A stretch of DNA of 64,000 nucleotides from Candidatus Brocadiia bacterium (GTDB lineage: Bacteria; Planctomycetota; Brocadiia; SM23-32). Location: assembly GCA_046538485.1 (NCBI GenBank), contig JBKHIT010000012.1:1-64000 (forward strand), written 5' to 3'. Within the stretch, counting starts at the first letter, position 1; each line of letters begins with the position of its first letter. Shown piece after piece: positions 1 through 64,000 of this stretch. The position numbers were made by a program, and so were the translations under genes. Under the pieces are notes generated by a model that was given only the letters and a program-made list of their open reading frames with translations, did not search any database and had not been told where the DNA came from.

Positions 1-94
1 CTTTCGGTTGCAGTTACTCACTGATTACACTGTCAACCTATAGCAGGACGGGACACGGGACACTGGTTACTGGTGACTGATCACCGGTCACCGA

Positions 95-1309
95 TCACCC
101 GCCGTCCAACGCTGCCCCCGCCGCCTCTTCCACAATCCTCTCAAAGCGGGCGCCGATCTTTCTGATATCGAAATGCGTCTCGGCATAGTCTCGCGCGTTC
201 TCACCCATTTCCTTACGCAGTTCCCCATCATCGTATAATCGTCGCGCTGCATCAACAAAACCCTCAGAATCATCTGGTGGCACGACCAGCCCCGCTTCAT
301 TCTCGGACACTATACGCGATGTGAGATTCTCCGGCGGCATGGCAAGAAGTATCGGCCGCCCCGTGCAAAGATAGGTGAGCACCTTGGACGGCACGGAAAA
401 CACGCCCGCTTCCGGTTCCAGAACCCCCATCACCACATCCGCCGTTCCCAGGACGTCCGGCAAATCCTCAAACGGCTGAAACCGCGAAAGGATCAGATTT
501 TTCAGGTCGAACTCTTCCTTTTTATCTCTCAGATAATCCGCTCCCAAACCCTCGGACACCACATCCACGCGCACATCGTCAGCCCCCTCAAACTCACTGG
601 CAAGACGCACGAGATGATCCGGATTGTGTTTCATACCCAGTGTGCCGGAGTAGACGAAACAGAACTTATCGTCCAATCCTCTCTCCCGGCTCCATTCATT
701 TTGTTTTGGTCGGACCGGCATATCCTCCAGGGGAGCCCAGTTCTGTACCACATGGACGCGATCCGTCTCCACCCCGGCCTCGTCCATGATCGGGCAGAAA
801 TCTTCGGTAATCACCACCACCCGATCACTTCTCCGCAACAGTGAGTATTCAAGATGCTGGAAATACTTACCAATAAGCCCTCCCACAAAAGGGATTTTTT
901 GCCGGAGGGCGCTCTCGATACCCACGCTGAGCAGATCCTGCACCCAGAAAACGAACCCCACATCTTGTTTCCGACAGCTCTTCTGAAGTATACGCTGCGT
1001 TTCCAGTGGAGTATTGGCGGAAACCACCACGTCCGGTCTGAAGGCCTCCACCCGTTCGACGATGCCTTTTCCCAGTGCCCGCTCATTGAAGAAACGTTTC
1101 AGCAGAGAATAACGTGAGAACGAGTCTCCGATGGAGATTCCCTCCACGCTGAAGGTCTCAGGATCATCATCCTGCGGCAGAAGTTTCCCCCGGGGGGTGG
1201 TGACTCCCGCGGTATAACCGTGAAATACGGTATGGCCACGACGTGCCAGCTCACGGCTCAGTTGCACCTGGAAAGGATGGCCGGCATGGTCGTAGAGAAT
1301 TGTTCTCAT
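95..1309 (-). CDS. Glycosyltransferase family 4 (WbuB/WcaI-like)
   Basis: GT-B motifs WVQD, YSGTLGMKH, VPSKVLTYLCTGRPIL; likely ATG at 1309. Confidence 0.88.
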   Translation of the reverse strand: MRTILYDHAGHPFQVQLSRELARRGHTVFHGYTAGVTTPRGKLLPQDDDPETFSVEGISIGDSFSRYSLLKRFFNERALGKGIVERVEAFRPDVVVSANTPLETQRILQKSCRKQDVGFVFWVQDLLSVGIESALRQKIPFVGGLIGKYFQHLEYSLLRRSDRVVVITEDFCPIMDEAGVETDRVHVVQNWAPLEDMPVRPKQNEWSRERGLDDKFCFVYSGTLGMKHNPDHLVRLASEFEGADDVRVDVVSEGLGADYLRDKKEEFDLKNLILSRFQPFEDLPDVLGTADVVMGVLEPEAGVFSVPSKVLTYLCTGRPILLAMPPENLTSRIVSENEAGLVVPPDDSEGFVDAARRLYDDGELRKEMGENARDYAETHFDIRKIGARFERIVEEAAGAALDGG

Positions 1310-1357
1310 ATAGCTCAAAATCCGATAAACCACAAGAGATCTTTTGGGGCTGAATGA

Positions 1358-2317
1358 TCAGTATTCGGGGCCCAAAAATCGCGCAGGCATCAACCGCCCG
1401 TGTTTGTATACATCAATATCAAAAGCGTCCAGAATATCAAATGCTTTTCCCCGCGTTTCGGAAGACACTTCCTCCCTCCATTTCCGAATAAGATACTTTC
1501 GGTCCTGACTTCTCACTTTATCCACTGTTTTATCAGACGAAGAATCTGTGGTTCGCGATGGAGAACTATGCTGCCGCAACATCTTGTCGGGCCGAGGCAG
1601 GTCAAGCTTTTGAGCAAGGGTTTTTATACATGTTGTCGGGTACATCACCAATTCCTCGTAGGATAAAGCTGCGATGTCTGGATTCTGATTTTTAATGTAC
1701 CGAAGGGGGACAATGTTCCCGAGACACCACTCAGTCACAAATGCGAGTAAGGTTTTCTTCCCAATGTAGGGCTGGATTATTTCAACTCCCTGTTCTGGCA
1801 GATACTTTTCATCAAGATGCTTGAGATAAGACTCAATGCACGTATGATGACCACGTTTCATCGCAGAAAGGCCAGTTGGGATAGGATGTCTAAACAGATA
1901 TACAATACGAAAATCGGTATTATGGTAAAACCATTTTATAAGGGCATTCGCCCGTATGACTTTTATCACCCTTCGATGGTTTCGAAAACTAAAGTGGGGA
2001 TTCAAAGGATTCCGAGGTCCAAAATGGCCGATGGGATCGTCAGTAACAAAATAATCCTGCATAATTTGCTCTTCGCGGGGGGAAAGGGAAACATAATCCC
2101 AACGCGTCTGAATGGGTAAAAAATCATTGTAGTCAAGGGTATCTTTGCCCAAAGGTTCGAATATAAACTTTACTCGGGGCTGAGTGTAGATCAATTCCAT
2201 CAGCCAGGTGGAACCACTCCTCGGCGAGGACAAAAGCAAAATATCCTCCTGACGGGGAATATAATAGTTAAATTGCGCCGCCAGGGCCTTTATCTTCTCT
2301 TTACACCACCGCATCAT
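1358..2317 (-). CDS. Sulfotransferase family protein
   Basis: 5'-PSB motif SSPRSGSTWL, 3'-PB-like LFRHP, YEEL, C-terminal KWREE. Confidence 0.85.
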   Translation of the reverse strand: MMRWCKEKIKALAAQFNYYIPRQEDILLLSSPRSGSTWLMELIYTQPRVKFIFEPLGKDTLDYNDFLPIQTRWDYVSLSPREEQIMQDYFVTDDPIGHFGPRNPLNPHFSFRNHRRVIKVIRANALIKWFYHNTDFRIVYLFRHPIPTGLSAMKRGHHTCIESYLKHLDEKYLPEQGVEIIQPYIGKKTLLAFVTEWCLGNIVPLRYIKNQNPDIAALSYEELVMYPTTCIKTLAQKLDLPRPDKMLRQHSSPSRTTDSSSDKTVDKVRSQDRKYLIRKWREEVSSETRGKAFDILDAFDIDVYKHGRLMPARFLGPEY

Positions 2318-2481
2318 AGGTCACTGCCCTTTATATAGTTTGCTCTTAATTCATCGCACCAAAAACGATCAAGCGAGGTCACCGCCCCTCACCAAAGAAT
2401 GTGGGCAATATTCTGGTAAGACTCAGGCACCTCACCAGTAAGAACTGTCCCTGGCGTGTAAAATAAGCGATTTCGCATCGG

Positions 2482-3344
2482 TCACCATATCTTATTGTTT
2501 ACATATCCCAGTTCAATCAAAAGATCCCCTGCGATTTCCTTGAACTGTCGTTTATGTTCTTCGGTAAATGTCTTCTTCCATCTGCATTTGTCGCCTCTGC
2601 GATAGGTATGAGAATTCTCGGGATTTATGCTTTGAATCGCCTGTTCTGTTACATGGCTGGCGTCAAAGTTACGTCCCGATTTCCGGGCGTAATAACGAAC
2701 CATCTTCGCAACTGTGGTTTCAGCTTTGGCGAGTAGGTCTTCAAATTTTACCGCACAGACATCATCGTGATCTATCCAGGGCATATACCGCCGAAATCGC
2801 TCGGCTATATTGGGGTAATCATAGGGAACATCCAGAAATTCATGTCCCATAATGGAAAAAGAAATCCTGTCTTCCACTGTATCCAGTGATTTAAAATACT
2901 TATGCAATCGATGCCATCGGTTCATACGTGTAAGATAATGCGCCTCGGAAACCACCACATCACGCGGATCACGGTATATGAAAAAGTGCGCGAAGTTCCT
3001 GTCCGCCAACCAGCCCCCGTATCGCTTACTATAAACCAGATGTGCTCTCATGAGCTCCCCCGGTGCGGCACCTGATATTTTGCGACGTATGCTGGCATCA
3101 CTGCGTCTGCGGTACGTAATGGACGGGCGCGTGGCCAGGAACCGGCGGTAATTCCGCACACCTGGCAACGCCTCCAGAACCTGCGACAGCAGATGGGTGC
3201 CGCTTTTGGGGAACGAATTGCAGAGTACTGGCGGTTTTTCGGGTAATCATCGGATCCGGCCGCGAGCCAGCGACACAATCGTGGAACCTCTAACAACAGG
3301 GCTATTCCCTTTCTGGCTGGAGCAGTTTGGATAAGTTCTCGCAT
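2482..3344 (-). pseudogene. Sulfotransferase, frameshifted at an A5 run (real mutation or assembly error)
   Basis: N-terminus MRELIQ... (ATG 3344) is in a different frame from PPVLCNSFPKSGTHLL...YRDPRDVVVS; adding one A at the T run 3235-3239 joins them. Confidence 0.8.
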
Positions 3345-3418
3345 TGTACCTACCAATGAACTGTCTTTCTGTCACGAAACTAAGGCGCCCACGATCGTTT
3401 TCCGGTATATTCCTGGCC

Positions 3419-4594
3419 TCATATCAGAGACCGGTATAAATCAAGAATACGCTCCGAGATTCGGCCCCACTCGTAATGCTCAAAAACATAAGCGCGAGCT
3501 CGTTCGCCCATATCTCTGCGTTCTCCATCGGAGAGCCCCAGTAACTCCTGTAACGCCTCAGACAGCGGTTCGGGCTCTGGGGCGACATAGCGTCCGATTT
3601 CGAGTTCTTCCAGCTCGTGCCAGGGGGTGCCTGTAGTCGTGATGACCGGGGTCCTGCTGGCCATCGCCTCAGGTACCACTATCCCAAAATTTTCGGAGTA
3701 TGATGGTAATATAAAAACATCCGCACGGTTATAGAGGGCCAGTTTTTCATCACCCGACACGGTGCCGACGAAAACAACCGAGTCCCTCACCCCATATTGA
3801 TTCATCCATTTTAGCACCTTTCCCTTGTATCCTTCCCTATCCGGTCCAGCAATGACCAGAACAGATCCCCCATGATTAACCCGCTTCAAATATTCTGCCC
3901 ATGCTGGCACCAAGACATCAAACCCCTTTTCCGGGGCTATGCGGCCCATAAATAAAACCACTCGTTTTCTCCGCAGCTCCGGCCAGGTTTCGTCTGCGAT
4001 CGATTTGCACGGAAGATCCCTGAATTGCTGAGCGCTTATCCCGTTGGGTATCATTTGCATCCTGCCGTCATAGCCTGAAGCTCGCAAATGCCTCTTCTCC
4101 TGATCCGAACATGCCTGAACGCAGGACGCCCTCCGCAGTATTCCACGTCCGAGAACCTCCAAATACGGCTTTTTCTTCCAGTATTTACGGGACACACGGC
4201 GCGGATTCAACGCCCCAGCAGGGCGGAGTACAGATGGAGTCCCGGTCTGTCTCGCTATCCGGGAACAGGCCCAGATCGGATGCCCCCAGAAGTCCATCAT
4301 ATGAATCACATCCACATTCTCCACGGATCTTCGAAACTCATCTGTTAGAGCAGAACTGCGTGCCCAGCTCCGCGGCCACCCCCCATCGAAAAGTCGCAAT
4401 TTAAGACCTTCAATGGGAGACTCCTGATTTGTACGTTTATCATAAACAGGAGCCCAGTAGCTTACCTCGTGCCCTTTTCCTATAAACTCCCGGGCCAGAT
4501 TCAGAGCTACTTCCACGGGGCCCCCACATTCCACCCCATAGTAATTTAGAACGAAAGCAATGTTTAACGGGTCTTCTGACTTTGTTGTAATCAT
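3419..4594 (-). CDS. Glycosyltransferase family 4
   Basis: FMGRIAPEKG and LPSYSENFGIVVPEAMA motifs. Confidence 0.92.
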   Translation of the reverse strand: MITTKSEDPLNIAFVLNYYGVECGGPVEVALNLAREFIGKGHEVSYWAPVYDKRTNQESPIEGLKLRLFDGGWPRSWARSSALTDEFRRSVENVDVIHMMDFWGHPIWACSRIARQTGTPSVLRPAGALNPRRVSRKYWKKKPYLEVLGRGILRRASCVQACSDQEKRHLRASGYDGRMQMIPNGISAQQFRDLPCKSIADETWPELRRKRVVLFMGRIAPEKGFDVLVPAWAEYLKRVNHGGSVLVIAGPDREGYKGKVLKWMNQYGVRDSVVFVGTVSGDEKLALYNRADVFILPSYSENFGIVVPEAMASRTPVITTTGTPWHELEELEIGRYVAPEPEPLSEALQELLGLSDGERRDMGERARAYVFEHYEWGRISERILDLYRSLI

Positions 4595-4619
4595 TTATCT
4601 ACTTTCCCTGTCCTTTGCA

Positions 4620-5453
4620 TCATCTACGTTCCGGTACCCTCAAATTGCGCTTCCGTTCTGGCCTGCAGCTTATGAAACACCTCATGCGCCCGTTTCCGGA
4701 CCCCTGTAATATCGTCATTTTTCTTGATGCGCCTCCGCAGCATCTTTTTGCGTTTTTTTCTCGCTTTCTATATTGCGATTCTCTTTTACGGCTATATTGC
4801 GTGGTATGCCCAATCCTTTTCTGGGCCAACGCATCAACGAGTTCGAAAGCACGTTTATTGGCAGCGGGATTACTATGGTCAAATATTTTGTAGGAGACAT
4901 CAAATTTTTGATTAACTGCTTCGATAATGTCGCCAAAGCGTTCCGTGGTATACGGAAAACTACTCAACACACAATTTCCCAGCACCTCCCCAATCCCTTG
5001 ATAAAACCAGGCGTATTCATAGTATGCACTGGTGGCTGGGAGCCAGGGAGAACGCAACATCCGCGAAACGACAGCATCATCGGGATTTCTAAAAACTACA
5101 ATGGTCGGTATATGCCACCGAACCGCTGCCAGCACCTGCGCCGGTGCGTGACTGTGCTGAGCCATCCGGACGGGGCCATCCTGCGCCACACGAAATGCTG
5201 CTTCAGCAAATGAATTTGCACAACGAGGATATCCTTCTATCACAATTTCGTTATCTCGTGAGACCGTACCGGATTTCTTTGCCATTATAGCGAAGGAAAG
5301 GTAAATCTTAGGATGAACTGCGACGACATTTCGTACAGTTCGCCGAAAGAGCCTCCAATATTTGCCTTTCGGGCATTCAGGTAGCACTCCTAATCCCTTC
5401 CAGTTATTGAAAACACAAACTTCACAATCTGTCGTAAAGGGCGCTAATGGCAT
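4620..5453 (-). CDS. Sulfotransferase-like protein (possible frameshift near the C-terminus; start uncertain)
   Basis: IEGYPRCANSF resembles a 5'-PSB loop and VFRNPDDAVVS a 3'-PB motif; an alternative-frame C-terminus follows the T7 run at 4753-4759. Confidence 0.6.
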   Translation of the reverse strand: MPLAPFTTDCEVCVFNNWKGLGVLPECPKGKYWRLFRRTVRNVVAVHPKIYLSFAIMAKKSGTVSRDNEIVIEGYPRCANSFAEAAFRVAQDGPVRMAQHSHAPAQVLAAVRWHIPTIVVFRNPDDAVVSRMLRSPWLPATSAYYEYAWFYQGIGEVLGNCVLSSFPYTTERFGDIIEAVNQKFDVSYKIFDHSNPAANKRAFELVDALAQKRIGHTTQYSRKRESQYRKREKNAKRCCGGASRKMTILQGSGNGRMRCFISCRPERKRNLRVPERR

Positions 5454-6703
5454 TCGTTATCTTCCACATCCTTTTGGAGCGTTTTCAACTGCCACATAAA
5501 TGTCAACGAAATAATGAAAATAAAATTCGATCCGTTACCTATACGGTCCAGATCAGACTCCCCACCGGCGTGAGCTAAGACACAGATCAAAAGAGAAAAA
5601 TAGAGAGCAGTCTGTCGCGGTCTATTTTTCATTCCACAAAAAACATGTTTTATGGGATAAACAAAGAAGATGAACAAAGGAATAATCGAGAGAGGCCCCA
5701 AATCGACGATCAATTGCAAATATCCATTATGGGCCTGCTTTCCGAAAAATGATTGCAAATGCTGGCGGCCCAAACCGGGACCCAACCCAAAAGGAGCTAT
5801 GGGCTTTCGAAACATATTATCCAAAACATAATCCCACACAAAAACGCGGCCGCTGAGAGTCGAAAAAGGACGGGCAAAAATAAAATTTTCAATCGGATCT
5901 GAGATCACAGACCATGACAGCATGAGAGTAATCAGGGTAGTGAAGAGTAAAACTAATAAAAATCCAATCTGCTTTATGAGTTCACGGCCGCCGAAACGCA
6001 AGCTTAAAAAGCTAAGTAGACCTAGCAAAAAAGCAACCGCCATTGTTCGCGAGCCACTCAGAACCATTGCTGCCCCGGTAGGAAGAGCACAGATTAGCAG
6101 TACAAATTTGTACCAGTTCTGCCTGACGGACATAAAGAGGCCAGTTGCTGCAAGGCTCGCTAGACCAGCCAAGAAGGCCTGGTGGTTAGGATGCACGCCG
6201 GGAATTGAAGCCCGGAATGTTGAGTAACGGCCAACGTCAACTGCGTGTTTGAGGGCGTATACCGAGAAAACAGCTCCCGCCATACAAAGCCCGAATAACA
6301 ACGAATTGCCTCGATTGCGAAATTGAGGAGACGGGGAAGATATACGAGCCATAGCCCAGTAACAGCACAGCAACACAGTCCATCGGATCAGCCCCCAACA
6401 ACATGGCCAGTTGAGAAAAGCACTGAAAACCGCGAGCGAGAATAGCAGCAGCAACGGGATAATTGGATTATAAGAGCCGGAGTTCCGTTGAGCTGCCGTT
6501 ATACCAACTAACAGGAGTAACAACACGGCGGCTAGCCGCAGCCCAAGTTGAAGGCGCCGATGATCCGAAGCTAATTCAGAGAAGTTAGCGAGCAATCCTA
6601 TCAACAAACCAGCAATAGCAAAAAAAGGCACGATTCCAAACTGGCCGGAGGGCCTTTTAGCTTCTTCGTTTCCTAATATATCGTTTTGTTCCGTGGACAT
6701 CAT
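5444..6703 (-). CDS. wzy: O-antigen ligase / Wzy polymerase family membrane protein
   Basis: Multiple TM segments, LSGSR, LSGRxxxW, AHNGYLQLIVDLG motifs; lies next to wzx. Confidence 0.8.
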   Translation of the reverse strand: MMSTEQNDILGNEEAKRPSGQFGIVPFFAIAGLLIGLLANFSELASDHRRLQLGLRLAAVLLLLLVGITAAQRNSGSYNPIIPLLLLFSLAVFSAFLNWPCCWGLIRWTVLLCCYWAMARISSPSPQFRNRGNSLLFGLCMAGAVFSVYALKHAVDVGRYSTFRASIPGVHPNHQAFLAGLASLAATGLFMSVRQNWYKFVLLICALPTGAAMVLSGSRTMAVAFLLGLLSFLSLRFGGRELIKQIGFLLVLLFTTLITLMLSWSVISDPIENFIFARPFSTLSGRVFVWDYVLDNMFRKPIAPFGLGPGLGRQHLQSFFGKQAHNGYLQLIVDLGPLSIIPLFIFFVYPIKHVFCGMKNRPRQTALYFSLLICVLAHAGGESDLDRIGNGSNFIFIISLTFMWQLKTLQKDVEDNECH

Positions 6704-6763
6704 TCCATTCTTATTTTTTATCCGGTACATTAAAGCAATGCGAGCCTAAATCTGATTTTGCTT

Positions 6764-8086
6764 TCATCGAAATAGAATAAATGAATGGATCCCTGTCTTC
6801 CAGCGTGCGACGAATACAAGCATCACACGACACGAAATCCACGATACAGCCGTGGCAACGCCCGCTCCTTCTATTCCGAATCTTGGGATCAGAATTGCGT
6901 TAAGTGCCACATTCAGAAGTGCGGCAAGCGAAAAAATTGCTGCTGACCAGTAGTGCAAATCCGTAAGGTGCAACAGGTGGGCGACCGGTCCACAGGTGAC
7001 ACCCAACAGGCGAGCTAAAACGAGTATCGCTAAAGCCCCCATGCCGGCCTCAAAGCCCTCGCCGAATAGGGCAAGAACAAATTCGCCCTTCACAATGAGA
7101 AAGATAGCAAGGAATAACGAAGGCCAGAATACGAACTGGACGACCTTGTTCACCATGTGCTGTAATCGGTCAAGCTCTCCCTTGGCATATAAGGTGGCGA
7201 TAAGCGGCGCCACAACTGCATTGGCAGCCAATAAGGGCACCCGGCAAAGTTTTGCAGTCCGGGTGGCCGCCGAGTAAATGCCCGTCTCGGCCGCCCCAGA
7301 CATGCTTCCCAGCATGATGATATCCACCCGCTGCAAAGCCATTGCAGCTCCATTAACAACAAGCAAAGAACTACCAACGCTTAGCCACAAACCCGGATGA
7401 AATTTTGCCCTAGCTTGCGAAATTCCCTCTGGCAACTCTTTCCGTATCCAAAAAAACTGCAATCCCACTCCAAAAATTAAACCTGCAAGGAAAAAAAGCA
7501 TTGCTTGAGTACTGGCAAGTTGATGCCAGCGGGCGAGTATTGACGTACAGAGCAATGGGACGAGAAACAAAATAACGTTCGGGATTACTAAGGCCCTACC
7601 GATCTTGCGCAAGGCTCGTAGCATATCCTTGTGGAGCAACATAAGACTGAACAGCGGAATGAGCCCGACTCCCACGAAAACCGTAGCGGGATCAATTTTT
7701 TTGAAATTTGTTGCCCAAACAATAACTGTGCAACAAACGGCGAGGACAATACCTAAACCGAACACTAAAATTCGGCTGAAACGAATATAGCCTTTCAATT
7801 CCGCTAGTCTGTCCGGCGATAGGTAAGTGGATACAAACCTCAAAGATGCAACGGAAAGCCCGAGGATTGCCACGACGGATAACAGCTGTGCCAGACCCAG
7901 CGAAAAGGAAACAGCGCCATAACCGGATTTCCCCAGATACCGCGCAAAAAACAAATGAAACAAGTACCGAAGGCCGACACCGCTCCCATGCAAAACAACT
8001 GCAATGGAAGCTCCCTTCAAGAGTAACTTTTTTAGTTCATTGCCTTCCTGTACCGGAAACAACCGTCTTAAGAGATGTCCGAACAT
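6764..8086 (-). CDS. wzx: Polysaccharide flippase (Wzx/MOP family)
   Basis: ARYLGKSGYG, DIIMLG...ETGIYSAA, LNAILIPRFGIEGAGVAT motifs. Confidence 0.9.
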   Translation of the reverse strand: MFGHLLRRLFPVQEGNELKKLLLKGASIAVVLHGSGVGLRYLFHLFFARYLGKSGYGAVSFSLGLAQLLSVVAILGLSVASLRFVSTYLSPDRLAELKGYIRFSRILVFGLGIVLAVCCTVIVWATNFKKIDPATVFVGVGLIPLFSLMLLHKDMLRALRKIGRALVIPNVILFLVPLLCTSILARWHQLASTQAMLFFLAGLIFGVGLQFFWIRKELPEGISQARAKFHPGLWLSVGSSLLVVNGAAMALQRVDIIMLGSMSGAAETGIYSAATRTAKLCRVPLLAANAVVAPLIATLYAKGELDRLQHMVNKVVQFVFWPSLFLAIFLIVKGEFVLALFGEGFEAGMGALAILVLARLLGVTCGPVAHLLHLTDLHYWSAAIFSLAALLNVALNAILIPRFGIEGAGVATAVSWISCRVMLVFVARWKTGIHSFILFR

Positions 8087-8224
8087 AGAGCACTTTCTAC
8101 TTTCTTTTCGCGAAACGTCACACCGGTTGTCTCTTTGCACTTCTGGATTCTTGACCGCACGTAAAGCCGTAAATAACGAACGCCAAAAAAGCGTACCGGT
8201 ATTGCATTTCCAAAACTCAATCCT

Positions 8225-9085
8225 TTATTCATAACCCAGGATCCCTGGGAGGTCACCGGCTTTTCGTTGGAAATAAACGCTAACCTTATCGTTAAACTTC
8301 TCTCGCCAATCTCCGGAAATCCCTCTTCTATATTTGGCAGTTTCCTCTTCTTGCCCTTTGCGCCGGCCCGTCACGCTCACGAGAGAGTGATCGTGGATGA
8401 CACTGTGCATTAGCCGATCCGGCATGCAGATGTCACAGTGCGCGAAAAGCTCTTTTACAAAATGGTCCCCGCGCGAGCCCGTTAAATCTTCGAACCTGAA
8501 GATACGGATTCGTGTATCATCTTGGTCCTGGCCTGCCCAGGAACGCAAGGCGTCAAATCGACCCAAAGATTCCCAAAGGTCGATCACATATAGAAGCCCT
8601 TCACTCCGGGAAAGATTTCTCAGCTCTTTTCTGCGTTCCCGAACATTAGGATTCGGCGGATGGCTGTAGCGCAAAGAGAAATAAGACGAAACCACCAAAT
8701 CACGGGGATCCCTCATCACAAAAAAGGCCCGGTAAACATCAGGCTTCGGAATTTTTTCAAAAATATCGTACCCGATATAGAGAGGACTGACTATAGTTCG
8801 CTCAGGGAAAGGGTTAGAAAATACGCGATCTTTGATCGGCCGTGGATCCACACCAGAAAAGTGTTCTTTTTGGTAAGAAAAAGGGTATAATCCGGTGTAT
8901 CGATATGTGCGCGGATCGCAAAGCATCCGGCGGATCCATTGGCTGCCCGTTTTATAAATGCAACAGTGATAGATATTTCGAATTGAAGAACGTTTTTCGA
9001 CACGAGAAAGACTCGCAGTTATCTGAACTAGCTTGTATTTCAGTTTGCCGGGTAAAAACTTCCGTAGCCAGCCGATATAATTCAT
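8225..9085 (-). CDS. Sulfotransferase family protein
   Basis: HCCIYKTGSQW, MRDPRDLVVSSYFS, RFEDL, YRRGISGDW motifs. Confidence 0.88.
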   Translation of the reverse strand: MNYIGWLRKFLPGKLKYKLVQITASLSRVEKRSSIRNIYHCCIYKTGSQWIRRMLCDPRTYRYTGLYPFSYQKEHFSGVDPRPIKDRVFSNPFPERTIVSPLYIGYDIFEKIPKPDVYRAFFVMRDPRDLVVSSYFSLRYSHPPNPNVRERRKELRNLSRSEGLLYVIDLWESLGRFDALRSWAGQDQDDTRIRIFRFEDLTGSRGDHFVKELFAHCDICMPDRLMHSVIHDHSLVSVTGRRKGQEEETAKYRRGISGDWREKFNDKVSVYFQRKAGDLPGILGYE

Positions 9086-9282
9086 TCTTGGGAAAAATCC
9101 AGGAAAATGTATGGTTTCTTGCCCGCGCAGGAGGGCGATTGGCCCAACAAGCGAACAGCCACGCGCAACTTCCCCCAAAAATCTCTCGGCATCGTCCGCC
9201 AACCGGCGTCGGTGCGGATGCCTTTGGATTCGGCAATTTCTGTGAGTTTGGACGGGGTTTTCATGGGGGTTTCGATGCTGGA

Positions 9283-9425
9283 AGTTCTAAGTGAACGGAG
9301 AAACGGACTGGACTGGGTTCTAAGTTCTAAGTTACAGGCACACGACAATTATCACACGGAGGCGCGAAGACGCAGGGAACGGCGGACGGCCAGAGGTCAG
9401 ATGTCAGAGGTCAGAGATCAGAGAC
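9283..9425. repeat. Degenerate 7-bp tandem repeats (TTCTAAG; CAGAGGT/CAGAGAT)
   Basis: ttctaag-ttctaag and cagaggt-cagatgt-cagaggt-cagagat; related heptamer runs at ~57-101 and 10919-10946. Confidence 0.55.
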
Positions 9426-9628
9426 CAACAATAGACGACAAACAAACAACGGCAAAAACGACGCGAGTCTAATTATAAAACAGCAGTACGACAGTAGAAT
9501 ACAATCTAATACTGACTGCATGCCGTTACGTTGCTCGCCATTATCACGAAATCCTTCTTTGCCGTTCGCCGTTTGTCCTTCTGTGCGTCTCTGCGGGAAA
9601 CAATGTCGTATCCCGCCGGGGTTTATGC

Positions 9629-10696
9629 TCATCCAGCAGCCTCCTCGGCCGTTTCATCTTCTTTTCTCGCCCACTCCATCGCCAAAAACTCCAAAAACGA
9701 CGCCAGAAAGATGAAGAAAAAGAACGATAGAAAACCGGTCCCCGCCACGATCATTTTCCGGTCCGGCTCGCTCGGTTTCACGGGTACCACAGCTCTGTCT
9801 CCCAGTTTCAAACCCTGGGTCCGGCAGGCCACCTGAATCGAAACGTCATCGTATTTCGCCGACCACCGTATGTAACGACGTTCTCTCAGCGACCTCTCGC
9901 GCTCAAGTTCGCCCTGTTTCATCTCTTTCTCGTGCAAATCCTGCTGCAAACGGACCGCTTCAGCGCGCAACCTCTCAACATCCTTCTCGATCGCCGCTGC
10001 TTCCGGAATCAGATCCGAGACGGGAATACCATAGGCCTCCCCATCGCCAAGATGCCGAGACGCCAACTGCATATATCCCAGAACCCGAATTTGCGCCAGA
10101 CGATTAGAAATCTCGTGCTGAACCAGCTCTATCTCAGCGGTTTTCTCGAACCGCAGCAAATCCATCTCGGCCTGTTCGAGTTGCCGGCGTGCCTGGTCTA
10201 CCTTTTCCTTCAAAACCTGTCGACGCTTATCTGCCCCTCTGGTCCCGAGTTCCGTCGCCTGTTCCACGGCCCGCTCCGCTAAAAAATTCGCCAGGTCCCG
10301 GGCCAGTTCTGGATCCTGCAACGTCACGCGGACGGCGATAAGCTGGCTCCCCCGCACCGGCTGGGCCGAAACTCGTTCCCTCAACGCCTGCCATGTAAGC
10401 TCATGGGGTGAATCGTCAACACCAAGTTTTTCTATCGCCTCACGTAGAATTTCCTGACGCATGACAATCCGCTGATACGTCGTCCCCAGGTTCTGAATAG
10501 TCCTGGGGCTGAGGGCCTGCGTTTCTCGATCGCCGGGGATGATCGATCCTTCGATCAGCAGTGTCGCTTCAGCCTGGTATTTTTCCGGCAGCCTCAGTGC
10601 GACCACGATGGCCACGCCCGTGCAAAGAATTATCCCCAGCACCACCATCCACTTGCGTTTTCGTATAGCGCGCACGTAATCAATTAAGTCCATCAT
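9629..10696 (-). CDS. wzz: Polysaccharide chain-length determinant (Wzz/GumC family)
   Basis: DLIDYVRAIRKRKW-TM-PEKYQAEATLLI, coiled coil, AVVPVKPSEP-TM. Confidence 0.85.
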   Translation of the reverse strand: MMDLIDYVRAIRKRKWMVVLGIILCTGVAIVVALRLPEKYQAEATLLIEGSIIPGDRETQALSPRTIQNLGTTYQRIVMRQEILREAIEKLGVDDSPHELTWQALRERVSAQPVRGSQLIAVRVTLQDPELARDLANFLAERAVEQATELGTRGADKRRQVLKEKVDQARRQLEQAEMDLLRFEKTAEIELVQHEISNRLAQIRVLGYMQLASRHLGDGEAYGIPVSDLIPEAAAIEKDVERLRAEAVRLQQDLHEKEMKQGELERERSLRERRYIRWSAKYDDVSIQVACRTQGLKLGDRAVVPVKPSEPDRKMIVAGTGFLSFFFFIFLASFLEFLAMEWARKEDETAEEAAG

Positions 10697-10776
10697 ACTC
10701 TCCTGCAATCGAGGATATTAATGCCGTCTGTTCCATTCTCGTCGAAAAAACATCGCCCTGAAGAGAAATGGCCACT

Positions 10777-10804
10777 ATTATAGCAAAAATCAAACAAAAG
10801 TCAG
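10777..10804 (-). promoter_or_regulatory. Putative sigma70 extended -10 promoter for the wzz operon
   Basis: Minus strand CTGACT-N16-TATAAT with TGn directly before the -10, ~80 bp upstream of wzz. Confidence 0.45.
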
Positions 10805-10977
10805 CAGTTGAAGGGAAGACGAGAGAGATATCAGAGGTAAGTAACGCTCCGACGGCCATTCGCCGTAAGAACGGACCGAAGGGAACAACTACCGGCTCGC
10901 TTCTCCTTTCCTCGCTGCCACTGACCTCTGACGTCTGAGATCTGATATGGTGTTCGCCGTCGCTTTCATCTGTGTTC

Positions 10978-12669
10978 TTATCGCTGTCCTCTATCTTCTA
11001 CCCATTCCGCGTACGCAGGATTTCTGTAAATATAAACATTCCTCTCGGGATCGTGGTAAATTACCGTCCAGCTGTTTTTTTGCACGTATCTCTCCATCCA
11101 GGTGACGCCGGATCCGAGCAGTCGGAACGTTGTAAAATCTGTCTCACGACATGTCTGCATTTCCGCCAGAATGTGGGGATCTGAGCCTACCCGCATCAGG
11201 CCAATTCGTTCTTCCTCGCAATCGAACCGCTGATCTGCCTGCTTCCCCAACTGAAATCTCAGGCCCACCTGAACATCACCGATTTCTATCAGCCTCCCCT
11301 TCCCCAAGTTCGCCTCAAACCATCCCGCCTGACATCGAACATTCCCGAACCGGCTCACCGCTGGATCGATGGCAAGATATCCGACCACCGCCGTCCCATC
11401 ACCACCCGACGCTCCCTCTTCCTGCTGGAGGAATATCGAGAAACCTTCTTTATCAATTGAACAAAGCCGTGACAGCACGAGAGACTTTTTATCGAACGCC
11501 TGAATACTGGTGAAAACGATCGGTCTTTCCTCAAATTGACGACCAAATTCCACTCGTTGAGCCGAATTTAATTCGTCCGCGTCAATTTCAATCAAGTCGG
11601 CGGCCAACACAAGATTCCCATCGATTGTCTGCTGACCCCGTTCAATTGCCAGCCATCGAACGTCTTCCCATGTATGCCCTCCGTCAAAGTGTGCGCATTC
11701 GAGGAAACATACCTCAAAGCCAGACGTCGAAACGTTGCGGAGCCGTAGCGCTCCCGGTTGCCTCCCATGGAAACTCGGTGCGGAAGTCACCACAACGGGG
11801 CTGTCGCTGAATTCTTCCTGAAACTGTATCGCTCTCCACCTGTGATTCACTTTCGCCGTCCCGCTTTCTACCAGAATATCGGGCAGAGACACTTCACGCG
11901 TAGCTTCACCTTTCCCGCTGCCGTTATCCAGGTCAATGATCTCTTTTTGCATTATTGCGTATTTTACTTCCCGGAGATCTGAGGACATTCTCGGCGCCGT
12001 CCACCTGGCACTAAAAACCGGCAGATACTCCATACCTGCGTAATAAACCGGCTGGGAATCGTCGGAGAACACAAAACCATCGTAGTCCGGATCGTAGCGT
12101 TTGAGCCATTGACCGGCACGTTTTTCGTGAATGCGGTGAGCACGAACCGGCTTGTCCAGCATATCGACGAGATTCCCGCCGACCAGCATAAAAAGAATCA
12201 GACCCATAAATAGCTCTTTACGCATGTTCTTCAACGAAAAGTAGAGAATCACTGACAAGACAACGAGTAACCATGGGAGAACTGGATGGTAGCAGCTTTC
12301 AGGAATCACCGAGCCGCCCAATTCAGACATCCCAATGATAACCACAATAACGACAAACAAGCCCATAAAAGGCCATTCCCGCGTGTCTTTCAACAGTTGA
12401 TAAAGACCCGTTGCCGAGACAACAATAAGCAACGGGAAGACCGGTTGGTAATAGCGTTCAGAAATGGCCGTCCCCCCTGACAAAGACATTCCAGAAACGA
12501 CCAGGAAATAGGCGATGGGCACCACAAACAGAATAGCGAACAAACGGCCTTTTCCGCGCACGCATCGGGGCCAGCGCAAAAAACAGTACGCGCACCCTAT
12601 CACCCCCGGGACGTTCAGCATGTCCACTATTCGGTCGACATGGCAGAGAAGGTTATCCACAATATTCAT
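10978..12669 (-). CDS. Membrane protein: C-terminal half of a GT-C enzyme plus H-type-lectin-like repeats
   Basis: TM region with ERYYQP motif; repeats F-x3-PVVVT...LRLRNVSTSGF...EDVRWLAIERG. Confidence 0.6.
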   Translation of the reverse strand: MNIVDNLLCHVDRIVDMLNVPGVIGCAYCFLRWPRCVRGKGRLFAILFVVPIAYFLVVSGMSLSGGTAISERYYQPVFPLLIVVSATGLYQLLKDTREWPFMGLFVVIVVIIGMSELGGSVIPESCYHPVLPWLLVVLSVILYFSLKNMRKELFMGLILFMLVGGNLVDMLDKPVRAHRIHEKRAGQWLKRYDPDYDGFVFSDDSQPVYYAGMEYLPVFSARWTAPRMSSDLREVKYAIMQKEIIDLDNGSGKGEATREVSLPDILVESGTAKVNHRWRAIQFQEEFSDSPVVVTSAPSFHGRQPGALRLRNVSTSGFEVCFLECAHFDGGHTWEDVRWLAIERGQQTIDGNLVLAADLIEIDADELNSAQRVEFGRQFEERPIVFTSIQAFDKKSLVLSRLCSIDKEGFSIFLQQEEGASGGDGTAVVGYLAIDPAVSRFGNVRCQAGWFEANLGKGRLIEIGDVQVGLRFQLGKQADQRFDCEEERIGLMRVGSDPHILAEMQTCRETDFTTFRLLGSGVTWMERYVQKNSWTVIYHDPERNVYIYRNPAYAEWVEDRGQR

Positions 12670-13547
12670 GGTCCCGCCCTGTTCTCGATACGTTTCTCAA
12701 TGAACTCGCCCGCCTTCGCTTCTCTGGAGATCTGCCACTGGTTAACAAGCCAAAGGCCGCTTTCTTTCCTCATCCATAAAATGTAGGGGATTTCCAGCGC
12801 AAGAAAGACGGTGCTCATGACCGCACAGAGGGCTATTCTCTTTTTCCAATTGATTGAACCGGCCAAAAAAAGGATAACAAGTCCGCATCCGATTGCCGCA
12901 ACAATTGCCTCAACCCTCGTGGCGAAAGCCAGGAACAAAATCGCCCCTGCCAGAGCGACGCTCAAATATTTTCTGTCTTCCTCCTGGATCACCCGCAAGA
13001 CGAGATACAGTGCAAACGCAATTAAGAAAGCGACCAAGACCTCGCGATACACCGACGCAGAGGCCCGCGCGAATTCGGAGTGGACAGCCAAAAACAATGC
13101 CGCCATAAGACCGATCCCTTCTTTCTCGAGCAGTCGTCTGGCAATCGCATAGCCGAGCGGGACGAGCCCTACTCCGGCGGCCGCTGAGACAAGTCGCAGT
13201 GAAAGCACCGCATCCCCGGTCACGTGCAGCAAAATGCTTCCGAGGAAAGGGAAAAAAAACAGGTGCGGATTGAGCGGATAGTAAGGCCACAAAAAATCAC
13301 CCCGCATACCGGCCAGGAGCCCATCGGACGCCATCTTCCTGGCCGTTTCCGCGTAACGCCATGCATCCGAGTTAATGCCCTGCGCCGTGAACACAAGGTA
13401 GAGGCGCAAACCGGCGGCGAGCGCTACGATTACCCAGAGCGCATAGCGCGCGGTTAGGATTGATCCCTGGTTGTCATTCTGTTCCTCAGGCATAATTTCC
13501 GATACGAGCTCGGTATCCCTTTTCTTGTCAGCCCGGTCCGGTTCCAT
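12666..13547 (-). CDS. Glycosyltransferase family 39 (ArnT/PMT-like), N-terminal half
   Basis: GLRLY...INSDAWRY, LRLVSAAAG, ASVYREVL, FATRVE; ATGA overlap with the next ORF. Confidence 0.8.
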   Translation of the reverse strand: MEPDRADKKRDTELVSEIMPEEQNDNQGSILTARYALWVIVALAAGLRLYLVFTAQGINSDAWRYAETARKMASDGLLAGMRGDFLWPYYPLNPHLFFFPFLGSILLHVTGDAVLSLRLVSAAAGVGLVPLGYAIARRLLEKEGIGLMAALFLAVHSEFARASASVYREVLVAFLIAFALYLVLRVIQEEDRKYLSVALAGAILFLAFATRVEAIVAAIGCGLVILFLAGSINWKKRIALCAVMSTVFLALEIPYILWMRKESGLWLVNQWQISREAKAGEFIEKRIENRAGP

Positions 13548-13702
13548 TTGTAATCTTTCTCAGCCCGCAAAGTTAGCTATTTAATAAAGATACAACACGC
13601 CCGGAGCTATAGTAAAGCCAAAACGATAGCGCCTTTTTTCCGGAACTATTTAACTGTTCATCCCCAGACCATTTGTGCTCCCTCCCAGAATTGTGGAGAA
13701 TA

Positions 13703-15319
13703 ATGAGGGTTTCTGGCAAGCTGACAACAACGATGACAACAATGAGAAGAAAAGATTCAACCCAAAAAACTCTTGAAAGCGGTGAAGTGTTTCCTCTCCG
13801 GAAACTATTTGTGCCCCTTTTGCTGATCGTTACGTTCCTCTACGCGCTCGCCTTAAACGATAAATGGCGGTTTCAGCGTGATAGCGCCGTTTACATGGGT
13901 TTAGGACGTTCGATCCTGGAAGGCAGGGGCTACACTTTTAACTACGCGCCACATACCATGTACCCTCCGGGACTGCCGGTGATGGTGGCGGGAACGGGTG
14001 CTATTTTTGGTATTCCAGACGAACTTTCCGACAGTTTTCTTGCGTATAATTTGCTCATAACACTCCTGGGATTGGGGTGTATCCCACTTTTTTACCTGAT
14101 CCTGCGCGAACTCAATTTGCCTCCTCCGGTTATGGCAATTGCGTTTTTGTTCTTATGCTTTTCACGAACGCTTTATTATTATTCCGTTCACATTATGTCA
14201 GACGTACCTTTCACCTTTTTTGCCCTTGCGGCACTTCTATTAGGACTCCTAATGCTACGATGGGAAGGCTGGAAATCCTGGGCCGCGTGCGCGGGGGCAG
14301 CACTCATGATCGCAATTGCAAGCAACATACGCCCTGTGGGACCTCTTCTGCTTCCGGCGGTGCTGGGGGGACTCTGGCTGCACCGGAAAGCCTTCGGAAA
14401 ATGGAAAGGAAATCTGGGGAAAAGCGTCATTTTATTTGTTCTCCCTGCTGTTCCCCTCATACTCTTCATATTCTGGGCCGATTCGGCAAGACCGGGGGGC
14501 TGGAAACATTATTTCCACGCAAAGTTGAACGTGGGTCGATTCGCGTGCTTTTTTAGACACTTTTTGGGACAATTTGGTAACAACCTCAGGGCTCTAAACG
14601 ATACACTTATGGGAACGGACATCGCCCGGATAGTCGGTCTCATATTGGCTTTGATTATGTTGGTCGGGTTGATCAGAGCATTCAAAAATGGTGAACGACA
14701 ACTCAGTTTGTTCGCCCTTCTGCTAATGGCAGCTATATGGGCCGGGGGTTGGAGCCTGGGGCGACGCTATCTTCTGCCGGCAATTCCAGTTATGTATTAT
14801 TGGCTGGCTTCGGGCGGGACGGCCATCGGGGAATTCCTGAAAAAACGATGGGCTTTCTGGACTCCGTCGAGAACTCGGCGACTCGCTTATATCACCATTG
14901 GATTGGTTGTGACGGTGAATCTGGTGCGTATCGGCGATGTAATCATCGAACAACGCGGGCAATTCTACTCGGATATTGAGGAGGGGAAACTGGCCAGCTA
15001 CAAACCGGTCTTTGCCTGGCTGAGAAAAAATGGATCCGGCAAAGAAACAGTCGTCGGTGGTTACGAACGTACAATCATCCACTATTTTACCCGCGTCAAA
15101 AGCAGGTACTTGAAACGCAACACCCGACATTTTACCGAAGCACAGGCTTTGCGATGGCTGAGAAGCGTTGACTTTCTGGTAGAAGACCAAACACAACCCG
15201 AAAGCACCGGCGGTCAGAAAATTCTCACCAACGACAGCCCGGTAATACTGCGACAAATCGATGTCGGCGGTACAGAACAGGTAAAGTTGCTTCGCGTGGT
15301 GTTCACGAATTCTCCCTGA
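13703..15319 (+). CDS. Glycosyltransferase family 39 (ArnT/PMT-like GT-C)
   Basis: DSAVYMGLGRSILEGRGY, YPPGLP, IMSDVPF, RRYLLP; GGAG RBS before ATG 13703. Confidence 0.8.
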   Translation: MRVSGKLTTTMTTMRRKDSTQKTLESGEVFPLRKLFVPLLLIVTFLYALALNDKWRFQRDSAVYMGLGRSILEGRGYTFNYAPHTMYPPGLPVMVAGTGAIFGIPDELSDSFLAYNLLITLLGLGCIPLFYLILRELNLPPPVMAIAFLFLCFSRTLYYYSVHIMSDVPFTFFALAALLLGLLMLRWEGWKSWAACAGAALMIAIASNIRPVGPLLLPAVLGGLWLHRKAFGKWKGNLGKSVILFVLPAVPLILFIFWADSARPGGWKHYFHAKLNVGRFACFFRHFLGQFGNNLRALNDTLMGTDIARIVGLILALIMLVGLIRAFKNGERQLSLFALLLMAAIWAGGWSLGRRYLLPAIPVMYYWLASGGTAIGEFLKKRWAFWTPSRTRRLAYITIGLVVTVNLVRIGDVIIEQRGQFYSDIEEGKLASYKPVFAWLRKNGSGKETVVGGYERTIIHYFTRVKSRYLKRNTRHFTEAQALRWLRSVDFLVEDQTQPESTGGQKILTNDSPVILRQIDVGGTEQVKLLRVVFTNSP

Positions 15320-15374
15320 ACAGTTTCTTCCTTCCGAATTCCGTCTTACTGCTTCTGAAAAATTTTCGATTGGT

Positions 15375-16922
15375 ATGAACAAAGGGCTGTACAGACTATG
15401 GTTGCGGATCGTATTTGGCACAGAGAATTTGCCACGTTCCGAGAATGGTCAAACTCCCGGATGCCATCAGTATTGGTACTACGCATCATCCCTGGCAATT
15501 CTCGTCGGCCTTTTGCTGCGACTTATACATTATCTCCGCAATTGTTCCCTGTGGCTCGACGAATCAAAACTCGCCTTAAATCTTGTTTGGCAACCATTTA
15601 TGCGTTTGCTCGGACCGTTGGCCTACCATCAGAGCGCGCCCGTAGGCTTTCTATGGACCGAAAAGGTTATCGTCAAATTATTGGGCGGGTCGGAACTGGC
15701 CCTTCGTCTGATTCCGTTTTTAGCCGGAGTTGCAAGCTTGCTCCTGATCGGGAAACTCGCAATAAAATACTGCGGTCCCCGAGCCAGTTTCTTTGCAATT
15801 TCTTTGTTCGCCATCGTACCATCCCTGATCAACTATTCAGCGGAAGTTAAACAGTATTCGACGGACGTCTTGGTGAGCATACTCATCCTGTTATCGTACG
15901 AAAGACTGATCAAGAAAACTCCCTTTTGGGCCTCACGAATTTATCCGCTTCTCCTGGGATGCGCCGCCATTTTCTTTTCACACCCGGCGGTATTCATGCT
16001 GGCCGGGTTGGGTCTCGCTGCTCTTCTGTATCATACTGAACGAAAAAACTGGCGCGCCTGCGCAGAAATGTGCGGCATCGGGTTGATTTGGATTGTACTT
16101 ATTGGTCTTAACTACTGGCTATTCCTCAAAAGGTTTACACACAGACAGGATTTGCTCGATTACTGGGGCGAAGGATTCCCCGCCTTTAAATCCGTCCCTG
16201 CGACGGCGGAGTGGATCAGATCAAGTCTTACAGATGTTTTTGAACGAACAATGGACCTGGATCTTGCTTTCGCAAGCGTGCTCGTATTTCTGATCGGGAC
16301 TTACCGGGGGATAAAAGACAGCAAAAGATCTCGCGCTGCGGCTCTTCTTCTGCCCTGGTTCTTCTGTCTTATAGCTGCTTCAATGCATCTTTATCCCTTC
16401 AAAGGCCGGCTTATTCTCTTTCTCATTCCATCGGTTGTAATATTCACAGGGAAAGGGCTGGCAGTCATGCTACCGGGGGGCAAAAATAAGATTCTCACAG
16501 CTGCAGGGATTATAGCTATATGTCTGGTTTACGGAGGCGCAATTGGAACGATGCTTGACGATGGCATCGATGGCGCAGAGGATGAAATGCTGCGACCTGT
16601 TTTCCGGCACATTTCACAAAACGATACCGGAGAAGATATTCTCTATCTGTATCCCTACTGCTCTCCGCAGTTCAGATACTATGAAACCGTATATAATTTT
16701 GGCGTTGAGGCAGAAATGATCATCCCCAGGAAAAGCGCCCGCCACCGGCAACGATTGAGAAAATATCTGCGGGATAATAAACGTGTCTGGGTCGTATATC
16801 CAGACGATCGTGAAGATATGCGACCAATTGTGGAAAAAGCACATCAAGGAGCGGGAAATATGCACCACCATTTCCAGGCCGGAAATAGCGGAACTTATCT
16901 CCTGGTTCCTCAGCAAAACTAA
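15375..16922 (+). CDS. GT-C fold membrane glycosyltransferase (GT39-like)
   Basis: SLWLDE, SELALRL, YSAEVKQYS, YPFKGR motifs. Confidence 0.8.
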   Translation: MNKGLYRLWLRIVFGTENLPRSENGQTPGCHQYWYYASSLAILVGLLLRLIHYLRNCSLWLDESKLALNLVWQPFMRLLGPLAYHQSAPVGFLWTEKVIVKLLGGSELALRLIPFLAGVASLLLIGKLAIKYCGPRASFFAISLFAIVPSLINYSAEVKQYSTDVLVSILILLSYERLIKKTPFWASRIYPLLLGCAAIFFSHPAVFMLAGLGLAALLYHTERKNWRACAEMCGIGLIWIVLIGLNYWLFLKRFTHRQDLLDYWGEGFPAFKSVPATAEWIRSSLTDVFERTMDLDLAFASVLVFLIGTYRGIKDSKRSRAAALLLPWFFCLIAASMHLYPFKGRLILFLIPSVVIFTGKGLAVMLPGGKNKILTAAGIIAICLVYGGAIGTMLDDGIDGAEDEMLRPVFRHISQNDTGEDILYLYPYCSPQFRYYETVYNFGVEAEMIIPRKSARHRQRLRKYLRDNKRVWVVYPDDREDMRPIVEKAHQGAGNMHHHFQAGNSGTYLLVPQQN

Positions 16923-17091
16923 ACTCAACCTCCCGGCGTATCTCCCATCTGGATCCTTAACCCACGAAATTCCACTGTAAAATAGTTGCAATTAAAATTA
17001 TTGTGTCATGCGCTTGGCGCAGAGCTAAAATTGGCGGAATCTTTCGTGGAACGAAAATGAATTGGAAGCCCTGAGGCGTTGCCCGTGAGCG

Positions 17092-17362
17092 GAGTTTCTG
17101 GGGAAAGTTTCGACCAAACGACTCAGACATCTTTACGCGGAGTCCACGGCAACGGTAATGCCGAATGTGCCGGCGCAACCCGAGACGGATGTCGAAGGGG
17201 TCGGAATGATGGCCATGCGCCGAAGCTTCTTCTTTCTGAACCTTGTCGGCAAACTGTTGATGGTCGGCGGGGGCATTGCTTTTTTACGTCTTCCTGACCC
17301 ATCTTGCGTCGCCAAAACGGGCCTTCGCAACTGTGCTGCTGTCGGATCTTCTCTGGCGGTAG
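17092..17362 (+). pseudogene. Chimeric relic: GT4 fragment fused to a GT-C-like membrane fragment
   Basis: EFLGKVSTKRLRHLYAESTATVMPNVP...DVEGVGMMAM, then RSFFFLNLVGKLLMVGGGIAF/YVFLTHL; no start codon. Confidence 0.5.
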
Positions 17363-17373
17363 AGGCGCCCCTC

Positions 17374-18516
17374 CTACGTCTTGAGTTCCGAGTGTCTTTT
17401 CGTCCCATTGCTGGGTGCGATGTTCCGACAAATCCGCAGCAATTTCCGGGCGCATCGCCTCCACGAGAACGTGCGAGCTCGCTTTGGCGACTCTTCAGCA
17501 AGCTTTTCATATTCTGTACGGTCTTGAACCAGCCTGTCGACGCCATTCGATATCGCGTCTACATCCAGCGGGTCTACAAGAATCCCGGCTGAGCCTACTA
17601 CCTCAGGAAAGCTGGAGGTATTGGCCGTCAGGACGGGAGTGCCACATGCCATGGATTCAATAGTCGGGAGACCAAATCCTTCAAGCAAGGAAATGAATGT
17701 CAATGCTTTTGCCCCCTTATAAAGCCCGGGCAAATCCGAAGCGGGGACATATCCCAGAAATACAACCCGGTCCGACACCCCCAATTTTCGGGCATACTCG
17801 GGAAGAGGAGGAGAGGTCCGGCTATCTTCACGACCGGCAATCGCCAGCTTGTAACCCGCCTGCCCGGCTTCAGATTGAGCAAATGCCGCGATCAACCGGT
17901 GCAGGTTTTTGCGCGGTGCCTGATCGCCAACATACAGAAAATAATCTTCGAGACCGTACTTCCCGACAATATCCCCGGCAGAGACATCTGTATGAAAGAC
18001 ATCCGGGTCATACCCCAGGTAAACCGTCTGCACCTTGTTGCCCTGTGCCGCAAAATTCTGCAGGATGTCCTGTCGAGTGAACTCCGACAAAGCAACAACT
18101 GTTTCGCTCGCGTCAATGATTCGCGGCAAGGCGTGCAGATAATAAGGTTTAACCCACCATTTCATCCTGGAAAAATGCAAAGGAATCAGGTCGTGCACAA
18201 CCGTCACCTGCGGTGCCGGAGGGCGCACCAGTCCATGCATGGGGGAGGTGCTCACGCAAACATCGACCCCTCGCTGTCGCATAAAGTGTGGCAAAAGCAT
18301 GTGATTTCCGATTACTCGTAAAACATTGGTGAAAATTCCCTTTCCCTCCGGCACAGGCACTTTCACAAGGTTTTCGTTCACGGATGAACTGCAATTCGAG
18401 ACGAAAACGTCGACATCGACTCCAAATTCTATCAGCCGGCGCAGAACATTTCTCGTATAGACTCCCAATCCCGTGGGATGAGACATCATTGCAATCGCGT
18501 TGAATCCTATTTTCAT
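17374..18516 (-). CDS. Glycosyltransferase family 4 (MtfB/WbpY-like)
   Basis: VVHDLIP, YVGDQAPRKN, SLLEGFGLPTIESMACGTPV. Confidence 0.92.
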   Translation of the reverse strand: MKIGFNAIAMMSHPTGLGVYTRNVLRRLIEFGVDVDVFVSNCSSSVNENLVKVPVPEGKGIFTNVLRVIGNHMLLPHFMRQRGVDVCVSTSPMHGLVRPPAPQVTVVHDLIPLHFSRMKWWVKPYYLHALPRIIDASETVVALSEFTRQDILQNFAAQGNKVQTVYLGYDPDVFHTDVSAGDIVGKYGLEDYFLYVGDQAPRKNLHRLIAAFAQSEAGQAGYKLAIAGREDSRTSPPLPEYARKLGVSDRVVFLGYVPASDLPGLYKGAKALTFISLLEGFGLPTIESMACGTPVLTANTSSFPEVVGSAGILVDPLDVDAISNGVDRLVQDRTEYEKLAEESPKRARTFSWRRCARKLLRICRNIAPSNGTKRHSELKT

Positions 18517-18588
18517 GGTCTTGAGACCCTGTGTTGGGTGCGAATACGAAATGGTGCTGACAGTTCAGCCGCTGTCCGAGGCCGAACT

Positions 18589-18866
18589 TCATGCTGACGA
18601 TTCCCATACTCTCAGGCCAAACGGACAGATATTGGTCCGGATGTACCGGAAGCTGGGATCCTTCGATTCGATTGCTTCCAACATCTCCCGCTTTTTCGTT
18701 CTGTCGGCCGGGCCGAGAACGGTCACTGATCCGCCATCGCCTCCCGCGCCGTTAACTTTCCAACCAGGAGCTCTGCAAACCACGTATCGGTCCATCCGCC
18801 GTTGTCACAAATCCTGACGGGAGCCACGCTATTCACTCGCCGGGCAGAACTGCACTCTTTTGTCAC
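18589..18866 (-). pseudogene. GHMP sugar kinase (HddA-like) with a large internal deletion
   Basis: N-terminus NSVAPVRICDNGGWTDTWFAE joined out of frame to C-terminus GWKVNGAGGDGGSVTVL...GLRVWE*; GGAGG RBS upstream. Confidence 0.75.
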
Positions 18867-18905
18867 CCATCACCCTCCAGAGATTCAGCTCCCATTGTCT
18901 TCCTT

Positions 18906-20021
18906 TTACAGACGGGTTATGCTCACACTGCAGGTGTTTTCGGACCTGCCGGCGTAAGGGCAACTCCGACAGAACGACACCTCTTCCACGCGGTCTCGAA
19001 TCGTCCGCCTCACCCGCCGGGCACGCCCCCCTTTCCATATCTTTCGGAACGATGTTCCGGAACCGAACTGACCGTATGGCTCGCTCGCCTTAACATCCTG
19101 GCAGCAACTGACAACCGTCCCGTCGACCAGCATTGTTGGAAAGATGAAAGGTTTCTGGCAGATAAAATCGTTGCCAGGTTCCTGGCCCCCGTCTTCATAT
19201 CCGAAGGGATCGTAATCTGTCCCTTCAGGAACCATATTTTTATGAACCTTTTCGGCGTTCTCTACCGGTGATAGTGTTCTCAATGCGAGGAAATCAAAAG
19301 CGTTTTCGCGGGCAAAAGCTTCAAGCTCCGGCAATTCATGCTGGTTGTGTTTCATCACGATATAGCGCATGTGCAGATAGGGCCGTTCTTGCCCCGCCTC
19401 GTGCCGGGCCTCGGCCAATTCTTGCACCCCGGTAAGAATTTTCTCAACATCCGCGCCAACCCTGTAAACTGAATTTGTCTGATCCGTTAATCCGTCAAGC
19501 GCAACGATCAAATGTAGAGGAGGGTTTTCAAGCAACTGATCCCGCACCTCCGGCTCATAGAGCTTCATCCCGTTGGTAGAAATGACCGTATTGACCCCGT
19601 ACTGATGGGCTATTTCAACCGCTCGTCCAAATTCAGGGTGCAACAAGGGTTCGCCCCACGCCCACAGAAACACATCAAGAAGATAGGATCCGACTTCTCG
19701 CATAAGATTTTCAAAAAGGGTCAAATCCATCATTCCACGCTCTCGCTCAAATTCCCCCCTTCCCGCCGGGCAGACCGGACACCGGAGGTTGCAGACATTC
19801 GTCAGTTCCACCTGCATCCGCAACGGCCAGCTCCATGGATCCGAACGCCGCCACAGCAGGTTAAGCCCCGAAGCCATCACATTCAGGCGTTTCCGAAAAG
19901 ACATTTTCCGCACGTGCATCGGCATGAGATCAAACGTGTAATCATATCGTCCCTCCACCAATATGCTCCACGCCAGACGGGGAAAATCGAGCAGGTATTT
20001 CTTGCGAACACTTGATTTCAT
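18906..20021 (-). CDS. Radical SAM / SPASM-domain protein
   Basis: CNLRCPVC, WGEPLLH, STNG, C-terminal CQKP...DGTVVSCC...CRSC. Confidence 0.92.
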   Translation of the reverse strand: MKSSVRKKYLLDFPRLAWSILVEGRYDYTFDLMPMHVRKMSFRKRLNVMASGLNLLWRRSDPWSWPLRMQVELTNVCNLRCPVCPAGRGEFERERGMMDLTLFENLMREVGSYLLDVFLWAWGEPLLHPEFGRAVEIAHQYGVNTVISTNGMKLYEPEVRDQLLENPPLHLIVALDGLTDQTNSVYRVGADVEKILTGVQELAEARHEAGQERPYLHMRYIVMKHNQHELPELEAFARENAFDFLALRTLSPVENAEKVHKNMVPEGTDYDPFGYEDGGQEPGNDFICQKPFIFPTMLVDGTVVSCCQDVKASEPYGQFGSGTSFRKIWKGGRARRVRRTIRDRVEEVSFCRSCPYAGRSENTCSVSITRL

Positions 20022-20983
20022 AGAGTCTTAATCTCTCCCTGTTGTCCCCGGACAAATGCACCGATGATAAAACCGGCCGTATAACAAATCCAGTAGGTCA
20101 CCACCAGCGGCAGGAGCAAAAGAAAGTCAAGTCGGCTCTTCCACCCGGCGTGGCGCAGTCTCCAGCAACTGAGCACCAGCCGACAGGGAACGATCAGGGG
20201 AGCAGCCCAGAGGTGCCGGGCCAAAAAAGCGCCTCTGACTCCCCCGCTGCGGCGCACCATTCCTGAGCCCTTACCCAGATTCCACATGCGCCGAAAAGAA
20301 CCACAGAAAGTCGGGAGGTCAATGTGGGTAACCTTCGCCTCCGGTTCCAGCAGAACGTTCCGCCGTTCCGGGGGCAAATCGTTCATAAGATTCGTCTCTT
20401 CCGCACCGTATACACCCTCAGCGAACCGAGCTCCTGTTTCCCGGGTCAGGAGCCTTGAGACGCACATGTTGGAGCCCAGAGGGCCAGCAGCTTGCACCTG
20501 CCGACCGGGCAAAGCCCGCCCGATCTCCGCATAGACCATCGCGCGAGCCCATCCCTGCGCATACGGTCCCGGCACAGTCCAACCATTCACCAAATTCTCC
20601 TGTGCCTCAAAGCAGGGAGCCGTGAGGCGCCTCAACCAATCGCGGCCAGGAACACAATCTCCATCAATAAATACAAGATAGTCCCCCCGAGCCGCCATGA
20701 TACCCTCATTTCTTGCCCCGCCAGGTCCACGAGCAGACGTGCAATATACAAGCCGAACATCCGGGAAGAAACGGCGAACTATACCCGCAACGTCTCCCCG
20801 ACGCTCCGTCACAACCAGAACCTCCCGCGGCAGCTCGCACTTCTGGTCCCGAAGACCCTCCAGGCAACGGCGCACCAGCCCGGCTTGCTCCCCCACAGCC
20901 GGCACAATCACAGACACATCGGGACCGCCTTCGTCAACAACCCGGCTGACATCAGTGCAGGCGGTTTTTTGAAGTGGTGGCAT
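20018..20983 (-). CDS. Glycosyltransferase family 2 with a C-terminal hydrophobic tail
   Basis: VSVIVP, GPGGARNEG, VFIDGDC. Confidence 0.88.
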   Translation of the reverse strand: MPPLQKTACTDVSRVVDEGGPDVSVIVPAVGEQAGLVRRCLEGLRDQKCELPREVLVVTERRGDVAGIVRRFFPDVRLVYCTSARGPGGARNEGIMAARGDYLVFIDGDCVPGRDWLRRLTAPCFEAQENLVNGWTVPGPYAQGWARAMVYAEIGRALPGRQVQAAGPLGSNMCVSRLLTRETGARFAEGVYGAEETNLMNDLPPERRNVLLEPEAKVTHIDLPTFCGSFRRMWNLGKGSGMVRRSGGVRGAFLARHLWAAPLIVPCRLVLSCWRLRHAGWKSRLDFLLLLPLVVTYWICYTAGFIIGAFVRGQQGEIKTL

Positions 20984-21006
20984 CAGTTTGACTTTCTCTT
21001 TGAGTT

Positions 21007-22074
21007 TTATGACAGAGACATTTCGTACGGGAGGACTCTTTCCAAATCCGGTTCTTGGCCCAGCGCCACCCGTTCAATCATTTTTGTTACATCGATCATA
21101 TCCGAGAGGAGTTCATCACGGCGAGTTTGCCATCGGCCGGCGTCATAGTCACGCAGTATCTCCGTCCCCCGCTCGATCGCAGCCTGTTCTTGTTCCGGGG
21201 TGAAATTGCTCACCAAACCATACAGCTCCTCCTGTTCATCGGTATACCCCCTCCCGAGGGGGTCGACAAAAACGCCCGGGACCCCGAGCACCGCTGCCTC
21301 AGAGCACATCGTCGCACTCTCTCCGAACATCAGCGATGCAAAAGCCATCAAATCATGAATCCGGGAGACGGGCAAATCGAGTCTGTACTGCTCGAGGCCT
21401 TCGGGCAATGGTCCCTCGCAGGAGATGAAAACCGGCCCAAATTTGTTGAGTCTTTTGACCGCCTCGATTCTACCCTCCTCGGAAAACCCATGTCGTCCGA
21501 TATCGTGGGCGGCCCCCCAACCCACAAAACGGACCACGGAAAAGGTCTCCCCTTCGCCGAGACCGACCGCCTTCAGCACGGTAGAATCCGGAGTGAAATA
21601 CTCGGGGTGAAGATACGCGAGTTCGTGATACCCGCTGTAGCGTCGATGGCGCCACCGTATCGGTTTTCGGTAGCAGCGAGGCACGTGGACGCAGGTCGCG
21701 AAAGGATAGGCCAGCATATTCGAAAGCGTGGCATGTTCGGTATCATAAAAAACGTGCGTCGGAGTACCGGTCAGGAACCCGATCAGGCTGACGCAGGTCC
21801 CCGCAACAGCCAGTATCCTGTCGGGTTTGTAATCCCGCACAATCCCCAGCAGTCGCCACCAGCGATAAAGCAACTCACATCCCAGGTGGAAAAGACCGGC
21901 GCGCGCCCTTCCGAAAATCTCCACTTCCAGCTCATACTCTTCGGCGAGTTTCGCAAGTATATCCTTATCGCGCCCCGTGATTTTTACGCTGTGCCCTTTC
22001 CGGCGCAAATGGGCCACCGCATTCCGGAATATGTGCACATCAGCGGGATGCTGGAAATCGATCAGTATTTTCAC
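21007..22074 (-). CDS. DUF354 domain protein (GT-B-like)
   Basis: IDFQHPADVHIF, YDTEHA, YHELAYLHP, RFVGWGAAHD, ESATMCSEAAVLGVP. Confidence 0.88.
   Translation of the reverse strand: MKILIDFQHPADVHIFRNAVAHLRRKGHSVKITGRDKDILAKLAEEYELEVEIFGRARAGLFHLGCELLYRWWRLLGIVRDYKPDRILAVAGTCVSLIGFLTGTPTHVFYDTEHATLSNMLAYPFATCVHVPRCYRKPIRWRHRRYSGYHELAYLHPEYFTPDSTVLKAVGLGEGETFSVVRFVGWGAAHDIGRHGFSEEGRIEAVKRLNKFGPVFISCEGPLPEGLEQYRLDLPVSRIHDLMAFASLMFGESATMCSEAAVLGVPGVFVDPLGRGYTDEQEELYGLVSNFTPEQEQAAIERGTEILRDYDAGRWQTRRDELLSDMIDVTKMIERVALGQEPDLERVLPYEMSLS
21701..21801. repeat. 101-bp perfect direct repeat with 34413-34513
   Basis: aaaggatagg...gcaggtccc is identical in both DUF354 genes. Confidence 0.9.
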
Positions 22075-22341
22075 TGTCTTCTCTTCCCACAGCCAGAACG
22101 ATTCGAACTGCTGTTATTCATCAAAAAGACACCGCCGAGCGGCCGGTTCGCCTCACCCGCCGGGCTAAATCTCTCTTTTCATTTGTGATGATACAACAAA
22201 ACAGGGCAAAAGTCCTGAGTCTATCCCAAAATTTCCCCTTTGACATTCCTGAGAGATAGTGTCGGACAACTCGACTGAACCCGATTTTGCTACTGGCGCA
22301 TTATGCCTCTGTGACGCGCCCCGGCGGGCATCTTCTGCAGA

Positions 22342-23142
22342 TTACACTTCGACATCCGGAAGCCATGGGACCAGGCGGTGCATAACGGATGATAGCAAAG
22401 CGTTGAAGCTGATTCCGATCAATCCGGTCACGAGTATCCCCGCGTAAAGTTCCTCCATACGCATTGTCTCCCAGGCTCTCCATACCATCGCACCGAGCCC
22501 CCGGCGGGCATACACCAGTTCCACGGCTACGGTGACCACCAGCGCACTGTTAAAACCCAGCCGCGTTCCCGTCAATGTCATGGGCAGGCTACCGGGCCAC
22601 ACAACCCGGCGGAAGATTTTGAGGGGGCCGGCTCGGAAGTTCCTGGCGACTTCAAAATGTTCTCCGCTGATTTGTTTAACCCCGTTCATGCTATTTATCA
22701 GAACAGGGAAAAATGCGGCAAGGGCGATCACCGCCACTTTGGAGGTGTCGCCGATCCCTAAAAACGCCATGACAAGCGGCAAAACAGCAATTTTTGGAAT
22801 TGGGTGAACCAATCCGACGAGTGGATCAACCACGGACCGCAGCCGCCTGGACCAACCCATTCCCAATCCCAAACACAAACCCGTGACTCCGCCCAACCCA
22901 AACCCGATGAATAGCCGCGCCAAAGTAACACCAGCGTTCAATGGTAACTCCCCCGATCTCAATAGTCGCACGACACACGCGACGGTCACTGTTGGTGCAG
23001 GGAAAAAAGCCGGTGAGAGCAATTCAAGCCGAGCGGCACATTCCCACAGAACGCCCGTAACAAAAATTATGGCCGCCGCTATGAGTCCCCCTCTCCAGTG
23101 AAATTTGGTCTCTTTATCCGTTGTGGTTACTGGCGCGTCCAC
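22342..23142 (-). CDS. ABC transporter permease (NitT/TauT; SsuC/TauC-like)
   Basis: PIPKIAVLPL, FFPVLINSMNG, EAA-like EVARNFRA. Confidence 0.9.
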   Translation of the reverse strand: MDAPVTTTDKETKFHWRGGLIAAAIIFVTGVLWECAARLELLSPAFFPAPTVTVACVVRLLRSGELPLNAGVTLARLFIGFGLGGVTGLCLGLGMGWSRRLRSVVDPLVGLVHPIPKIAVLPLVMAFLGIGDTSKVAVIALAAFFPVLINSMNGVKQISGEHFEVARNFRAGPLKIFRRVVWPGSLPMTLTGTRLGFNSALVVTVAVELVYARRGLGAMVWRAWETMRMEELYAGILVTGLIGISFNALLSSVMHRLVPWLPDVEV

Positions 23143-23903
23143 GATGCCCTCCTCACTTCCTCTTCTATCTGCGACCATATATGATGAATCGTTCGGAGGG
23201 CTTCCGGAGCTTCAAGCACATCCGGTTCCCGCGGTCGTTCGAGGGGGATGGCAACTGTATCTCGAATTTGGGCCGGGTGGTCTGTCATAACAAGCACTCG
23301 ATCACCCAGCAGAACCGCTTCACGTATGTCATGGGTAACATACAACACAAGTTTTTGGTTTTCTTGCCAGATACGGAGCAGTTCCTCTTGCAGTATAATT
23401 TTGGTTTGAGCATCGAGCGAACCAAAAGGTTCATCCATAAGCAATACATCTGGTTCAGCTATAAAAGCACGGGCAATATTCGCCCTCTGTCTCATACCGA
23501 CAGAAAGCTCATGCGGAAGGTTTTCAGTGCAACGCTGCAATCCGAAACGGTTGAGGTACTGACGCGCTCGGCGCCGACGATCCTTTTTCCCCACTCCCCG
23601 GCATTCCAGAGGAAACGCAACGTTGTCCACCACCGTCATCCAGGGGTAAAGCGCATGTTGCTGGAAAACCAGCGCCGTTGTGGGATCCTGTTCGTATTGG
23701 TGGTTCCGGAACGAAATTGTTCCGGAGCTGGGAGATTCCAGCCCGGCTATGATTCTGAGCAGAGTTGTCTTACCGCAACCACTGGGACCGACCAGGCATA
23801 GAAACTCCGAGTCCTCGGCATCGAAGGTAACGTCATCAAGTGCCGGCACAGGACCATTCGCCGTATCAAATGTTTTGCTTAGATGTCGGCTTTCAAGAAA
23901 CAT
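23127..23903 (-). CDS. ABC transporter ATP-binding protein (SsuB/TauB-like)
   Basis: GPSGCGKT, LSVGMRQR, LLMDEPF, VTHD. Confidence 0.93.
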   Translation of the reverse strand: MFLESRHLSKTFDTANGPVPALDDVTFDAEDSEFLCLVGPSGCGKTTLLRIIAGLESPSSGTISFRNHQYEQDPTTALVFQQHALYPWMTVVDNVAFPLECRGVGKKDRRRRARQYLNRFGLQRCTENLPHELSVGMRQRANIARAFIAEPDVLLMDEPFGSLDAQTKIILQEELLRIWQENQKLVLYVTHDIREAVLLGDRVLVMTDHPAQIRDTVAIPLERPREPDVLEAPEALRTIHHIWSQIEEEVRRASWTRQ

Positions 23904-23945
23904 CTCGATTTTCTTTTCAAAAATGGTAGCGTTTTCCGTCGCCTT

Positions 23946-24983
23946 TTACTCGTGCTTTCGCCTCTTCTGCAATTCGGGGCTTTCCAATTTTTCCCGGGCA
24001 TATTCAACGAACTGAGTATCAAGGTATTCTTCAGATTTCAGCACCCGCGTGAGCAGTCCCCGCTTATGGGCCCAGGCTTGAAAATTTTGAATGCTCTCGA
24101 CATTGATACTGGCGTCGTTTCGGATAAAAGGCCAACCCGCTTCCTTCAAGAGTTCTTGGTCCAGCCCTGTAGCTCGTTCCAGGACCTTCAGGTTGCGTTT
24201 GGTTTTACCTTCGTTATACAGCCGAATGCCTTTCATATATGCAATCATGAAACGGCGCCCCAGTTCCGGTTCATCTCGAACTAATCGCGGCCCGAAAAGA
24301 ATCGTTGCATATTGGTAACCCGGCATAGTCTCGTAGTCTCTGCAGGCAATTATGGAGCCCCCGGCTCTCCGAGCTCGCGCGATCCAGGGCTCACCCGTCA
24401 TAAGGCCATCAATTTTTCGGCTCTTGAGAGCGTCGATGCCGGAGGAAGGATGTATGTAGACGAACCGCACATCATTCACGTTGACGCCCAATTTCTTCAG
24501 ACTTCGATGGGTAAACCAAATACCGTTCGTATCGGGAGGTGCGGAAATCCGCAACGGCTTGATTTTTTTCAGTTTTTCCCCCAGGTCTCCCCCGGCAAGA
24601 TCGTCCCGCACAAGCAATGCCAGATAGGGAAGGGCTTCAGTAGACATATTGCCTTTGTCAGCGACCAGACGGATCTCAAGATTACTATCAATGGCATTGA
24701 AGATTCCCAAACTGATACTGCCCGCCGCCACATCAAGTTTGCCCCGAGCCAGGGCGGGAAGTGCATGTGAGGATCTTTTGACGTGAACCAATTCCACCTC
24801 AAGACCTTCTTCCTCAAAAAAACCCTCTTCGCGAGCGATATGGATGGGTGCAAAGCTCAGATACGGCAAGGCAACAACCCTCAAGGTGGCTTTTTCTTGA
24901 CCTGAAGATTCCGGTTTTTTGCAACCTGCTAAAATTACGGTCAGCACAAGAATCCCCAGCACTATTTTTTTGGTAATCTTCAT
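23946..24983 (-). CDS. ABC substrate-binding lipoprotein (NMT1/SsuA/TauA-like)
   Basis: Lipobox ILAGC; APIHIAREEGFFEEEGLEVE. Confidence 0.9.
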   Translation of the reverse strand: MKITKKIVLGILVLTVILAGCKKPESSGQEKATLRVVALPYLSFAPIHIAREEGFFEEEGLEVELVHVKRSSHALPALARGKLDVAAGSISLGIFNAIDSNLEIRLVADKGNMSTEALPYLALLVRDDLAGGDLGEKLKKIKPLRISAPPDTNGIWFTHRSLKKLGVNVNDVRFVYIHPSSGIDALKSRKIDGLMTGEPWIARARRAGGSIIACRDYETMPGYQYATILFGPRLVRDEPELGRRFMIAYMKGIRLYNEGKTKRNLKVLERATGLDQELLKEAGWPFIRNDASINVESIQNFQAWAHKRGLLTRVLKSEEYLDTQFVEYAREKLESPELQKRRKHE

Positions 24984-25114
24984 CCTGCTTTCCTTTTCCA
25001 GATCGTTTGACGCTGCAATTTGTCGGTTATTCAGTCAGGCGTCGCTGTGCCCTCGAAAAAATCTCATCTAAAGACTCCTCTCCATTAGCATAACAGAATT
25101 GGACCGCATCCTAC

Positions 25115-26689
25115 CTACAGCGGCTTTCGCCGCAACGGGAGGAGTTTGCCAGCGGACGTCCACAATGGCTCCTGGCTACGCACTTCCAACGAATTGCCTC
25201 TTTCCCATATCTGCGCCGCGTACCCCGCCCCTGAATTCCCTTTTCGTAAGCCGTCCAGCAGGACCTGCCGCATCGCTCTTTCATCTTCGATCACTACACG
25301 TGGATGCACCAGAAGAACAAGTTTGGTCAACCCCTGCCCATCTTCCTCCTCCATAAGCTGGTAGTCCAATGCCGAGCCTCCGAACCGAGCGGGAAGTTCA
25401 GACTGAAGCAACTCGGCGAGATCGGTATGCACAAGCGAGACTCCCTCCCCTGTCAGTTTCGCGAAGCTACGAATCCGCCGAAGATGGAGGTCGAAACCTA
25501 TTCGCCCAAGCGGACATCCGCAGTCGCGCCGTTCGACTATCGCATAATCATCAAGGCCCGTATTGAGCATCAACTTGCTGGCCGCCGGAGATAAAGTCGT
25601 CAGATATAACGCATCAACCGTTCCATCGATCCCCTCGACCGACCTTTTCCGTTGAACGAGAGCGAACGAATCGAGCGCCACATGAACATCGCTGCCATCC
25701 AGCGGCTCTGCGCATCCCGAACCGATGCCACCCGCTTCGGTGGTGGCATAATTCGGTATCCATCGGGCGCCTGTTTCATGCATCGTGCTCACTTTCTCCG
25801 GCGTTGGGGGCTCCCCGCCCCCGTGAAAAGTCACCCCTTCGAGGCTGAGTCCCTGCTCGGCCGCACCGAGGCAAGCACGAACCGCCATACTTACACCAGC
25901 ACTTACCACACAAGGACCCTCATCTTCCAAAGTGCTTTTGATCCATTTCAGCAAAGGCCGGGGGCTGGACAGCGAACTCAAGCGAGGTACCGGTATCTTC
26001 CCACCAAACAGACGGCTTACAAGTAGAACGTAAAAGAGAATACAACGCCTTTTGAGTGTGCTCTCGCTTAAATCAATTGGCACGAACCACTCACGCGCGG
26101 GATTGCCCAACACCACTTGCCTGAGCACGTTGAAGAAACCGGACGACGCCGGGAGGGTGGGCCGCCACGCCGCATAGGGCTGATCAATTATTCCATGGGA
26201 CTCACATACCAGTATGCGCCATGCGCATTCCCAATAGATCTGTTCCAGGTCCACAGCCACGCGCTTGCCCGCACCGGTGGATCCCCCCGTCCTGGCCGCA
26301 TAACATTGAGTGAGATATGGGTTGTCGAAATCGTTCGCTGTCACATCGACCTTCACCCCGTTGCGCACAATCGGTTTGTAACCCTTGAATTCTTCAAAAT
26401 CGATGTAAACCCCCCTCTCGTAGAGCTCCTCCAGCGCATTCTCCAGTCCCTGCTTCAGCACTAAAGAACGCAACCTGGAAAAATCAATCCCGGCCGCACG
26501 CAACAGCGGCAGATAGGGACTCCGCGAATAGCCGAATATACCCTTCCTGGCGAGACGAAGAAAGAGTTCCTCTCGGTGTGCCAGTCTCCATCTGACCGCC
26601 TTCTGTGCCTGCGAAACGGTTATACGTTTGCGAAGGAAAGGACCCAGACCGAAACCGAAACGGCCGTACATAAGTATGCGCTTCAACAC
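25115..26689 (-). CDS. Divergent PaaK/CapK-like adenylate-forming protein
   Basis: TGGSTG loop, GGGEP, YATTE, DDY...CGC..GR motifs; GTG start with AGAGGA RBS. Confidence 0.7.
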   Translation of the reverse strand: MLKRILMYGRFGFGLGPFLRKRITVSQAQKAVRWRLAHREELFLRLARKGIFGYSRSPYLPLLRAAGIDFSRLRSLVLKQGLENALEELYERGVYIDFEEFKGYKPIVRNGVKVDVTANDFDNPYLTQCYAARTGGSTGAGKRVAVDLEQIYWECAWRILVCESHGIIDQPYAAWRPTLPASSGFFNVLRQVVLGNPAREWFVPIDLSESTLKRRCILFYVLLVSRLFGGKIPVPRLSSLSSPRPLLKWIKSTLEDEGPCVVSAGVSMAVRACLGAAEQGLSLEGVTFHGGGEPPTPEKVSTMHETGARWIPNYATTEAGGIGSGCAEPLDGSDVHVALDSFALVQRKRSVEGIDGTVDALYLTTLSPAASKLMLNTGLDDYAIVERRDCGCPLGRIGFDLHLRRIRSFAKLTGEGVSLVHTDLAELLQSELPARFGGSALDYQLMEEEDGQGLTKLVLLVHPRVVIEDERAMRQVLLDGLRKGNSGAGYAAQIWERGNSLEVRSQEPLWTSAGKLLPLRRKPL

Positions 26690-26868
26690 ATCAATCCTCT
26701 GAAAATCTCGTCGGGACCCGTTACCGTGCCGTTTCCTCCGTGACCTCCCGCATGAAGCGAAACATGCAAGAAAACTCTCATTATACAGCAGGATACCGGG
26801 ACCTCCAACCGTTTGCTGGCATATTGCCATTCGGAGGGTTTTAAAACCGCCTCAACACATCACGCCTG

Positions 26869-26896
26869 TTGACAAATGACCGTGTAAGGTTATCCT
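26869..26896 (+). promoter_or_regulatory. Putative sigma70 promoter for the ligase operon
   Basis: TTGACA-N16-TATCCT ~47 bp upstream of ATG 26943. Confidence 0.5.
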
Positions 26897-26942
26897 CTTT
26901 TTTGAGCATACAAATTTGAGTCAGTTAATCAGGTGGCTTGAC

Positions 26943-28241
26943 ATGAAACCTGCACATCTATGGGCCGCCAGAGCTCTCATTGGCCTATCACCACCATCGC
27001 CTGAAAAGATACATCAGATCCAGGAACGCGCCCTTCGCCAACTCGTCCAACATGCCTATCATCGTGTGCCTTTCTACCGCCGGCTGTTCGACAACCACGG
27101 TATATCCCCAAAGGATATCAGGAAACTTGAGGACCTTCCTCGCCTGCCAATCTCGTCACGGAAAAAACTCCAAAACACAAGCCTCTCTGATCGAATCGCG
27201 GATGGTATCGACCCTGCCAGTCTCCGTCGCGTAAAGACCAGTGGTTCAACCGGTCAGCCGCTGACGATCTGCAAAACGTCCATAGAAAAGCGGCTCTTCT
27301 GGTGTTACTGGAATCGGGCCTTTCACCATTTCGGCGGATCTCTCACCGATCGGCGTACAGGTATTTCAGTGCCCCATCACCATCACCAACGCAACCTGCT
27401 GAAACCTCTGATAAAGGCGATGGGTATAATGCGGAGCGAACAGATCAATTGCTGCAAGCCCACAAAAGAAATTATGGCCCAGCTCCGCCGCTCCGAATTC
27501 GACATCCTGGTCGGGATGCCGGGTATGATCTATCACCTGGCCGATCGTACCACGAAAAAAGATCGACAGGCCATCCGGCCGAAATATGTGGAGCTCGGCG
27601 GTGATACGCTCACCAAACCCATGCGGCAGCGTATCAGCAAGACCTTCGGCGCCCCGGTCCGGCTCACTTACGGGAGCCATGAACTATCTCTTATCGCCTG
27701 GGAATGCACCGAGACGGGCAAGATGCATACCTGCGACGATGCCTTAATCGTGGAAATCCTCAAAGACGGGCGTCCCGCAAAACCCGGTGAAACGGGCGAA
27801 TTAGTCGCTACGAACCTGATCTCCTACGCGATGCCGTTTATCCGCTACCGCCAGGGTGATCTCGTGACCCAGGGTTCCCCCAAATGCCCCTGCGGCGCGC
27901 CCTTTGGAACAATCAAGAAGGTGAAAGGCCGGGTTGTCGACTACATCAAGCTGCCCGGAGGGCAGATGCTGCACCCTTTTACCATAATCGGACCGGTCGT
28001 ATACGAGGCAGGGTGGGTGGCCAAATACCAAATCGTGCAACACAGCCTCAACTCTGTGTCAATCTTGATTCGGCCACTGCGACAACCACGAAAAAACGAA
28101 TTAGAAACCCTTGAAAGAGCTGTCAGAAAAGCTTTGCAAAACAAACTGCGTTTCAAAATTAAACTCGTCGACAAAATTGCGCAAATCCCGGGCGAAAAAT
28201 ACAGGCTTGTTCGCTCGGAGTTGACCGATGGCTCAACATAA
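26943..28241 (+). CDS. Phenylacetate-CoA ligase / CapK family protein
   Basis: AYHRVPFY, TSGSTGQP, YGSHE, MPFIRYRQGD, CPCG. Confidence 0.88.
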   Translation: MKPAHLWAARALIGLSPPSPEKIHQIQERALRQLVQHAYHRVPFYRRLFDNHGISPKDIRKLEDLPRLPISSRKKLQNTSLSDRIADGIDPASLRRVKTSGSTGQPLTICKTSIEKRLFWCYWNRAFHHFGGSLTDRRTGISVPHHHHQRNLLKPLIKAMGIMRSEQINCCKPTKEIMAQLRRSEFDILVGMPGMIYHLADRTTKKDRQAIRPKYVELGGDTLTKPMRQRISKTFGAPVRLTYGSHELSLIAWECTETGKMHTCDDALIVEILKDGRPAKPGETGELVATNLISYAMPFIRYRQGDLVTQGSPKCPCGAPFGTIKKVKGRVVDYIKLPGGQMLHPFTIIGPVVYEAGWVAKYQIVQHSLNSVSILIRPLRQPRKNELETLERAVRKALQNKLRFKIKLVDKIAQIPGEKYRLVRSELTDGST

Positions 28242-28309
28242 AAAACAAGAAATCCCCCTTTGAAACCGGTGGTAAAAAGCTGGCAACGGACGAGACATCC
28301 AAAGAGACG

Positions 28310-29671
28310 ATGCGAGTGCATAGACTCCCCCTCATCGGGCGGATACTGCGCTCCCCTCCTCCGTCCATCCTCATTCATGACCTCTACCCGCTCCCCAGTA
28401 TTCGGCACGGTTCTTCTCCGGCCGCCGGGTGGCAAAGTTTTGATCAAAGGGCTCTTCTACTGGCACGTGAAGGTGATATTATCTGTCTGGGAACGCATCC
28501 CGATCCCCATTTTCTCGACTACCTGAAGGAATTCGATTTTGGGCCGGACAACGAAAACATTTTGGTGCTCAACAAGGGGACGCATCAGAAAACCGGTAAA
28601 GATCTTGCCGCAGAACTTCTCAGCAACCCCGGATGCCTGGAACGCCTCTTCAGGTGCCTCCAGGGAACCACAAAGGCCGAAATCTGCCCGTATTTTCCTG
28701 CGGAATCCCACTTCGAACTCGCTCAATTGTTGCGGGACACAGGGGGCATTTCGGCCTCAGTTCAGGCCGCTCGTCCAGAAGTTGCGCGCACTGCCGCCGA
28801 CAAAAGCGTTGTCAGAAAGGCTGCCCGAGATATGCAAGTTCCCCTTGCACCAGGGGCAATAGTGCGCACATCGCCGGAGAAAATTGGTCCCCTCAACGAA
28901 GCTGTGCATGAAATGGCCCGCCAGACCGGCAGGGTCCTGCTGCGGGGCACAATCGGTGCTGGAGGGAGTACGACTTTCCTTCTCGAAGAGAACATCCCCG
29001 ATCTGCAAAAAGTGATCTCAAAAGCCAAACAGACCCCTGATGCATGGCTCGTCGACGTGCACTATAAAATTCGCTGTTCCCCCAACATAGAATTCTTCCT
29101 CAATCAGAAATCGGGAAAAGCCACCTGCGTGGGCGTGACCGATCAACGTTTCGATGACAAACTGAACCACCTCGGCAACGCATGGCCGTCCCGAGCGCAC
29201 ACTATGCCTGATATGGTAAAAGCAGGCGCTCGCATGGCTGACTGGTATCTGAATATGGGCGGTAAAGGTTTAGTGGGGATGGATTTTGTGGAATATGAGA
29301 ACCCCAAAACCGGACAAATACAGTTCTTGCTGGCCGAATTGAACCCGCGGATCAACGCAGCAACGTATCCACTGGCAATCGTCGAGCGCCTGAACCACCA
29401 TCGAAAGAACCAAGGTCTCCACCCCATAAAAACCTTTTTCTCGGGACACATCGCAACCGGATGCAAAGATTTCAACGATCTGAGAAAGCGTATCGAAACG
29501 GTTCTTTACAGGCCGAATAGCCAGAGCGGTCTCTTTCCTTACAACACAGGTGCCCTCTTTGACGGGCACTTCGGGGCGGTTATATGCGCCACTGACAGGA
29601 AAGAAGGTGAAGCGATCCTGAAAGAAACGGTCCAACGCGCGAAACCCATGTCAGAAAATCAGGAGCTTTGA
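28310..29671 (+). CDS. ATP-grasp ligase (pre-ATP-grasp / PGM1-like amide ligase)
   Basis: RALLLAREGD N-terminal domain, DKSVVR, GAGG, SPNIE, GMDFV, AELNPRINAATYP. Confidence 0.75.
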   Translation: MRVHRLPLIGRILRSPPPSILIHDLYPLPSIRHGSSPAAGWQSFDQRALLLAREGDIICLGTHPDPHFLDYLKEFDFGPDNENILVLNKGTHQKTGKDLAAELLSNPGCLERLFRCLQGTTKAEICPYFPAESHFELAQLLRDTGGISASVQAARPEVARTAADKSVVRKAARDMQVPLAPGAIVRTSPEKIGPLNEAVHEMARQTGRVLLRGTIGAGGSTTFLLEENIPDLQKVISKAKQTPDAWLVDVHYKIRCSPNIEFFLNQKSGKATCVGVTDQRFDDKLNHLGNAWPSRAHTMPDMVKAGARMADWYLNMGGKGLVGMDFVEYENPKTGQIQFLLAELNPRINAATYPLAIVERLNHHRKNQGLHPIKTFFSGHIATGCKDFNDLRKRIETVLYRPNSQSGLFPYNTGALFDGHFGAVICATDRKEGEAILKETVQRAKPMSENQEL

Positions 29672-29672
29672 T

Positions 29673-30983
29673 ATGAAATCAGCACATTTGTTCGCCGCAA
29701 GGGCTCTTATGGGCCTGCCGCCCCCATCACCTGAAAAAATACGTCAGATCCAGGAACGCGCCCTGCGTCAGCTCGTCCAGCATGCTTACCACCGTGTGCC
29801 CTTCTACCGCCAGCTGTTCGACAATCACGGTGTCTCGCCGAAGAATATCAGAAGTCTTGAGGACCTCCATCGTCTGCCTGTTATCTCACGGAAAGACCTG
29901 CAGCAAACAGACATGCCCAGCAGGATCGCGGAAGGCGTCGACATTGAAAAACTCTTTATCGAAAGAACAAGCGGTTCAAGCGGGGAACCTTTGACGGTTC
30001 TCAATACGTATCTGGAGCGTCGTCTCTTTTTCGGATACTATACCCGCGTTCGTCGCCATTTCGGTTTAAGAGCAACCGATTCTCTTGTCTCCATTACAAT
30101 ACCTCCGTGCGTGCCAGATGTATGCCTGCCAAAACGCCTGGCCCACTGGCTGAATCTGTATCGGAACAAAAGCATCAACGCCCTCCAACCGACCCGAGAT
30201 ATCCTGCGAATTATGCGCAAGCATCAAATCGATATCTTAGCGGGGATGCCAACCGCGCTTCACGAACTGGCCATTCATGCCACAAGGGAGGATCAGCAGG
30301 CGATCCGTCCGAAATGCATCCAATCAGGCGGTGATACGCTGACACCTTCCGTGCAAAAACGCTTGCGGGAAGTCTTCCGCGCACCGGTCCGGCAGGCCTA
30401 CGGAAGTCATGAATTCAAGCTCATTGCCTGGGAATGCACCGAGACCGGCGAGATGCACACCTGCGATGACGCTCTGATTGTAGAAATCCTAAAAGACGGG
30501 CGCCCCGCAAAACCCGGTGAAACGGGTGAATTGGTCGCGACGAACCTGATTTCCTATGCAATGCCCTTCATCCGCTACCGTCTGGGTGATCTCGTGACCC
30601 AGGGTTCCCCCAAATGCTCCTGCGGCGCCCCGTTTGGAACCCTCCGGAAGGTGGAAGGGCGGGCGATGGACTACCTTAAACTCCCTGGAGGGCAGAAACT
30701 CCATCCCTACGTCGTGCTCTCACCGATCCTCTACGAAACCGATTGGGTCGCGAAATACCAGATCGTCCAGCACAGCCTGAAATCGGCCACCATGTTGATC
30801 CAACCGCTACGCGAACCGTCCGAGGCCGAAGTAAGAAAAAGCGAAACACGGGTCAGGAAGGCCCTGGCGGGAGCTCTGGATTTCAAAATAAAAATCGTGG
30901 GCAACATACCGCCGAATCCAGGCGGTAAACACCGAATCCTGCGCTTCGAACCGGACAATAAGCCCAAAAGTGCCAGCCAGTAA
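29673..30983 (+). CDS. Phenylacetate-CoA ligase / CapK family protein (paralog of 26943-28241)
   Basis: TSGSSGEP, YGSHE, MPFIRYRLGD; N- and C-terminal blocks nearly identical to the paralog. Confidence 0.88.
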   Translation: MKSAHLFAARALMGLPPPSPEKIRQIQERALRQLVQHAYHRVPFYRQLFDNHGVSPKNIRSLEDLHRLPVISRKDLQQTDMPSRIAEGVDIEKLFIERTSGSSGEPLTVLNTYLERRLFFGYYTRVRRHFGLRATDSLVSITIPPCVPDVCLPKRLAHWLNLYRNKSINALQPTRDILRIMRKHQIDILAGMPTALHELAIHATREDQQAIRPKCIQSGGDTLTPSVQKRLREVFRAPVRQAYGSHEFKLIAWECTETGEMHTCDDALIVEILKDGRPAKPGETGELVATNLISYAMPFIRYRLGDLVTQGSPKCSCGAPFGTLRKVEGRAMDYLKLPGGQKLHPYVVLSPILYETDWVAKYQIVQHSLKSATMLIQPLREPSEAEVRKSETRVRKALAGALDFKIKIVGNIPPNPGGKHRILRFEPDNKPKSASQ

Positions 30984-31040
30984 AGGCCATAGCTGACTTC
31001 ACTGGATCTATGTCCGCAACATTGAAAATCTCCGCCTTTT

Positions 31041-31682
31041 TTATTTTTTCTCATCGTGCATTTTGCGCCGCACTCCCTTGAAACACAACACACGCCAGAG
31101 GACCAACTTGGCTGTTTTCTCGTAGCCCGCCTTCACCATAGCAGCCCTTGCGGATTGGGTATCAGCCAGAACGACCGACCAGATCCTCCCGTAACCAGCG
31201 TCTTTTGCCCTTTTCATTGCCTCGGCCGCAATCGCCGAACCAATTCCGCGTCCACGATATTGCGGATGGACAAACACGCCCGTCACCCAGGCATCGGTGG
31301 ACTCAACATCCAGGGCTTTTTGTAATACAGGATCCCGTTTCGGCAGGTGGTCGATGACGCAGGCAAACGCCACAATATTACCCTGTCCCACGGCCACCAG
31401 AGGGATGCCCTCTCCCCCGGTTAGCCGGTGAAGTGTGGCAGAGCTGCGCCAAAACTTATGGGCGGACAACATCCGGTGCAAAAACTCAACATCTTCCGGC
31501 ACACCTTTGCGAAATTCAAAGCCTCCGGGCAGGGGACGATTTGGAATCGGATCATGCAGAGAGCGCATCATTAGAATCATCCGTTCCCGCCGGTAGATAA
31601 AATGCCAGATAAAAGATTTTATGAAGGCAAGAAGTCCATTGACCTTCAGATAGTCGGCGATTTCATTGAATTCATACCTCAT
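31041..31682 (-). CDS. GNAT family N-acetyltransferase
   Basis: VFVHPQYRGRGIG motif A. Confidence 0.88.
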   Translation of the reverse strand: MRYEFNEIADYLKVNGLLAFIKSFIWHFIYRRERMILMMRSLHDPIPNRPLPGGFEFRKGVPEDVEFLHRMLSAHKFWRSSATLHRLTGGEGIPLVAVGQGNIVAFACVIDHLPKRDPVLQKALDVESTDAWVTGVFVHPQYRGRGIGSAIAAEAMKRAKDAGYGRIWSVVLADTQSARAAMVKAGYEKTAKLVLWRVLCFKGVRRKMHDEKK

Positions 31683-31793
31683 AATTCAGCATCACTCACA
31701 GGAAACATATCTACATATTGAGATATCGAGTCGGCCCCCACTCTAACTGAACCCACTCTGGTTAGCAGAGAAACTGGATCAGAATATCCACTT

Positions 31794-33650
31794 CTACTCG
31801 GTCCGGGATGGGCCATAGAGCTTATGCCAGCGACCGAATGTGATCAGGCAGCGCAGCGGAGCGACATGATTCTTTTTCCGGCTCATATGTTCTTCCACCA
31901 TTTGCTTTGCTCGATCAATATCAATGATGTCAGGCGGAAACGATTCCTCGTCCGCCAGCATCTCCGTCAACAATCGCCGAAACGCAGGGGTGCGGAGCTC
32001 TTCGGACCTGTCCGGCCACCCCATATTGCGCCACGTCACAGGAATCAGTCCCAGTTTTCTCCGCAGGCTCAAAGAAGCTTCCTCCACCGCCCTGAACATC
32101 CAACCTATGAACGCCGGAACGTCCGGTCGAAACCCCGTGTTAGAATCGGGTATGGCAAACAACCGTCCGTCGAGCAATCGGAGGGCCTGTCGCAGCAGAC
32201 GACCATCCATTCTCTGACTCAACGGCAGTGCAAACGCAAACTCCCATAAGTCGCTATCAAAGCTCAAGGCCCCGTATTCAACGGCCTTGCGCACGCTGCG
32301 CAAACCTGAAAGAGTCCGTCCGTAAGCCGCCAATCCACTCACATGCTCCACCAGGTGATAGGGATCATCCGTGCCGGCATCTTTTATCTGCTCACCGATG
32401 CCTGCCAGAATTGCGTCGTAATAACGCCCACGAAACGGTTCACGAAATAAAAGCCACGGCCGGGCACCGAAGGTGCTCTTCAGACTCCCGTGAAGGATCT
32501 GCTCTTCAATGTTGCGCCGACTGAATGTCGCGCGAGCCGGTAACGGAATCCGCAATCCCCTGGGACGGACAAAAGCCCCCCAATAATAGCCCCTAAAAAG
32601 CGGGTCCATCGCATCTTCGTTCAATACAAGGTCGCAATCTTCCGAAATAATGTCGAGAAAACCCGGGAAATGGCAGGTGTCAAAACGTTCCATCCCGCCC
32701 GTGAGTTCAATCGCTTCATCCAGAATCGAAGAATAGTAATCGGCCGGGCGGCGGATAAACGTATGCTCCCCCCCCCCACCCGCCGCCACGCGCCGGGCCA
32801 GTCGGACTTCGCGGCAGTTCCAGTCGGCCACAGTGTAAGCCGAAAGAGGCGTCTGGCAGGCGGCCACAACCAATCGGGAATCCAGACCACCACTTAACAA
32901 CAATCCCGTGTTCCGCCACCGAGCGGTAATCCTTTCAGCCGCGCGGCGAAGGAGATGAGCCAGTTTCTCCGCCCGATCTGTCTCCGACTGTTCGTAAGAC
33001 CCGTATGGAATTCGCCAGTACTTCCGGAGGTTCAGATGCCCGCCCCTGAACTCCAGGACAGACGCCGGCTTCATACACCGTATTTCTTTCAAAAGGGTGT
33101 GGCGAAACTGCACGTGCTGGAATGTCAACAACTGGGCAAGAGCTGTCATGTCCAATTGCCGATTCTCCAGCGCGGGAGATACCGCAAGCGCATTAAACCG
33201 TGAACCAAAAAGCAAACCAGCGGAGGTTTCAGCATAAAACATGGGACGCGACAGTATCCGATCCGTTACAAGCAAGAAACTTCGCGCGGCCGAATCGTAT
33301 ATGGCTATTGAGTAGGAACCGTTCAACGACGGAAAACAGCCCTCCCCTTCCTGTTCGTAAAGGTGTAAAAGGTGTTCGGCATCATTTTTCTCCTGGCAAT
33401 CCGCAGTTTTATCCGGATCTTCGGGCAACAGATAACCATCGAGGTATACACATAAGGCGCCGTTTTCGCTTCGAGCTGGCTGGAGGCCATTGTCAGGTTT
33501 CCCGTGATGAAAATGCAGTACTCCAACTCCGGCTTCTTCGGACCTGTCACATTGAAAGCTGCAACTTTCAGCAATATGGTTCTCCATTGTGTCAAGAACC
33601 CGCCTGGTCGTTTGCGAGTCAGCGCCGGCTATACCCATCAGTTCGGCCAT
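31794..33650 (-). CDS. Asparagine synthetase B-like amide ligase lacking the N-terminal catalytic Cys
   Basis: LNGSY, TDRILSRPMFY, LLSGGLDSR; starts MAELMGIAG rather than MCGI. Confidence 0.85.
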   Translation of the reverse strand: MAELMGIAGADSQTTRRVLDTMENHIAESCSFQCDRSEEAGVGVLHFHHGKPDNGLQPARSENGALCVYLDGYLLPEDPDKTADCQEKNDAEHLLHLYEQEGEGCFPSLNGSYSIAIYDSAARSFLLVTDRILSRPMFYAETSAGLLFGSRFNALAVSPALENRQLDMTALAQLLTFQHVQFRHTLLKEIRCMKPASVLEFRGGHLNLRKYWRIPYGSYEQSETDRAEKLAHLLRRAAERITARWRNTGLLLSGGLDSRLVVAACQTPLSAYTVADWNCREVRLARRVAAGGGGEHTFIRRPADYYSSILDEAIELTGGMERFDTCHFPGFLDIISEDCDLVLNEDAMDPLFRGYYWGAFVRPRGLRIPLPARATFSRRNIEEQILHGSLKSTFGARPWLLFREPFRGRYYDAILAGIGEQIKDAGTDDPYHLVEHVSGLAAYGRTLSGLRSVRKAVEYGALSFDSDLWEFAFALPLSQRMDGRLLRQALRLLDGRLFAIPDSNTGFRPDVPAFIGWMFRAVEEASLSLRRKLGLIPVTWRNMGWPDRSEELRTPAFRRLLTEMLADEESFPPDIIDIDRAKQMVEEHMSRKKNHVAPLRCLITFGRWHKLYGPSRTE

Positions 33651-33736
33651 CGTCGGTCCTCTTTCTCAGTGTCTCCAAAAGCAAATAAACCCATCTTTTG
33701 CTCGCAAACGATAAAACCTGCCCGCCGTATCGTCCG

Positions 33737-34786
33737 TCAGCAACTGGACATCTTGTCTGCTAAAGTTTTCCCCGTTGCCACCTTTTCAATCATAGCCGTC
33801 ACGTCAATCTTCTCGGACAAAAGGTTCTCGCGCCGGTCCGTGTAGGTCCGAGAGCCCACACACCTGAGAGCCTCCTTCGCCGCATACAACGCATCGTCAA
33901 ACTGAGGAGGACGAAAATTATACACAAGCCCATATGAATCTTCCTGCTCATGCAAATAGCCCATCTGAAGGGGATTGACATATACTGCCGGCACCCCCAG
34001 TACTGCCGCCTCAGAACTCATGGTCCCACTTTCGCCAAAAACAAGACTGGAAAAAGCAATTACATCGTGAATCTGTGAAAGGGCCGTCGGCAAAAGCAGA
34101 GGTTTGAAATCGGGGGGGACCTCACCTTCGATGGATAGAAACACCCGGGCTTCCTTACGAAGCTCCTCGATCGCTCTGCGTTTCTGCGAATCTCTAAGGC
34201 CCTCATACCCGGCGTCGTGGGCAGCTCCCCAGCTCACAAACCGCAAAAGAACGTACTGTTCGTCCTTCCCGACATTCAGATCGTTCAACACAGAGGGATC
34301 GGGCGTAAAATAATTGGGATGCAAATAGGCCAAAGTGTGATAGCCGGGATAGCATCTGTACCGCCAGCGAATGGGTTTATTATAACATTCAGGAATGTGA
34401 ATACACGTCGCAAAAGGATAGGCCAGCATATTCGAAAGCGTGGCATGTTCGGTATCATAAAAAACGTGCGTCGGAGTACCGGTCAGGAACCCGATCAGGC
34501 TGACGCAGGTCCCTGCTCCAGCCAGCATCCGGTCCGGTTTCCAGCGGCGCACAATTTTCCACAACTTCCACCAGCGATACAATAATTCGCCTCCCAGATT
34601 GAACAACCCCGGCTTGGCGCGTCCGAAAATTTCCACTTGCAAATCATATTCTTCCGCAAGCATGACAAGTATATCCTTGTCACGTCCCGTAAGTTTCACG
34701 GCGTGGCCCTGCCCCCGTAATCGTTCTATCACATTGCGGAAAAAGTGGACATGAGCCGGATGTTGGAAGTCGATGAGTACTTTCAT
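33737..34786 (-). CDS. DUF354 domain protein (paralog)
   Basis: IDFQHPAHVHFF, YDTEHA, ESGTMSSEAAVLGVP. Confidence 0.88.
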   Translation of the reverse strand: MKVLIDFQHPAHVHFFRNVIERLRGQGHAVKLTGRDKDILVMLAEEYDLQVEIFGRAKPGLFNLGGELLYRWWKLWKIVRRWKPDRMLAGAGTCVSLIGFLTGTPTHVFYDTEHATLSNMLAYPFATCIHIPECYNKPIRWRYRCYPGYHTLAYLHPNYFTPDPSVLNDLNVGKDEQYVLLRFVSWGAAHDAGYEGLRDSQKRRAIEELRKEARVFLSIEGEVPPDFKPLLLPTALSQIHDVIAFSSLVFGESGTMSSEAAVLGVPAVYVNPLQMGYLHEQEDSYGLVYNFRPPQFDDALYAAKEALRCVGSRTYTDRRENLLSEKIDVTAMIEKVATGKTLADKMSSC

Positions 34787-34808
34787 TGGGGTTTCAGAAG
34801 GCAACCAT

Positions 34809-35351
34809 TCAATTTTTGCTGGACGCTTGTGTTTTTTTGCCCGCAATAAATTCACGCGCCGCGTCAGTACTGTAGGCTCGGAATCCGCTTGCAGCATCCT
34901 CCACATATATACCCGCGCAACGGCTTACAACCCAAGAGCCAAAACGTTGCAATCGTTTTTTAATCCCTGGAAAATGGCCAATATCCTCGATCGGCCGCGC
35001 ACCGATCACAATCTCTGCCTCCCTGTCAAGAATCGGTTGCACAAGCTTCGGAATATCCTGACCGCAGTACTGGTTATCCCCGTCAGTGTTCACAATGATG
35101 CCAGCACCTGCCACAATGCAAGCTTCCAGCCCCATGGCCCACGCATTGGCAAGCCCTTTGTTAATCCCGAGATCAAGAATATGGTCAACCCCCTGCTCCC
35201 GGGCAACCTCGAGGGTGGAATCAGTACTCCCATCGTTAATCACCAGTGTCTCAATTTCATCAATCCCCGGGATTTTCTCTGGCAAGTCCGCAAAAGTTAC
35301 CGGAAGGGTTTTCTCCTCGTTATAACAGGGGATCTGTATGATCAGTTTCAT
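34809..35351 (-). pseudogene. GT2 (DPM1-like) glycosyltransferase, C-terminally truncated
   Basis: KLIIQIPCYNEE, INDGSTD, NTDGDNQY, SGFRAYS, then a stop at 180 aa. Confidence 0.65.
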
Positions 35352-35686
35352 TAAAGGTTCCCCTTACGACTGACTAATGGAGTAGGGTAACACAAGTTTA
35401 GCAACAGATACCGATCCTTTGCAAATACCGATGCACAAAGCGGACAGATAACAAAAAGTGCTTATTTCCCCTCTGTCACACCAAAATTTCCCGGTCGCGA
35501 TTGGTGAATTCTCTCCGCGCCTTATGACAACCGTTCGAGAAGAAGCAAAATATCGACTCTGCACCAACCTTTAGCCCGCAGCCTTGTGGAATGCGCCCCT
35601 TGCCAGATATCTGAAGAATTGTTATCCTCCATCTCCTGTGACCGTTATCACTAAAAAATTATTCCTTCAAAATATTGCGATACCCA

Positions 35687-38600
35687 ATGCATCAAGGAAA
35701 GATCTCTGCAGCGCTCTCGTTTCCTGCTCTTCAAGAATCTTTTTTGCGAAAAATAGAGAACGATCTGGGTGGCATAGACAGACCGATATGGGTAATATGC
35801 CCGACGAACCTTTTGCAACAACAGCTCCAACGTGCGCTCGCTCAAGCCACAGACGGGATTATGGGCGTGCGGTTTCTGACATTGCGGGATGCTGCTCGCC
35901 GGCTGGCTTACGAAAATCTCATAAAAACCAGGGGCATTCCACTTCCAAACGGCTCTGCTGAACTGGTAATAGAAAAGAGCCTGGGAAAACTATCAAACGA
36001 TTCATACTTCGGCTCTTTTCAAGAGTTCTCCGGCAGCGCACGGACGATCCACCGTTCTATTGGTCTGCTCCGGAACTGTTTGTGGACGCCGGAACGCCTC
36101 GCCAGAGCCGCCGAGCTTTGTCCCGAAAATAATCAGCACGCGCGTCAACGTCTGCAAGAACTCGCCCAGCTCTGGGAATCTTTCCGGTCTTTCAAAGAAG
36201 ACGCCGGTTTTTTTGATCAGGATGATCTTCTCTGGTATGGGGCTCACCCGCAACAAACTCGAGATCCCGATGAAGCCATTCCCGTCCTTCACATTTACGG
36301 TTTCTACGACCTTACGCCACTACAGGCCAGATTCGCAAGTCGGCTGACAGCAATTGCGCAGCGAACGACAGCTTATCTTCTCTACAGCGAGAGAAACGGC
36401 GATGTTCCCCGCGGCTTCCGATACGCCACTCCAACTGTGGACTTCTTTCGTAAACTGTTCGGCTCCCGGGAAATTGATTTCTGTGCTGAGGATTCCGACA
36501 AATGCGACCTCTCAACGCTCAGGAAAAACCTTTTCCCGGACATTACGAAAAACAAATCGCCTGATGTCGATCACGAAACGCCCCCTGTCTTTGAGGCCGA
36601 TGGCTCGGTCCGACTCATACATTGTCCCGGCGAAACAGCCGAAGCTGAAGAAGTGTCCAGATCCATTCTCCGGATGTTCAAGAAGAAGCAAAATTGGACT
36701 GTCGGCATACTCACAAGAGATTCCAAAGAGACAGCCGTCGAATTCGAAGAGGCCCTTAACCGGGCCAGTCTCAGCTACTATATGAGCGAGGGCCGGCCCC
36801 TCATTGGCGGAAAGGCCGGTCGTATCGTGCTCGGTTTAATCGAACTCGCCAACGGAGAGGCCACCCGCTCCCAGGTACTGGAACTTCTATCGATCGCCGC
36901 CCTTGATCTTCCAGCCGGCCTTCACGCAACCGCTCTGGATAAAACATCCCGGAAAGCAGGTATCGTCCAGGGCTGGGAAACCTGGTCAGACCGATTCAAA
37001 GAATTTCAAGCGAAACAACTTCAGAAAGCAAACAGCGAGATCGAGGAGGAGAAAAAGCAATCGCTGCAGCGAGAAGCCGAACTTGCTTCTGTTGCAGCAG
37101 AATTTCTGGACTCCTTTCTCGAAGACGTACGGAAGTTAAATAATATCTCAGATTGGGATACGTTGTCCGAACACCTGGCAAATCTTACACGGCGTTGCGT
37201 CGCACCGGACACAGAAGCCCGGCTTGAAATCTTAAAAAGTGTCCGAGAGCTGGCTTGTCTCGATAGCACGGATGTGCCCGCGGATCTTCTAAAAGCACGC
37301 AGAGCGCTCCAACAAAATCTCTCCCAAAAAAACCGCCGTAACGCCCGTTTCCAGCACAGTTCCGTAACTTTTACAAGTATCATGGGATCGCGAGGAACAA
37401 TCCACGATATTGTGATCGTCCCCCGGATGGTGGAGAAAAGTTTCCCGCGACAGATACCTGCCGATGCCATACTCGACGACTTTCTCCGCCGCACAATGAA
37501 CAGGCTGGCGGGTAAGTGCGAGGCTGGATCGTTGCCTCTGCGCGAGGAAAGAGCAAAAGAAGAAAGGTACCTGTTCCGAATTGCACTTGGATGCGCACGG
37601 CGTGGGGTCATTCTCTCATGGCCCCGTATCGAATCATACACCGGCCGCCCCCGTATTGAGTCAAGATTCATCGGGCAGAGTTGCGAGGCTATTCTGGGGC
37701 GTTCTGTGAAATCAGAATGGATTGCTGAAGGAAACCTGGGACAACTTGTCAAACGGGTCTGCATGGAAGCGCCCGGCCAGCCGGAAGATGGCCTTGACGT
37801 TTGGGAATATGATCGCCAGGTATATGAACTTGCCGACCAGGAGGAAGCTACAGCATACAGTTCCGCCATCTCCCAGCATTATGAACAGGCCAGTCGTATG
37901 GAATCTCACCGTTGGTCTCCTGAACAATTTGGGCGGTGGAGCGGGGCTCTAACTGATGGTGACACTTTGCATCAGGTAATGGAAAGCCACGCTCTATTTC
38001 ATCAGCAAATCAGCCCGACCCGTCTTGAAACCTACTCAAAGTGTCCATTCCGCTATTTCTTGAGGTACGTGCTCGGCGCCGAAGTTCTGGAAGTCCCGGA
38101 GGAAGAAACCGAAATTCCCGCTCTGGAATGGGGTTCACTCCTTCACGATCTCTATTGCGAGGTTTATCGCGATCACCTCGCCGGCACGCAGTTGCGCTCG
38201 CTCGATACCGCACAAATCGAAAAAATTGTTGCGAAGGCATCGGAGACACTGGACAAACTGGGAGCAGTCTACGCCCGGTCCCACCCGGCCGCATGGTCTG
38301 CAGCGAGATCCCGAGCCCTCACACAACTCAGACGTGTGATCACCTACGAAAGCGAAAACAATGTCGAGGCCCTGCCTCGCCGGTTCGAATTTGCGTTCCA
38401 AAAGGTTAATTTTGCCCTGGACCAGGATGGGAAAAAGACCATCACGTTGTACGGACGGGTCGATCGGATAGATCGGTTGAAAGGCGGTGGGCTGCAGGTA
38501 ATCGATTACAAAACGGGAAGCAAAAGAGGGTATCGCAAAAATTCTCTCGAAGGAGGAACTCAACTCCAACTTCCGCTGTACCTGCTTTGTACGTTAGAAA

Positions 38601-38917
38601 CCCTCCAGGAAAAAGAAGGGCGCGCCAAATATTTTTTCACCCGCGAGTTGAAATTCCTGGACGAGTTCACCGCAGAAAGTCTCACTGATAATATCGAAAA
38701 TCTGCGCCGAGTCGTGGAATTAATACTGGCCGGGGTGCGCGCGGGCGAATTTTTCCCCGTTCCCCGCGAAATTTTCCAGGGCAAGGGCAAATGCGACCGC
38801 TATTGCCCATTCCGCACAGTATGCGGGCCGGCGGGGGCAGAACTGGCCGAGATAAAATGGCAGGCCGGAGACCGACAGCAACAGAAACGCCTGCGGGAAC
38901 TCTGGCAAATCACCTGA
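35687..38917 (+). CDS. addB: AddB/RexB-like helicase-nuclease subunit (PD-(D/E)XK, Fe-S)
   Basis: YGFYDLTPLQ, SPTRLETYSKCPFRYF, GRVDRID, IDYKTG, LQLPLY, CDRYCPFRTVC. Confidence 0.8.
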   Translation: MHQGKISAALSFPALQESFLRKIENDLGGIDRPIWVICPTNLLQQQLQRALAQATDGIMGVRFLTLRDAARRLAYENLIKTRGIPLPNGSAELVIEKSLGKLSNDSYFGSFQEFSGSARTIHRSIGLLRNCLWTPERLARAAELCPENNQHARQRLQELAQLWESFRSFKEDAGFFDQDDLLWYGAHPQQTRDPDEAIPVLHIYGFYDLTPLQARFASRLTAIAQRTTAYLLYSERNGDVPRGFRYATPTVDFFRKLFGSREIDFCAEDSDKCDLSTLRKNLFPDITKNKSPDVDHETPPVFEADGSVRLIHCPGETAEAEEVSRSILRMFKKKQNWTVGILTRDSKETAVEFEEALNRASLSYYMSEGRPLIGGKAGRIVLGLIELANGEATRSQVLELLSIAALDLPAGLHATALDKTSRKAGIVQGWETWSDRFKEFQAKQLQKANSEIEEEKKQSLQREAELASVAAEFLDSFLEDVRKLNNISDWDTLSEHLANLTRRCVAPDTEARLEILKSVRELACLDSTDVPADLLKARRALQQNLSQKNRRNARFQHSSVTFTSIMGSRGTIHDIVIVPRMVEKSFPRQIPADAILDDFLRRTMNRLAGKCEAGSLPLREERAKEERYLFRIALGCARRGVILSWPRIESYTGRPRIESRFIGQSCEAILGRSVKSEWIAEGNLGQLVKRVCMEAPGQPEDGLDVWEYDRQVYELADQEEATAYSSAISQHYEQASRMESHRWSPEQFGRWSGALTDGDTLHQVMESHALFHQQISPTRLETYSKCPFRYFLRYVLGAEVLEVPEEETEIPALEWGSLLHDLYCEVYRDHLAGTQLRSLDTAQIEKIVAKASETLDKLGAVYARSHPAAWSAARSRALTQLRRVITYESENNVEALPRRFEFAFQKVNFALDQDGKKTITLYGRVDRIDRLKGGGLQVIDYKTGSKRGYRKNSLEGGTQLQLPLYLLCTLETLQEKEGRAKYFFTRELKFLDEFTAESLTDNIENLRRVVELILAGVRAGEFFPVPREIFQGKGKCDRYCPFRTVCGPAGAELAEIKWQAGDRQQQKRLRELWQIT

Positions 38918-38920
38918 GTT

Positions 38921-40030
38921 TCACTCCGGAGGATCGCCCCAATCCGGCACCTCCAGTAGTTCTCCTCCCGCGAGTGCACTTTTGTGAGCCATCAACCCCG
39001 GAGCCATAAAGCGCACCGCCTGCCAGACGTTGATCCGGGGCAAACGATCGTTGACAATAGAATCGACGAACTCGTGGACAAGATAGGCGTGAGAACCGCC
39101 ATGGCCACCCAGATCCTCAGCCAATTCGTCAGGAATCGGTTCCCGAAATGCTGTGGTATCCACTTCTTCGACCCCATCGGTCGTTAGCCAGCGCTGTCCG
39201 CCAAAATCTGACTCAAACGAACCTTCCGTGCCGTAGATGCGGAACGTTTCCTGACATGGTGTTGCCAGACGTCGCATCTCGGCATGTCGCATTGTTGCAC
39301 CGTTGCTCAACCGGTAAAGAGCTATCTCATCGCAGAATAAATTCCCGCTGAGAGTATCTTCTCGCCACCAATCGTCACCGGGATTTTGATAGCCCTGCGC
39401 GGAGACATGCGTGACATGAGCCCCCATTATTGAGAGAACACCACCGGTAGAATGAGTGGGATAAAACATCGGGATACCCCCGGTTTTATCGGGACCGAAT
39501 CGGTCCCCCCACCGATTTTTCGCCACGTCAACAAGTCCATGCGAAAGATCGTGGAAATACTCTCCCTCGGCGTACACAAAATTCCCGAATTCTCCCGCGG
39601 CAGCTTTCTGGCGACAAAACATTGTTTCCGGGCGGAAAAAGGTTGTCTCCCCAAACATATATTTCATGCCGGTCCGTTCAGCCGTTTCCACAAGCTTATC
39701 GCAGAGATCCAGTGCTTCATCCGGATTGTCGTGGGAATATACCGGAGGCACCGCGCTGTAAACGTGTTTCCCGGCTTCCATCGCCTGGATGCATTGTGGG
39801 CCGTGCAGCCAGTGCTGGGTTATGATGGAAAGAGCATCCAGATCGCTCTCACACACCGCCTCAAGACTGGGATAGGTCTCTTCAATACCAAATTGTTTGG
39901 CTTTCTGCGCCAGCCGTTCGGCGTTAAGATCACAAAGCGCCACGCGGTCCACCTGAGGGTGTTTCTGATACAATTCCACAAAAGCACTTCCAAAACTTCC
40001 GACTCCGACCATCCCGACGCTGATTCCCAT
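38921..40030 (-). CDS. Gfo/Idh/MocA family oxidoreductase
   Basis: VGVGSFG Rossmann motif, AMEAGKHVYSAVP, YPTHS, GHGGSH. Confidence 0.9.
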   Translation of the reverse strand: MGISVGMVGVGSFGSAFVELYQKHPQVDRVALCDLNAERLAQKAKQFGIEETYPSLEAVCESDLDALSIITQHWLHGPQCIQAMEAGKHVYSAVPPVYSHDNPDEALDLCDKLVETAERTGMKYMFGETTFFRPETMFCRQKAAAGEFGNFVYAEGEYFHDLSHGLVDVAKNRWGDRFGPDKTGGIPMFYPTHSTGGVLSIMGAHVTHVSAQGYQNPGDDWWREDTLSGNLFCDEIALYRLSNGATMRHAEMRRLATPCQETFRIYGTEGSFESDFGGQRWLTTDGVEEVDTTAFREPIPDELAEDLGGHGGSHAYLVHEFVDSIVNDRLPRINVWQAVRFMAPGLMAHKSALAGGELLEVPDWGDPPE

Positions 40031-40158
40031 CGTTCTTCCTCCGCAGTTTTGTTCCAGAAAGAGGGTAACCGGATTGATGTAGAGAATCCAATTCAACGTC
40101 GCCGAGCACATCCTGCGGTTCTGTCCCAGCACACAAAAACGGTTGACGAAAAACACCG

Positions 40159-40319
40159 GCTCCGCCTCGGCGATGCGGACCGACAGCTACCTGGTATTTT
40201 CCGGCGTTTGTCCGCCTCAAGTCCCCCTTCGTCCGCCTGAGCGGACTCAGCTGAACTCGAGTCTCGCGGTCCCGCGAGCGGACTGGACTTCAGCCGGAGA
40301 CTGGAGTTCAGAACGCGGT
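40159..40319 (+). repeat. Intergenic mosaic REP-like repeat, copy 1
   Basis: ~160 bp nearly identical to 48383-48543. Confidence 0.85.
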
Positions 40320-40596
40320 CGACAAACGGGGTTGTAAGCTTACAGAATCACTGACACTAAACGAGAAGTTCATATTACGACAACCTCTAAAGACTTTTCC
40401 GACGGAAACTTAAGGAATTTGCGTTTGATGCAATGGGAACAGCCCTCGGAATTTTCGCGAAATTCCTGACTACCAGAACTCGCAGGGAGGCACAGCGCAT
40501 ATTCCTTTCCCCGACCAGAGACGCTTGAAATATCGGGATCGGCGCGTTATAAGACAAAGTCCTGTGGAGTCCATTTAGATTCTGAAGGAGGACATC

Positions 40597-42318
40597 ATGC
40601 CAGAAGTTGAGAGATTATCGGTACCACGAGACACATCGGCGGAAGGCGTTACGTTCGGCGTGTGCGCGACAAGCGATCCGCGCGTTGATGAAGAGGCGAG
40701 AGAACGGGGCGTCAATATCATAAAGATGGTCGCTGACGTGGTCGCTGACGAAGTGAAAATGCCGGGTGGCGAACCCGTCGACGTCGTGTATTCGGATATG
40801 TTGATCGACGGCGAAAAACAGGCCGATATGGTGGCTAAACAGTTCCAGCGGGCCGGTGTCGACGCCATCATCTGCGCACCGGATACGTGGGCGTTCCCCC
40901 AGCTTACTCTGATCAGTCTGCTGAGCCATTTCCCCGAGGATATGCCGATTAACGTAACGTGCGGCAACAGCGGGCCCAAACCGGGTGTGGTCTACGCCCA
41001 TGCCGTCAACGGGGCCCTTGCGCAGAGCGGACGCCTGACGACGCTGAATATCGGGACCTGGCCCGATAAGGGTATGAAACCGAAAATGACGACTGAAACT
41101 GCGGACGATCTGATTGATTGGTGCTATGCGGCGCTGACATACGTCGGATTACAGGGCAGAAGGGTTGTGATATTCGGTCATGATTCCATGGGTATGGAAA
41201 CAGCCCTCCCCCATGTCATACCGACCCGAAATACGTTCAATCTGGAGATAACCCGCCTCGATATGAAACTCCTGGCCGACATGCTCCAAAAAGAATCCTA
41301 CGATCAAGACGAGCGTGATGCACTCCGCGCCTGGATCGACAAACTCGTCGGCGATGACCTTGAACTCCGGGATGAGGAGGACAGCGAACGGTTCAACCAG
41401 TCTCTGGCCATGTATCTTATTGTCCGCGACCTGATGGACGATCTGAACGCCGTCGGAGGCGGATTCATGAGCCAGCTGGAATGGGGTTCAGACCGTCGCG
41501 GTATTCCGCTGCCGGTAGCCGATGTCATGGAAAGTCTCTTCAATTCCACCTTCGATCACAACGGGCAGAAAGCGCCGATCCCCTACGCCACGGAAGCCGA
41601 TGTGCAGGGGCTGCTCACCATGTTGTTTATGACCTGGCTTTCAGGCGGCAACCCACCTCTATTCATGGATTTCCGTAAAGTCTGGGAACCGTGGGAGATC
41701 CAGAAACTGGCGGACAAAATGGACATTGAATACACAGGCGAGGAAATCTGGGCGGAACGAGGATTCGTCGATGGTGATAACAGCGGTTCGGCGAGTTTCA
41801 ACTGGGCGTCCAAACCCGGTCACGCCATTTCCACGTGCATGCGCAAAGTAAGCATGCCGCTGGCCGACGAGTTCTACTTTCCCGGCGGCGGGAACTCGGT
41901 CTTCTACGTCTCCCCCGGCGGGATCGAAGGAATTGCAGGCCGGCTGGCATTCAGCCAACTTTCGGGGATGTTCAGCCTGATTTGGGACGAAGCCCGGAGC
42001 GTTGACCTGCCAGACGGGCTGGCGCAAGCGGTCTGCGAAACTTCGACCGATACCTGGCCTCATACGTTTGTCACCCCGAAATACGCCAGCATGGTCGAGT
42101 ATAAACAGTATGCGCCAGCGAACCATTTCCACATGACCTGGGATCTTGCACCATCCCGGCTCCAGCACTGGATGGACCTTACAAACGTGCTTTCCTGCAC
42201 GCCGTGGAATGCCCGTCCGGACTGGGTAGAAGGCGTGGATCGGCCGCAACCGCTGCTCCACCTTCTGAACGGCGGAGAAGAAACGGCCAAACGCATGCGC
42301 GCCGGCCAGGATGAGTGA
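40597..42318 (+). CDS. fucI: L-fucose/D-arabinose isomerase family protein
   Basis: PGVVY, DSMGM, ATEAD, FMDFR, TWPHTF, ANH motifs; 573 aa. Confidence 0.75.
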   Translation: MPEVERLSVPRDTSAEGVTFGVCATSDPRVDEEARERGVNIIKMVADVVADEVKMPGGEPVDVVYSDMLIDGEKQADMVAKQFQRAGVDAIICAPDTWAFPQLTLISLLSHFPEDMPINVTCGNSGPKPGVVYAHAVNGALAQSGRLTTLNIGTWPDKGMKPKMTTETADDLIDWCYAALTYVGLQGRRVVIFGHDSMGMETALPHVIPTRNTFNLEITRLDMKLLADMLQKESYDQDERDALRAWIDKLVGDDLELRDEEDSERFNQSLAMYLIVRDLMDDLNAVGGGFMSQLEWGSDRRGIPLPVADVMESLFNSTFDHNGQKAPIPYATEADVQGLLTMLFMTWLSGGNPPLFMDFRKVWEPWEIQKLADKMDIEYTGEEIWAERGFVDGDNSGSASFNWASKPGHAISTCMRKVSMPLADEFYFPGGGNSVFYVSPGGIEGIAGRLAFSQLSGMFSLIWDEARSVDLPDGLAQAVCETSTDTWPHTFVTPKYASMVEYKQYAPANHFHMTWDLAPSRLQHWMDLTNVLSCTPWNARPDWVEGVDRPQPLLHLLNGGEETAKRMRAGQDE

Positions 42319-42343
42319 GCTGTCTGCAGACGTAAGATGCAGG

Positions 42344-44674
42344 CTAATCGATCATCTCTTCCAGCAAGAAATGTGCGGCCGCTTTGTCCGGGATCCGCCC
42401 GCGCACTGCACTGTCGATATCAGTCATGGCAAAGGCCGGGACCGCCGCCCCAACGCACGATGGGCACCCGTCTTCGCAGCCACAATCTTCGATCACGCGG
42501 TGGACAGTCGTCATAATTTCCTCGGTTCGAGCCAGACACCGCCGCGCGTAGCCCATACCTCCCGGATATCGATCGTAAAGGAATAAGGCATCACGTCCCA
42601 GGCAACTGGAGTTGACGACGGTCCCGATATCCCGCGGGTCGCACATAACAAAAAGCGGAGCGACCTCTACCAGCGCGTTTGCTATACCCGTCAGCGCCTC
42701 CCCGACCACCATTTCCCGGTGCTTTATCTTCTCCACCAACTCCTCCGGCGGCGTGAACCACATGCCCACCGTTTCCAGATGTTGGGGAGGCAACTCGAGC
42801 TTCTCGAATCCAAGACTATCCCGCGAATTGAACCGGATTTTTTTGAACATCGGCACGGTCGTTGTGACGGTCACGTCTCCGTACCCCAGCTGAGATAGGC
42901 GCCACTCGCGTTCTTCCTCGGTCCCGTCGATACCAATTTCGGAACTGGTCACGGCCTGAGTGTAGTATTCGAGATCGCGCTGTTCCACCCGCGCGATTTT
43001 TTGCTCAAGGTCCAACTCATTCACAAAATACGTCTCCGCTCCATGCAGGTAAACGGCGTGATCGTGGAGCTGGGTAAAAACGCTCACCTCATCCATCGTC
43101 CCGATAACCCGTTTTGAGATCTCATCCTGAATGGTATAGACAGGGCCGGCGATATTCCGAAGATTGACTTCGGGCGCAGGCGCATTGGCTCGAGCCCAAT
43201 ACCAGATGCCTTCGATATTTCGGACGGCCTGTTCCTCCTCCAACAGCTCGAGAATTGTTCGGCCGCAGGGTCCAAAAATGTCCGCATCCTCTTCCGGAAG
43301 TGGCAGTTCATGGGTTGCGCAACGGATATGTCCTACGCTCACATGGGGGTTATCGGGATCGACCACAGCCTGTTCGGGGTTTTGAGCGAACAGATAATCG
43401 GAATGAATCATGAGGTATTGATCGATCGGCGAATTCTGGCCGACGAGAAAAACGACTGATTCTTCCGTTCCGCGTCCCGGCCTGCCGCCCTGTTGCCAGA
43501 GGCTGGCGATTGTGCCGGGATAACCGCAGATAATGCAGGCATCGAGAGTCCCAATATCGATCCCAAGTTCCAGAGCATTGGTACTGGCCACACCGAGGAG
43601 TTCTTTCTCTGCCAGCTTCCGCTCGATCTCGCGTCTCTCCTCAGGCAGATATCCGCCGCGGTAAGCATGAACCGAATCAGCAAGTTTCCGTGACTCCTGG
43701 CGAAGCAGATCTCGACAGCGTTTGAAGACCAGTTCGGCTGAGCGCCGGGTTCGCACAAATGCAATCGTCTGGATACCTTCTCGAACCAGGCCCGCCATCA
43801 GATGGACGGCCTCCCACAGGGGACTCTTCCGATCGCCTCCCACGCGCCACTCATCAGGCTTGCCACGAGCAGCGGTATTGAGAGGCGGCGGATTCCATAA
43901 GACGAATTTCTTGCTCCCCTGGGGGGACCCATCCTCGTCAACCAGCTCCATTTCGCACCCACAAATCGTCTCAGCATGTTCCCTGGGATTGCTGATTGTT
44001 GCCGAGCAACTGACGAACTGGGGATCAGAACCGTAGTGTTTGCACACCCTTCTGAGCCGGCGAATGACGTTAGCCAGATGCGAGCCGAAAACACCACGGT
44101 AAGCATGGATCTCGTCCACGACCACGTACTTCAAATGCGCAAAAAAACGATTCCAACGGCCGTGATGCGGCAGAATTCCCTGGTGAAGCATATCGGGATT
44201 TGTCAGTATCACACTGGCTCCATCGCGCAAACGGCGCCGTAGCTGACCCGGGGTATCTCCGTCGTAAGTTCCGGACAAAAACTCAATCCCTTCGCTTTCC
44301 GATTGAAACTCTCCAAGAGCCCGGAGCTGGTCCTGAGCCAGAGCTTTGGTAGGGTAGATAAACAGCATCGTGCTCAGGTTGTCTTCAAGTAACTCTTCCA
44401 CTACTGGTACCGTGTAGCAAACGGTCTTCCCACTGGCGGTTCCGGTCACCACAACGAGATTGTCATCTCCACGGAGAATTTCGATGGCTTCGGTCTGGTG
44501 TGTAAAGAGGCGATCGATTCCCTGTTTTTCGAGCGCGTTCCGGACCGGTTCGGCCAGACCACCCTCCACCTCGGCATAACGGGCCGGACGCGCGGCGATC
44601 TCTTCCACGTGAACCACCTGGGAAGAGTAGAAACTCTGCTTCGACAGCCTTTTGATTAAATTGTCGACATCCAT
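42344..44674 (-). CDS. DEAH-box helicase with C-terminal DUF1998 Zn domain (MrfA/YprA/Hrq1 family)
   Basis: TGTASGKT, YPTKALAQDQ, DEIHAYRGVFG, SATI, LELGIDIG, CGCEDGCPSC. Confidence 0.92.
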   Translation of the reverse strand: MDVDNLIKRLSKQSFYSSQVVHVEEIAARPARYAEVEGGLAEPVRNALEKQGIDRLFTHQTEAIEILRGDDNLVVVTGTASGKTVCYTVPVVEELLEDNLSTMLFIYPTKALAQDQLRALGEFQSESEGIEFLSGTYDGDTPGQLRRRLRDGASVILTNPDMLHQGILPHHGRWNRFFAHLKYVVVDEIHAYRGVFGSHLANVIRRLRRVCKHYGSDPQFVSCSATISNPREHAETICGCEMELVDEDGSPQGSKKFVLWNPPPLNTAARGKPDEWRVGGDRKSPLWEAVHLMAGLVREGIQTIAFVRTRRSAELVFKRCRDLLRQESRKLADSVHAYRGGYLPEERREIERKLAEKELLGVASTNALELGIDIGTLDACIICGYPGTIASLWQQGGRPGRGTEESVVFLVGQNSPIDQYLMIHSDYLFAQNPEQAVVDPDNPHVSVGHIRCATHELPLPEEDADIFGPCGRTILELLEEEQAVRNIEGIWYWARANAPAPEVNLRNIAGPVYTIQDEISKRVIGTMDEVSVFTQLHDHAVYLHGAETYFVNELDLEQKIARVEQRDLEYYTQAVTSSEIGIDGTEEEREWRLSQLGYGDVTVTTTVPMFKKIRFNSRDSLGFEKLELPPQHLETVGMWFTPPEELVEKIKHREMVVGEALTGIANALVEVAPLFVMCDPRDIGTVVNSSCLGRDALFLYDRYPGGMGYARRCLARTEEIMTTVHRVIEDCGCEDGCPSCVGAAVPAFAMTDIDSAVRGRIPDKAAAHFLLEEMID

Positions 44675-44984
44675 GTTAAATAACTGGTCGGAGAACTGGC
44701 ATGAAAATGCGGCTCAGATGAAGTTGAACAAATTACTACTACCAGCCTGACAAAAAACGGTCCCGATTGCAATGGCGTGCGTGCTGCGATCTGCTCACGC
44801 CACTCTTATTGCCCAAACGTAATGGATATACCGAGGGAATAATTCCGTAACCAGCCACCAGATAGCTGGCAAGAATGGCGCTCTTCTGCTATTGTATGCT
44901 CAAGTTAGGGAAAAATGGAGTACTGTCGTAAGATTCCAGACGGTTAAGCTGAGGATTCTGAAAAACGGGAAAGGGAAGAATCTC

Positions 44985-47051
44985 ATGCCGGATGAGGTTG
45001 ATGATATTGGCCCTGACTCTCTGGAAGGAGGCCATGAAACATCGGGGTCGGCGGAGGGTATGTTTACTCTGCGCAGTATTCTTTTCGGTGCTTTCATGTG
45101 CGTGATCGTTGGGCTGGCAGGTCCCTACTGGACTTTTTATCTCCACAGTTCGACATTATTCCTCGATTACAGCGTTGGAGGAGTAATGTTCATGCTCTTT
45201 GTTCTGGTGCTTTTGTGCAACGGCTTTATCGGCTTAATATGGCCGAAAATAGCGTTCAAGCCGGGCGAATTCGTCGTCATCACGGCTATGATGCTTGTGG
45301 CGGGCGCAATTACAACCATGGGGCTCGTGGGTTATCTGGTCCCCAATTTGACAGCTCCATATTATCTCGCAAATTCCTCCAACGAATGGGCCGATAAACT
45401 CTGGCCCCATTTCCCATCCTGGATGGTCCCGGTTGAAAAAGACGGCGGAATTGAATCAATAATGATGTTCTACGATGGACTGAGGGATCAGCCCGATATC
45501 TGGTCCGGATCATGGACACCGGCTGGTTTATGGGAAACGGGACAAAACTTTGTTCGAGCGACTCGTGCTATGCCCTGGAAAGTCTGGTTCCATCCGCTGC
45601 TTTTCTGGGGCATTTTCCTCATGGCACTTTATGCATGCATGATTTCTCTGATGGCCCTTATCCGGAAACAGTGGATCGAGAATGAACGTCTGACGTTCCC
45701 TATTGCCCAGGTCCCCCAGGAACTCTGTATATCCGCGGGAGATCCCTGGGCCAAAACTTCCCTGTTTCGTCAGAAAATCTTCTGGATGGGGCTGGCAATC
45801 CCGTTGATTATCTGTAGCATGACCGCTTTACACAAATTCTACGGCTTTGTGCCGAAAGTGCCCATATCGACAAAGATCCGTGATATTGGCCCGATAGACT
45901 TACAGATTCGACTCAGCTGGGCGGTGCTGGGATTCACTTTTCTGATTCCTAACCGCGTGGCGTTCAGCATCTGGGCTTTGAATCTTCTCTCTTTTGCCGC
46001 GCGTTCTTTCATTATCAGCCGCGGTCTCAGCATGAACGAAAATCTTGGCATTTACGGTGCATCACGGTATCCAATCATGGCACATATCGGTATGGGTGCT
46101 ATGCTTGTCTTTGTGGCGTCCAGTTTTTATTTCGCCAGACGCCACCTCTTCAAAGCTTTCAAAAATGCTTTTGGTAAGGGGGCAAAAGACTACGGTCGCG
46201 GAGAACCCTCTTCTTATCGTACCTCGTTCATCGTTCTGGCTGTGAGCCTAATCGTTATGACAATCTGGCTTGTGCAAGCAGGCTTGTCCTTTTTCTATGC
46301 CATCGTCTTTCTGCTCGCGGCAATTTTCATTTTCTATGGTCTGGCTCGAGTCGTCGCCCAATGCGGGGTGTCGGTCACTATTGCCCCTATGATCGCTCCA
46401 TCATTCATGACGAGTACGTTCGGCGGTGCCAATATATCCACCACCGGTGTCACAACGCTCACCCATTCCTGGTCGTGGTGTAGTGACATCCGCACATCGG
46501 TGATGAGTTCATCCGTTCACGGAATGTACCTCGCCCGTGATAAAGCGCGCGGGCTCCTGTGGTCGCTACTTGGTGCGGCATTAATCACATTTCTTGTGGC
46601 CACGCTCTTTACGATATGGTTGGGGTATCGGCATGGAGCCGCCAACCTTTATCCCTGGTTCTTCATCGGCGGTCCCAAAGCGACCTTTAACTGGGGCATT
46701 TCAAAAATGACCCAGGCAGAAGGTGCGAATATTGCGGGACATGTATGGACCGTCAGCGGTGGTATCATGATGATAGCACTCACCATTGCTCATCGGATGT
46801 TCTTCTGGTGGCCTCTCCATCCGGTTGGATTTATCATCTCCTCAGTAACCTGGACCGACCACCTCTGGTTCACAGTTTTTCTGGCCTGGATCATCAAAGC
46901 TCTTATAACGAAAATTGGCGGCAACCGCGTGCTGCGTATTGCCAGAAACTTTTTCCTGGGCATCATACTGGGACAGTTCTCTGCCGCCGGGATCTGGGCC
47001 GTCTTCGACATGTTCACCGGAACAGTCGGACACAGCGTCTTCTGGATCTAA
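44985..47051 (+). CDS. DUF6785/DUF6784-type polytopic membrane protein (putative transporter)
   Basis: Many TM segments; RKQWIENERLTFPIAQVP, WWPLHPVGF, FFLGIILG. Confidence 0.75.
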   Translation: MPDEVDDIGPDSLEGGHETSGSAEGMFTLRSILFGAFMCVIVGLAGPYWTFYLHSSTLFLDYSVGGVMFMLFVLVLLCNGFIGLIWPKIAFKPGEFVVITAMMLVAGAITTMGLVGYLVPNLTAPYYLANSSNEWADKLWPHFPSWMVPVEKDGGIESIMMFYDGLRDQPDIWSGSWTPAGLWETGQNFVRATRAMPWKVWFHPLLFWGIFLMALYACMISLMALIRKQWIENERLTFPIAQVPQELCISAGDPWAKTSLFRQKIFWMGLAIPLIICSMTALHKFYGFVPKVPISTKIRDIGPIDLQIRLSWAVLGFTFLIPNRVAFSIWALNLLSFAARSFIISRGLSMNENLGIYGASRYPIMAHIGMGAMLVFVASSFYFARRHLFKAFKNAFGKGAKDYGRGEPSSYRTSFIVLAVSLIVMTIWLVQAGLSFFYAIVFLLAAIFIFYGLARVVAQCGVSVTIAPMIAPSFMTSTFGGANISTTGVTTLTHSWSWCSDIRTSVMSSSVHGMYLARDKARGLLWSLLGAALITFLVATLFTIWLGYRHGAANLYPWFFIGGPKATFNWGISKMTQAEGANIAGHVWTVSGGIMMIALTIAHRMFFWWPLHPVGFIISSVTWTDHLWFTVFLAWIIKALITKIGGNRVLRIARNFFLGIILGQFSAAGIWAVFDMFTGTVGHSVFWI

Positions 47052-47197
47052 GTGGCGGAAGATGGCCAAAAAAGCGAAATAGCTTTTATTTTGCATTCTG
47101 AGGGCTTTTAACAACCGTCTCAAAACATCCCCGCTTTCAGTAAAACATTCAAACCGATATAGTAGGATGCTGTTTTCTGCCCTCACAGGAATATAAA

Positions 47198-48343
47198 ATG
47201 CCGCATGTAAAAAGAATCGGCATTATAGTCGACATGGCGCGTTCATACTCGCGCAAGATGTTTCAGGGAGCCCTCACTTACGCGCGGGAAGCCGGCGACG
47301 TGCGATTCGCTACTCATCCGGCCTACCCGGATTTTGACGAACTGGAAAAATGCGATGGGGCTATCGTGCAGGCGTTCAACCAGGGCCAGGCAAACGTGGT
47401 TTCCTCATACGATATGCCCCTGGTCTGGGTTCTATCCTGCCCGGAGTACACCCCCAACCCGGTGCTCAAACCAAATGATCGAGAAGTGGGCAAACTCGTT
47501 GCCAATTATTTGATAGAACGTGGATACCGCAATCTTGCATACGTAACATCCAACCCAAACGCTGAATTTTCACGCCTCAGATTCGAAGGCTTCGCTCAAG
47601 TAGTTCGCCAGCACGGATATTCGGAAAAAACCTACCCCGACCTCGAATCCGCCCGAGAAAAAGGCACTGTGGAAGCCGATCTCAGCGGTCTCGTCGAATG
47701 GCTCGAATCGCAACCCAGGCCACTGGGGATTATGGCATCGCACGATACGGCCGGACGTGAAATTATGGTACGGCTTGCTCGCACTGATCTGCACGTTCCC
47801 GAACACGTAGCGGTGGTCGGAGTTGACAATGACGAAGCGTACTGTGAAACCGTTTCGCCTCCGCTCTCAAGTGTTGCTCTCCCCTTCCAGAAAATCGGCT
47901 ATGAAGCCGCCTCACTCCTCGACAAACTTATGAAAGGACGTCCGCCCGGCACTCAAAATCAGCTCTTCTCACCTCTGGATGTGGTAACACGCGGGTCCTC
48001 CGACAGTCTGGCCGTGGATGACCCCCTTCTGGAACAGGCACTCAAGTTCATTCGTCAGCACGCCACCGACAAGCTGGATGTCAGCGAGTTGGCCGACCAA
48101 ATCCCTGTTTCGCGGCGAAGCCTGGAACGTCACTTCCAGGATACCTTCGGTCACTCACCGCATCAAATCATAACGCGGGTGCGAGTAGAAATCGCGAAAC
48201 GACATCTTGCCGACACCAACTGGCTGATGCGGGAAGTGGCCGCAAAATCCGGGTTCAGCGATGCCGCAAAGCTCAGCAGCTGGTTCAAAAAAATAACCGG
48301 CATGACACCCACAGAATATCGGAAAAAATTCCGAACACCGTAG
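47198..48343 (+). CDS. XylR-family regulator (LacI-type sensor plus C-terminal AraC HTH)
   Basis: VPEHVAVVGVDNDE, PPLSSV, SRRSLERHF, GMTPTEYRK. Confidence 0.92.
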   Translation: MPHVKRIGIIVDMARSYSRKMFQGALTYAREAGDVRFATHPAYPDFDELEKCDGAIVQAFNQGQANVVSSYDMPLVWVLSCPEYTPNPVLKPNDREVGKLVANYLIERGYRNLAYVTSNPNAEFSRLRFEGFAQVVRQHGYSEKTYPDLESAREKGTVEADLSGLVEWLESQPRPLGIMASHDTAGREIMVRLARTDLHVPEHVAVVGVDNDEAYCETVSPPLSSVALPFQKIGYEAASLLDKLMKGRPPGTQNQLFSPLDVVTRGSSDSLAVDDPLLEQALKFIRQHATDKLDVSELADQIPVSRRSLERHFQDTFGHSPHQIITRVRVEIAKRHLADTNWLMREVAAKSGFSDAAKLSSWFKKITGMTPTEYRKKFRTP

Positions 48344-48358
48344 CCCGGCAAACTCACC

Positions 48359-48584
48359 AAAACAGCAGAACGACCTACGGCAGCTCCGCCTCGGCGATCC
48401 GGACCTACAGCTACCTGGCATTTTCCGGCATTTGTCCGCCTCAAGTCCCCCTTCGTCCGCCTGAGCGGACTCAGCTGAACTCGAGTCTCGCAGTGCCACG
48501 AGCGGACTGGACTTCAGCCGGAGACTGGAGTTCAGAACGCGGTACATAAATCGACGGGTCTCGGCGCAAAACAGCAGAACGACC
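48359..48584 (+). repeat. Intergenic mosaic REP-like repeat, copy 2 (one full ~209-bp unit plus restart)
   Basis: aaaacagcagaacgacc at 48359 and 48568 flanks the block shared with 40159-40319. Confidence 0.85.
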
Positions 48585-48700
48585 GAGCCCCTGAAAGGGC
48601 GCACTGCGAATCTGACGACGGTTTCGCAGCTTGCAATGAGACGTAACGTTGAATGGCTGAGCACAACACACGCTAAACCGGTGCCGAGATCGCGGTAGTC

Positions 48701-49816
48701 TTACAACCGTACCGTTCCGCCGCTCACCACGGCCTCCCGCATCCTCATTGCAACGCGCGTCGAGAGCACTGCTTCCTCCACCGGACAGGGATTCTCACCT
48801 TTGCCTTCAATATGCTCCGCGAACCGGCACAAATGATTGAAGTGGCCCTTGTCCACGGTCGGTTTTGACAGATTCTCCTCCGACTGAGAGAATCTTTTAA
48901 GCGCCGCGTAATAGGCCTCGATTCCCTGCTTATTTTCCGCCGTTTGCCCTCCCTTTGCCGGGAAACACGTGCGGAACGGCTCGTCGGTCATGCCGCACTG
49001 ACGCACCTCCAGGTGATGGTCCATCACGACCGTCACGTTTCCGACAGTCCCCTCGTAGAGTTCCTTGGGATACTCAAAATTTCCCACCATAGTGTGGAAA
49101 AGAGTCGTCATAGAACCGTCCTGAAAGCGAATCACAGTCGTCGCGTTACCGATATGAGAACCCGAAACCGTAACCTCGACGGGCTCGCTTTGCATTAGCC
49201 ACAAAGCCAGGTCCGCAAAATGCACCATTTCCACGAAAATTATGCCCATCTCATCCTCGAAGACCCAATCTTTCCAGCTTCTCGAATCGTCGTTGACCCG
49301 CAGGAACAATTGGGCCTGCCGTTCCTCGTCCACGCGGGGATGTTTGCCACCGGTTCGATCCATACTCGCCGGTTGGCTCGCCCCCACCTCGCAGGCTTTA
49401 TCGAATAGACGTTTAAACTCAAGCACAGCCGGCCCGCTCCTCCGGTTATGTCCCACACAACACGGCACTTTCGTCGCACGAGCGCATTCGAGAATCCTGG
49501 CAAGCTCTTCCTCAGAACTGGCCATGGGTTTTTCCGTATAAACAGGGATACCGGCCTCCATTGCCGCCACGATCAACTCACAGCGCAGTTCCGTATGGGT
49601 GCACAAAACCACGAGTTCGATCTCCCCTGACCCGATCACCTCACGCCAGTCCGTGCACCACGTCTCAGCTTCGAAATCTTGCGCGGCTTTCTCGGCAGCC
49701 TCGGGTTTGATGTCACAAACCGTCTCCAGAACCAGTTGCTCGCACCGGACGATATTCGGCAGATGGGTGGCCCGTGCGATCTGCCCACAACCTACGACGG
49801 CCGTTTTCAATGTCAT
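48701..49816 (-). CDS. Gfo/Idh/MocA family oxidoreductase
   Basis: VVGCGQIA, YTEKPM, VGHNRR. Confidence 0.9.
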   Translation of the reverse strand: MTLKTAVVGCGQIARATHLPNIVRCEQLVLETVCDIKPEAAEKAAQDFEAETWCTDWREVIGSGEIELVVLCTHTELRCELIVAAMEAGIPVYTEKPMASSEEELARILECARATKVPCCVGHNRRSGPAVLEFKRLFDKACEVGASQPASMDRTGGKHPRVDEERQAQLFLRVNDDSRSWKDWVFEDEMGIIFVEMVHFADLALWLMQSEPVEVTVSGSHIGNATTVIRFQDGSMTTLFHTMVGNFEYPKELYEGTVGNVTVVMDHHLEVRQCGMTDEPFRTCFPAKGGQTAENKQGIEAYYAALKRFSQSEENLSKPTVDKGHFNHLCRFAEHIEGKGENPCPVEEAVLSTRVAMRMREAVVSGGTVRL

Positions 49817-50007
49817 CGTTTCTGTTCTTCCTTCTCTTCGACGGCTTCCGAACTACAGTTTTCGTAACAGACACCACATCCAATGCACTCGTCCTGATCG
49901 ATTTTGGCGCCCTCTTCCGTCATCTCGATGGCTTCAACAGGACACAACGGAATGCATGTGTAGCAAAAAGTACACCCTTTTGTCACAACGTATTTTTTGT
50001 CAGCCAT
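49813..50007 (-). CDS. 2[4Fe-4S] ferredoxin
   Basis: CTFCYTCIPLCP and CIGCGVCYENC. Confidence 0.9.
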   Translation of the reverse strand: MADKKYVVTKGCTFCYTCIPLCPVEAIEMTEEGAKIDQDECIGCGVCYENCSSEAVEEKEEQKR

Positions 50008-50023
50008 TGTTGCTTTTTTCACC

Positions 50024-51499
50024 TCACCGGTCAAGACCGGGTATCTCCCGAAAATCCTGCCCGATATTGCCTCCGTTCTCCACCAGAATTTTCTGCAGCT
50101 CGGTGACATCAACTTCACGCGGAGACACATTGTTTTTCAGGGACAATGCGCTCGCGGTCCCCGCGGCCTCCCCCATCGCCATACAGCACATGATCAGGCG
50201 CATGCACGATTGGGCTTCAAAATCGGCCGATAGACAACGTCCCGCCACGAGCATATTGTCCACATCACGGGGGACGAGCGAGCGATACGGAATTTCTTCG
50301 ACGATCGGTTTGGGGAATTCCATTTCCTTCCCCGTCTGGCCTTTCCAGTTGGAGAGGACATCCTTGCCGCCGGGCGGTTCCCAGGTCGTGCCGAATCCCG
50401 CACGGCTCCCGATTACATACCGTTTTTCTCCGTCAATCTCCGCCTCGATCCACTTTATGTTCCCCGGACCGTCCGGGTTATGTATATCGAACGCATGCTG
50501 GCTGACGGCAATCACATCGTCAAAGTGCTCGAAAGATGCCACATCCCATCCGGTCAATACATACTGCCCGACAACCCGCCGGCTATCCCGCACGCCGAGC
50601 AACATTGCGGTTTCGGTCAGGAAAGACTGCTCGAATCCCGGCACATTGTTGCGGAGGAATTTCAGCAGAATTTCACACTGTTGCCGTCCTTCCATGTACA
50701 TCCTCGTCAGGTCTTTGTTATTAAGAGGATGACAGTCGCGGGAATGCGCGAAACAGATGCAGACTTCGTCCTGACCGCACTTTTCGGGTCGATCCGGCAG
50801 ACGCGTCATCCAGTTCAAATGGTTGTCGATTTCGTAGGGAAGTCGGCCATCAGCGACGGCCTTTTTGATAAAATCGGTCCAGCGCGGGTCCTCGGCTTTG
50901 ACATCCCAATCGCTGTATTTTTCCCAGTTCACACCGCCGACCCGGAAATCCATCGAACACGCCTGGGTCAATCCGTCCGAAGACCGTCCGACCATACACT
51001 CACACCCTGCGCGGGCCGCCACATCGGCGTCCCCGGAGCAGTCAATGACGCGTTTCGCGAGAATCGCTTCCCGGCCGGATTTGCTTTCGACCACCACGCC
51101 GCGAATTTCCCCGTTTTCCACGATGGCCTCCACCACATAGGTCACCAGAAGCAGGTCGCAACCCGCGCCATCGACCATGCGGTCCAGGACCAGTTTTGCT
51201 CTCTGCGGGTCGGATGCACGGCGGAAAATGGCGTCGGCATCTTTCAGGTTTCGCATCAACTCCTGACCGATCCCCGACAGGTAATCGTGCAGTGGCGTCA
51301 CGAGTCCAACCGTTGCCAGTCCGCCCAGGGCGGACGTCTGCTCGATGATCAACGTCTCACATCCCTGCCGCGCGGCCGCAATACCGGCTCCCACACCCGC
51401 CATGCCCCCGCCCGCTACAATCACATCGTACCGGTCGGCGACCGAAAGTGTCCGCGCCGGTTCCTCCAGAGATTCATCGGTCCGATTGTACTCGATCAT
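50024..51499 (-). CDS. FAD-dependent oxidoreductase (FAD_oxidored family)
   Basis: DVIVAGGGMAG, IDCSGDAD, GVRDSRR, IPYRSLVP, VAGRCLS, MGEAAG. Confidence 0.9.
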   Translation of the reverse strand: MIEYNRTDESLEEPARTLSVADRYDVIVAGGGMAGVGAGIAAARQGCETLIIEQTSALGGLATVGLVTPLHDYLSGIGQELMRNLKDADAIFRRASDPQRAKLVLDRMVDGAGCDLLLVTYVVEAIVENGEIRGVVVESKSGREAILAKRVIDCSGDADVAARAGCECMVGRSSDGLTQACSMDFRVGGVNWEKYSDWDVKAEDPRWTDFIKKAVADGRLPYEIDNHLNWMTRLPDRPEKCGQDEVCICFAHSRDCHPLNNKDLTRMYMEGRQQCEILLKFLRNNVPGFEQSFLTETAMLLGVRDSRRVVGQYVLTGWDVASFEHFDDVIAVSQHAFDIHNPDGPGNIKWIEAEIDGEKRYVIGSRAGFGTTWEPPGGKDVLSNWKGQTGKEMEFPKPIVEEIPYRSLVPRDVDNMLVAGRCLSADFEAQSCMRLIMCCMAMGEAAGTASALSLKNNVSPREVDVTELQKILVENGGNIGQDFREIPGLDR

Positions 51500-51795
51500 G
51501 TTTTCTGAACTCCTCACAAAGACATCCAACCGGTTCTACATAGATTCTCGAAACAATTTGAAAACTGAACTCCGTGGTCCTGTGCCGGGGAAATAATCGG
51601 CTCTTAATCACATCTGCAGAAAAATCGCCGTTCGAGCACCCAAACAGACCGGGCGCCCTTCGCCGGAAAGAGCCCGCGAAGCGTGCTCTTGACCGCTTTT
51701 CACTCATTTCAGGTCTTCCGGTTGTCTGCAAACATGAATAGGAGCCAAATAATCAATTAGGCTCGACGTAAGGGAAACGCCAGAATAAGACCTGC

Positions 51796-51859
51796 ATCAT
51801 ACCGGAAGCAGCTTCAGGATCAATATCGTTTTGCGCAGAATCTTACCCGATTTGCGACA
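51796..51859 (-). promoter_or_regulatory. Putative AraC/XylR-activated promoter
   Basis: TGTCGCAAATCG...TGCGCAAAACGATA (CGCAAA, period 21 bp) abutting TTGATC-N16-TATGAT. Confidence 0.6.
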
Positions 51860-52499
51860 GCGTTCTCGACTACCAGCAGGCGGGATTTGTGGTCTCGAAA
51901 CCGGCCTCACGTTTGAAAGCCCCCCCGTTCAGAGCGTCCCAGAGCCACCATACCGCTGTCCCGTCCCCAGGTGACCGGTCTTATGGGCGCAATCTGCGCC
52001 TCCAGGTGCCACTGGGTTTCTTAACAAATCGAATGCGGTATTGAGCGGACGGGCTCCTTCTGAACGACACTCTGCGAGGGATCGGAGCCCGGGGGCTGAC
52101 CATAGTAGCCGTCTTAACCGCAGCAGAGTGCGGAGGCCCTACCGGCACTCCGAATCCCTCGCGCGCCGTTGCCGCGTGGGACGTCGCACGGTCCGGTGCC
52201 GTCAACATCCCGGGGTTGCGGGAAATGTCTCGTGCTGCAAGAGGCAGCAGTTTTGTGGTGGGCCTTCAGCCCACTTTTTTCTCAATGCACACCTGTACCC
52301 CAGGGCTCCGACGACTTTCAGCCGTCTGCACCCCGGGCTATTATATGCTGCCCTTTCAGGGCAATGAACGGCAGGGCGGGCTCGGCGATAACCCCTTGCA
52401 TCTGGATGGCATCCCGGATAGGTGGAGCCCCGGTGGGTTCGGGAGATCTGTCGACTGATAGTGCGCGTTCTGAACTCCCGCCTGCTTATGTGTCAAATC

Positions 52500-52760
52500 A
52501 CGGAACGCGACAGAAAACAACGAGTCCCTTTGGTCCCTTTGGTCTCTTCCGTCCCTTCTCTCCGCAACCCATCGCCGGGGGGAGCCGCCGTTGGTCGTTC
52601 TGGTGTTTTGCCGTGAGACCCCTCGGTTTATGAGCCGCGTTCTGAACTCCAGCCTCCGGCTGAAGTCCAGTCCGCTCGCAGGGATTGAGACTCGAGTTCA
52701 GCGGAGCGCGCCAGCGGCGGGCGAAACTGGACTTGAGGCGGGCAAATGCCGGCAAATGCA
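52500..52760 (-). repeat. Intergenic mosaic REP-like repeat, inverted and permuted copy 3
   Basis: Reverse complement matches modules of copies 1, 2 and 4. Confidence 0.8.
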
Positions 52761-53083
52761 AACACGTCTGGAAGTTCCAACAAACTCGACCGCCATGCGA
52801 GCGGCGACGCGATAGAAAAAGTTCTGGCCTCTGCCGGCCCCCTGCCAGCGGCGCGGCGATTAGCTCACTACGGGCGTTCAACTCACCAGGTGCTCTCCAT
52901 CGGCCCTGCGCCGATGGGGCCACGCAGTAACAGAGTTGTGCCGGTGATACATAACGGTGTTTCCAACTCCCCTTTTAGCACCGACGGGGCTTGCATGAAG
53001 CACCTTTCACGGCAGGAAACGGGAACCCGGAGTAGCGGGCGGCGGCCGCTTCCACAGGGTGGAGTCTCCTCCGCACGAGGCTC

Positions 53084-53827
53084 CTATGAGGCCGTTTGTC
53101 AAGACCAAAATCCATTCCATCTTGTGTTTGTCCTTTCTCGTTTACTATCTGAATTGTGATTACTGTTCTTATCAGCCGGGAGTCTCTGTGTTATCCTCCC
53201 GGACGATATCGCTCACCCCGCGTGCGCATGCACCAGAGATTCACGCAAAGCTTTCGGGCCATCCCTACGATCACTTTTTGCTTGCAGCCAGTATTACCCA
53301 CCAGCCTTGCGAACGTTTTGCTTGCAGCGTTCTCTAAACCTACCCACCGCCAGGCCGCATCCACAAGCATCGAGCGCAAGCTTTCCCTGCCGGCTTTGAT
53401 AAGACCCTCGTCTGTGTGCCTTTCCCCGCTGCTGGCAAAGCGCGGCACAAGACCGACCATAGTCGATACTTGCCTGTGCACCTCGAAACGCTCCGGCTGA
53501 TACAGTTCGAATCCGCACGGTCCCGCTTCGTAGACGGCTTTTTCGGCAGCCGCACCCAGCGGCTTGAGGCTGGCAACCAGAGCCCGCGGCGAACTTGGAC
53601 TCAGCCACTCGGCTACCTTTCGCCTGTCTCTCCACACAACGACATTGATATTTTTCTTGTGCACGTCCAATCCGACGTATACCCGATCGCCTAAACCGAT
53701 TACGATACGCTTGCCATTTCTGCGCAACACATTAGACTCAACCATTGGGCCGTTTCTCCTTGTGAGAAAAATGACTCTCAACATCACCACAAATCTTACA
53801 GGAGGGACGGCCTTCATATTAACTATG
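53084..53827 (-). mobile_element. IS110 family (IS1111-type) element, internally deleted
   Basis: Subterminal IRs TATGA(A)GGCCGT at 53085-53095 and 53807-53818; CTATG core at both ends; transposase remnant. Confidence 0.8.
53191..53745 (-). pseudogene. IS110 transposase with an in-frame internal deletion
   Basis: VYVGLDVHKK...YEAGPCGFELY fused directly to QPERF...GLVP..SSG...KAG...ARKL; 184 aa. Confidence 0.85.
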
Positions 53828-54797
53828 GAGCCCAAGGTGGCTTGTGCTAGAGCCATTTGGGTTGATTGGAACTATTAGCTGTGCAGCAGTTGGGAAGAGG
53901 GCAAAAAACTATTTCCCCAAAAACGTGCTCTCAGGGGCGCCCCCCCGTGGGGGATTCGATGGGACAGAGGTGCCTGCCATTTTAAATATCACTTGCACTG
54001 GCATACCCCTTTCAGGTAATCCACCGCGACTCGCGCCCCCCGTGGGGGATTCAATTTCCGGAAATATCAGTTTCACCGGCAGAGCTTACTAAGGACCCTG
54101 CAGCACCCCCGATGTAGTCTACCGCGAGTCGCGGTCGCCGCACTCGAAAGGCTCAACGGCAAACCCGAAAAAGGCACAGTGCTTTGTGTGTTTCCCCACG
54201 CAACGAACCGCTGAAGCGGTCCACTACGAGGACGTTTCAGTGATTTGTACGTTCCCGGAGTTAACGCAAGCCCCGGAACCAGCGTCAGGTTCGTAGTGAG
54301 TCTCTTCAGGGGCTATTGCGCACTCCGAAAGAGTGCCTCAGAGTGTAGCCCCGTGCTAAGGCGCCGTCAGCCGCCGGAGTTCGGGGTTCTGGGGCGAAAA
54401 TAGAACGCGTCCCGAAACGGTGGCACTGACAAATTAAAAGCGGCGCTATCGCGCGCGCACTCGAAAGCCAGCGCGACGCGCTGGCAGGGTACCACCATAC
54501 ATACGTTGATTTTTGTTGCGTACTGCGGCACGAGACACTTCCCGCAACCCAGGGATGCCGGGAGATCTGTGGGCTGATGAGCCGCGTTCTGAATCCAGCA
54601 TTCTGTTCCGGAGCTGATTCGCCTGTAAAGTGTTTTCTCCGTTTTCCGAAGGACAATTAAGGAATTTGCGCCCCGTTCAAGGGCAGAATCAGCCGGGATT
54701 TTCGTGGAATGCCCGGTTCTCGGGCAGAGAAAAGACCTACAGCGCAAATTCCTTGCTACATGCGTTTTCATGTCGTCCGCAGAATACCTCACTATTC

Positions 54798-57700
54798 TCA
54801 GCGCGTGACGGTAGCCGACTTCGATTTCGGCCCACTGCGGCGCAGTGGACTCACCGTTTGCACACGGTAAGTGTATCTCTGCCCCTTCCGGGCTGTTTTG
54901 TCCACATATTCCGCCACCACGCCGCCCCCGCCTGTGAAAATCCGCCCCGACATGTCGCCAATCTGCTTGTCCTCCCCATCCTGGACACGAAAAATCCGAT
55001 AACGAGCTACGTCGCAACCCATCCAGTCATCGAACGGCATTTCCCACGCCAGGCGCACACCTGCTTCGACTCTCTCGGATCTCAAATTCAGGACCCGCGG
55101 ACCGTCCGGCAGCGGCCCGGGACCTTCCCATTTCTGATCGGATCCGATGACGGCATAGATTTTGTACCACGCCGCCTCCAGTGTATCGCGGATGTGGTAG
55201 CCGTCGCCCTCTCTCACCAGTTCCACAGTCTCTCCGCTCGCCAGCTCCCGCACCCGCAAACCCTTTCGCTTATCCCGAATCAAAATGTCGATCTCGTTAG
55301 CTTTACCCTGGCTATAAGGTTCACGTCGATCATTCACAACGAAAATTATGGCATGTCCTCGGTATGTGTAAGGCCGCATGATCAAATCGTAACTACGAGT
55401 GCTGAAATACGGGCGGAATCCGGCTTTCTGGAAGGTCTTCTGAAACCTGCTGGCAATCCGCTGTATTCGTTTCGATCCTTTTTCGTCCTTCAACGGCTTT
55501 GGATTCCAGGTCGCTGCGTTCTGCAACGGTTCGGCGTTCGGAGGCGACTCGAAGTCATCCGGTACAAGAACCCCCCCACCCTTTCGATCCACTTTCTGTA
55601 TTTCCGCATAGATATCCCGCTCCACGTGGTTTCCTGTAAGCGCGACAAATCTGTAATCATTTATCCGCGCGAGCCGATCCTGTCGGTTGCGCAAGATATC
55701 AAATGGAATGTTCCCCACGATCAACCCCATCACAGCGTTCTCACCTCCGTAGATCCCGGACAGAAGCGCAACGCGCGGCTGCATCGGTTTCCAGTCCCGG
55801 AAAAGCTCGCCCCTTTCGCGTAGCAAACGTCCGGTGCTCCGGATAGCCGGTTCTTTCATGCGGCGTTTGCGACGCACGCGTTCGCGCAGCATGCGCAGGT
55901 TGGGTTCGGGAGTCGGAGGGAGAGCCGGCGGTTCGCCGGGTTTGCCCGGTCCCCCGGAAAGCGCGTCGAACATCTGCTCGAGGACAAGGCGGTTCAACTC
56001 CGCCAGATCCGTCTTTCCCAGCTGCCCCTGCTCTTTCCGTCTTTCAAGGAGCTCCCGAATCCGGGGGGACACTTTCACGATCTTCAAAAGCCGGGTGTCG
56101 CAGAAACCTCCCTTTTTCAACACCTCGTTGAGAGCACCGATGAGCGGTTTCTTGAGATCGCCGAGATCCGGGCCCGTATCTTCCTCTTCCAGCAAACCGC
56201 CGCCACCCCCTCCAGCAAAGAGCATCTCGTCCTCGATCTTGCTGCGGATTTTGCCGGGCAGAGCGTCCCACAGACGTTTGACGGGCATCTTTTTCCGGCG
56301 TCCGTGCAGCCGTTTCACGAAACTTTCCCACTGCCCCTTTTCAAAATGGTCAGAGCGGAACCACGGGAACCCTTCCGGCGTCGGTTCCCACTCTTTATCT
56401 CCGTAGGCCGGATTCTTCTCGCGTCCCGGTTCGAACGTGTTCACGCCCCAGTGGTAGAGCATATCCGCCCCCATGCAGATCGACAGCAGATTGGCTTCCA
56501 TCAACGTGTCGTGGTGAGCCCCGCGGATGAGCTGAGTGCTGTGGGCGCAGGGAGCCGGACGGCACATGGCCTGAAGGCGCGCGGTGGCAACGGCAATCCT
56601 TTTGGGTTCTTTTCCGATGTAAGTCCATGTCCCCCCGAACCCGTGGACGATTTTGATGGCCCAGATGGGGTCGACCCAGAATCGCGCATCGGGGATCCGC
56701 TCCAGAACAGCGTCCTCATAGGCCTTTCGAAGCCGGTAATCCCGGCCTTTCCGATGAGGGCGCGACCACCACGCGCCGAGTTTTGACCAATCGTCTTCGC
56801 CGCCCACCAGGATGCCGTCTTCCCGGGCGGCCGACATGATGGTTCGCACCGCAGCCGGCGGAACTTTCTCGCGTTTCGGCAATCCCCACGTCCTCTCCGA
56901 CCCGACCAGTAGAAGTTTAATCCGGTCGTGTTCGTCCAGTTGGCGATAGGCATCCACCGTTTCGACGAGACCACGCCCATAGTAACGGATCAGCTCGGGA
57001 TGCACGGGATTGTAATCGCCCTGGTTGCCTTTGCGTTTCTTACGCAGCGCGATTCCTTTTTGAACCAGTTCCTGCCACGACTGTTTGAGTCCGCTGAAAT
57101 CCCAGCCAAAACGGAGCGCAACGAGCATGTCACAACGGTCGAAAATGTCGAACAAATGACGCAGCCGTTTTGCTTTCTCTCCGTCCGGATTGGCATAAAT
57201 TGAGGCGCCGATATGGGAATGCGTGAAACCAAGATCCCGGTAATATCGCGCGTCGCGTCTGGCCTTCCCGAACCGGTGGCCATCCCACAGAATATACGGC
57301 ATGGCCGGGCGCGGGCGTTCTTTGTCCGGTTCAAGATCCGAGGGTATGTTCAGTTTGACCGTGCTTGAAGCCTTCCCGGCCAGGACCGCAGCCCGCCTCG
57401 CCAGAGCGACGTCGTCTGACTCTTTCCATTCTCCCAGCTTTTTGTCCAGGGCTTTGGCCGTCTGCGGACTTTCCTTGCGCAACTGCCGGGCGACCTTCCG
57501 CGCAAGAGGCAGAGGACACTGTTGCAAGAGAGGGAGAACCGTCTTGACCGGGGCCGATTCGACGAGGAATTTCGCGTACGGGGTGAACTGTCCGGCAAGC
57601 GCAGCATTTTTCTCAGCAATCAGTGCCCGGACAATTTCGTCGGGTCGTTTCTGGCAGACGGTTTTCCAGACTTTTCCGAGACGATCCATCCGTTCCGCAA

Positions 57701-58412
57701 GTTCATCGAGCCGGCGCCGGTTCGCGGCATATTCTTCGGGATGTTCCCGTTTCAGATAACTCAGGTTTCTGCTGAGATTCCCGGTCGTATCACGCAGATG
57801 GGCATTGATTTCGAGCAGCAATTCAGCGGAGACCAATTCCCCGCAGCGCGCGGCAGCGATGTATGCTTCATCACGCACATTTTTGTTCTCCGTTTCAGCG
57901 GCGACTTTTGTAAGGAAATCCGTGGTTTCGCCGTCTCCGAGGTTCCCCAGAGCCTCGATCACTTTTAGCTTGAGGCGGGAATTTTCGGTTTTCTCATAAA
58001 ACCGAATCAGTGTCTTCGGAGCGTCCGGATGTTGGGTCAGCCCGAGAAGGGCAATCGCATCGCGCTGGCGAGTGGGACTCTGCCCCTGGAGCATTTTTTT
58101 GGCCTGGGGGAAGATGCTTCGGTCGGCTACTTTTCTAAGGGCTTCAAAAAGATCCTCTTCCGCATCTCCTGGAAGATTTTCTGCCCGCACAAGCAGGTTC
58201 GCCATGACAGGTGCGAGCCGCGGATCCGGTTTTTCCAGATACGGACGGAGCTGACGCACCACTTTCTCCGGCGGTTCGGTCAACGCGCTGAATTTCAGCT
58301 CTTCCAGTCTCTGTTGCGTCAGCTTTTCCGCACTCAACAAAGCCGGACAGAACACCAGAACAAATGCGAGGCAGAACAGGGGAACGAAACGATGGGACCT
58401 GACTTCCGGCAT
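54798..58412 (-). CDS. Large exported protein: HEAT repeats, possible GH42-like hydrolase core, C-terminal FN3-like domain
   Basis: Signal peptide; AIALLG/IEALGNLG HEAT units; PRVALL...IPFDIL; VRLAW...YRIFR...YVD..YTYRV. Confidence 0.6.
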   Translation of the reverse strand: MPEVRSHRFVPLFCLAFVLVFCPALLSAEKLTQQRLEELKFSALTEPPEKVVRQLRPYLEKPDPRLAPVMANLLVRAENLPGDAEEDLFEALRKVADRSIFPQAKKMLQGQSPTRQRDAIALLGLTQHPDAPKTLIRFYEKTENSRLKLKVIEALGNLGDGETTDFLTKVAAETENKNVRDEAYIAAARCGELVSAELLLEINAHLRDTTGNLSRNLSYLKREHPEEYAANRRRLDELAERMDRLGKVWKTVCQKRPDEIVRALIAEKNAALAGQFTPYAKFLVESAPVKTVLPLLQQCPLPLARKVARQLRKESPQTAKALDKKLGEWKESDDVALARRAAVLAGKASSTVKLNIPSDLEPDKERPRPAMPYILWDGHRFGKARRDARYYRDLGFTHSHIGASIYANPDGEKAKRLRHLFDIFDRCDMLVALRFGWDFSGLKQSWQELVQKGIALRKKRKGNQGDYNPVHPELIRYYGRGLVETVDAYRQLDEHDRIKLLLVGSERTWGLPKREKVPPAAVRTIMSAAREDGILVGGEDDWSKLGAWWSRPHRKGRDYRLRKAYEDAVLERIPDARFWVDPIWAIKIVHGFGGTWTYIGKEPKRIAVATARLQAMCRPAPCAHSTQLIRGAHHDTLMEANLLSICMGADMLYHWGVNTFEPGREKNPAYGDKEWEPTPEGFPWFRSDHFEKGQWESFVKRLHGRRKKMPVKRLWDALPGKIRSKIEDEMLFAGGGGGGLLEEEDTGPDLGDLKKPLIGALNEVLKKGGFCDTRLLKIVKVSPRIRELLERRKEQGQLGKTDLAELNRLVLEQMFDALSGGPGKPGEPPALPPTPEPNLRMLRERVRRKRRMKEPAIRSTGRLLRERGELFRDWKPMQPRVALLSGIYGGENAVMGLIVGNIPFDILRNRQDRLARINDYRFVALTGNHVERDIYAEIQKVDRKGGGVLVPDDFESPPNAEPLQNAATWNPKPLKDEKGSKRIQRIASRFQKTFQKAGFRPYFSTRSYDLIMRPYTYRGHAIIFVVNDRREPYSQGKANEIDILIRDKRKGLRVRELASGETVELVREGDGYHIRDTLEAAWYKIYAVIGSDQKWEGPGPLPDGPRVLNLRSERVEAGVRLAWEMPFDDWMGCDVARYRIFRVQDGEDKQIGDMSGRIFTGGGGVVAEYVDKTARKGQRYTYRVQTVSPLRRSGPKSKSATVTR

Positions 58413-58578
58413 AACAAATAATCCTTTGAAGGTAAGTTCAGTGTGTTCCGGTCCGGTCCAAAAGAGGCCCGTCAGGGCCGATGCAGACTTAGCCCCGGCT
58501 GCGAACGCGCGTAGCGTTAGAGCCCGGGCAAAACGGGAGTACCAGGATGTGAATGGATCGCGTGAACTCCAGTCTACA

Positions 58579-58781
58579 GGTTGCACGGAGAAGGGACACA
58601 AGAAGCCAAGAGACGAAAGGGACTCCGTATTTCCTGTCGCGTTCCCTCACCGGACACATGAGCGGACTGGACTTCAGCCCCGCTCTGCGGGGTCTGGGGT
58701 TCAGAACGCGGCTCATCGACAATACTGGTCTCGCAGCAAAACGACGAACGACAGGTCCGCCTCGGCGATGCGGACCTACAG
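58579..58781 (+). repeat. Intergenic mosaic REP-like repeat, copy 4
   Basis: Shares modules with copies 1-3; ends in the GTAG-type hairpin aggtccgc-N9-gcggacctac. Confidence 0.75.
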
Positions 58782-58858
58782 TTCTCTGACAATCCTCTCC
58801 ATCTTATACGGTATTCGGCTGCCAAAGACCTCCCATCTTCGGTCCCCTTCACTCACCT

Positions 58859-60475
58859 CTACTCCGGCAGATTGACAGGCGCCACTTCCACCTGCGCAAG
58901 ATCGCCGACGGGACGGACGGATTCTGTTTTCTCGCTCACAAGGACAAACGATCCTCCCATTTCGACATCCATTGTAATCTTTTTGTACTCCGGCACCGTA
59001 ACCTCGACCCCCTTCTTGTCACCGAGCGGTGCGTGAGCATAAATCAGCCACTCGCGACTCGGTTTCTGCCCGATCCGGCGGGCGAGTGCCCAGATCGGCA
59101 TGGGTGTGGTGAGCTTCCATGGACGTTCGGGGTCGAGACTTGTCTCGAGCCGGAACCAGCGATTCTCCTCTTCATATTTTTCAAGCAAATCGGTGTTGAA
59201 CGGGTGATGCTGTTCCGTGTTTGGAACCAGATGCCCATGTCGCCAGAACCGCTTGAGAACCGGATCCACGTGGACCAGGTCGACGGCCCGGATGATCTCT
59301 TTCATATTGTGCCAGTAGCTTTCGTGCGGGCTGGTGGAACTCTCCCATTCCCGGGCCGCACGCGGCAGCAACAACCACATTCCGTACTGGACCCATCCGC
59401 GATAGCGCGCGGGACTCGTCGCATCGTAACCGTTTTTCTTGTACTGAGCGGCCTTGTCCTGCCCCCCATCCCAGTAAATCAGTTCAAACCAGAAGTCCGG
59501 GTTGACCGATAAAGCTTCCTTTTTCATGAATACATTATTCATAAACGACATCTGGCAACTCCAGAGGTTGAACATATTCTTTTTCGGTTCCCAATCGTTA
59601 TCGTAGTATGACCCCATTGCGCCTTCCCAGGCGTACCAACCCCAGGCAACGCGATCGGGCGAGGCGTTTGACCACCGCAGCCAGCCTCCGTCGCCGATGT
59701 CCGGCCGCCCGTAATGATCGGGGCCCGCTCCGCCGTAGGGCAGGATGATGCTGTTGGCTTTCCAGGCTTTCTTTTTGAGTCCCGCCCGCATGCCTCGGAA
59801 CATCGCTCGATAACGCCGAATCCAGCCGTTGGCAACGACCCGGCGTTTGAACATATCGCTTCGGCCTTTTCCGTAGAGATCGAGATATCGCCGGGATTTT
59901 TCGGCCTGATGCCATCGCAAATCAGGCGGTTCGTTATTGCTGACAAACAGAACCAGCGGTGGACGGGGATAATCCTCCTGGAGCTTGCTGATGCCGGGCG
60001 AGGTAACGAGCATGACTCCGAGATCTTCCCATGGTTGGACCGGACCGAACGGGCTGATCTTGCGTTTTGTCTGGCCGTCGGCGGTCAGCATGAGCGGACT
60101 TTCTTCCGGGGAGAGTTTCTTGAACTTTTCGCGTCGCCAGAACCGGGAGACCCATTGATTGCCGTGGATGATGGTCAGCGGCAACCGCCATTTTTTGACC
60201 TGTTCAAGCCCTTTGAATTCGCGCGCACCAGCTCGGGGCCATTCAATGAAAGGAAGAATATGGTGTCCCCGCCGGATCAACCCCACCTGAAACGCGAGCG
60301 AAAAATGATTGGCATGCCAGTGTCCGGCCAGAGGCAAAGGGCGTCCTTCCGGATCGAAATTGGGCCGGAGGGATTCCGTCCGGATTTCCCCCGTCGTCTC
60401 AGGATGGGCAGAAAGCACAGGGAAACACGCAAAGGCGACAGCACCGATTACGGCGATAAAAAACACTTTTTCCAT
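58859..60475 (-). CDS. Exported hypothetical protein (aromatic-rich, possible glycoside hydrolase)
   Basis: Long ORF with signal peptide; Trp/Tyr-rich; SNNE motif. Confidence 0.65.
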   Translation of the reverse strand: MEKVFFIAVIGAVAFACFPVLSAHPETTGEIRTESLRPNFDPEGRPLPLAGHWHANHFSLAFQVGLIRRGHHILPFIEWPRAGAREFKGLEQVKKWRLPLTIIHGNQWVSRFWRREKFKKLSPEESPLMLTADGQTKRKISPFGPVQPWEDLGVMLVTSPGISKLQEDYPRPPLVLFVSNNEPPDLRWHQAEKSRRYLDLYGKGRSDMFKRRVVANGWIRRYRAMFRGMRAGLKKKAWKANSIILPYGGAGPDHYGRPDIGDGGWLRWSNASPDRVAWGWYAWEGAMGSYYDNDWEPKKNMFNLWSCQMSFMNNVFMKKEALSVNPDFWFELIYWDGGQDKAAQYKKNGYDATSPARYRGWVQYGMWLLLPRAAREWESSTSPHESYWHNMKEIIRAVDLVHVDPVLKRFWRHGHLVPNTEQHHPFNTDLLEKYEEENRWFRLETSLDPERPWKLTTPMPIWALARRIGQKPSREWLIYAHAPLGDKKGVEVTVPEYKKITMDVEMGGSFVLVSEKTESVRPVGDLAQVEVAPVNLPE

Positions 60476-60519
60476 TTTCCGTATTCCCGTCAATGGGGCA
60501 GAGTTACAAATGAGATAAC

Positions 60520-61365
60520 TTACCGGGGCACAAGGTTTCTCATAGCAAAAGTTGTGGGCGAACCCCAGGGATGATAGTAATCAGGCATGTATTCCTTAGC
60601 ATCCGCATATCCAGCTCCGCCATCTGGATACAGCAAATTGGCACCGTGGTTGTGATGTACACCCGGAGCCCGTAAACCGTGAAGATTATATCCTCTTTCG
60701 AGTGTCACAGATCCAGCATCAACGTGGCTGCAGTGATCATCAACGAAAAGCGAACCATCAGCATTGCCGTTCGTGTGATGATTGCCATGCCATCCATCGT
60801 ATTCGAAACCGTCAATCAGCAGAAACCCGTCCGGATGGAAGTCCCCGAGCCGGTACCTTCCGTCTCCTGCCGAGGATTGGGTTACCGCATTAAGCGCGTT
60901 GATATAGTAATCCATCCTCTTGATCAGGGCCCCCTCTGCGTCGTATTTGTAACATGCGCCGCCGTCGAGATGGCAGTTAACCTTAAACGTCGTGCTGGGA
61001 CAGTCAAAGAGTGGTGCGTGGTTGGCTATCTGCCACGGACACCGGTTAATCCAGGCTCTCATTGATTGAGATGGATCGACCTTATCTGGAACGATATAGG
61101 GGGCGTAAAGCGTATACCACTGCCAGGAACAATAATCACGGGAACTGTTATATATTCGTTGAGCGGGCAACCATTCGTTGCTGTCGTTGCCATACATCTG
61201 GTATGCGAGAGAGATTTGTTTCAAATTGTTTAAACACACCGTGCGCCTTGCTGCTTCCCGCGCCCGCTCCAGCGCCGGCATGAGCATAGCGGCCAGAATG
61301 GCGATGATGGCTATGACAACCAGCAACTCGATCAAAGTAAACCCTCTGCGCTGTGAAGCATCCAT
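60520..61365 (-). CDS. DUF1559 prepilin-type N-terminal cleavage / H-X9-DG protein
   Basis: [53 protein letters not shown]. Confidence 0.93.
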
Positions 61366-61532
61366 AACGTCCCTCCCAATTCATAAAACTTGAAGGTCAA
61401 TAATAACTATAACTTTCAAAAAACTATGGCGCGCGGCGGGGATGAAACAAATCTTTTTGAGCCTGCTCTTCCTTGGCCGTCGCTCCCCACGATTGTGGCC
61501 ACCAAACGGCTTCTTTGGCGAAAAAGCGAGAT

Positions 61533-62180
61533 TTACGGAGCCAGATCCGGGCTGAAAAGCCTCTTTTGAGCATCGACCTCATCCGAAGTAACGTCCGTCG
61601 TCCAGTAAACAAGCTCCTTTTTCATATATATCACGTGCCCATCGATAAAAGCTATGTTTCCGCCCTTCCGGTTCTTGTGACGTCGCGGACCTGGTTTGTT
61701 ATAGCTTGTGGGTGCCTTCCGACCAAAACGGTGCAACGCCTGGCCAGTGTCCTCGGTGCGACCATTATCACTGATAAGATGCGTGCCGCTTCCCACGGGC
61801 ACTTCATTGATCGTATTAAAGACTCGCAGCGGCTTGTAATACTGGGAATAATATGTATCTTCCCAGCTCCCGGTACCCTTCTGGCCGATTGCAGGATTTA
61901 GGCCGTAAAGGGCATTGTGACTGCTCACACCATGGCAACTCCCTTTGACTAATTTGTCCACCGAAGGACATAAAAAAGGATCGGGGTGGTCGTGAAACAT
62001 CAGAGTACAGACACACCAGCCCGAGGAATTGGGCTCCTTACCGTTGATATATGGCCACAGTCTCAACATCCACCCCGAACATTGACTCCAATTCCCTGCA
62101 CTAAGTTCCTGGGGGCGTGTAAACCATCCTTCATAATCGAGAGTATATTGAATCTCACCCAATGCAAGTTGCCTGATCAA
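61533..62180 (-). pseudogene. DUF1559 / H-X9-DG protein lacking its prepilin N-terminus
   Basis: Begins at IRQLALGEIQY; FLCPS; RH...GGNIAFIDGHV. Confidence 0.8.
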
Positions 62181-62409
62181 GGGTCATAGTCTCCGCCGGG
62201 ACTCAAGCCTTCTTCCCATTCGTAGTCCAGGAGAGGATCGAGGCAGAGCCGTTCCACTCGCCCGTCAGTGAACCACAATCCTACTCTCCCGCCGGGGTGG
62301 CGCCAGATATCAGTTCCTCCGTTCGTAAACCAAGCATCGCAGCCAGAATCGAGATAATCGCAATGACTACCAACAACTCAATGAGTGTGAAAGCCTTTTT
62401 CAGTTTCAT
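62177..62409 (-). pseudogene. DUF1559 gene with an internal deletion (N-terminus joined out of frame to C-terminus)
   Basis: [26 protein letters not shown], then in another frame WFTNGGTDIWRHPGGRVGLWFTDGRVE...DP*. Confidence 0.82.
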
Positions 62410-62444
62410 TCTCTTGTTCAAACACAAATATCCCTCATATTTTT

Positions 62445-62508
62445 AGTATACTCCTACGCAAAAAAAAAGCAATATTCTTTTGCGTCAGGTCCTTTTCGAT
62501 TTGCGACA
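62445..62508 (-). promoter_or_regulatory. Putative AraC/XylR-activated promoter of the DUF1559 operon
   Basis: TGTCGCAAATCG...GACGCAAAAGAATA (period 21 bp) abutting TTGCTT-N16-TATACT. Confidence 0.62.
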
Positions 62509-62932
62509 AGTCTCTCGTTGCCGATACACGGGTAGATCGGAGTTCAGGCGGAGGCTGGAGTTCAGAACGTGGACAATACTTCCAGAATATTGCAGCCTTC
62601 GGTTTTACGACTTGCAGCCGGGCCTACAAGAGACGCGCCTTCATAGGAGTGCGGTGTGTTAAAACGGGCCTCGGGCGCGTTTTACTCACCGCTGTGTCGT
62701 TCCCGAATATGCTCGATCCCATGTGATTTTCCCCCGACAACGACACAGAGGAACGACAAAACGGCGATACGGCAACGGCACAGACAAACGGCACAGCGGC
62801 GAAAAATCGCCGCACTCCAGAGCCGGCTCCGCCGGCGGGGTTCATGCATGAAACGGTACTGTTAAGATTGTCCGGCACGCAACATGTTCCATTCCGGAAC
62901 GAACGACAACGACTCCGGGCCGTCAGGCCCGG

Positions 62933-62957
62933 TCCACAGGCTGGAGAGCCTGTGCCA
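62933..62957 (-). repeat. GTGG-type REP-like hairpin
   Basis: Minus strand GTGGCACAGGCTCTCCAGCCTGTGG. Confidence 0.45.
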
Positions 62958-63008
62958 CATGTGTTTGTCGCACACTCAGAAAACATCCCCAAAATCCCGC
63001 TTCGTAGC

Positions 63009-63112
63009 TCATTGCGAGCCCATCGCAAGATGGGCGAAGCAATTTCGTCTTTTTGTTGCCCCAACAGCGAGATTGCCGCGGCGCCCCGCTGAGCGGAACG
63101 CCTCGCAATGAC
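63009..63112. repeat. Palindromic RPE-like element
   Basis: TCATTGCGAG...GAAGCAAT...GAGATTGC...CTCGCAATGAC inverted arms. Confidence 0.6.
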
Positions 63113-63376
63113 ATTTGTGAACTTGGACGGCTGATTTAACGCAGGTTAAACGCATACCCGGCCAAACCGACAGAGGCCGGGCGCGAGGTCACGCTGCGAC
63201 GGCCAGCCCACTCAATCTCTGCCTCCTGTCACGCAAGGTGACAGCGGGGCTTCGGGTGCTGAATAAGGAGGCGTAGAATCGGCCGTTTCGGCCAGGGTGG
63301 GATGAAACTTCTGCACACCATAATTTTTCAGCCCCGTGTCCCGTCTCGCACCTGCACCCAGGGGTTGCGGGAACCT

Positions 63377-64000
63377 TCACCCGAAAAGCCGATGTGCTTC
63401 TTCCAGCAAATCCACCACGGGCAGATCGTAAGGACATTTTTCTTCGCATTCCCCGCAACGCTCGCATTCGTCGGCTTTGATCTCGACCATGCTGTACCGC
63501 CCACGGGCCCACTCTTCCAGACCCATTTCCCGCCCGTAGAACAGATGCCGAAGAATTATGGGGATTAGAATACCGTTCGGGCAGGGCTGGCAGTAGCCGC
63601 AACCCCGGCACATCTCGCGTCCCAATCCTCTGACTGCATCCTGCAGGGCCGCCACTTCCTCTCTCGTGTACCGGTGTTCCGGGCTGGCGGCGCGGATATC
63701 TTCACGCAGTTCTTCAACCGCCTTCATCCCGACCATTGCACAATCGGCGTAAGGATTCTCAAGCACGAAACGAATGGCCCCCGCCGGTCCAATGGGTCGT
63801 TCCGGCAAACCCTGGCCTTCCAACTTCAATTTATCTCCCACCTCCGCCAGAACGCCACCGCCCAGAGGTTTCATCACAAGGGTTCCAAGATCGTGCTCTT
63901 TCGCCATCGGCATAACTTCTTCATCCATCAACTCGTCATTCAGAATATTATAAGCGACCATAATAACGTCGAAACGTCCCGAAGAAATCGCTTTTTTGAA
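63377..64000 (-). CDS. Aldo/keto reductase with C-terminal 4Fe-4S dicluster (5' end outside the window)
   Basis: MKPLGGG, CRGCGYCQPCP, CERCGECEEKCP. Confidence 0.9.
   Translation of the reverse strand, partial: FKKAISSGRFDVIMVAYNILNDELMDEEVMPMAKEHDLGTLVMKPLGGGVLAEVGDKLKLEGQGLPERPIGPAGAIRFVLENPYADCAMVGMKAVEELREDIRAASPEHRYTREEVAALQDAVRGLGREMCRGCGYCQPCPNGILIPIILRHLFYGREMGLEEWARGRYSMVEIKADECERCGECEEKCPYDLPVVDLLEEAHRLFG

Follow-up and report, generated by a model that had tools for sequence, protein, structure and literature searches.

A divergent adenylate-forming enzyme with a predicted PaaK-like fold, here called X, and the importer encoded beside it form the only widely conserved part of a ligase-rich gene cassette in an uncultured planctomycete, and this X-importer unit recurs across many phyla. 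The five-ligase cassette as a whole is a lineage-specific pile-up around that conserved core, and not one ancient pathway. We put at about even odds the reading in which X adenylates an organic anion scavenged from outside the cell, which would end as a glycan substituent for the other ligases to extend or amidate.

The window, meaning the whole 64,000-nucleotide stretch of DNA analysed, comes from a 5.2-Mb assembly that is 88% complete. The region is a mosaic of five modules within a Wzx/Wzy/Wzz-type surface-glycan locus rich in sulfotransferases, of which three genes were recognised using Pfam. All eleven genes listed in the original prediction were recovered from open reading frame calls and family profiles, in or near their predicted places; the two DUF354 genes, the importer, two PaaK-like ligases, the GNAT and the Asn-synthetase homologue match family profiles. 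The features are as follows:

18906..20021, minus strand, radical SAM/SPASM enzyme of module 1 (PF04055 and PF13186)
20018..20983, minus strand, GT2 glycosyltransferase of module 1, MftF-like (PF00535)
21007..22074, minus strand, DUF354-A of module 1, GT-B-like (PF04007, 46 bits)
22342..23178, minus strand, putative ABC importer permease of the NitT/TauT kind (PF00528, BPD_transp_1)
23127..23903, minus strand, putative ABC importer ATPase (PF00005, ABC_tran)
23946..24983, minus strand, lipoprotein solute-binding protein (SBP) of the NMT1/SsuA kind (PF13379, NMT1_2, and PF09084, NMT1)
25115..26689, minus strand, X, divergent adenylate-forming enzyme with a predicted PaaK fold, from a family without a name (conserved partner of the importer)
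26943..28241, plus strand, PaaK-like ligase 1 (sequence match to solved PaaK ligases)
28310..29671, plus strand, predicted ATP-grasp amide/peptide ligase of the PGM1/BesA type (PF18604 and fold)
29673..30983, plus strand, PaaK-like ligase 2 (PF00501, 42 bits)
31041..31682, minus strand, GNAT acyltransferase (PF00583, 50 bits)
31794..33650, minus strand, Asn-synthetase-like amide synthetase without the glutaminase Cys, here AsnB-like (PF13537, GATase_7, and PF00733, Asn_synthase)
33737..34786, minus strand, DUF354-B, paired with the AsnB-like gene as in relatives (PF04007, 59 bits)
34809..35351, minus strand, truncated GT2 of the polyprenyl-phosphate sugar synthase type, 180 aa (PF00535)

Searched against Pfam and NCBIfam, X gives no match even at E ≤ 10, PF00501 (AMP-binding) included, and the profile of its family reaches the PaaK ligases at a best E of 7e-4. 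Its AF2 model (pLDDT 87) retrieves BT_0428 and PaaK1 in Foldseek at E 6e-16 to 1e-13, the top matches all being ANL enzymes (probability 1.0; TM by target 0.55–0.67) and the closest folds those of acyl-/aryl-CoA ligases such as BT_0428, PaaK1/2 and 2-hydroxyisobutyryl-CoA ligase. On this model, X is predicted to have the two-domain, PaaK-like ANL fold, with about 90 residues at the N-terminus that are extra relative to PaaK-type ligases. The earlier description of X as a third PaaK/CapK-like enzyme holds for its fold, whereas no Pfam or NCBIfam family claims its sequence. The family alignment keeps G136, T138, G139, A140, T142 and R143 in a Gly/Thr-rich loop and, near the C-terminus, an invariant G514 and a nearly invariant K515; loop and lysine, matched by eye to the known motifs, may be the ANL P-loop and catalytic Lys. 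The family is large (701 clusters at 50% identity and E ≤ 1e-30) and has no Pfam or NCBIfam model.

Most known enzymes with the PaaK fold are catabolic CoA ligases. The likeness to the solved PaaK-type ligases (BT_0428, 4r1l/4r1m; PaaK1/2, 2y27/2y4o) is one of sequence for PaaK-like ligases 1 and 2 and of fold for X; unlike those ligases, X has importers and glycan genes as its partners, and no paa catabolic genes were found. The window had been predicted to lack catabolic paa and ssuD genes, and this stood up: a search of the window ORFs of at least 150 aa turned up nothing of paa catabolism, SsuD or TauD, and the whole assembly, 88% complete, gave no match to PF00296 (SsuD-type) or PF02668 (TauD). 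The PaaA/PaaC family PF05138 likewise had no match in this genome, in a search of uncertain sensitivity since its control missed E. coli.

With an SBP, a BPD_transp_1 permease and an ABC ATPase in one operon, the transport genes appear to encode a binding-protein-dependent ABC importer. The SBP has a lipoprotein signal peptide with a lipobox (..LAGC) read by eye from the sequence. The permease scores 147 bits with the SaoP model, 134 with TauC (cut-off 342) and 106 with SsuC (cut-off 347), all under cut-off; the ATPase scores 206 bits with TauB (cut-off 357) and 163 with SsuB (cut-off 395), and the SBP 62 bits with the SsuA family TIGR01728 (cut-off 163.5). Because all parts fall far below the TauABC/SsuABC cut-offs, the label ‘TauABC/SsuABC-type’, used in the original prediction, is right for the superfamily only, every Tau or Ssu equivalog cut-off being missed. 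The SBP family profile (A5) matches 3qsl at 3e-23, SsuA at 4e-13, TauA at 8e-13 and CmpA at 8e-12, and places the SBP about equally far from TauA, SsuA, CmpA and NrtC, binders of taurine, sulfonate, bicarbonate and nitrate, respectively. The ABC architecture and the SBP superfamily are those of TauABC and SsuABC; unlike those systems, the importer has a ligase as its neighbour, and a TauD or SsuD partner was not found in the genome.

Homologues of X occur in six of 24 genomes of the same family and in none of 16 other genomes of the class, and the X-bearing family members keep the gene order X, SBP, ATPase, permease. The relatives’ permeases are 54–55% identical and their ATPases 58–62%, the ATPase gene always following the SBP gene. 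Among 505 X relatives in species genomes, 77 loci were examined, counts from which overstate the support as kin are not independent. An SBP gene lies beside X in 50 of these loci, NMT1-type in 38 and TctC-type in 12, never both; TctA is present in nine of the 77 and TctB in seven. A metagenome replicate gave an SBP gene in 46 of 78 X loci; of the 58 evaluable loci, 39 have the SBP gene immediately following X (19 do not) and two have TctC-type carriers. Ten of the 18 genome loci with neither importer nor glycan cluster were scanned, and half had a transporter or SBP gene at X: NMT1 in L040, ABC plus NMT1 in L083, TAXI-TRAP in L042 and L037, and MFS in L052. In L043 an ABC ATPase-domain gene stands alone upstream of X, and scans around X in L062, L082, L081 and L038 showed no transporter.

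X and the SBP gene also duplicate as a unit. L053 holds a recent X-SBP duplicate, and L021 an old pair of X-SBP pairs, in which the best X and best SBP matches lie in the same foreign locus. The importer belongs with the ligase and is not there by accident, as had been proposed: a neighbourhood analysis of X (25115–26689) finds the two together within glycan operons of many phyla. TctCAB and TAXI-TRAP carriers take carboxylates. Their replacement of the ABC importer in other loci favours an imported acid as the substrate to be adenylated over an imported amine.

Operon linkage to flippase genes ties the unit to glycan export. A Wzx-type flippase gene is present in 21 of the 77 genome loci, set against a base rate of three Wzx-type genes in the 5.2 Mb of the window’s genome, a rate taken from that one genome. 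Of 46 loci, 11 have a Wzx-type gene up to 3 kb downstream of the importer on the same strand, seven of them with a gap of at most 50 bp, and in L025 a single strand runs from X to Wzx. Recurrent neighbours of X include GT2, GT4, polysaccharide deacetylase, AlkP-family and methyltransferase genes; on one strand, the X-importer unit is interspersed with methyltransferase, deacetylase, GT and AlkP-family genes. A threonine-/cysteate-synthase-like gene was seen in some X loci, at 37 bits only.

The mechanism that we consider would start outside the cytoplasmic membrane, where the lipoprotein SBP would capture a small organic anion, most likely a carboxylic acid and perhaps one with a sulfo or amino group as well, for import by the ABC permease and ATPase. 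In the cytoplasm, X would adenylate the carboxyl group and hand the acyl group to CoA, or directly to the amine or hydroxyl of a sugar precursor, so that the scavenged compound would become a substituent on a Wzx-flipped glycan. The two PaaK-like ligases, together with the ATP-grasp enzyme, GNAT, DUF354 and Cys-less AsnB-like protein, could then lengthen, N-acylate or amidate it. We infer the ligand, adenylated partner, acceptor and final product alike. The imported acid might be a sulfo-carboxylate, for instance cysteate or sulfolactate, with which several loose clues would agree: the NitT/TauT kind of SBP, the TTT carriers, the threonine-/cysteate-synthase-like gene and the sulfotransferase-rich locus.

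Somewhat short of an even chance, in our estimation, is the wider proposal that the X family and its importers form a scavenge-and-decorate system of at least a dozen phyla, in which an environmental acid enters through any carrier (ABC, TTT, TAXI-TRAP, MFS, sometimes with a TonB receptor), is activated by the PaaK-fold enzyme and is displayed on a Wzx-exported polysaccharide. Counting against the underlying reading, of a scavenged acid adenylated by X for the glycan, are the 27 of 77 genome loci without an NMT1- or TctC-type SBP gene, the 38 of 77 without any recurrent glycan cluster, the metabolic-looking setting of X in L042 and L037 described below, the mostly catabolic roles of PaaK-fold enzymes, and the distance of 14 kb from importer to Wzx gene in the window; among metagenome loci a glycan cluster was seen in just 15 of 78, most of those contigs being short. 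If that reading holds, it would assign a function to a large family that lacks a Pfam or NCBIfam model and open a testable route to its substrate, and would mean that scavenged small molecules decorate the surface glycans of environmental bacteria in many phyla. To our knowledge, the established examples of such logic are mainly host-associated bacteria that use choline or sialic acid. There, lic1 systems take up choline and place it as phosphocholine on LOS or teichoic acid, and other systems take up sialic acid for LOS sialylation, with activation by a kinase and cytidylyltransferase or by a CMP-sialate synthetase. The Wzx-linked X loci resemble them in that a single operon encodes the importer and the activating enzyme alongside glycan genes, and differ from them in that activation would be by ANL-fold adenylation and in the classes of importer. 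The SBP offers a handle, as a compound that it binds is a candidate substrate of X.

Three other explanations were weighed against the adenylation of a scavenged acid for glycan display. It is unlikely that the unit serves plain uptake and activation, turning an imported acid into a CoA thioester for assimilation or fermentation, with the glycan genes and further ligases as chance neighbours. The closest folds to X, those of acyl-/aryl-CoA ligases, agree with such a role, as do the loci without recurrent glycan clusters and two loci (L042, L037) in which X, with its TAXI-TRAP genes, lies between an amidohydrolase and a molybdopterin oxidoreductase, a setting that looks metabolic rather than glycan-related. 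It is hard to square, however, with Wzx genes at most 50 bp after the last importer gene, with the interleaving of glycan genes on one strand, or with neighbourhoods in which no thiolase, hydratase, dehydrogenase or ring-reducing gene recurs beside X (33 clusters in at least five loci, 19 of them Pfam-scanned); the paa, SsuD and TauD families, moreover, were not found in the genome. We regard as very unlikely a role of the ligase set in making a diffusible amide or peptide natural product, such as a siderophore-like chelator, that the importer takes back. The matches of the ATP-grasp enzyme to PGM1 and BesA, of the PaaK fold to NatL2 and AjiA1, and of the AsnB-like protein to 7ylz, named hydroxyamidotransferase, all of them proteins of natural-product pathways, would suit it, and a TonB-dependent receptor gene, which beside an importer is typical of siderophore uptake, lies inside or beside the importer in six of 77 genome and seven of 78 metagenome loci. 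Yet conservation with X does not extend to the PaaK-like, ATP-grasp or GNAT genes, the ATP-grasp gene being rare; the genes conserved around X encode flippases and glycosyltransferases, and no NRPS, PKS or carrier-protein gene or dedicated small-molecule exporter was seen in the window.

The remaining alternative, which we judge quite unlikely, is that taurine, or some other amino-sulfonate, enters through the importer, and that a PaaK-like enzyme activates a uronic acid of the glycan by adenylation and joins the amine to that acid in an amide bond, a role proposed for CapK. CapK, from the cap1 locus of S. aureus, is PaaK-like, and we know of no dedicated importer described for that locus. Here, unlike in cap1, the importer is a conserved partner, and its replacement by TctC or TAXI carriers suggests that an acid is imported; TctC-type carriers serve X in 12 genome and two metagenome loci and TAXI-TRAP in two more, which counts against taurine. 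In favour of it, the SBP, permease and ATPase share a superfamily with TauABC and SsuABC, the three sulfotransferase genes imply that anionic sulfo groups are wanted on the glycan, and the lack of TauD- or SsuD-type genes in the genome searches suggests that neither enzyme would strip an imported sulfonate of its sulfo group. As in cap1, a PaaK-like enzyme lies in a capsule-type locus. The type 1 capsule polymer is a documented case of an amide-linked small sulfonate, taurine on GalNAcA (PMC12043029). Against it, the TauC, TauB, SsuC, SsuB and SsuA-family scores are far below cut-off, and the SBP is no closer to TauA than to SsuA or CmpA, or to NrtC, so the taurine/CapK analogy drawn in the original prediction is weak and a taurine amide is not favoured.

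The genes for PaaK-like ligase 1, the ATP-grasp enzyme, PaaK-like ligase 2 and the GNAT are lineage-specific, and their absence beside the importers of relatives speaks against the earlier view of the cassette as one pathway. The two PaaK-like ligases are 62% identical and match solved PaaK ligases at E 5e-26 (PDB 4r1l); with the DVU_1553-family ligase model they score 153 and 151 bits (cut-off 300), and with the PaaK equivalog TIGR02155 106 and 92 bits, X giving no score, against a cut-off of 646. The ORF of ligase 1 opens at a TTG at 26916, and its alignment to the paralogue begins at the Met at 26943; ligase 2 begins 2 bp after the ATP-grasp stop codon. The ATP-grasp gene (28310–29671) is predicted to encode a PGM1/BesA-type ligase, a Pre-ATP-grasp domain (PF18604, 49 bits, cut-off 27.5) followed by the ATP-grasp fold: its profile (A3) matches BesA (8yi6) at 6e-11 over residues 91–446, 8ynd at 3e-10 and PGM1 at 7.5e-4, and its AF2 model (pLDDT 87.7) finds 8ynd in Foldseek at E 1e-23 with a TM of 0.72–0.78 (0.7–0.78 for PGM1/BesA-type ligases overall). 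It differs from PGM1 and BesA in its 16–19% identity and in its setting, a glycan locus where a PaaK-like ligase gene stands on either side. A word search found 17 close homologues, and in a neighbourhood analysis this rare gene did not accompany the importer in relatives, contrary to what had been expected.

The DUF354 and AsnB-like genes travel together. A DUF354 gene is followed by an AsnB gene in L011, L012, L014, L016 and L116, and the two lie beside the X-importer unit in five loci of five MAGs, the co-occurrence with X being confined to Brocadiia relatives; to this extent the predicted co-occurrence of importer, ligase and DUF354 genes is confirmed. DUF354 is present in all six X-bearing genomes of the family and in four of the 18 others. 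Beta-lactam synthetase and the lasso-peptide cyclases are Asn-synthetase-like and without the glutaminase Cys. The AsnB-like protein resembles such amide synthetases in keeping the PP-loop synthetase domain while lacking the N-terminal Cys, and is unlike them in its constant pairing with DUF354 in the Brocadiia lineage. The predicted loss of this Cys was verified in the window and three relatives, whose sequences begin MAELMGIAG (window), MSDLFGVCG, MAELLGIAG and MSDVMGICG, with no Cys after the start Met and an invariant PP-loop SGGLDS in all four. The best solved relative is 7ylz (2.6e-15); TIGR01536 is matched at 109 bits (cut-off 267), and lasso cyclase and XrtA/PEP-CTERM amidotransferase models weakly.

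DUF354-A and DUF354-B are 62% identical, and a search of the genome, 88% complete, found no further DUF354 gene; both pass the PF04007 gathering cut-off of 22 bits, and the Atlas matches listed for DUF354-A are DUF354 clusters only. Within module 1, DUF354-A precedes the GT2 gene by 24 bp, and the GT2 and radical SAM genes share 4 bp; the best NCBIfam match of the GT2 is MftF at 62 bits, below the cut-off of 280. A radical SAM gene also adjoins a DUF354 gene in two other genomes, G014 (L115; 50% identical, full length) and G002 (L113). At the other end of the cassette, the truncated GT2 matches AglJ and PpgS-like models below cut-off, and its homologue in genome G006, 75% identical and 335 aa long, is separated from DUF354 by one gene.

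The original prediction described a ligase-importer cassette inside a glycan locus, and its account of the gene content was confirmed: an ORF listing with profile scans found all eleven of the genes that it named to be real and correctly placed. By the same approach, bases 95-35351 form a single surface-glycan locus that reaches the contig start and contains GT4 glycosyltransferases, Wzy, Wzz, Wzx, sulfotransferases, PMT-like GT-C proteins and the region studied. A gene for an AddB-like nuclease begins at 35675, and those past it have no connection with glycans.

Features of the surface-glycan locus
6764-8140, Wzx (profile scan)
12666-16922, three PMT-like GT-C proteins (profile scan)
1358-2317, 2482-3168 and 8225-9202 (-), three sulfotransferase-domain genes inside the Wzx/Wzy locus

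The presence of three sulfotransferase genes in a Wzx/Wzy locus implies that the surface glycan would be sulfated. In one relative's locus (L040), there is likewise a sulfotransferase gene upstream of X, the third PaaK-fold gene of the cassette (25115-26689 in the window). The gene between Wzz and the PMT-like genes (10978-12669, -) encodes an H-type lectin domain protein of 563 aa. Far outside the glycan locus there is an IS110-family transposase fragment (PF02371; 53191-53856, -).

Neither Pfam nor NCBIfam yielded a match to X, even at E<=10. A profile built from 25 homologs weakly matched PaaK-type ligases alone in the PDB (five matches, best E 7e-4), and a Foldseek search with an AlphaFold model (pLDDT 87) retrieved BT_0428 and PaaK1/2 (E 6e-16 to 1e-13), so the assignment of X as a PaaK/CapK-like enzyme is right by fold. 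X forms an unnamed branch of its own and is longer at the N-terminus by about 90 residues. The ATP-grasp gene carries PF18604; its profile matched BesA (6e-11), the ATP-grasp peptide ligase 8ynd (3e-10) and PGM1 (7.5e-4), and its model (pLDDT 87.7) also matched 8ynd (Foldseek E 1e-23, TM 0.72-0.78). The nucleophile Cys is missing from the window's AsnB homolog and from that of three relatives, with SGGLDS kept. Profiles, predicted models and this motif check together bear out the proposal of five ATP-dependent carboxyl-activating enzymes from three folds. DUF354 has no sequence match in the PDB, and in the Atlas it falls in DUF354 clusters only. In one paper (PMC4520260), the family is predicted to adopt a glycosyltransferase fold in which few catalytic residues are conserved.

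The X family is large, with 1031 matches among 8000 scored candidates, and cluster representatives number 2072 at E<=1e-3 and 701 at E<=1e-30. Relatives occur in the species-genome collection (505) and in metagenome contigs (at least 523). None of the 120 matches listed has a Pfam domain, and where the source names them it is as 'hypothetical protein'. Genomic context was examined in 77 genome loci, from Brocadiia, Chloroflexota, Gemmatimonadota, Acidobacteriota, Binatia, Rokubacteria, Eisenbacteria, several delta-proteobacterial groups and others. Genes were defined by homology clustering of all ORFs, with recurrent clusters named by Pfam, in preference to longest ORFs, which in loci this rich in G+C included antisense shadows.

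Importer genes commonly accompany X. An NMT1-type solute-binding protein (SBP) gene was present in 38 of the 77 loci, usually followed by ATPase and permease genes, and 12 loci instead had a TctC-type SBP gene; no locus among the 77 had both types. TctA was found in nine of the 77 and TctB in seven. In measurable pairs, the SBP gene lies directly after X on the same strand. Eighteen loci showed neither importer nor glycan cluster, and ten of these were scanned: an NMT1 gene lay upstream in L040, three X paralogs lay with ABC and NMT1 genes in L083, a TAXI-TRAP carrier was present in L042 and L037, L052 had an MFS gene directly downstream, L043 had only an upstream ABC ATPase-domain gene, and the scan found no transporter at X in L062, L082, L081 and L038. 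Six of the 77 loci also carry a TonB-dependent receptor gene inside or beside the importer. In a metagenome replicate, 46 of 78 loci had an SBP gene, and it was the next gene after X in 39 of the 58 with at least 800 bp past X (37 NMT1-type, two TctC-type), adjacency being counted by gene order since stop-to-stop ORFs overlap.

In three loci (L021, L031, L053), X and the SBP gene are duplicated as a unit beside single ATPase and permease genes. The pairs in L021 arose long ago (47% and 44% identity), and each has its best X match and its best SBP match within a single foreign locus. As the importer stays beside X while its class changes, the simplest reading of these gene neighbourhoods is that X acts on what is imported. 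An 857-aa database protein (P0146) was considered as a Rosetta-stone fusion of X with an NMT1 binding protein and rejected, because the binding-protein part retains its own Met, signal peptide and Cys at the junction; a read-through or a lost stop codon probably explains the joined frame. No true X-SBP fusion was found among the longer proteins searched.

The importer had been likened to TauABC/SsuABC, with a small amine or sulfonate, or an acid, as its cargo. The SBP family profile has its nearest match in 3qsl, a Bordetella protein that is uncharacterised (3e-23), and is about equally distant from SsuA, TauA, CmpA and the NrtC domain, which rules out assigning a ligand from it. The source genome (143 contigs, 88% complete) yielded no TauD or SsuD-type genes; no PaaA/C gene was found there either, a search in which the E. 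coli control likewise gave no match. Carboxylates are the cargo of TTT and TAXI carriers and are also what ANL enzymes adenylate, so an imported acid is favoured over an imported amine as the substrate of X. All of the chemistry proposed here is inferred. A gene pair encoding a threonine-/cysteate-synthase-like PLP enzyme (~37 bits only) and a homocitrate/isopropylmalate-synthase-like protein recurs near X (L030 12393-14548, L025 10341-12505), and might supply the acid by in-house synthesis.

X is also linked to glycan genes. Wzx-type genes occur in 21 of the 77 genome loci; with three in the 5.2 Mb of the source genome, chance alone would place one in a 21-kb stretch in ~1% of cases, a rough estimate since it comes from a single genome. 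In 11 of 46 loci, the importer genes are followed on their own strand by a Wzx-type gene no more than 3 kb past the last of them, and in seven the distance is 50 bp or less. Full Pfam reading of L030, L049, L059 and L025 revealed one-strand runs, for example X, SBP, methyltransferase, ATPase, permease, Wzx, methyltransferase. Recurring companions include GT2, PRK07208-type flavoproteins, AlkP-family proteins, polysaccharide deacetylase, GT4 and PMT_2. Divergent PaaK-like genes lie near X in five of 77 genome and seven of 78 metagenome loci, and other ATP-grasp genes in L049 and L012; multi-ligase sets around X are thus not unique to the window. Against a glycan link, recurrent glycan clusters are absent from 38 of the 77 loci, and metagenome contigs are mostly too short to judge glycan context. 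In two delta-proteobacterial loci (L042 5834-16355, L037 1624-9426), X follows the TAXI-TRAP carrier and an Amidohydro_2 gene and precedes a molybdopterin oxidoreductase, a context that looks metabolic, unlike the glycan loci.

As precedent for the cassette, the note offered the type 1 capsule of S. aureus; that its polymer carries taurine is borne out by PMC12043029. This capsule is not a close model. The X-importer unit would share its scavenging logic with lic1, here combined with glycan decoration by ATP-dependent ligases, should the predicted chemistry hold. Archaeal AglU is F390-synthetase-like. Keyword searches, which are not proof of absence, found no report in which a PaaK-like ligase of a glycan locus is linked to an importer.

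Searches of 40 related genomes, with tblastn on fetched loci, split the cassette into five modules.

Modules of the cassette
M1: rSAM/SPASM, GT2, DUF354-A
M2: X, SBP, ATPase, permease
M3: PaaK-like 1, ATP-grasp, PaaK-like 2
M4: GNAT
M5: truncated GT2, DUF354-B, AsnB

In relatives, M2 lies beside M5-type genes in five loci from five MAGs, and DUF354 is present in all six X-bearing family genomes versus four of 18 without X. DUF354 followed by AsnB recurs in L011, L012, L014, L016 and L116. M3 and M4 were not found adjoining X in any relative's fetched locus. The order PaaK-like then ATP-grasp has one further case, on a 2.8-kb contig of G018; elsewhere, the ATP-grasp gene occurs without a PaaK-like gene. 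The ATP-grasp enzyme is rare, being found in four of 24 family genomes, as two weak matches when 400 genomes of the phylum were searched, and as 17 proteins in a word-indexed search. The original interpretation is partly supported, with its centre shifted: in place of a five-ligase pathway stands a conserved ligase-importer unit to which lineage-specific additions are joined.

The rSAM gene adjoins a DUF354 gene in G014 (L115) and G002 (L113), at 50-51% identity, and radical SAM/SPASM is thus a conserved DUF354 neighbour in at least two relatives. In the window (18906-22074, -), an MftF-like GT2 gene lies between rSAM/SPASM and DUF354-A. The GT2 upstream of DUF354-B (34809-35351, -) has only 180 aa; its homolog in G006 (L112 2098-3105) has 335 aa and is 75% identical, with one extra gene of ~340 aa between GT2 and DUF354. 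The window copy looks like a remnant after a ~1.5 kb deletion.

Three-part periplasmic glycosylation comprises a polyprenyl-P-sugar synthase, a flippase and a GT-C enzyme. An LPG_synthase_TM (flippase-like) gene lies beside DUF354 and AsnB in L011 (14983-16608) and L012 (17936-19561), the pair is flanked in L011 on its opposite side by a DPM1-like GT2 gene, and in L016 a PMT-like GT-C gene lies beside it; together, these neighbours recall that logic. The relatives are Candidatus Brocadiaceae or Brocadiia MAGs. In one of them (G018), a gene ~700 bp upstream of an X-SBP pair (L014 2312-6070, +) codes for 1252 aa that include a hydrazine-synthase alpha middle domain, which fits the Brocadiaceae naming.
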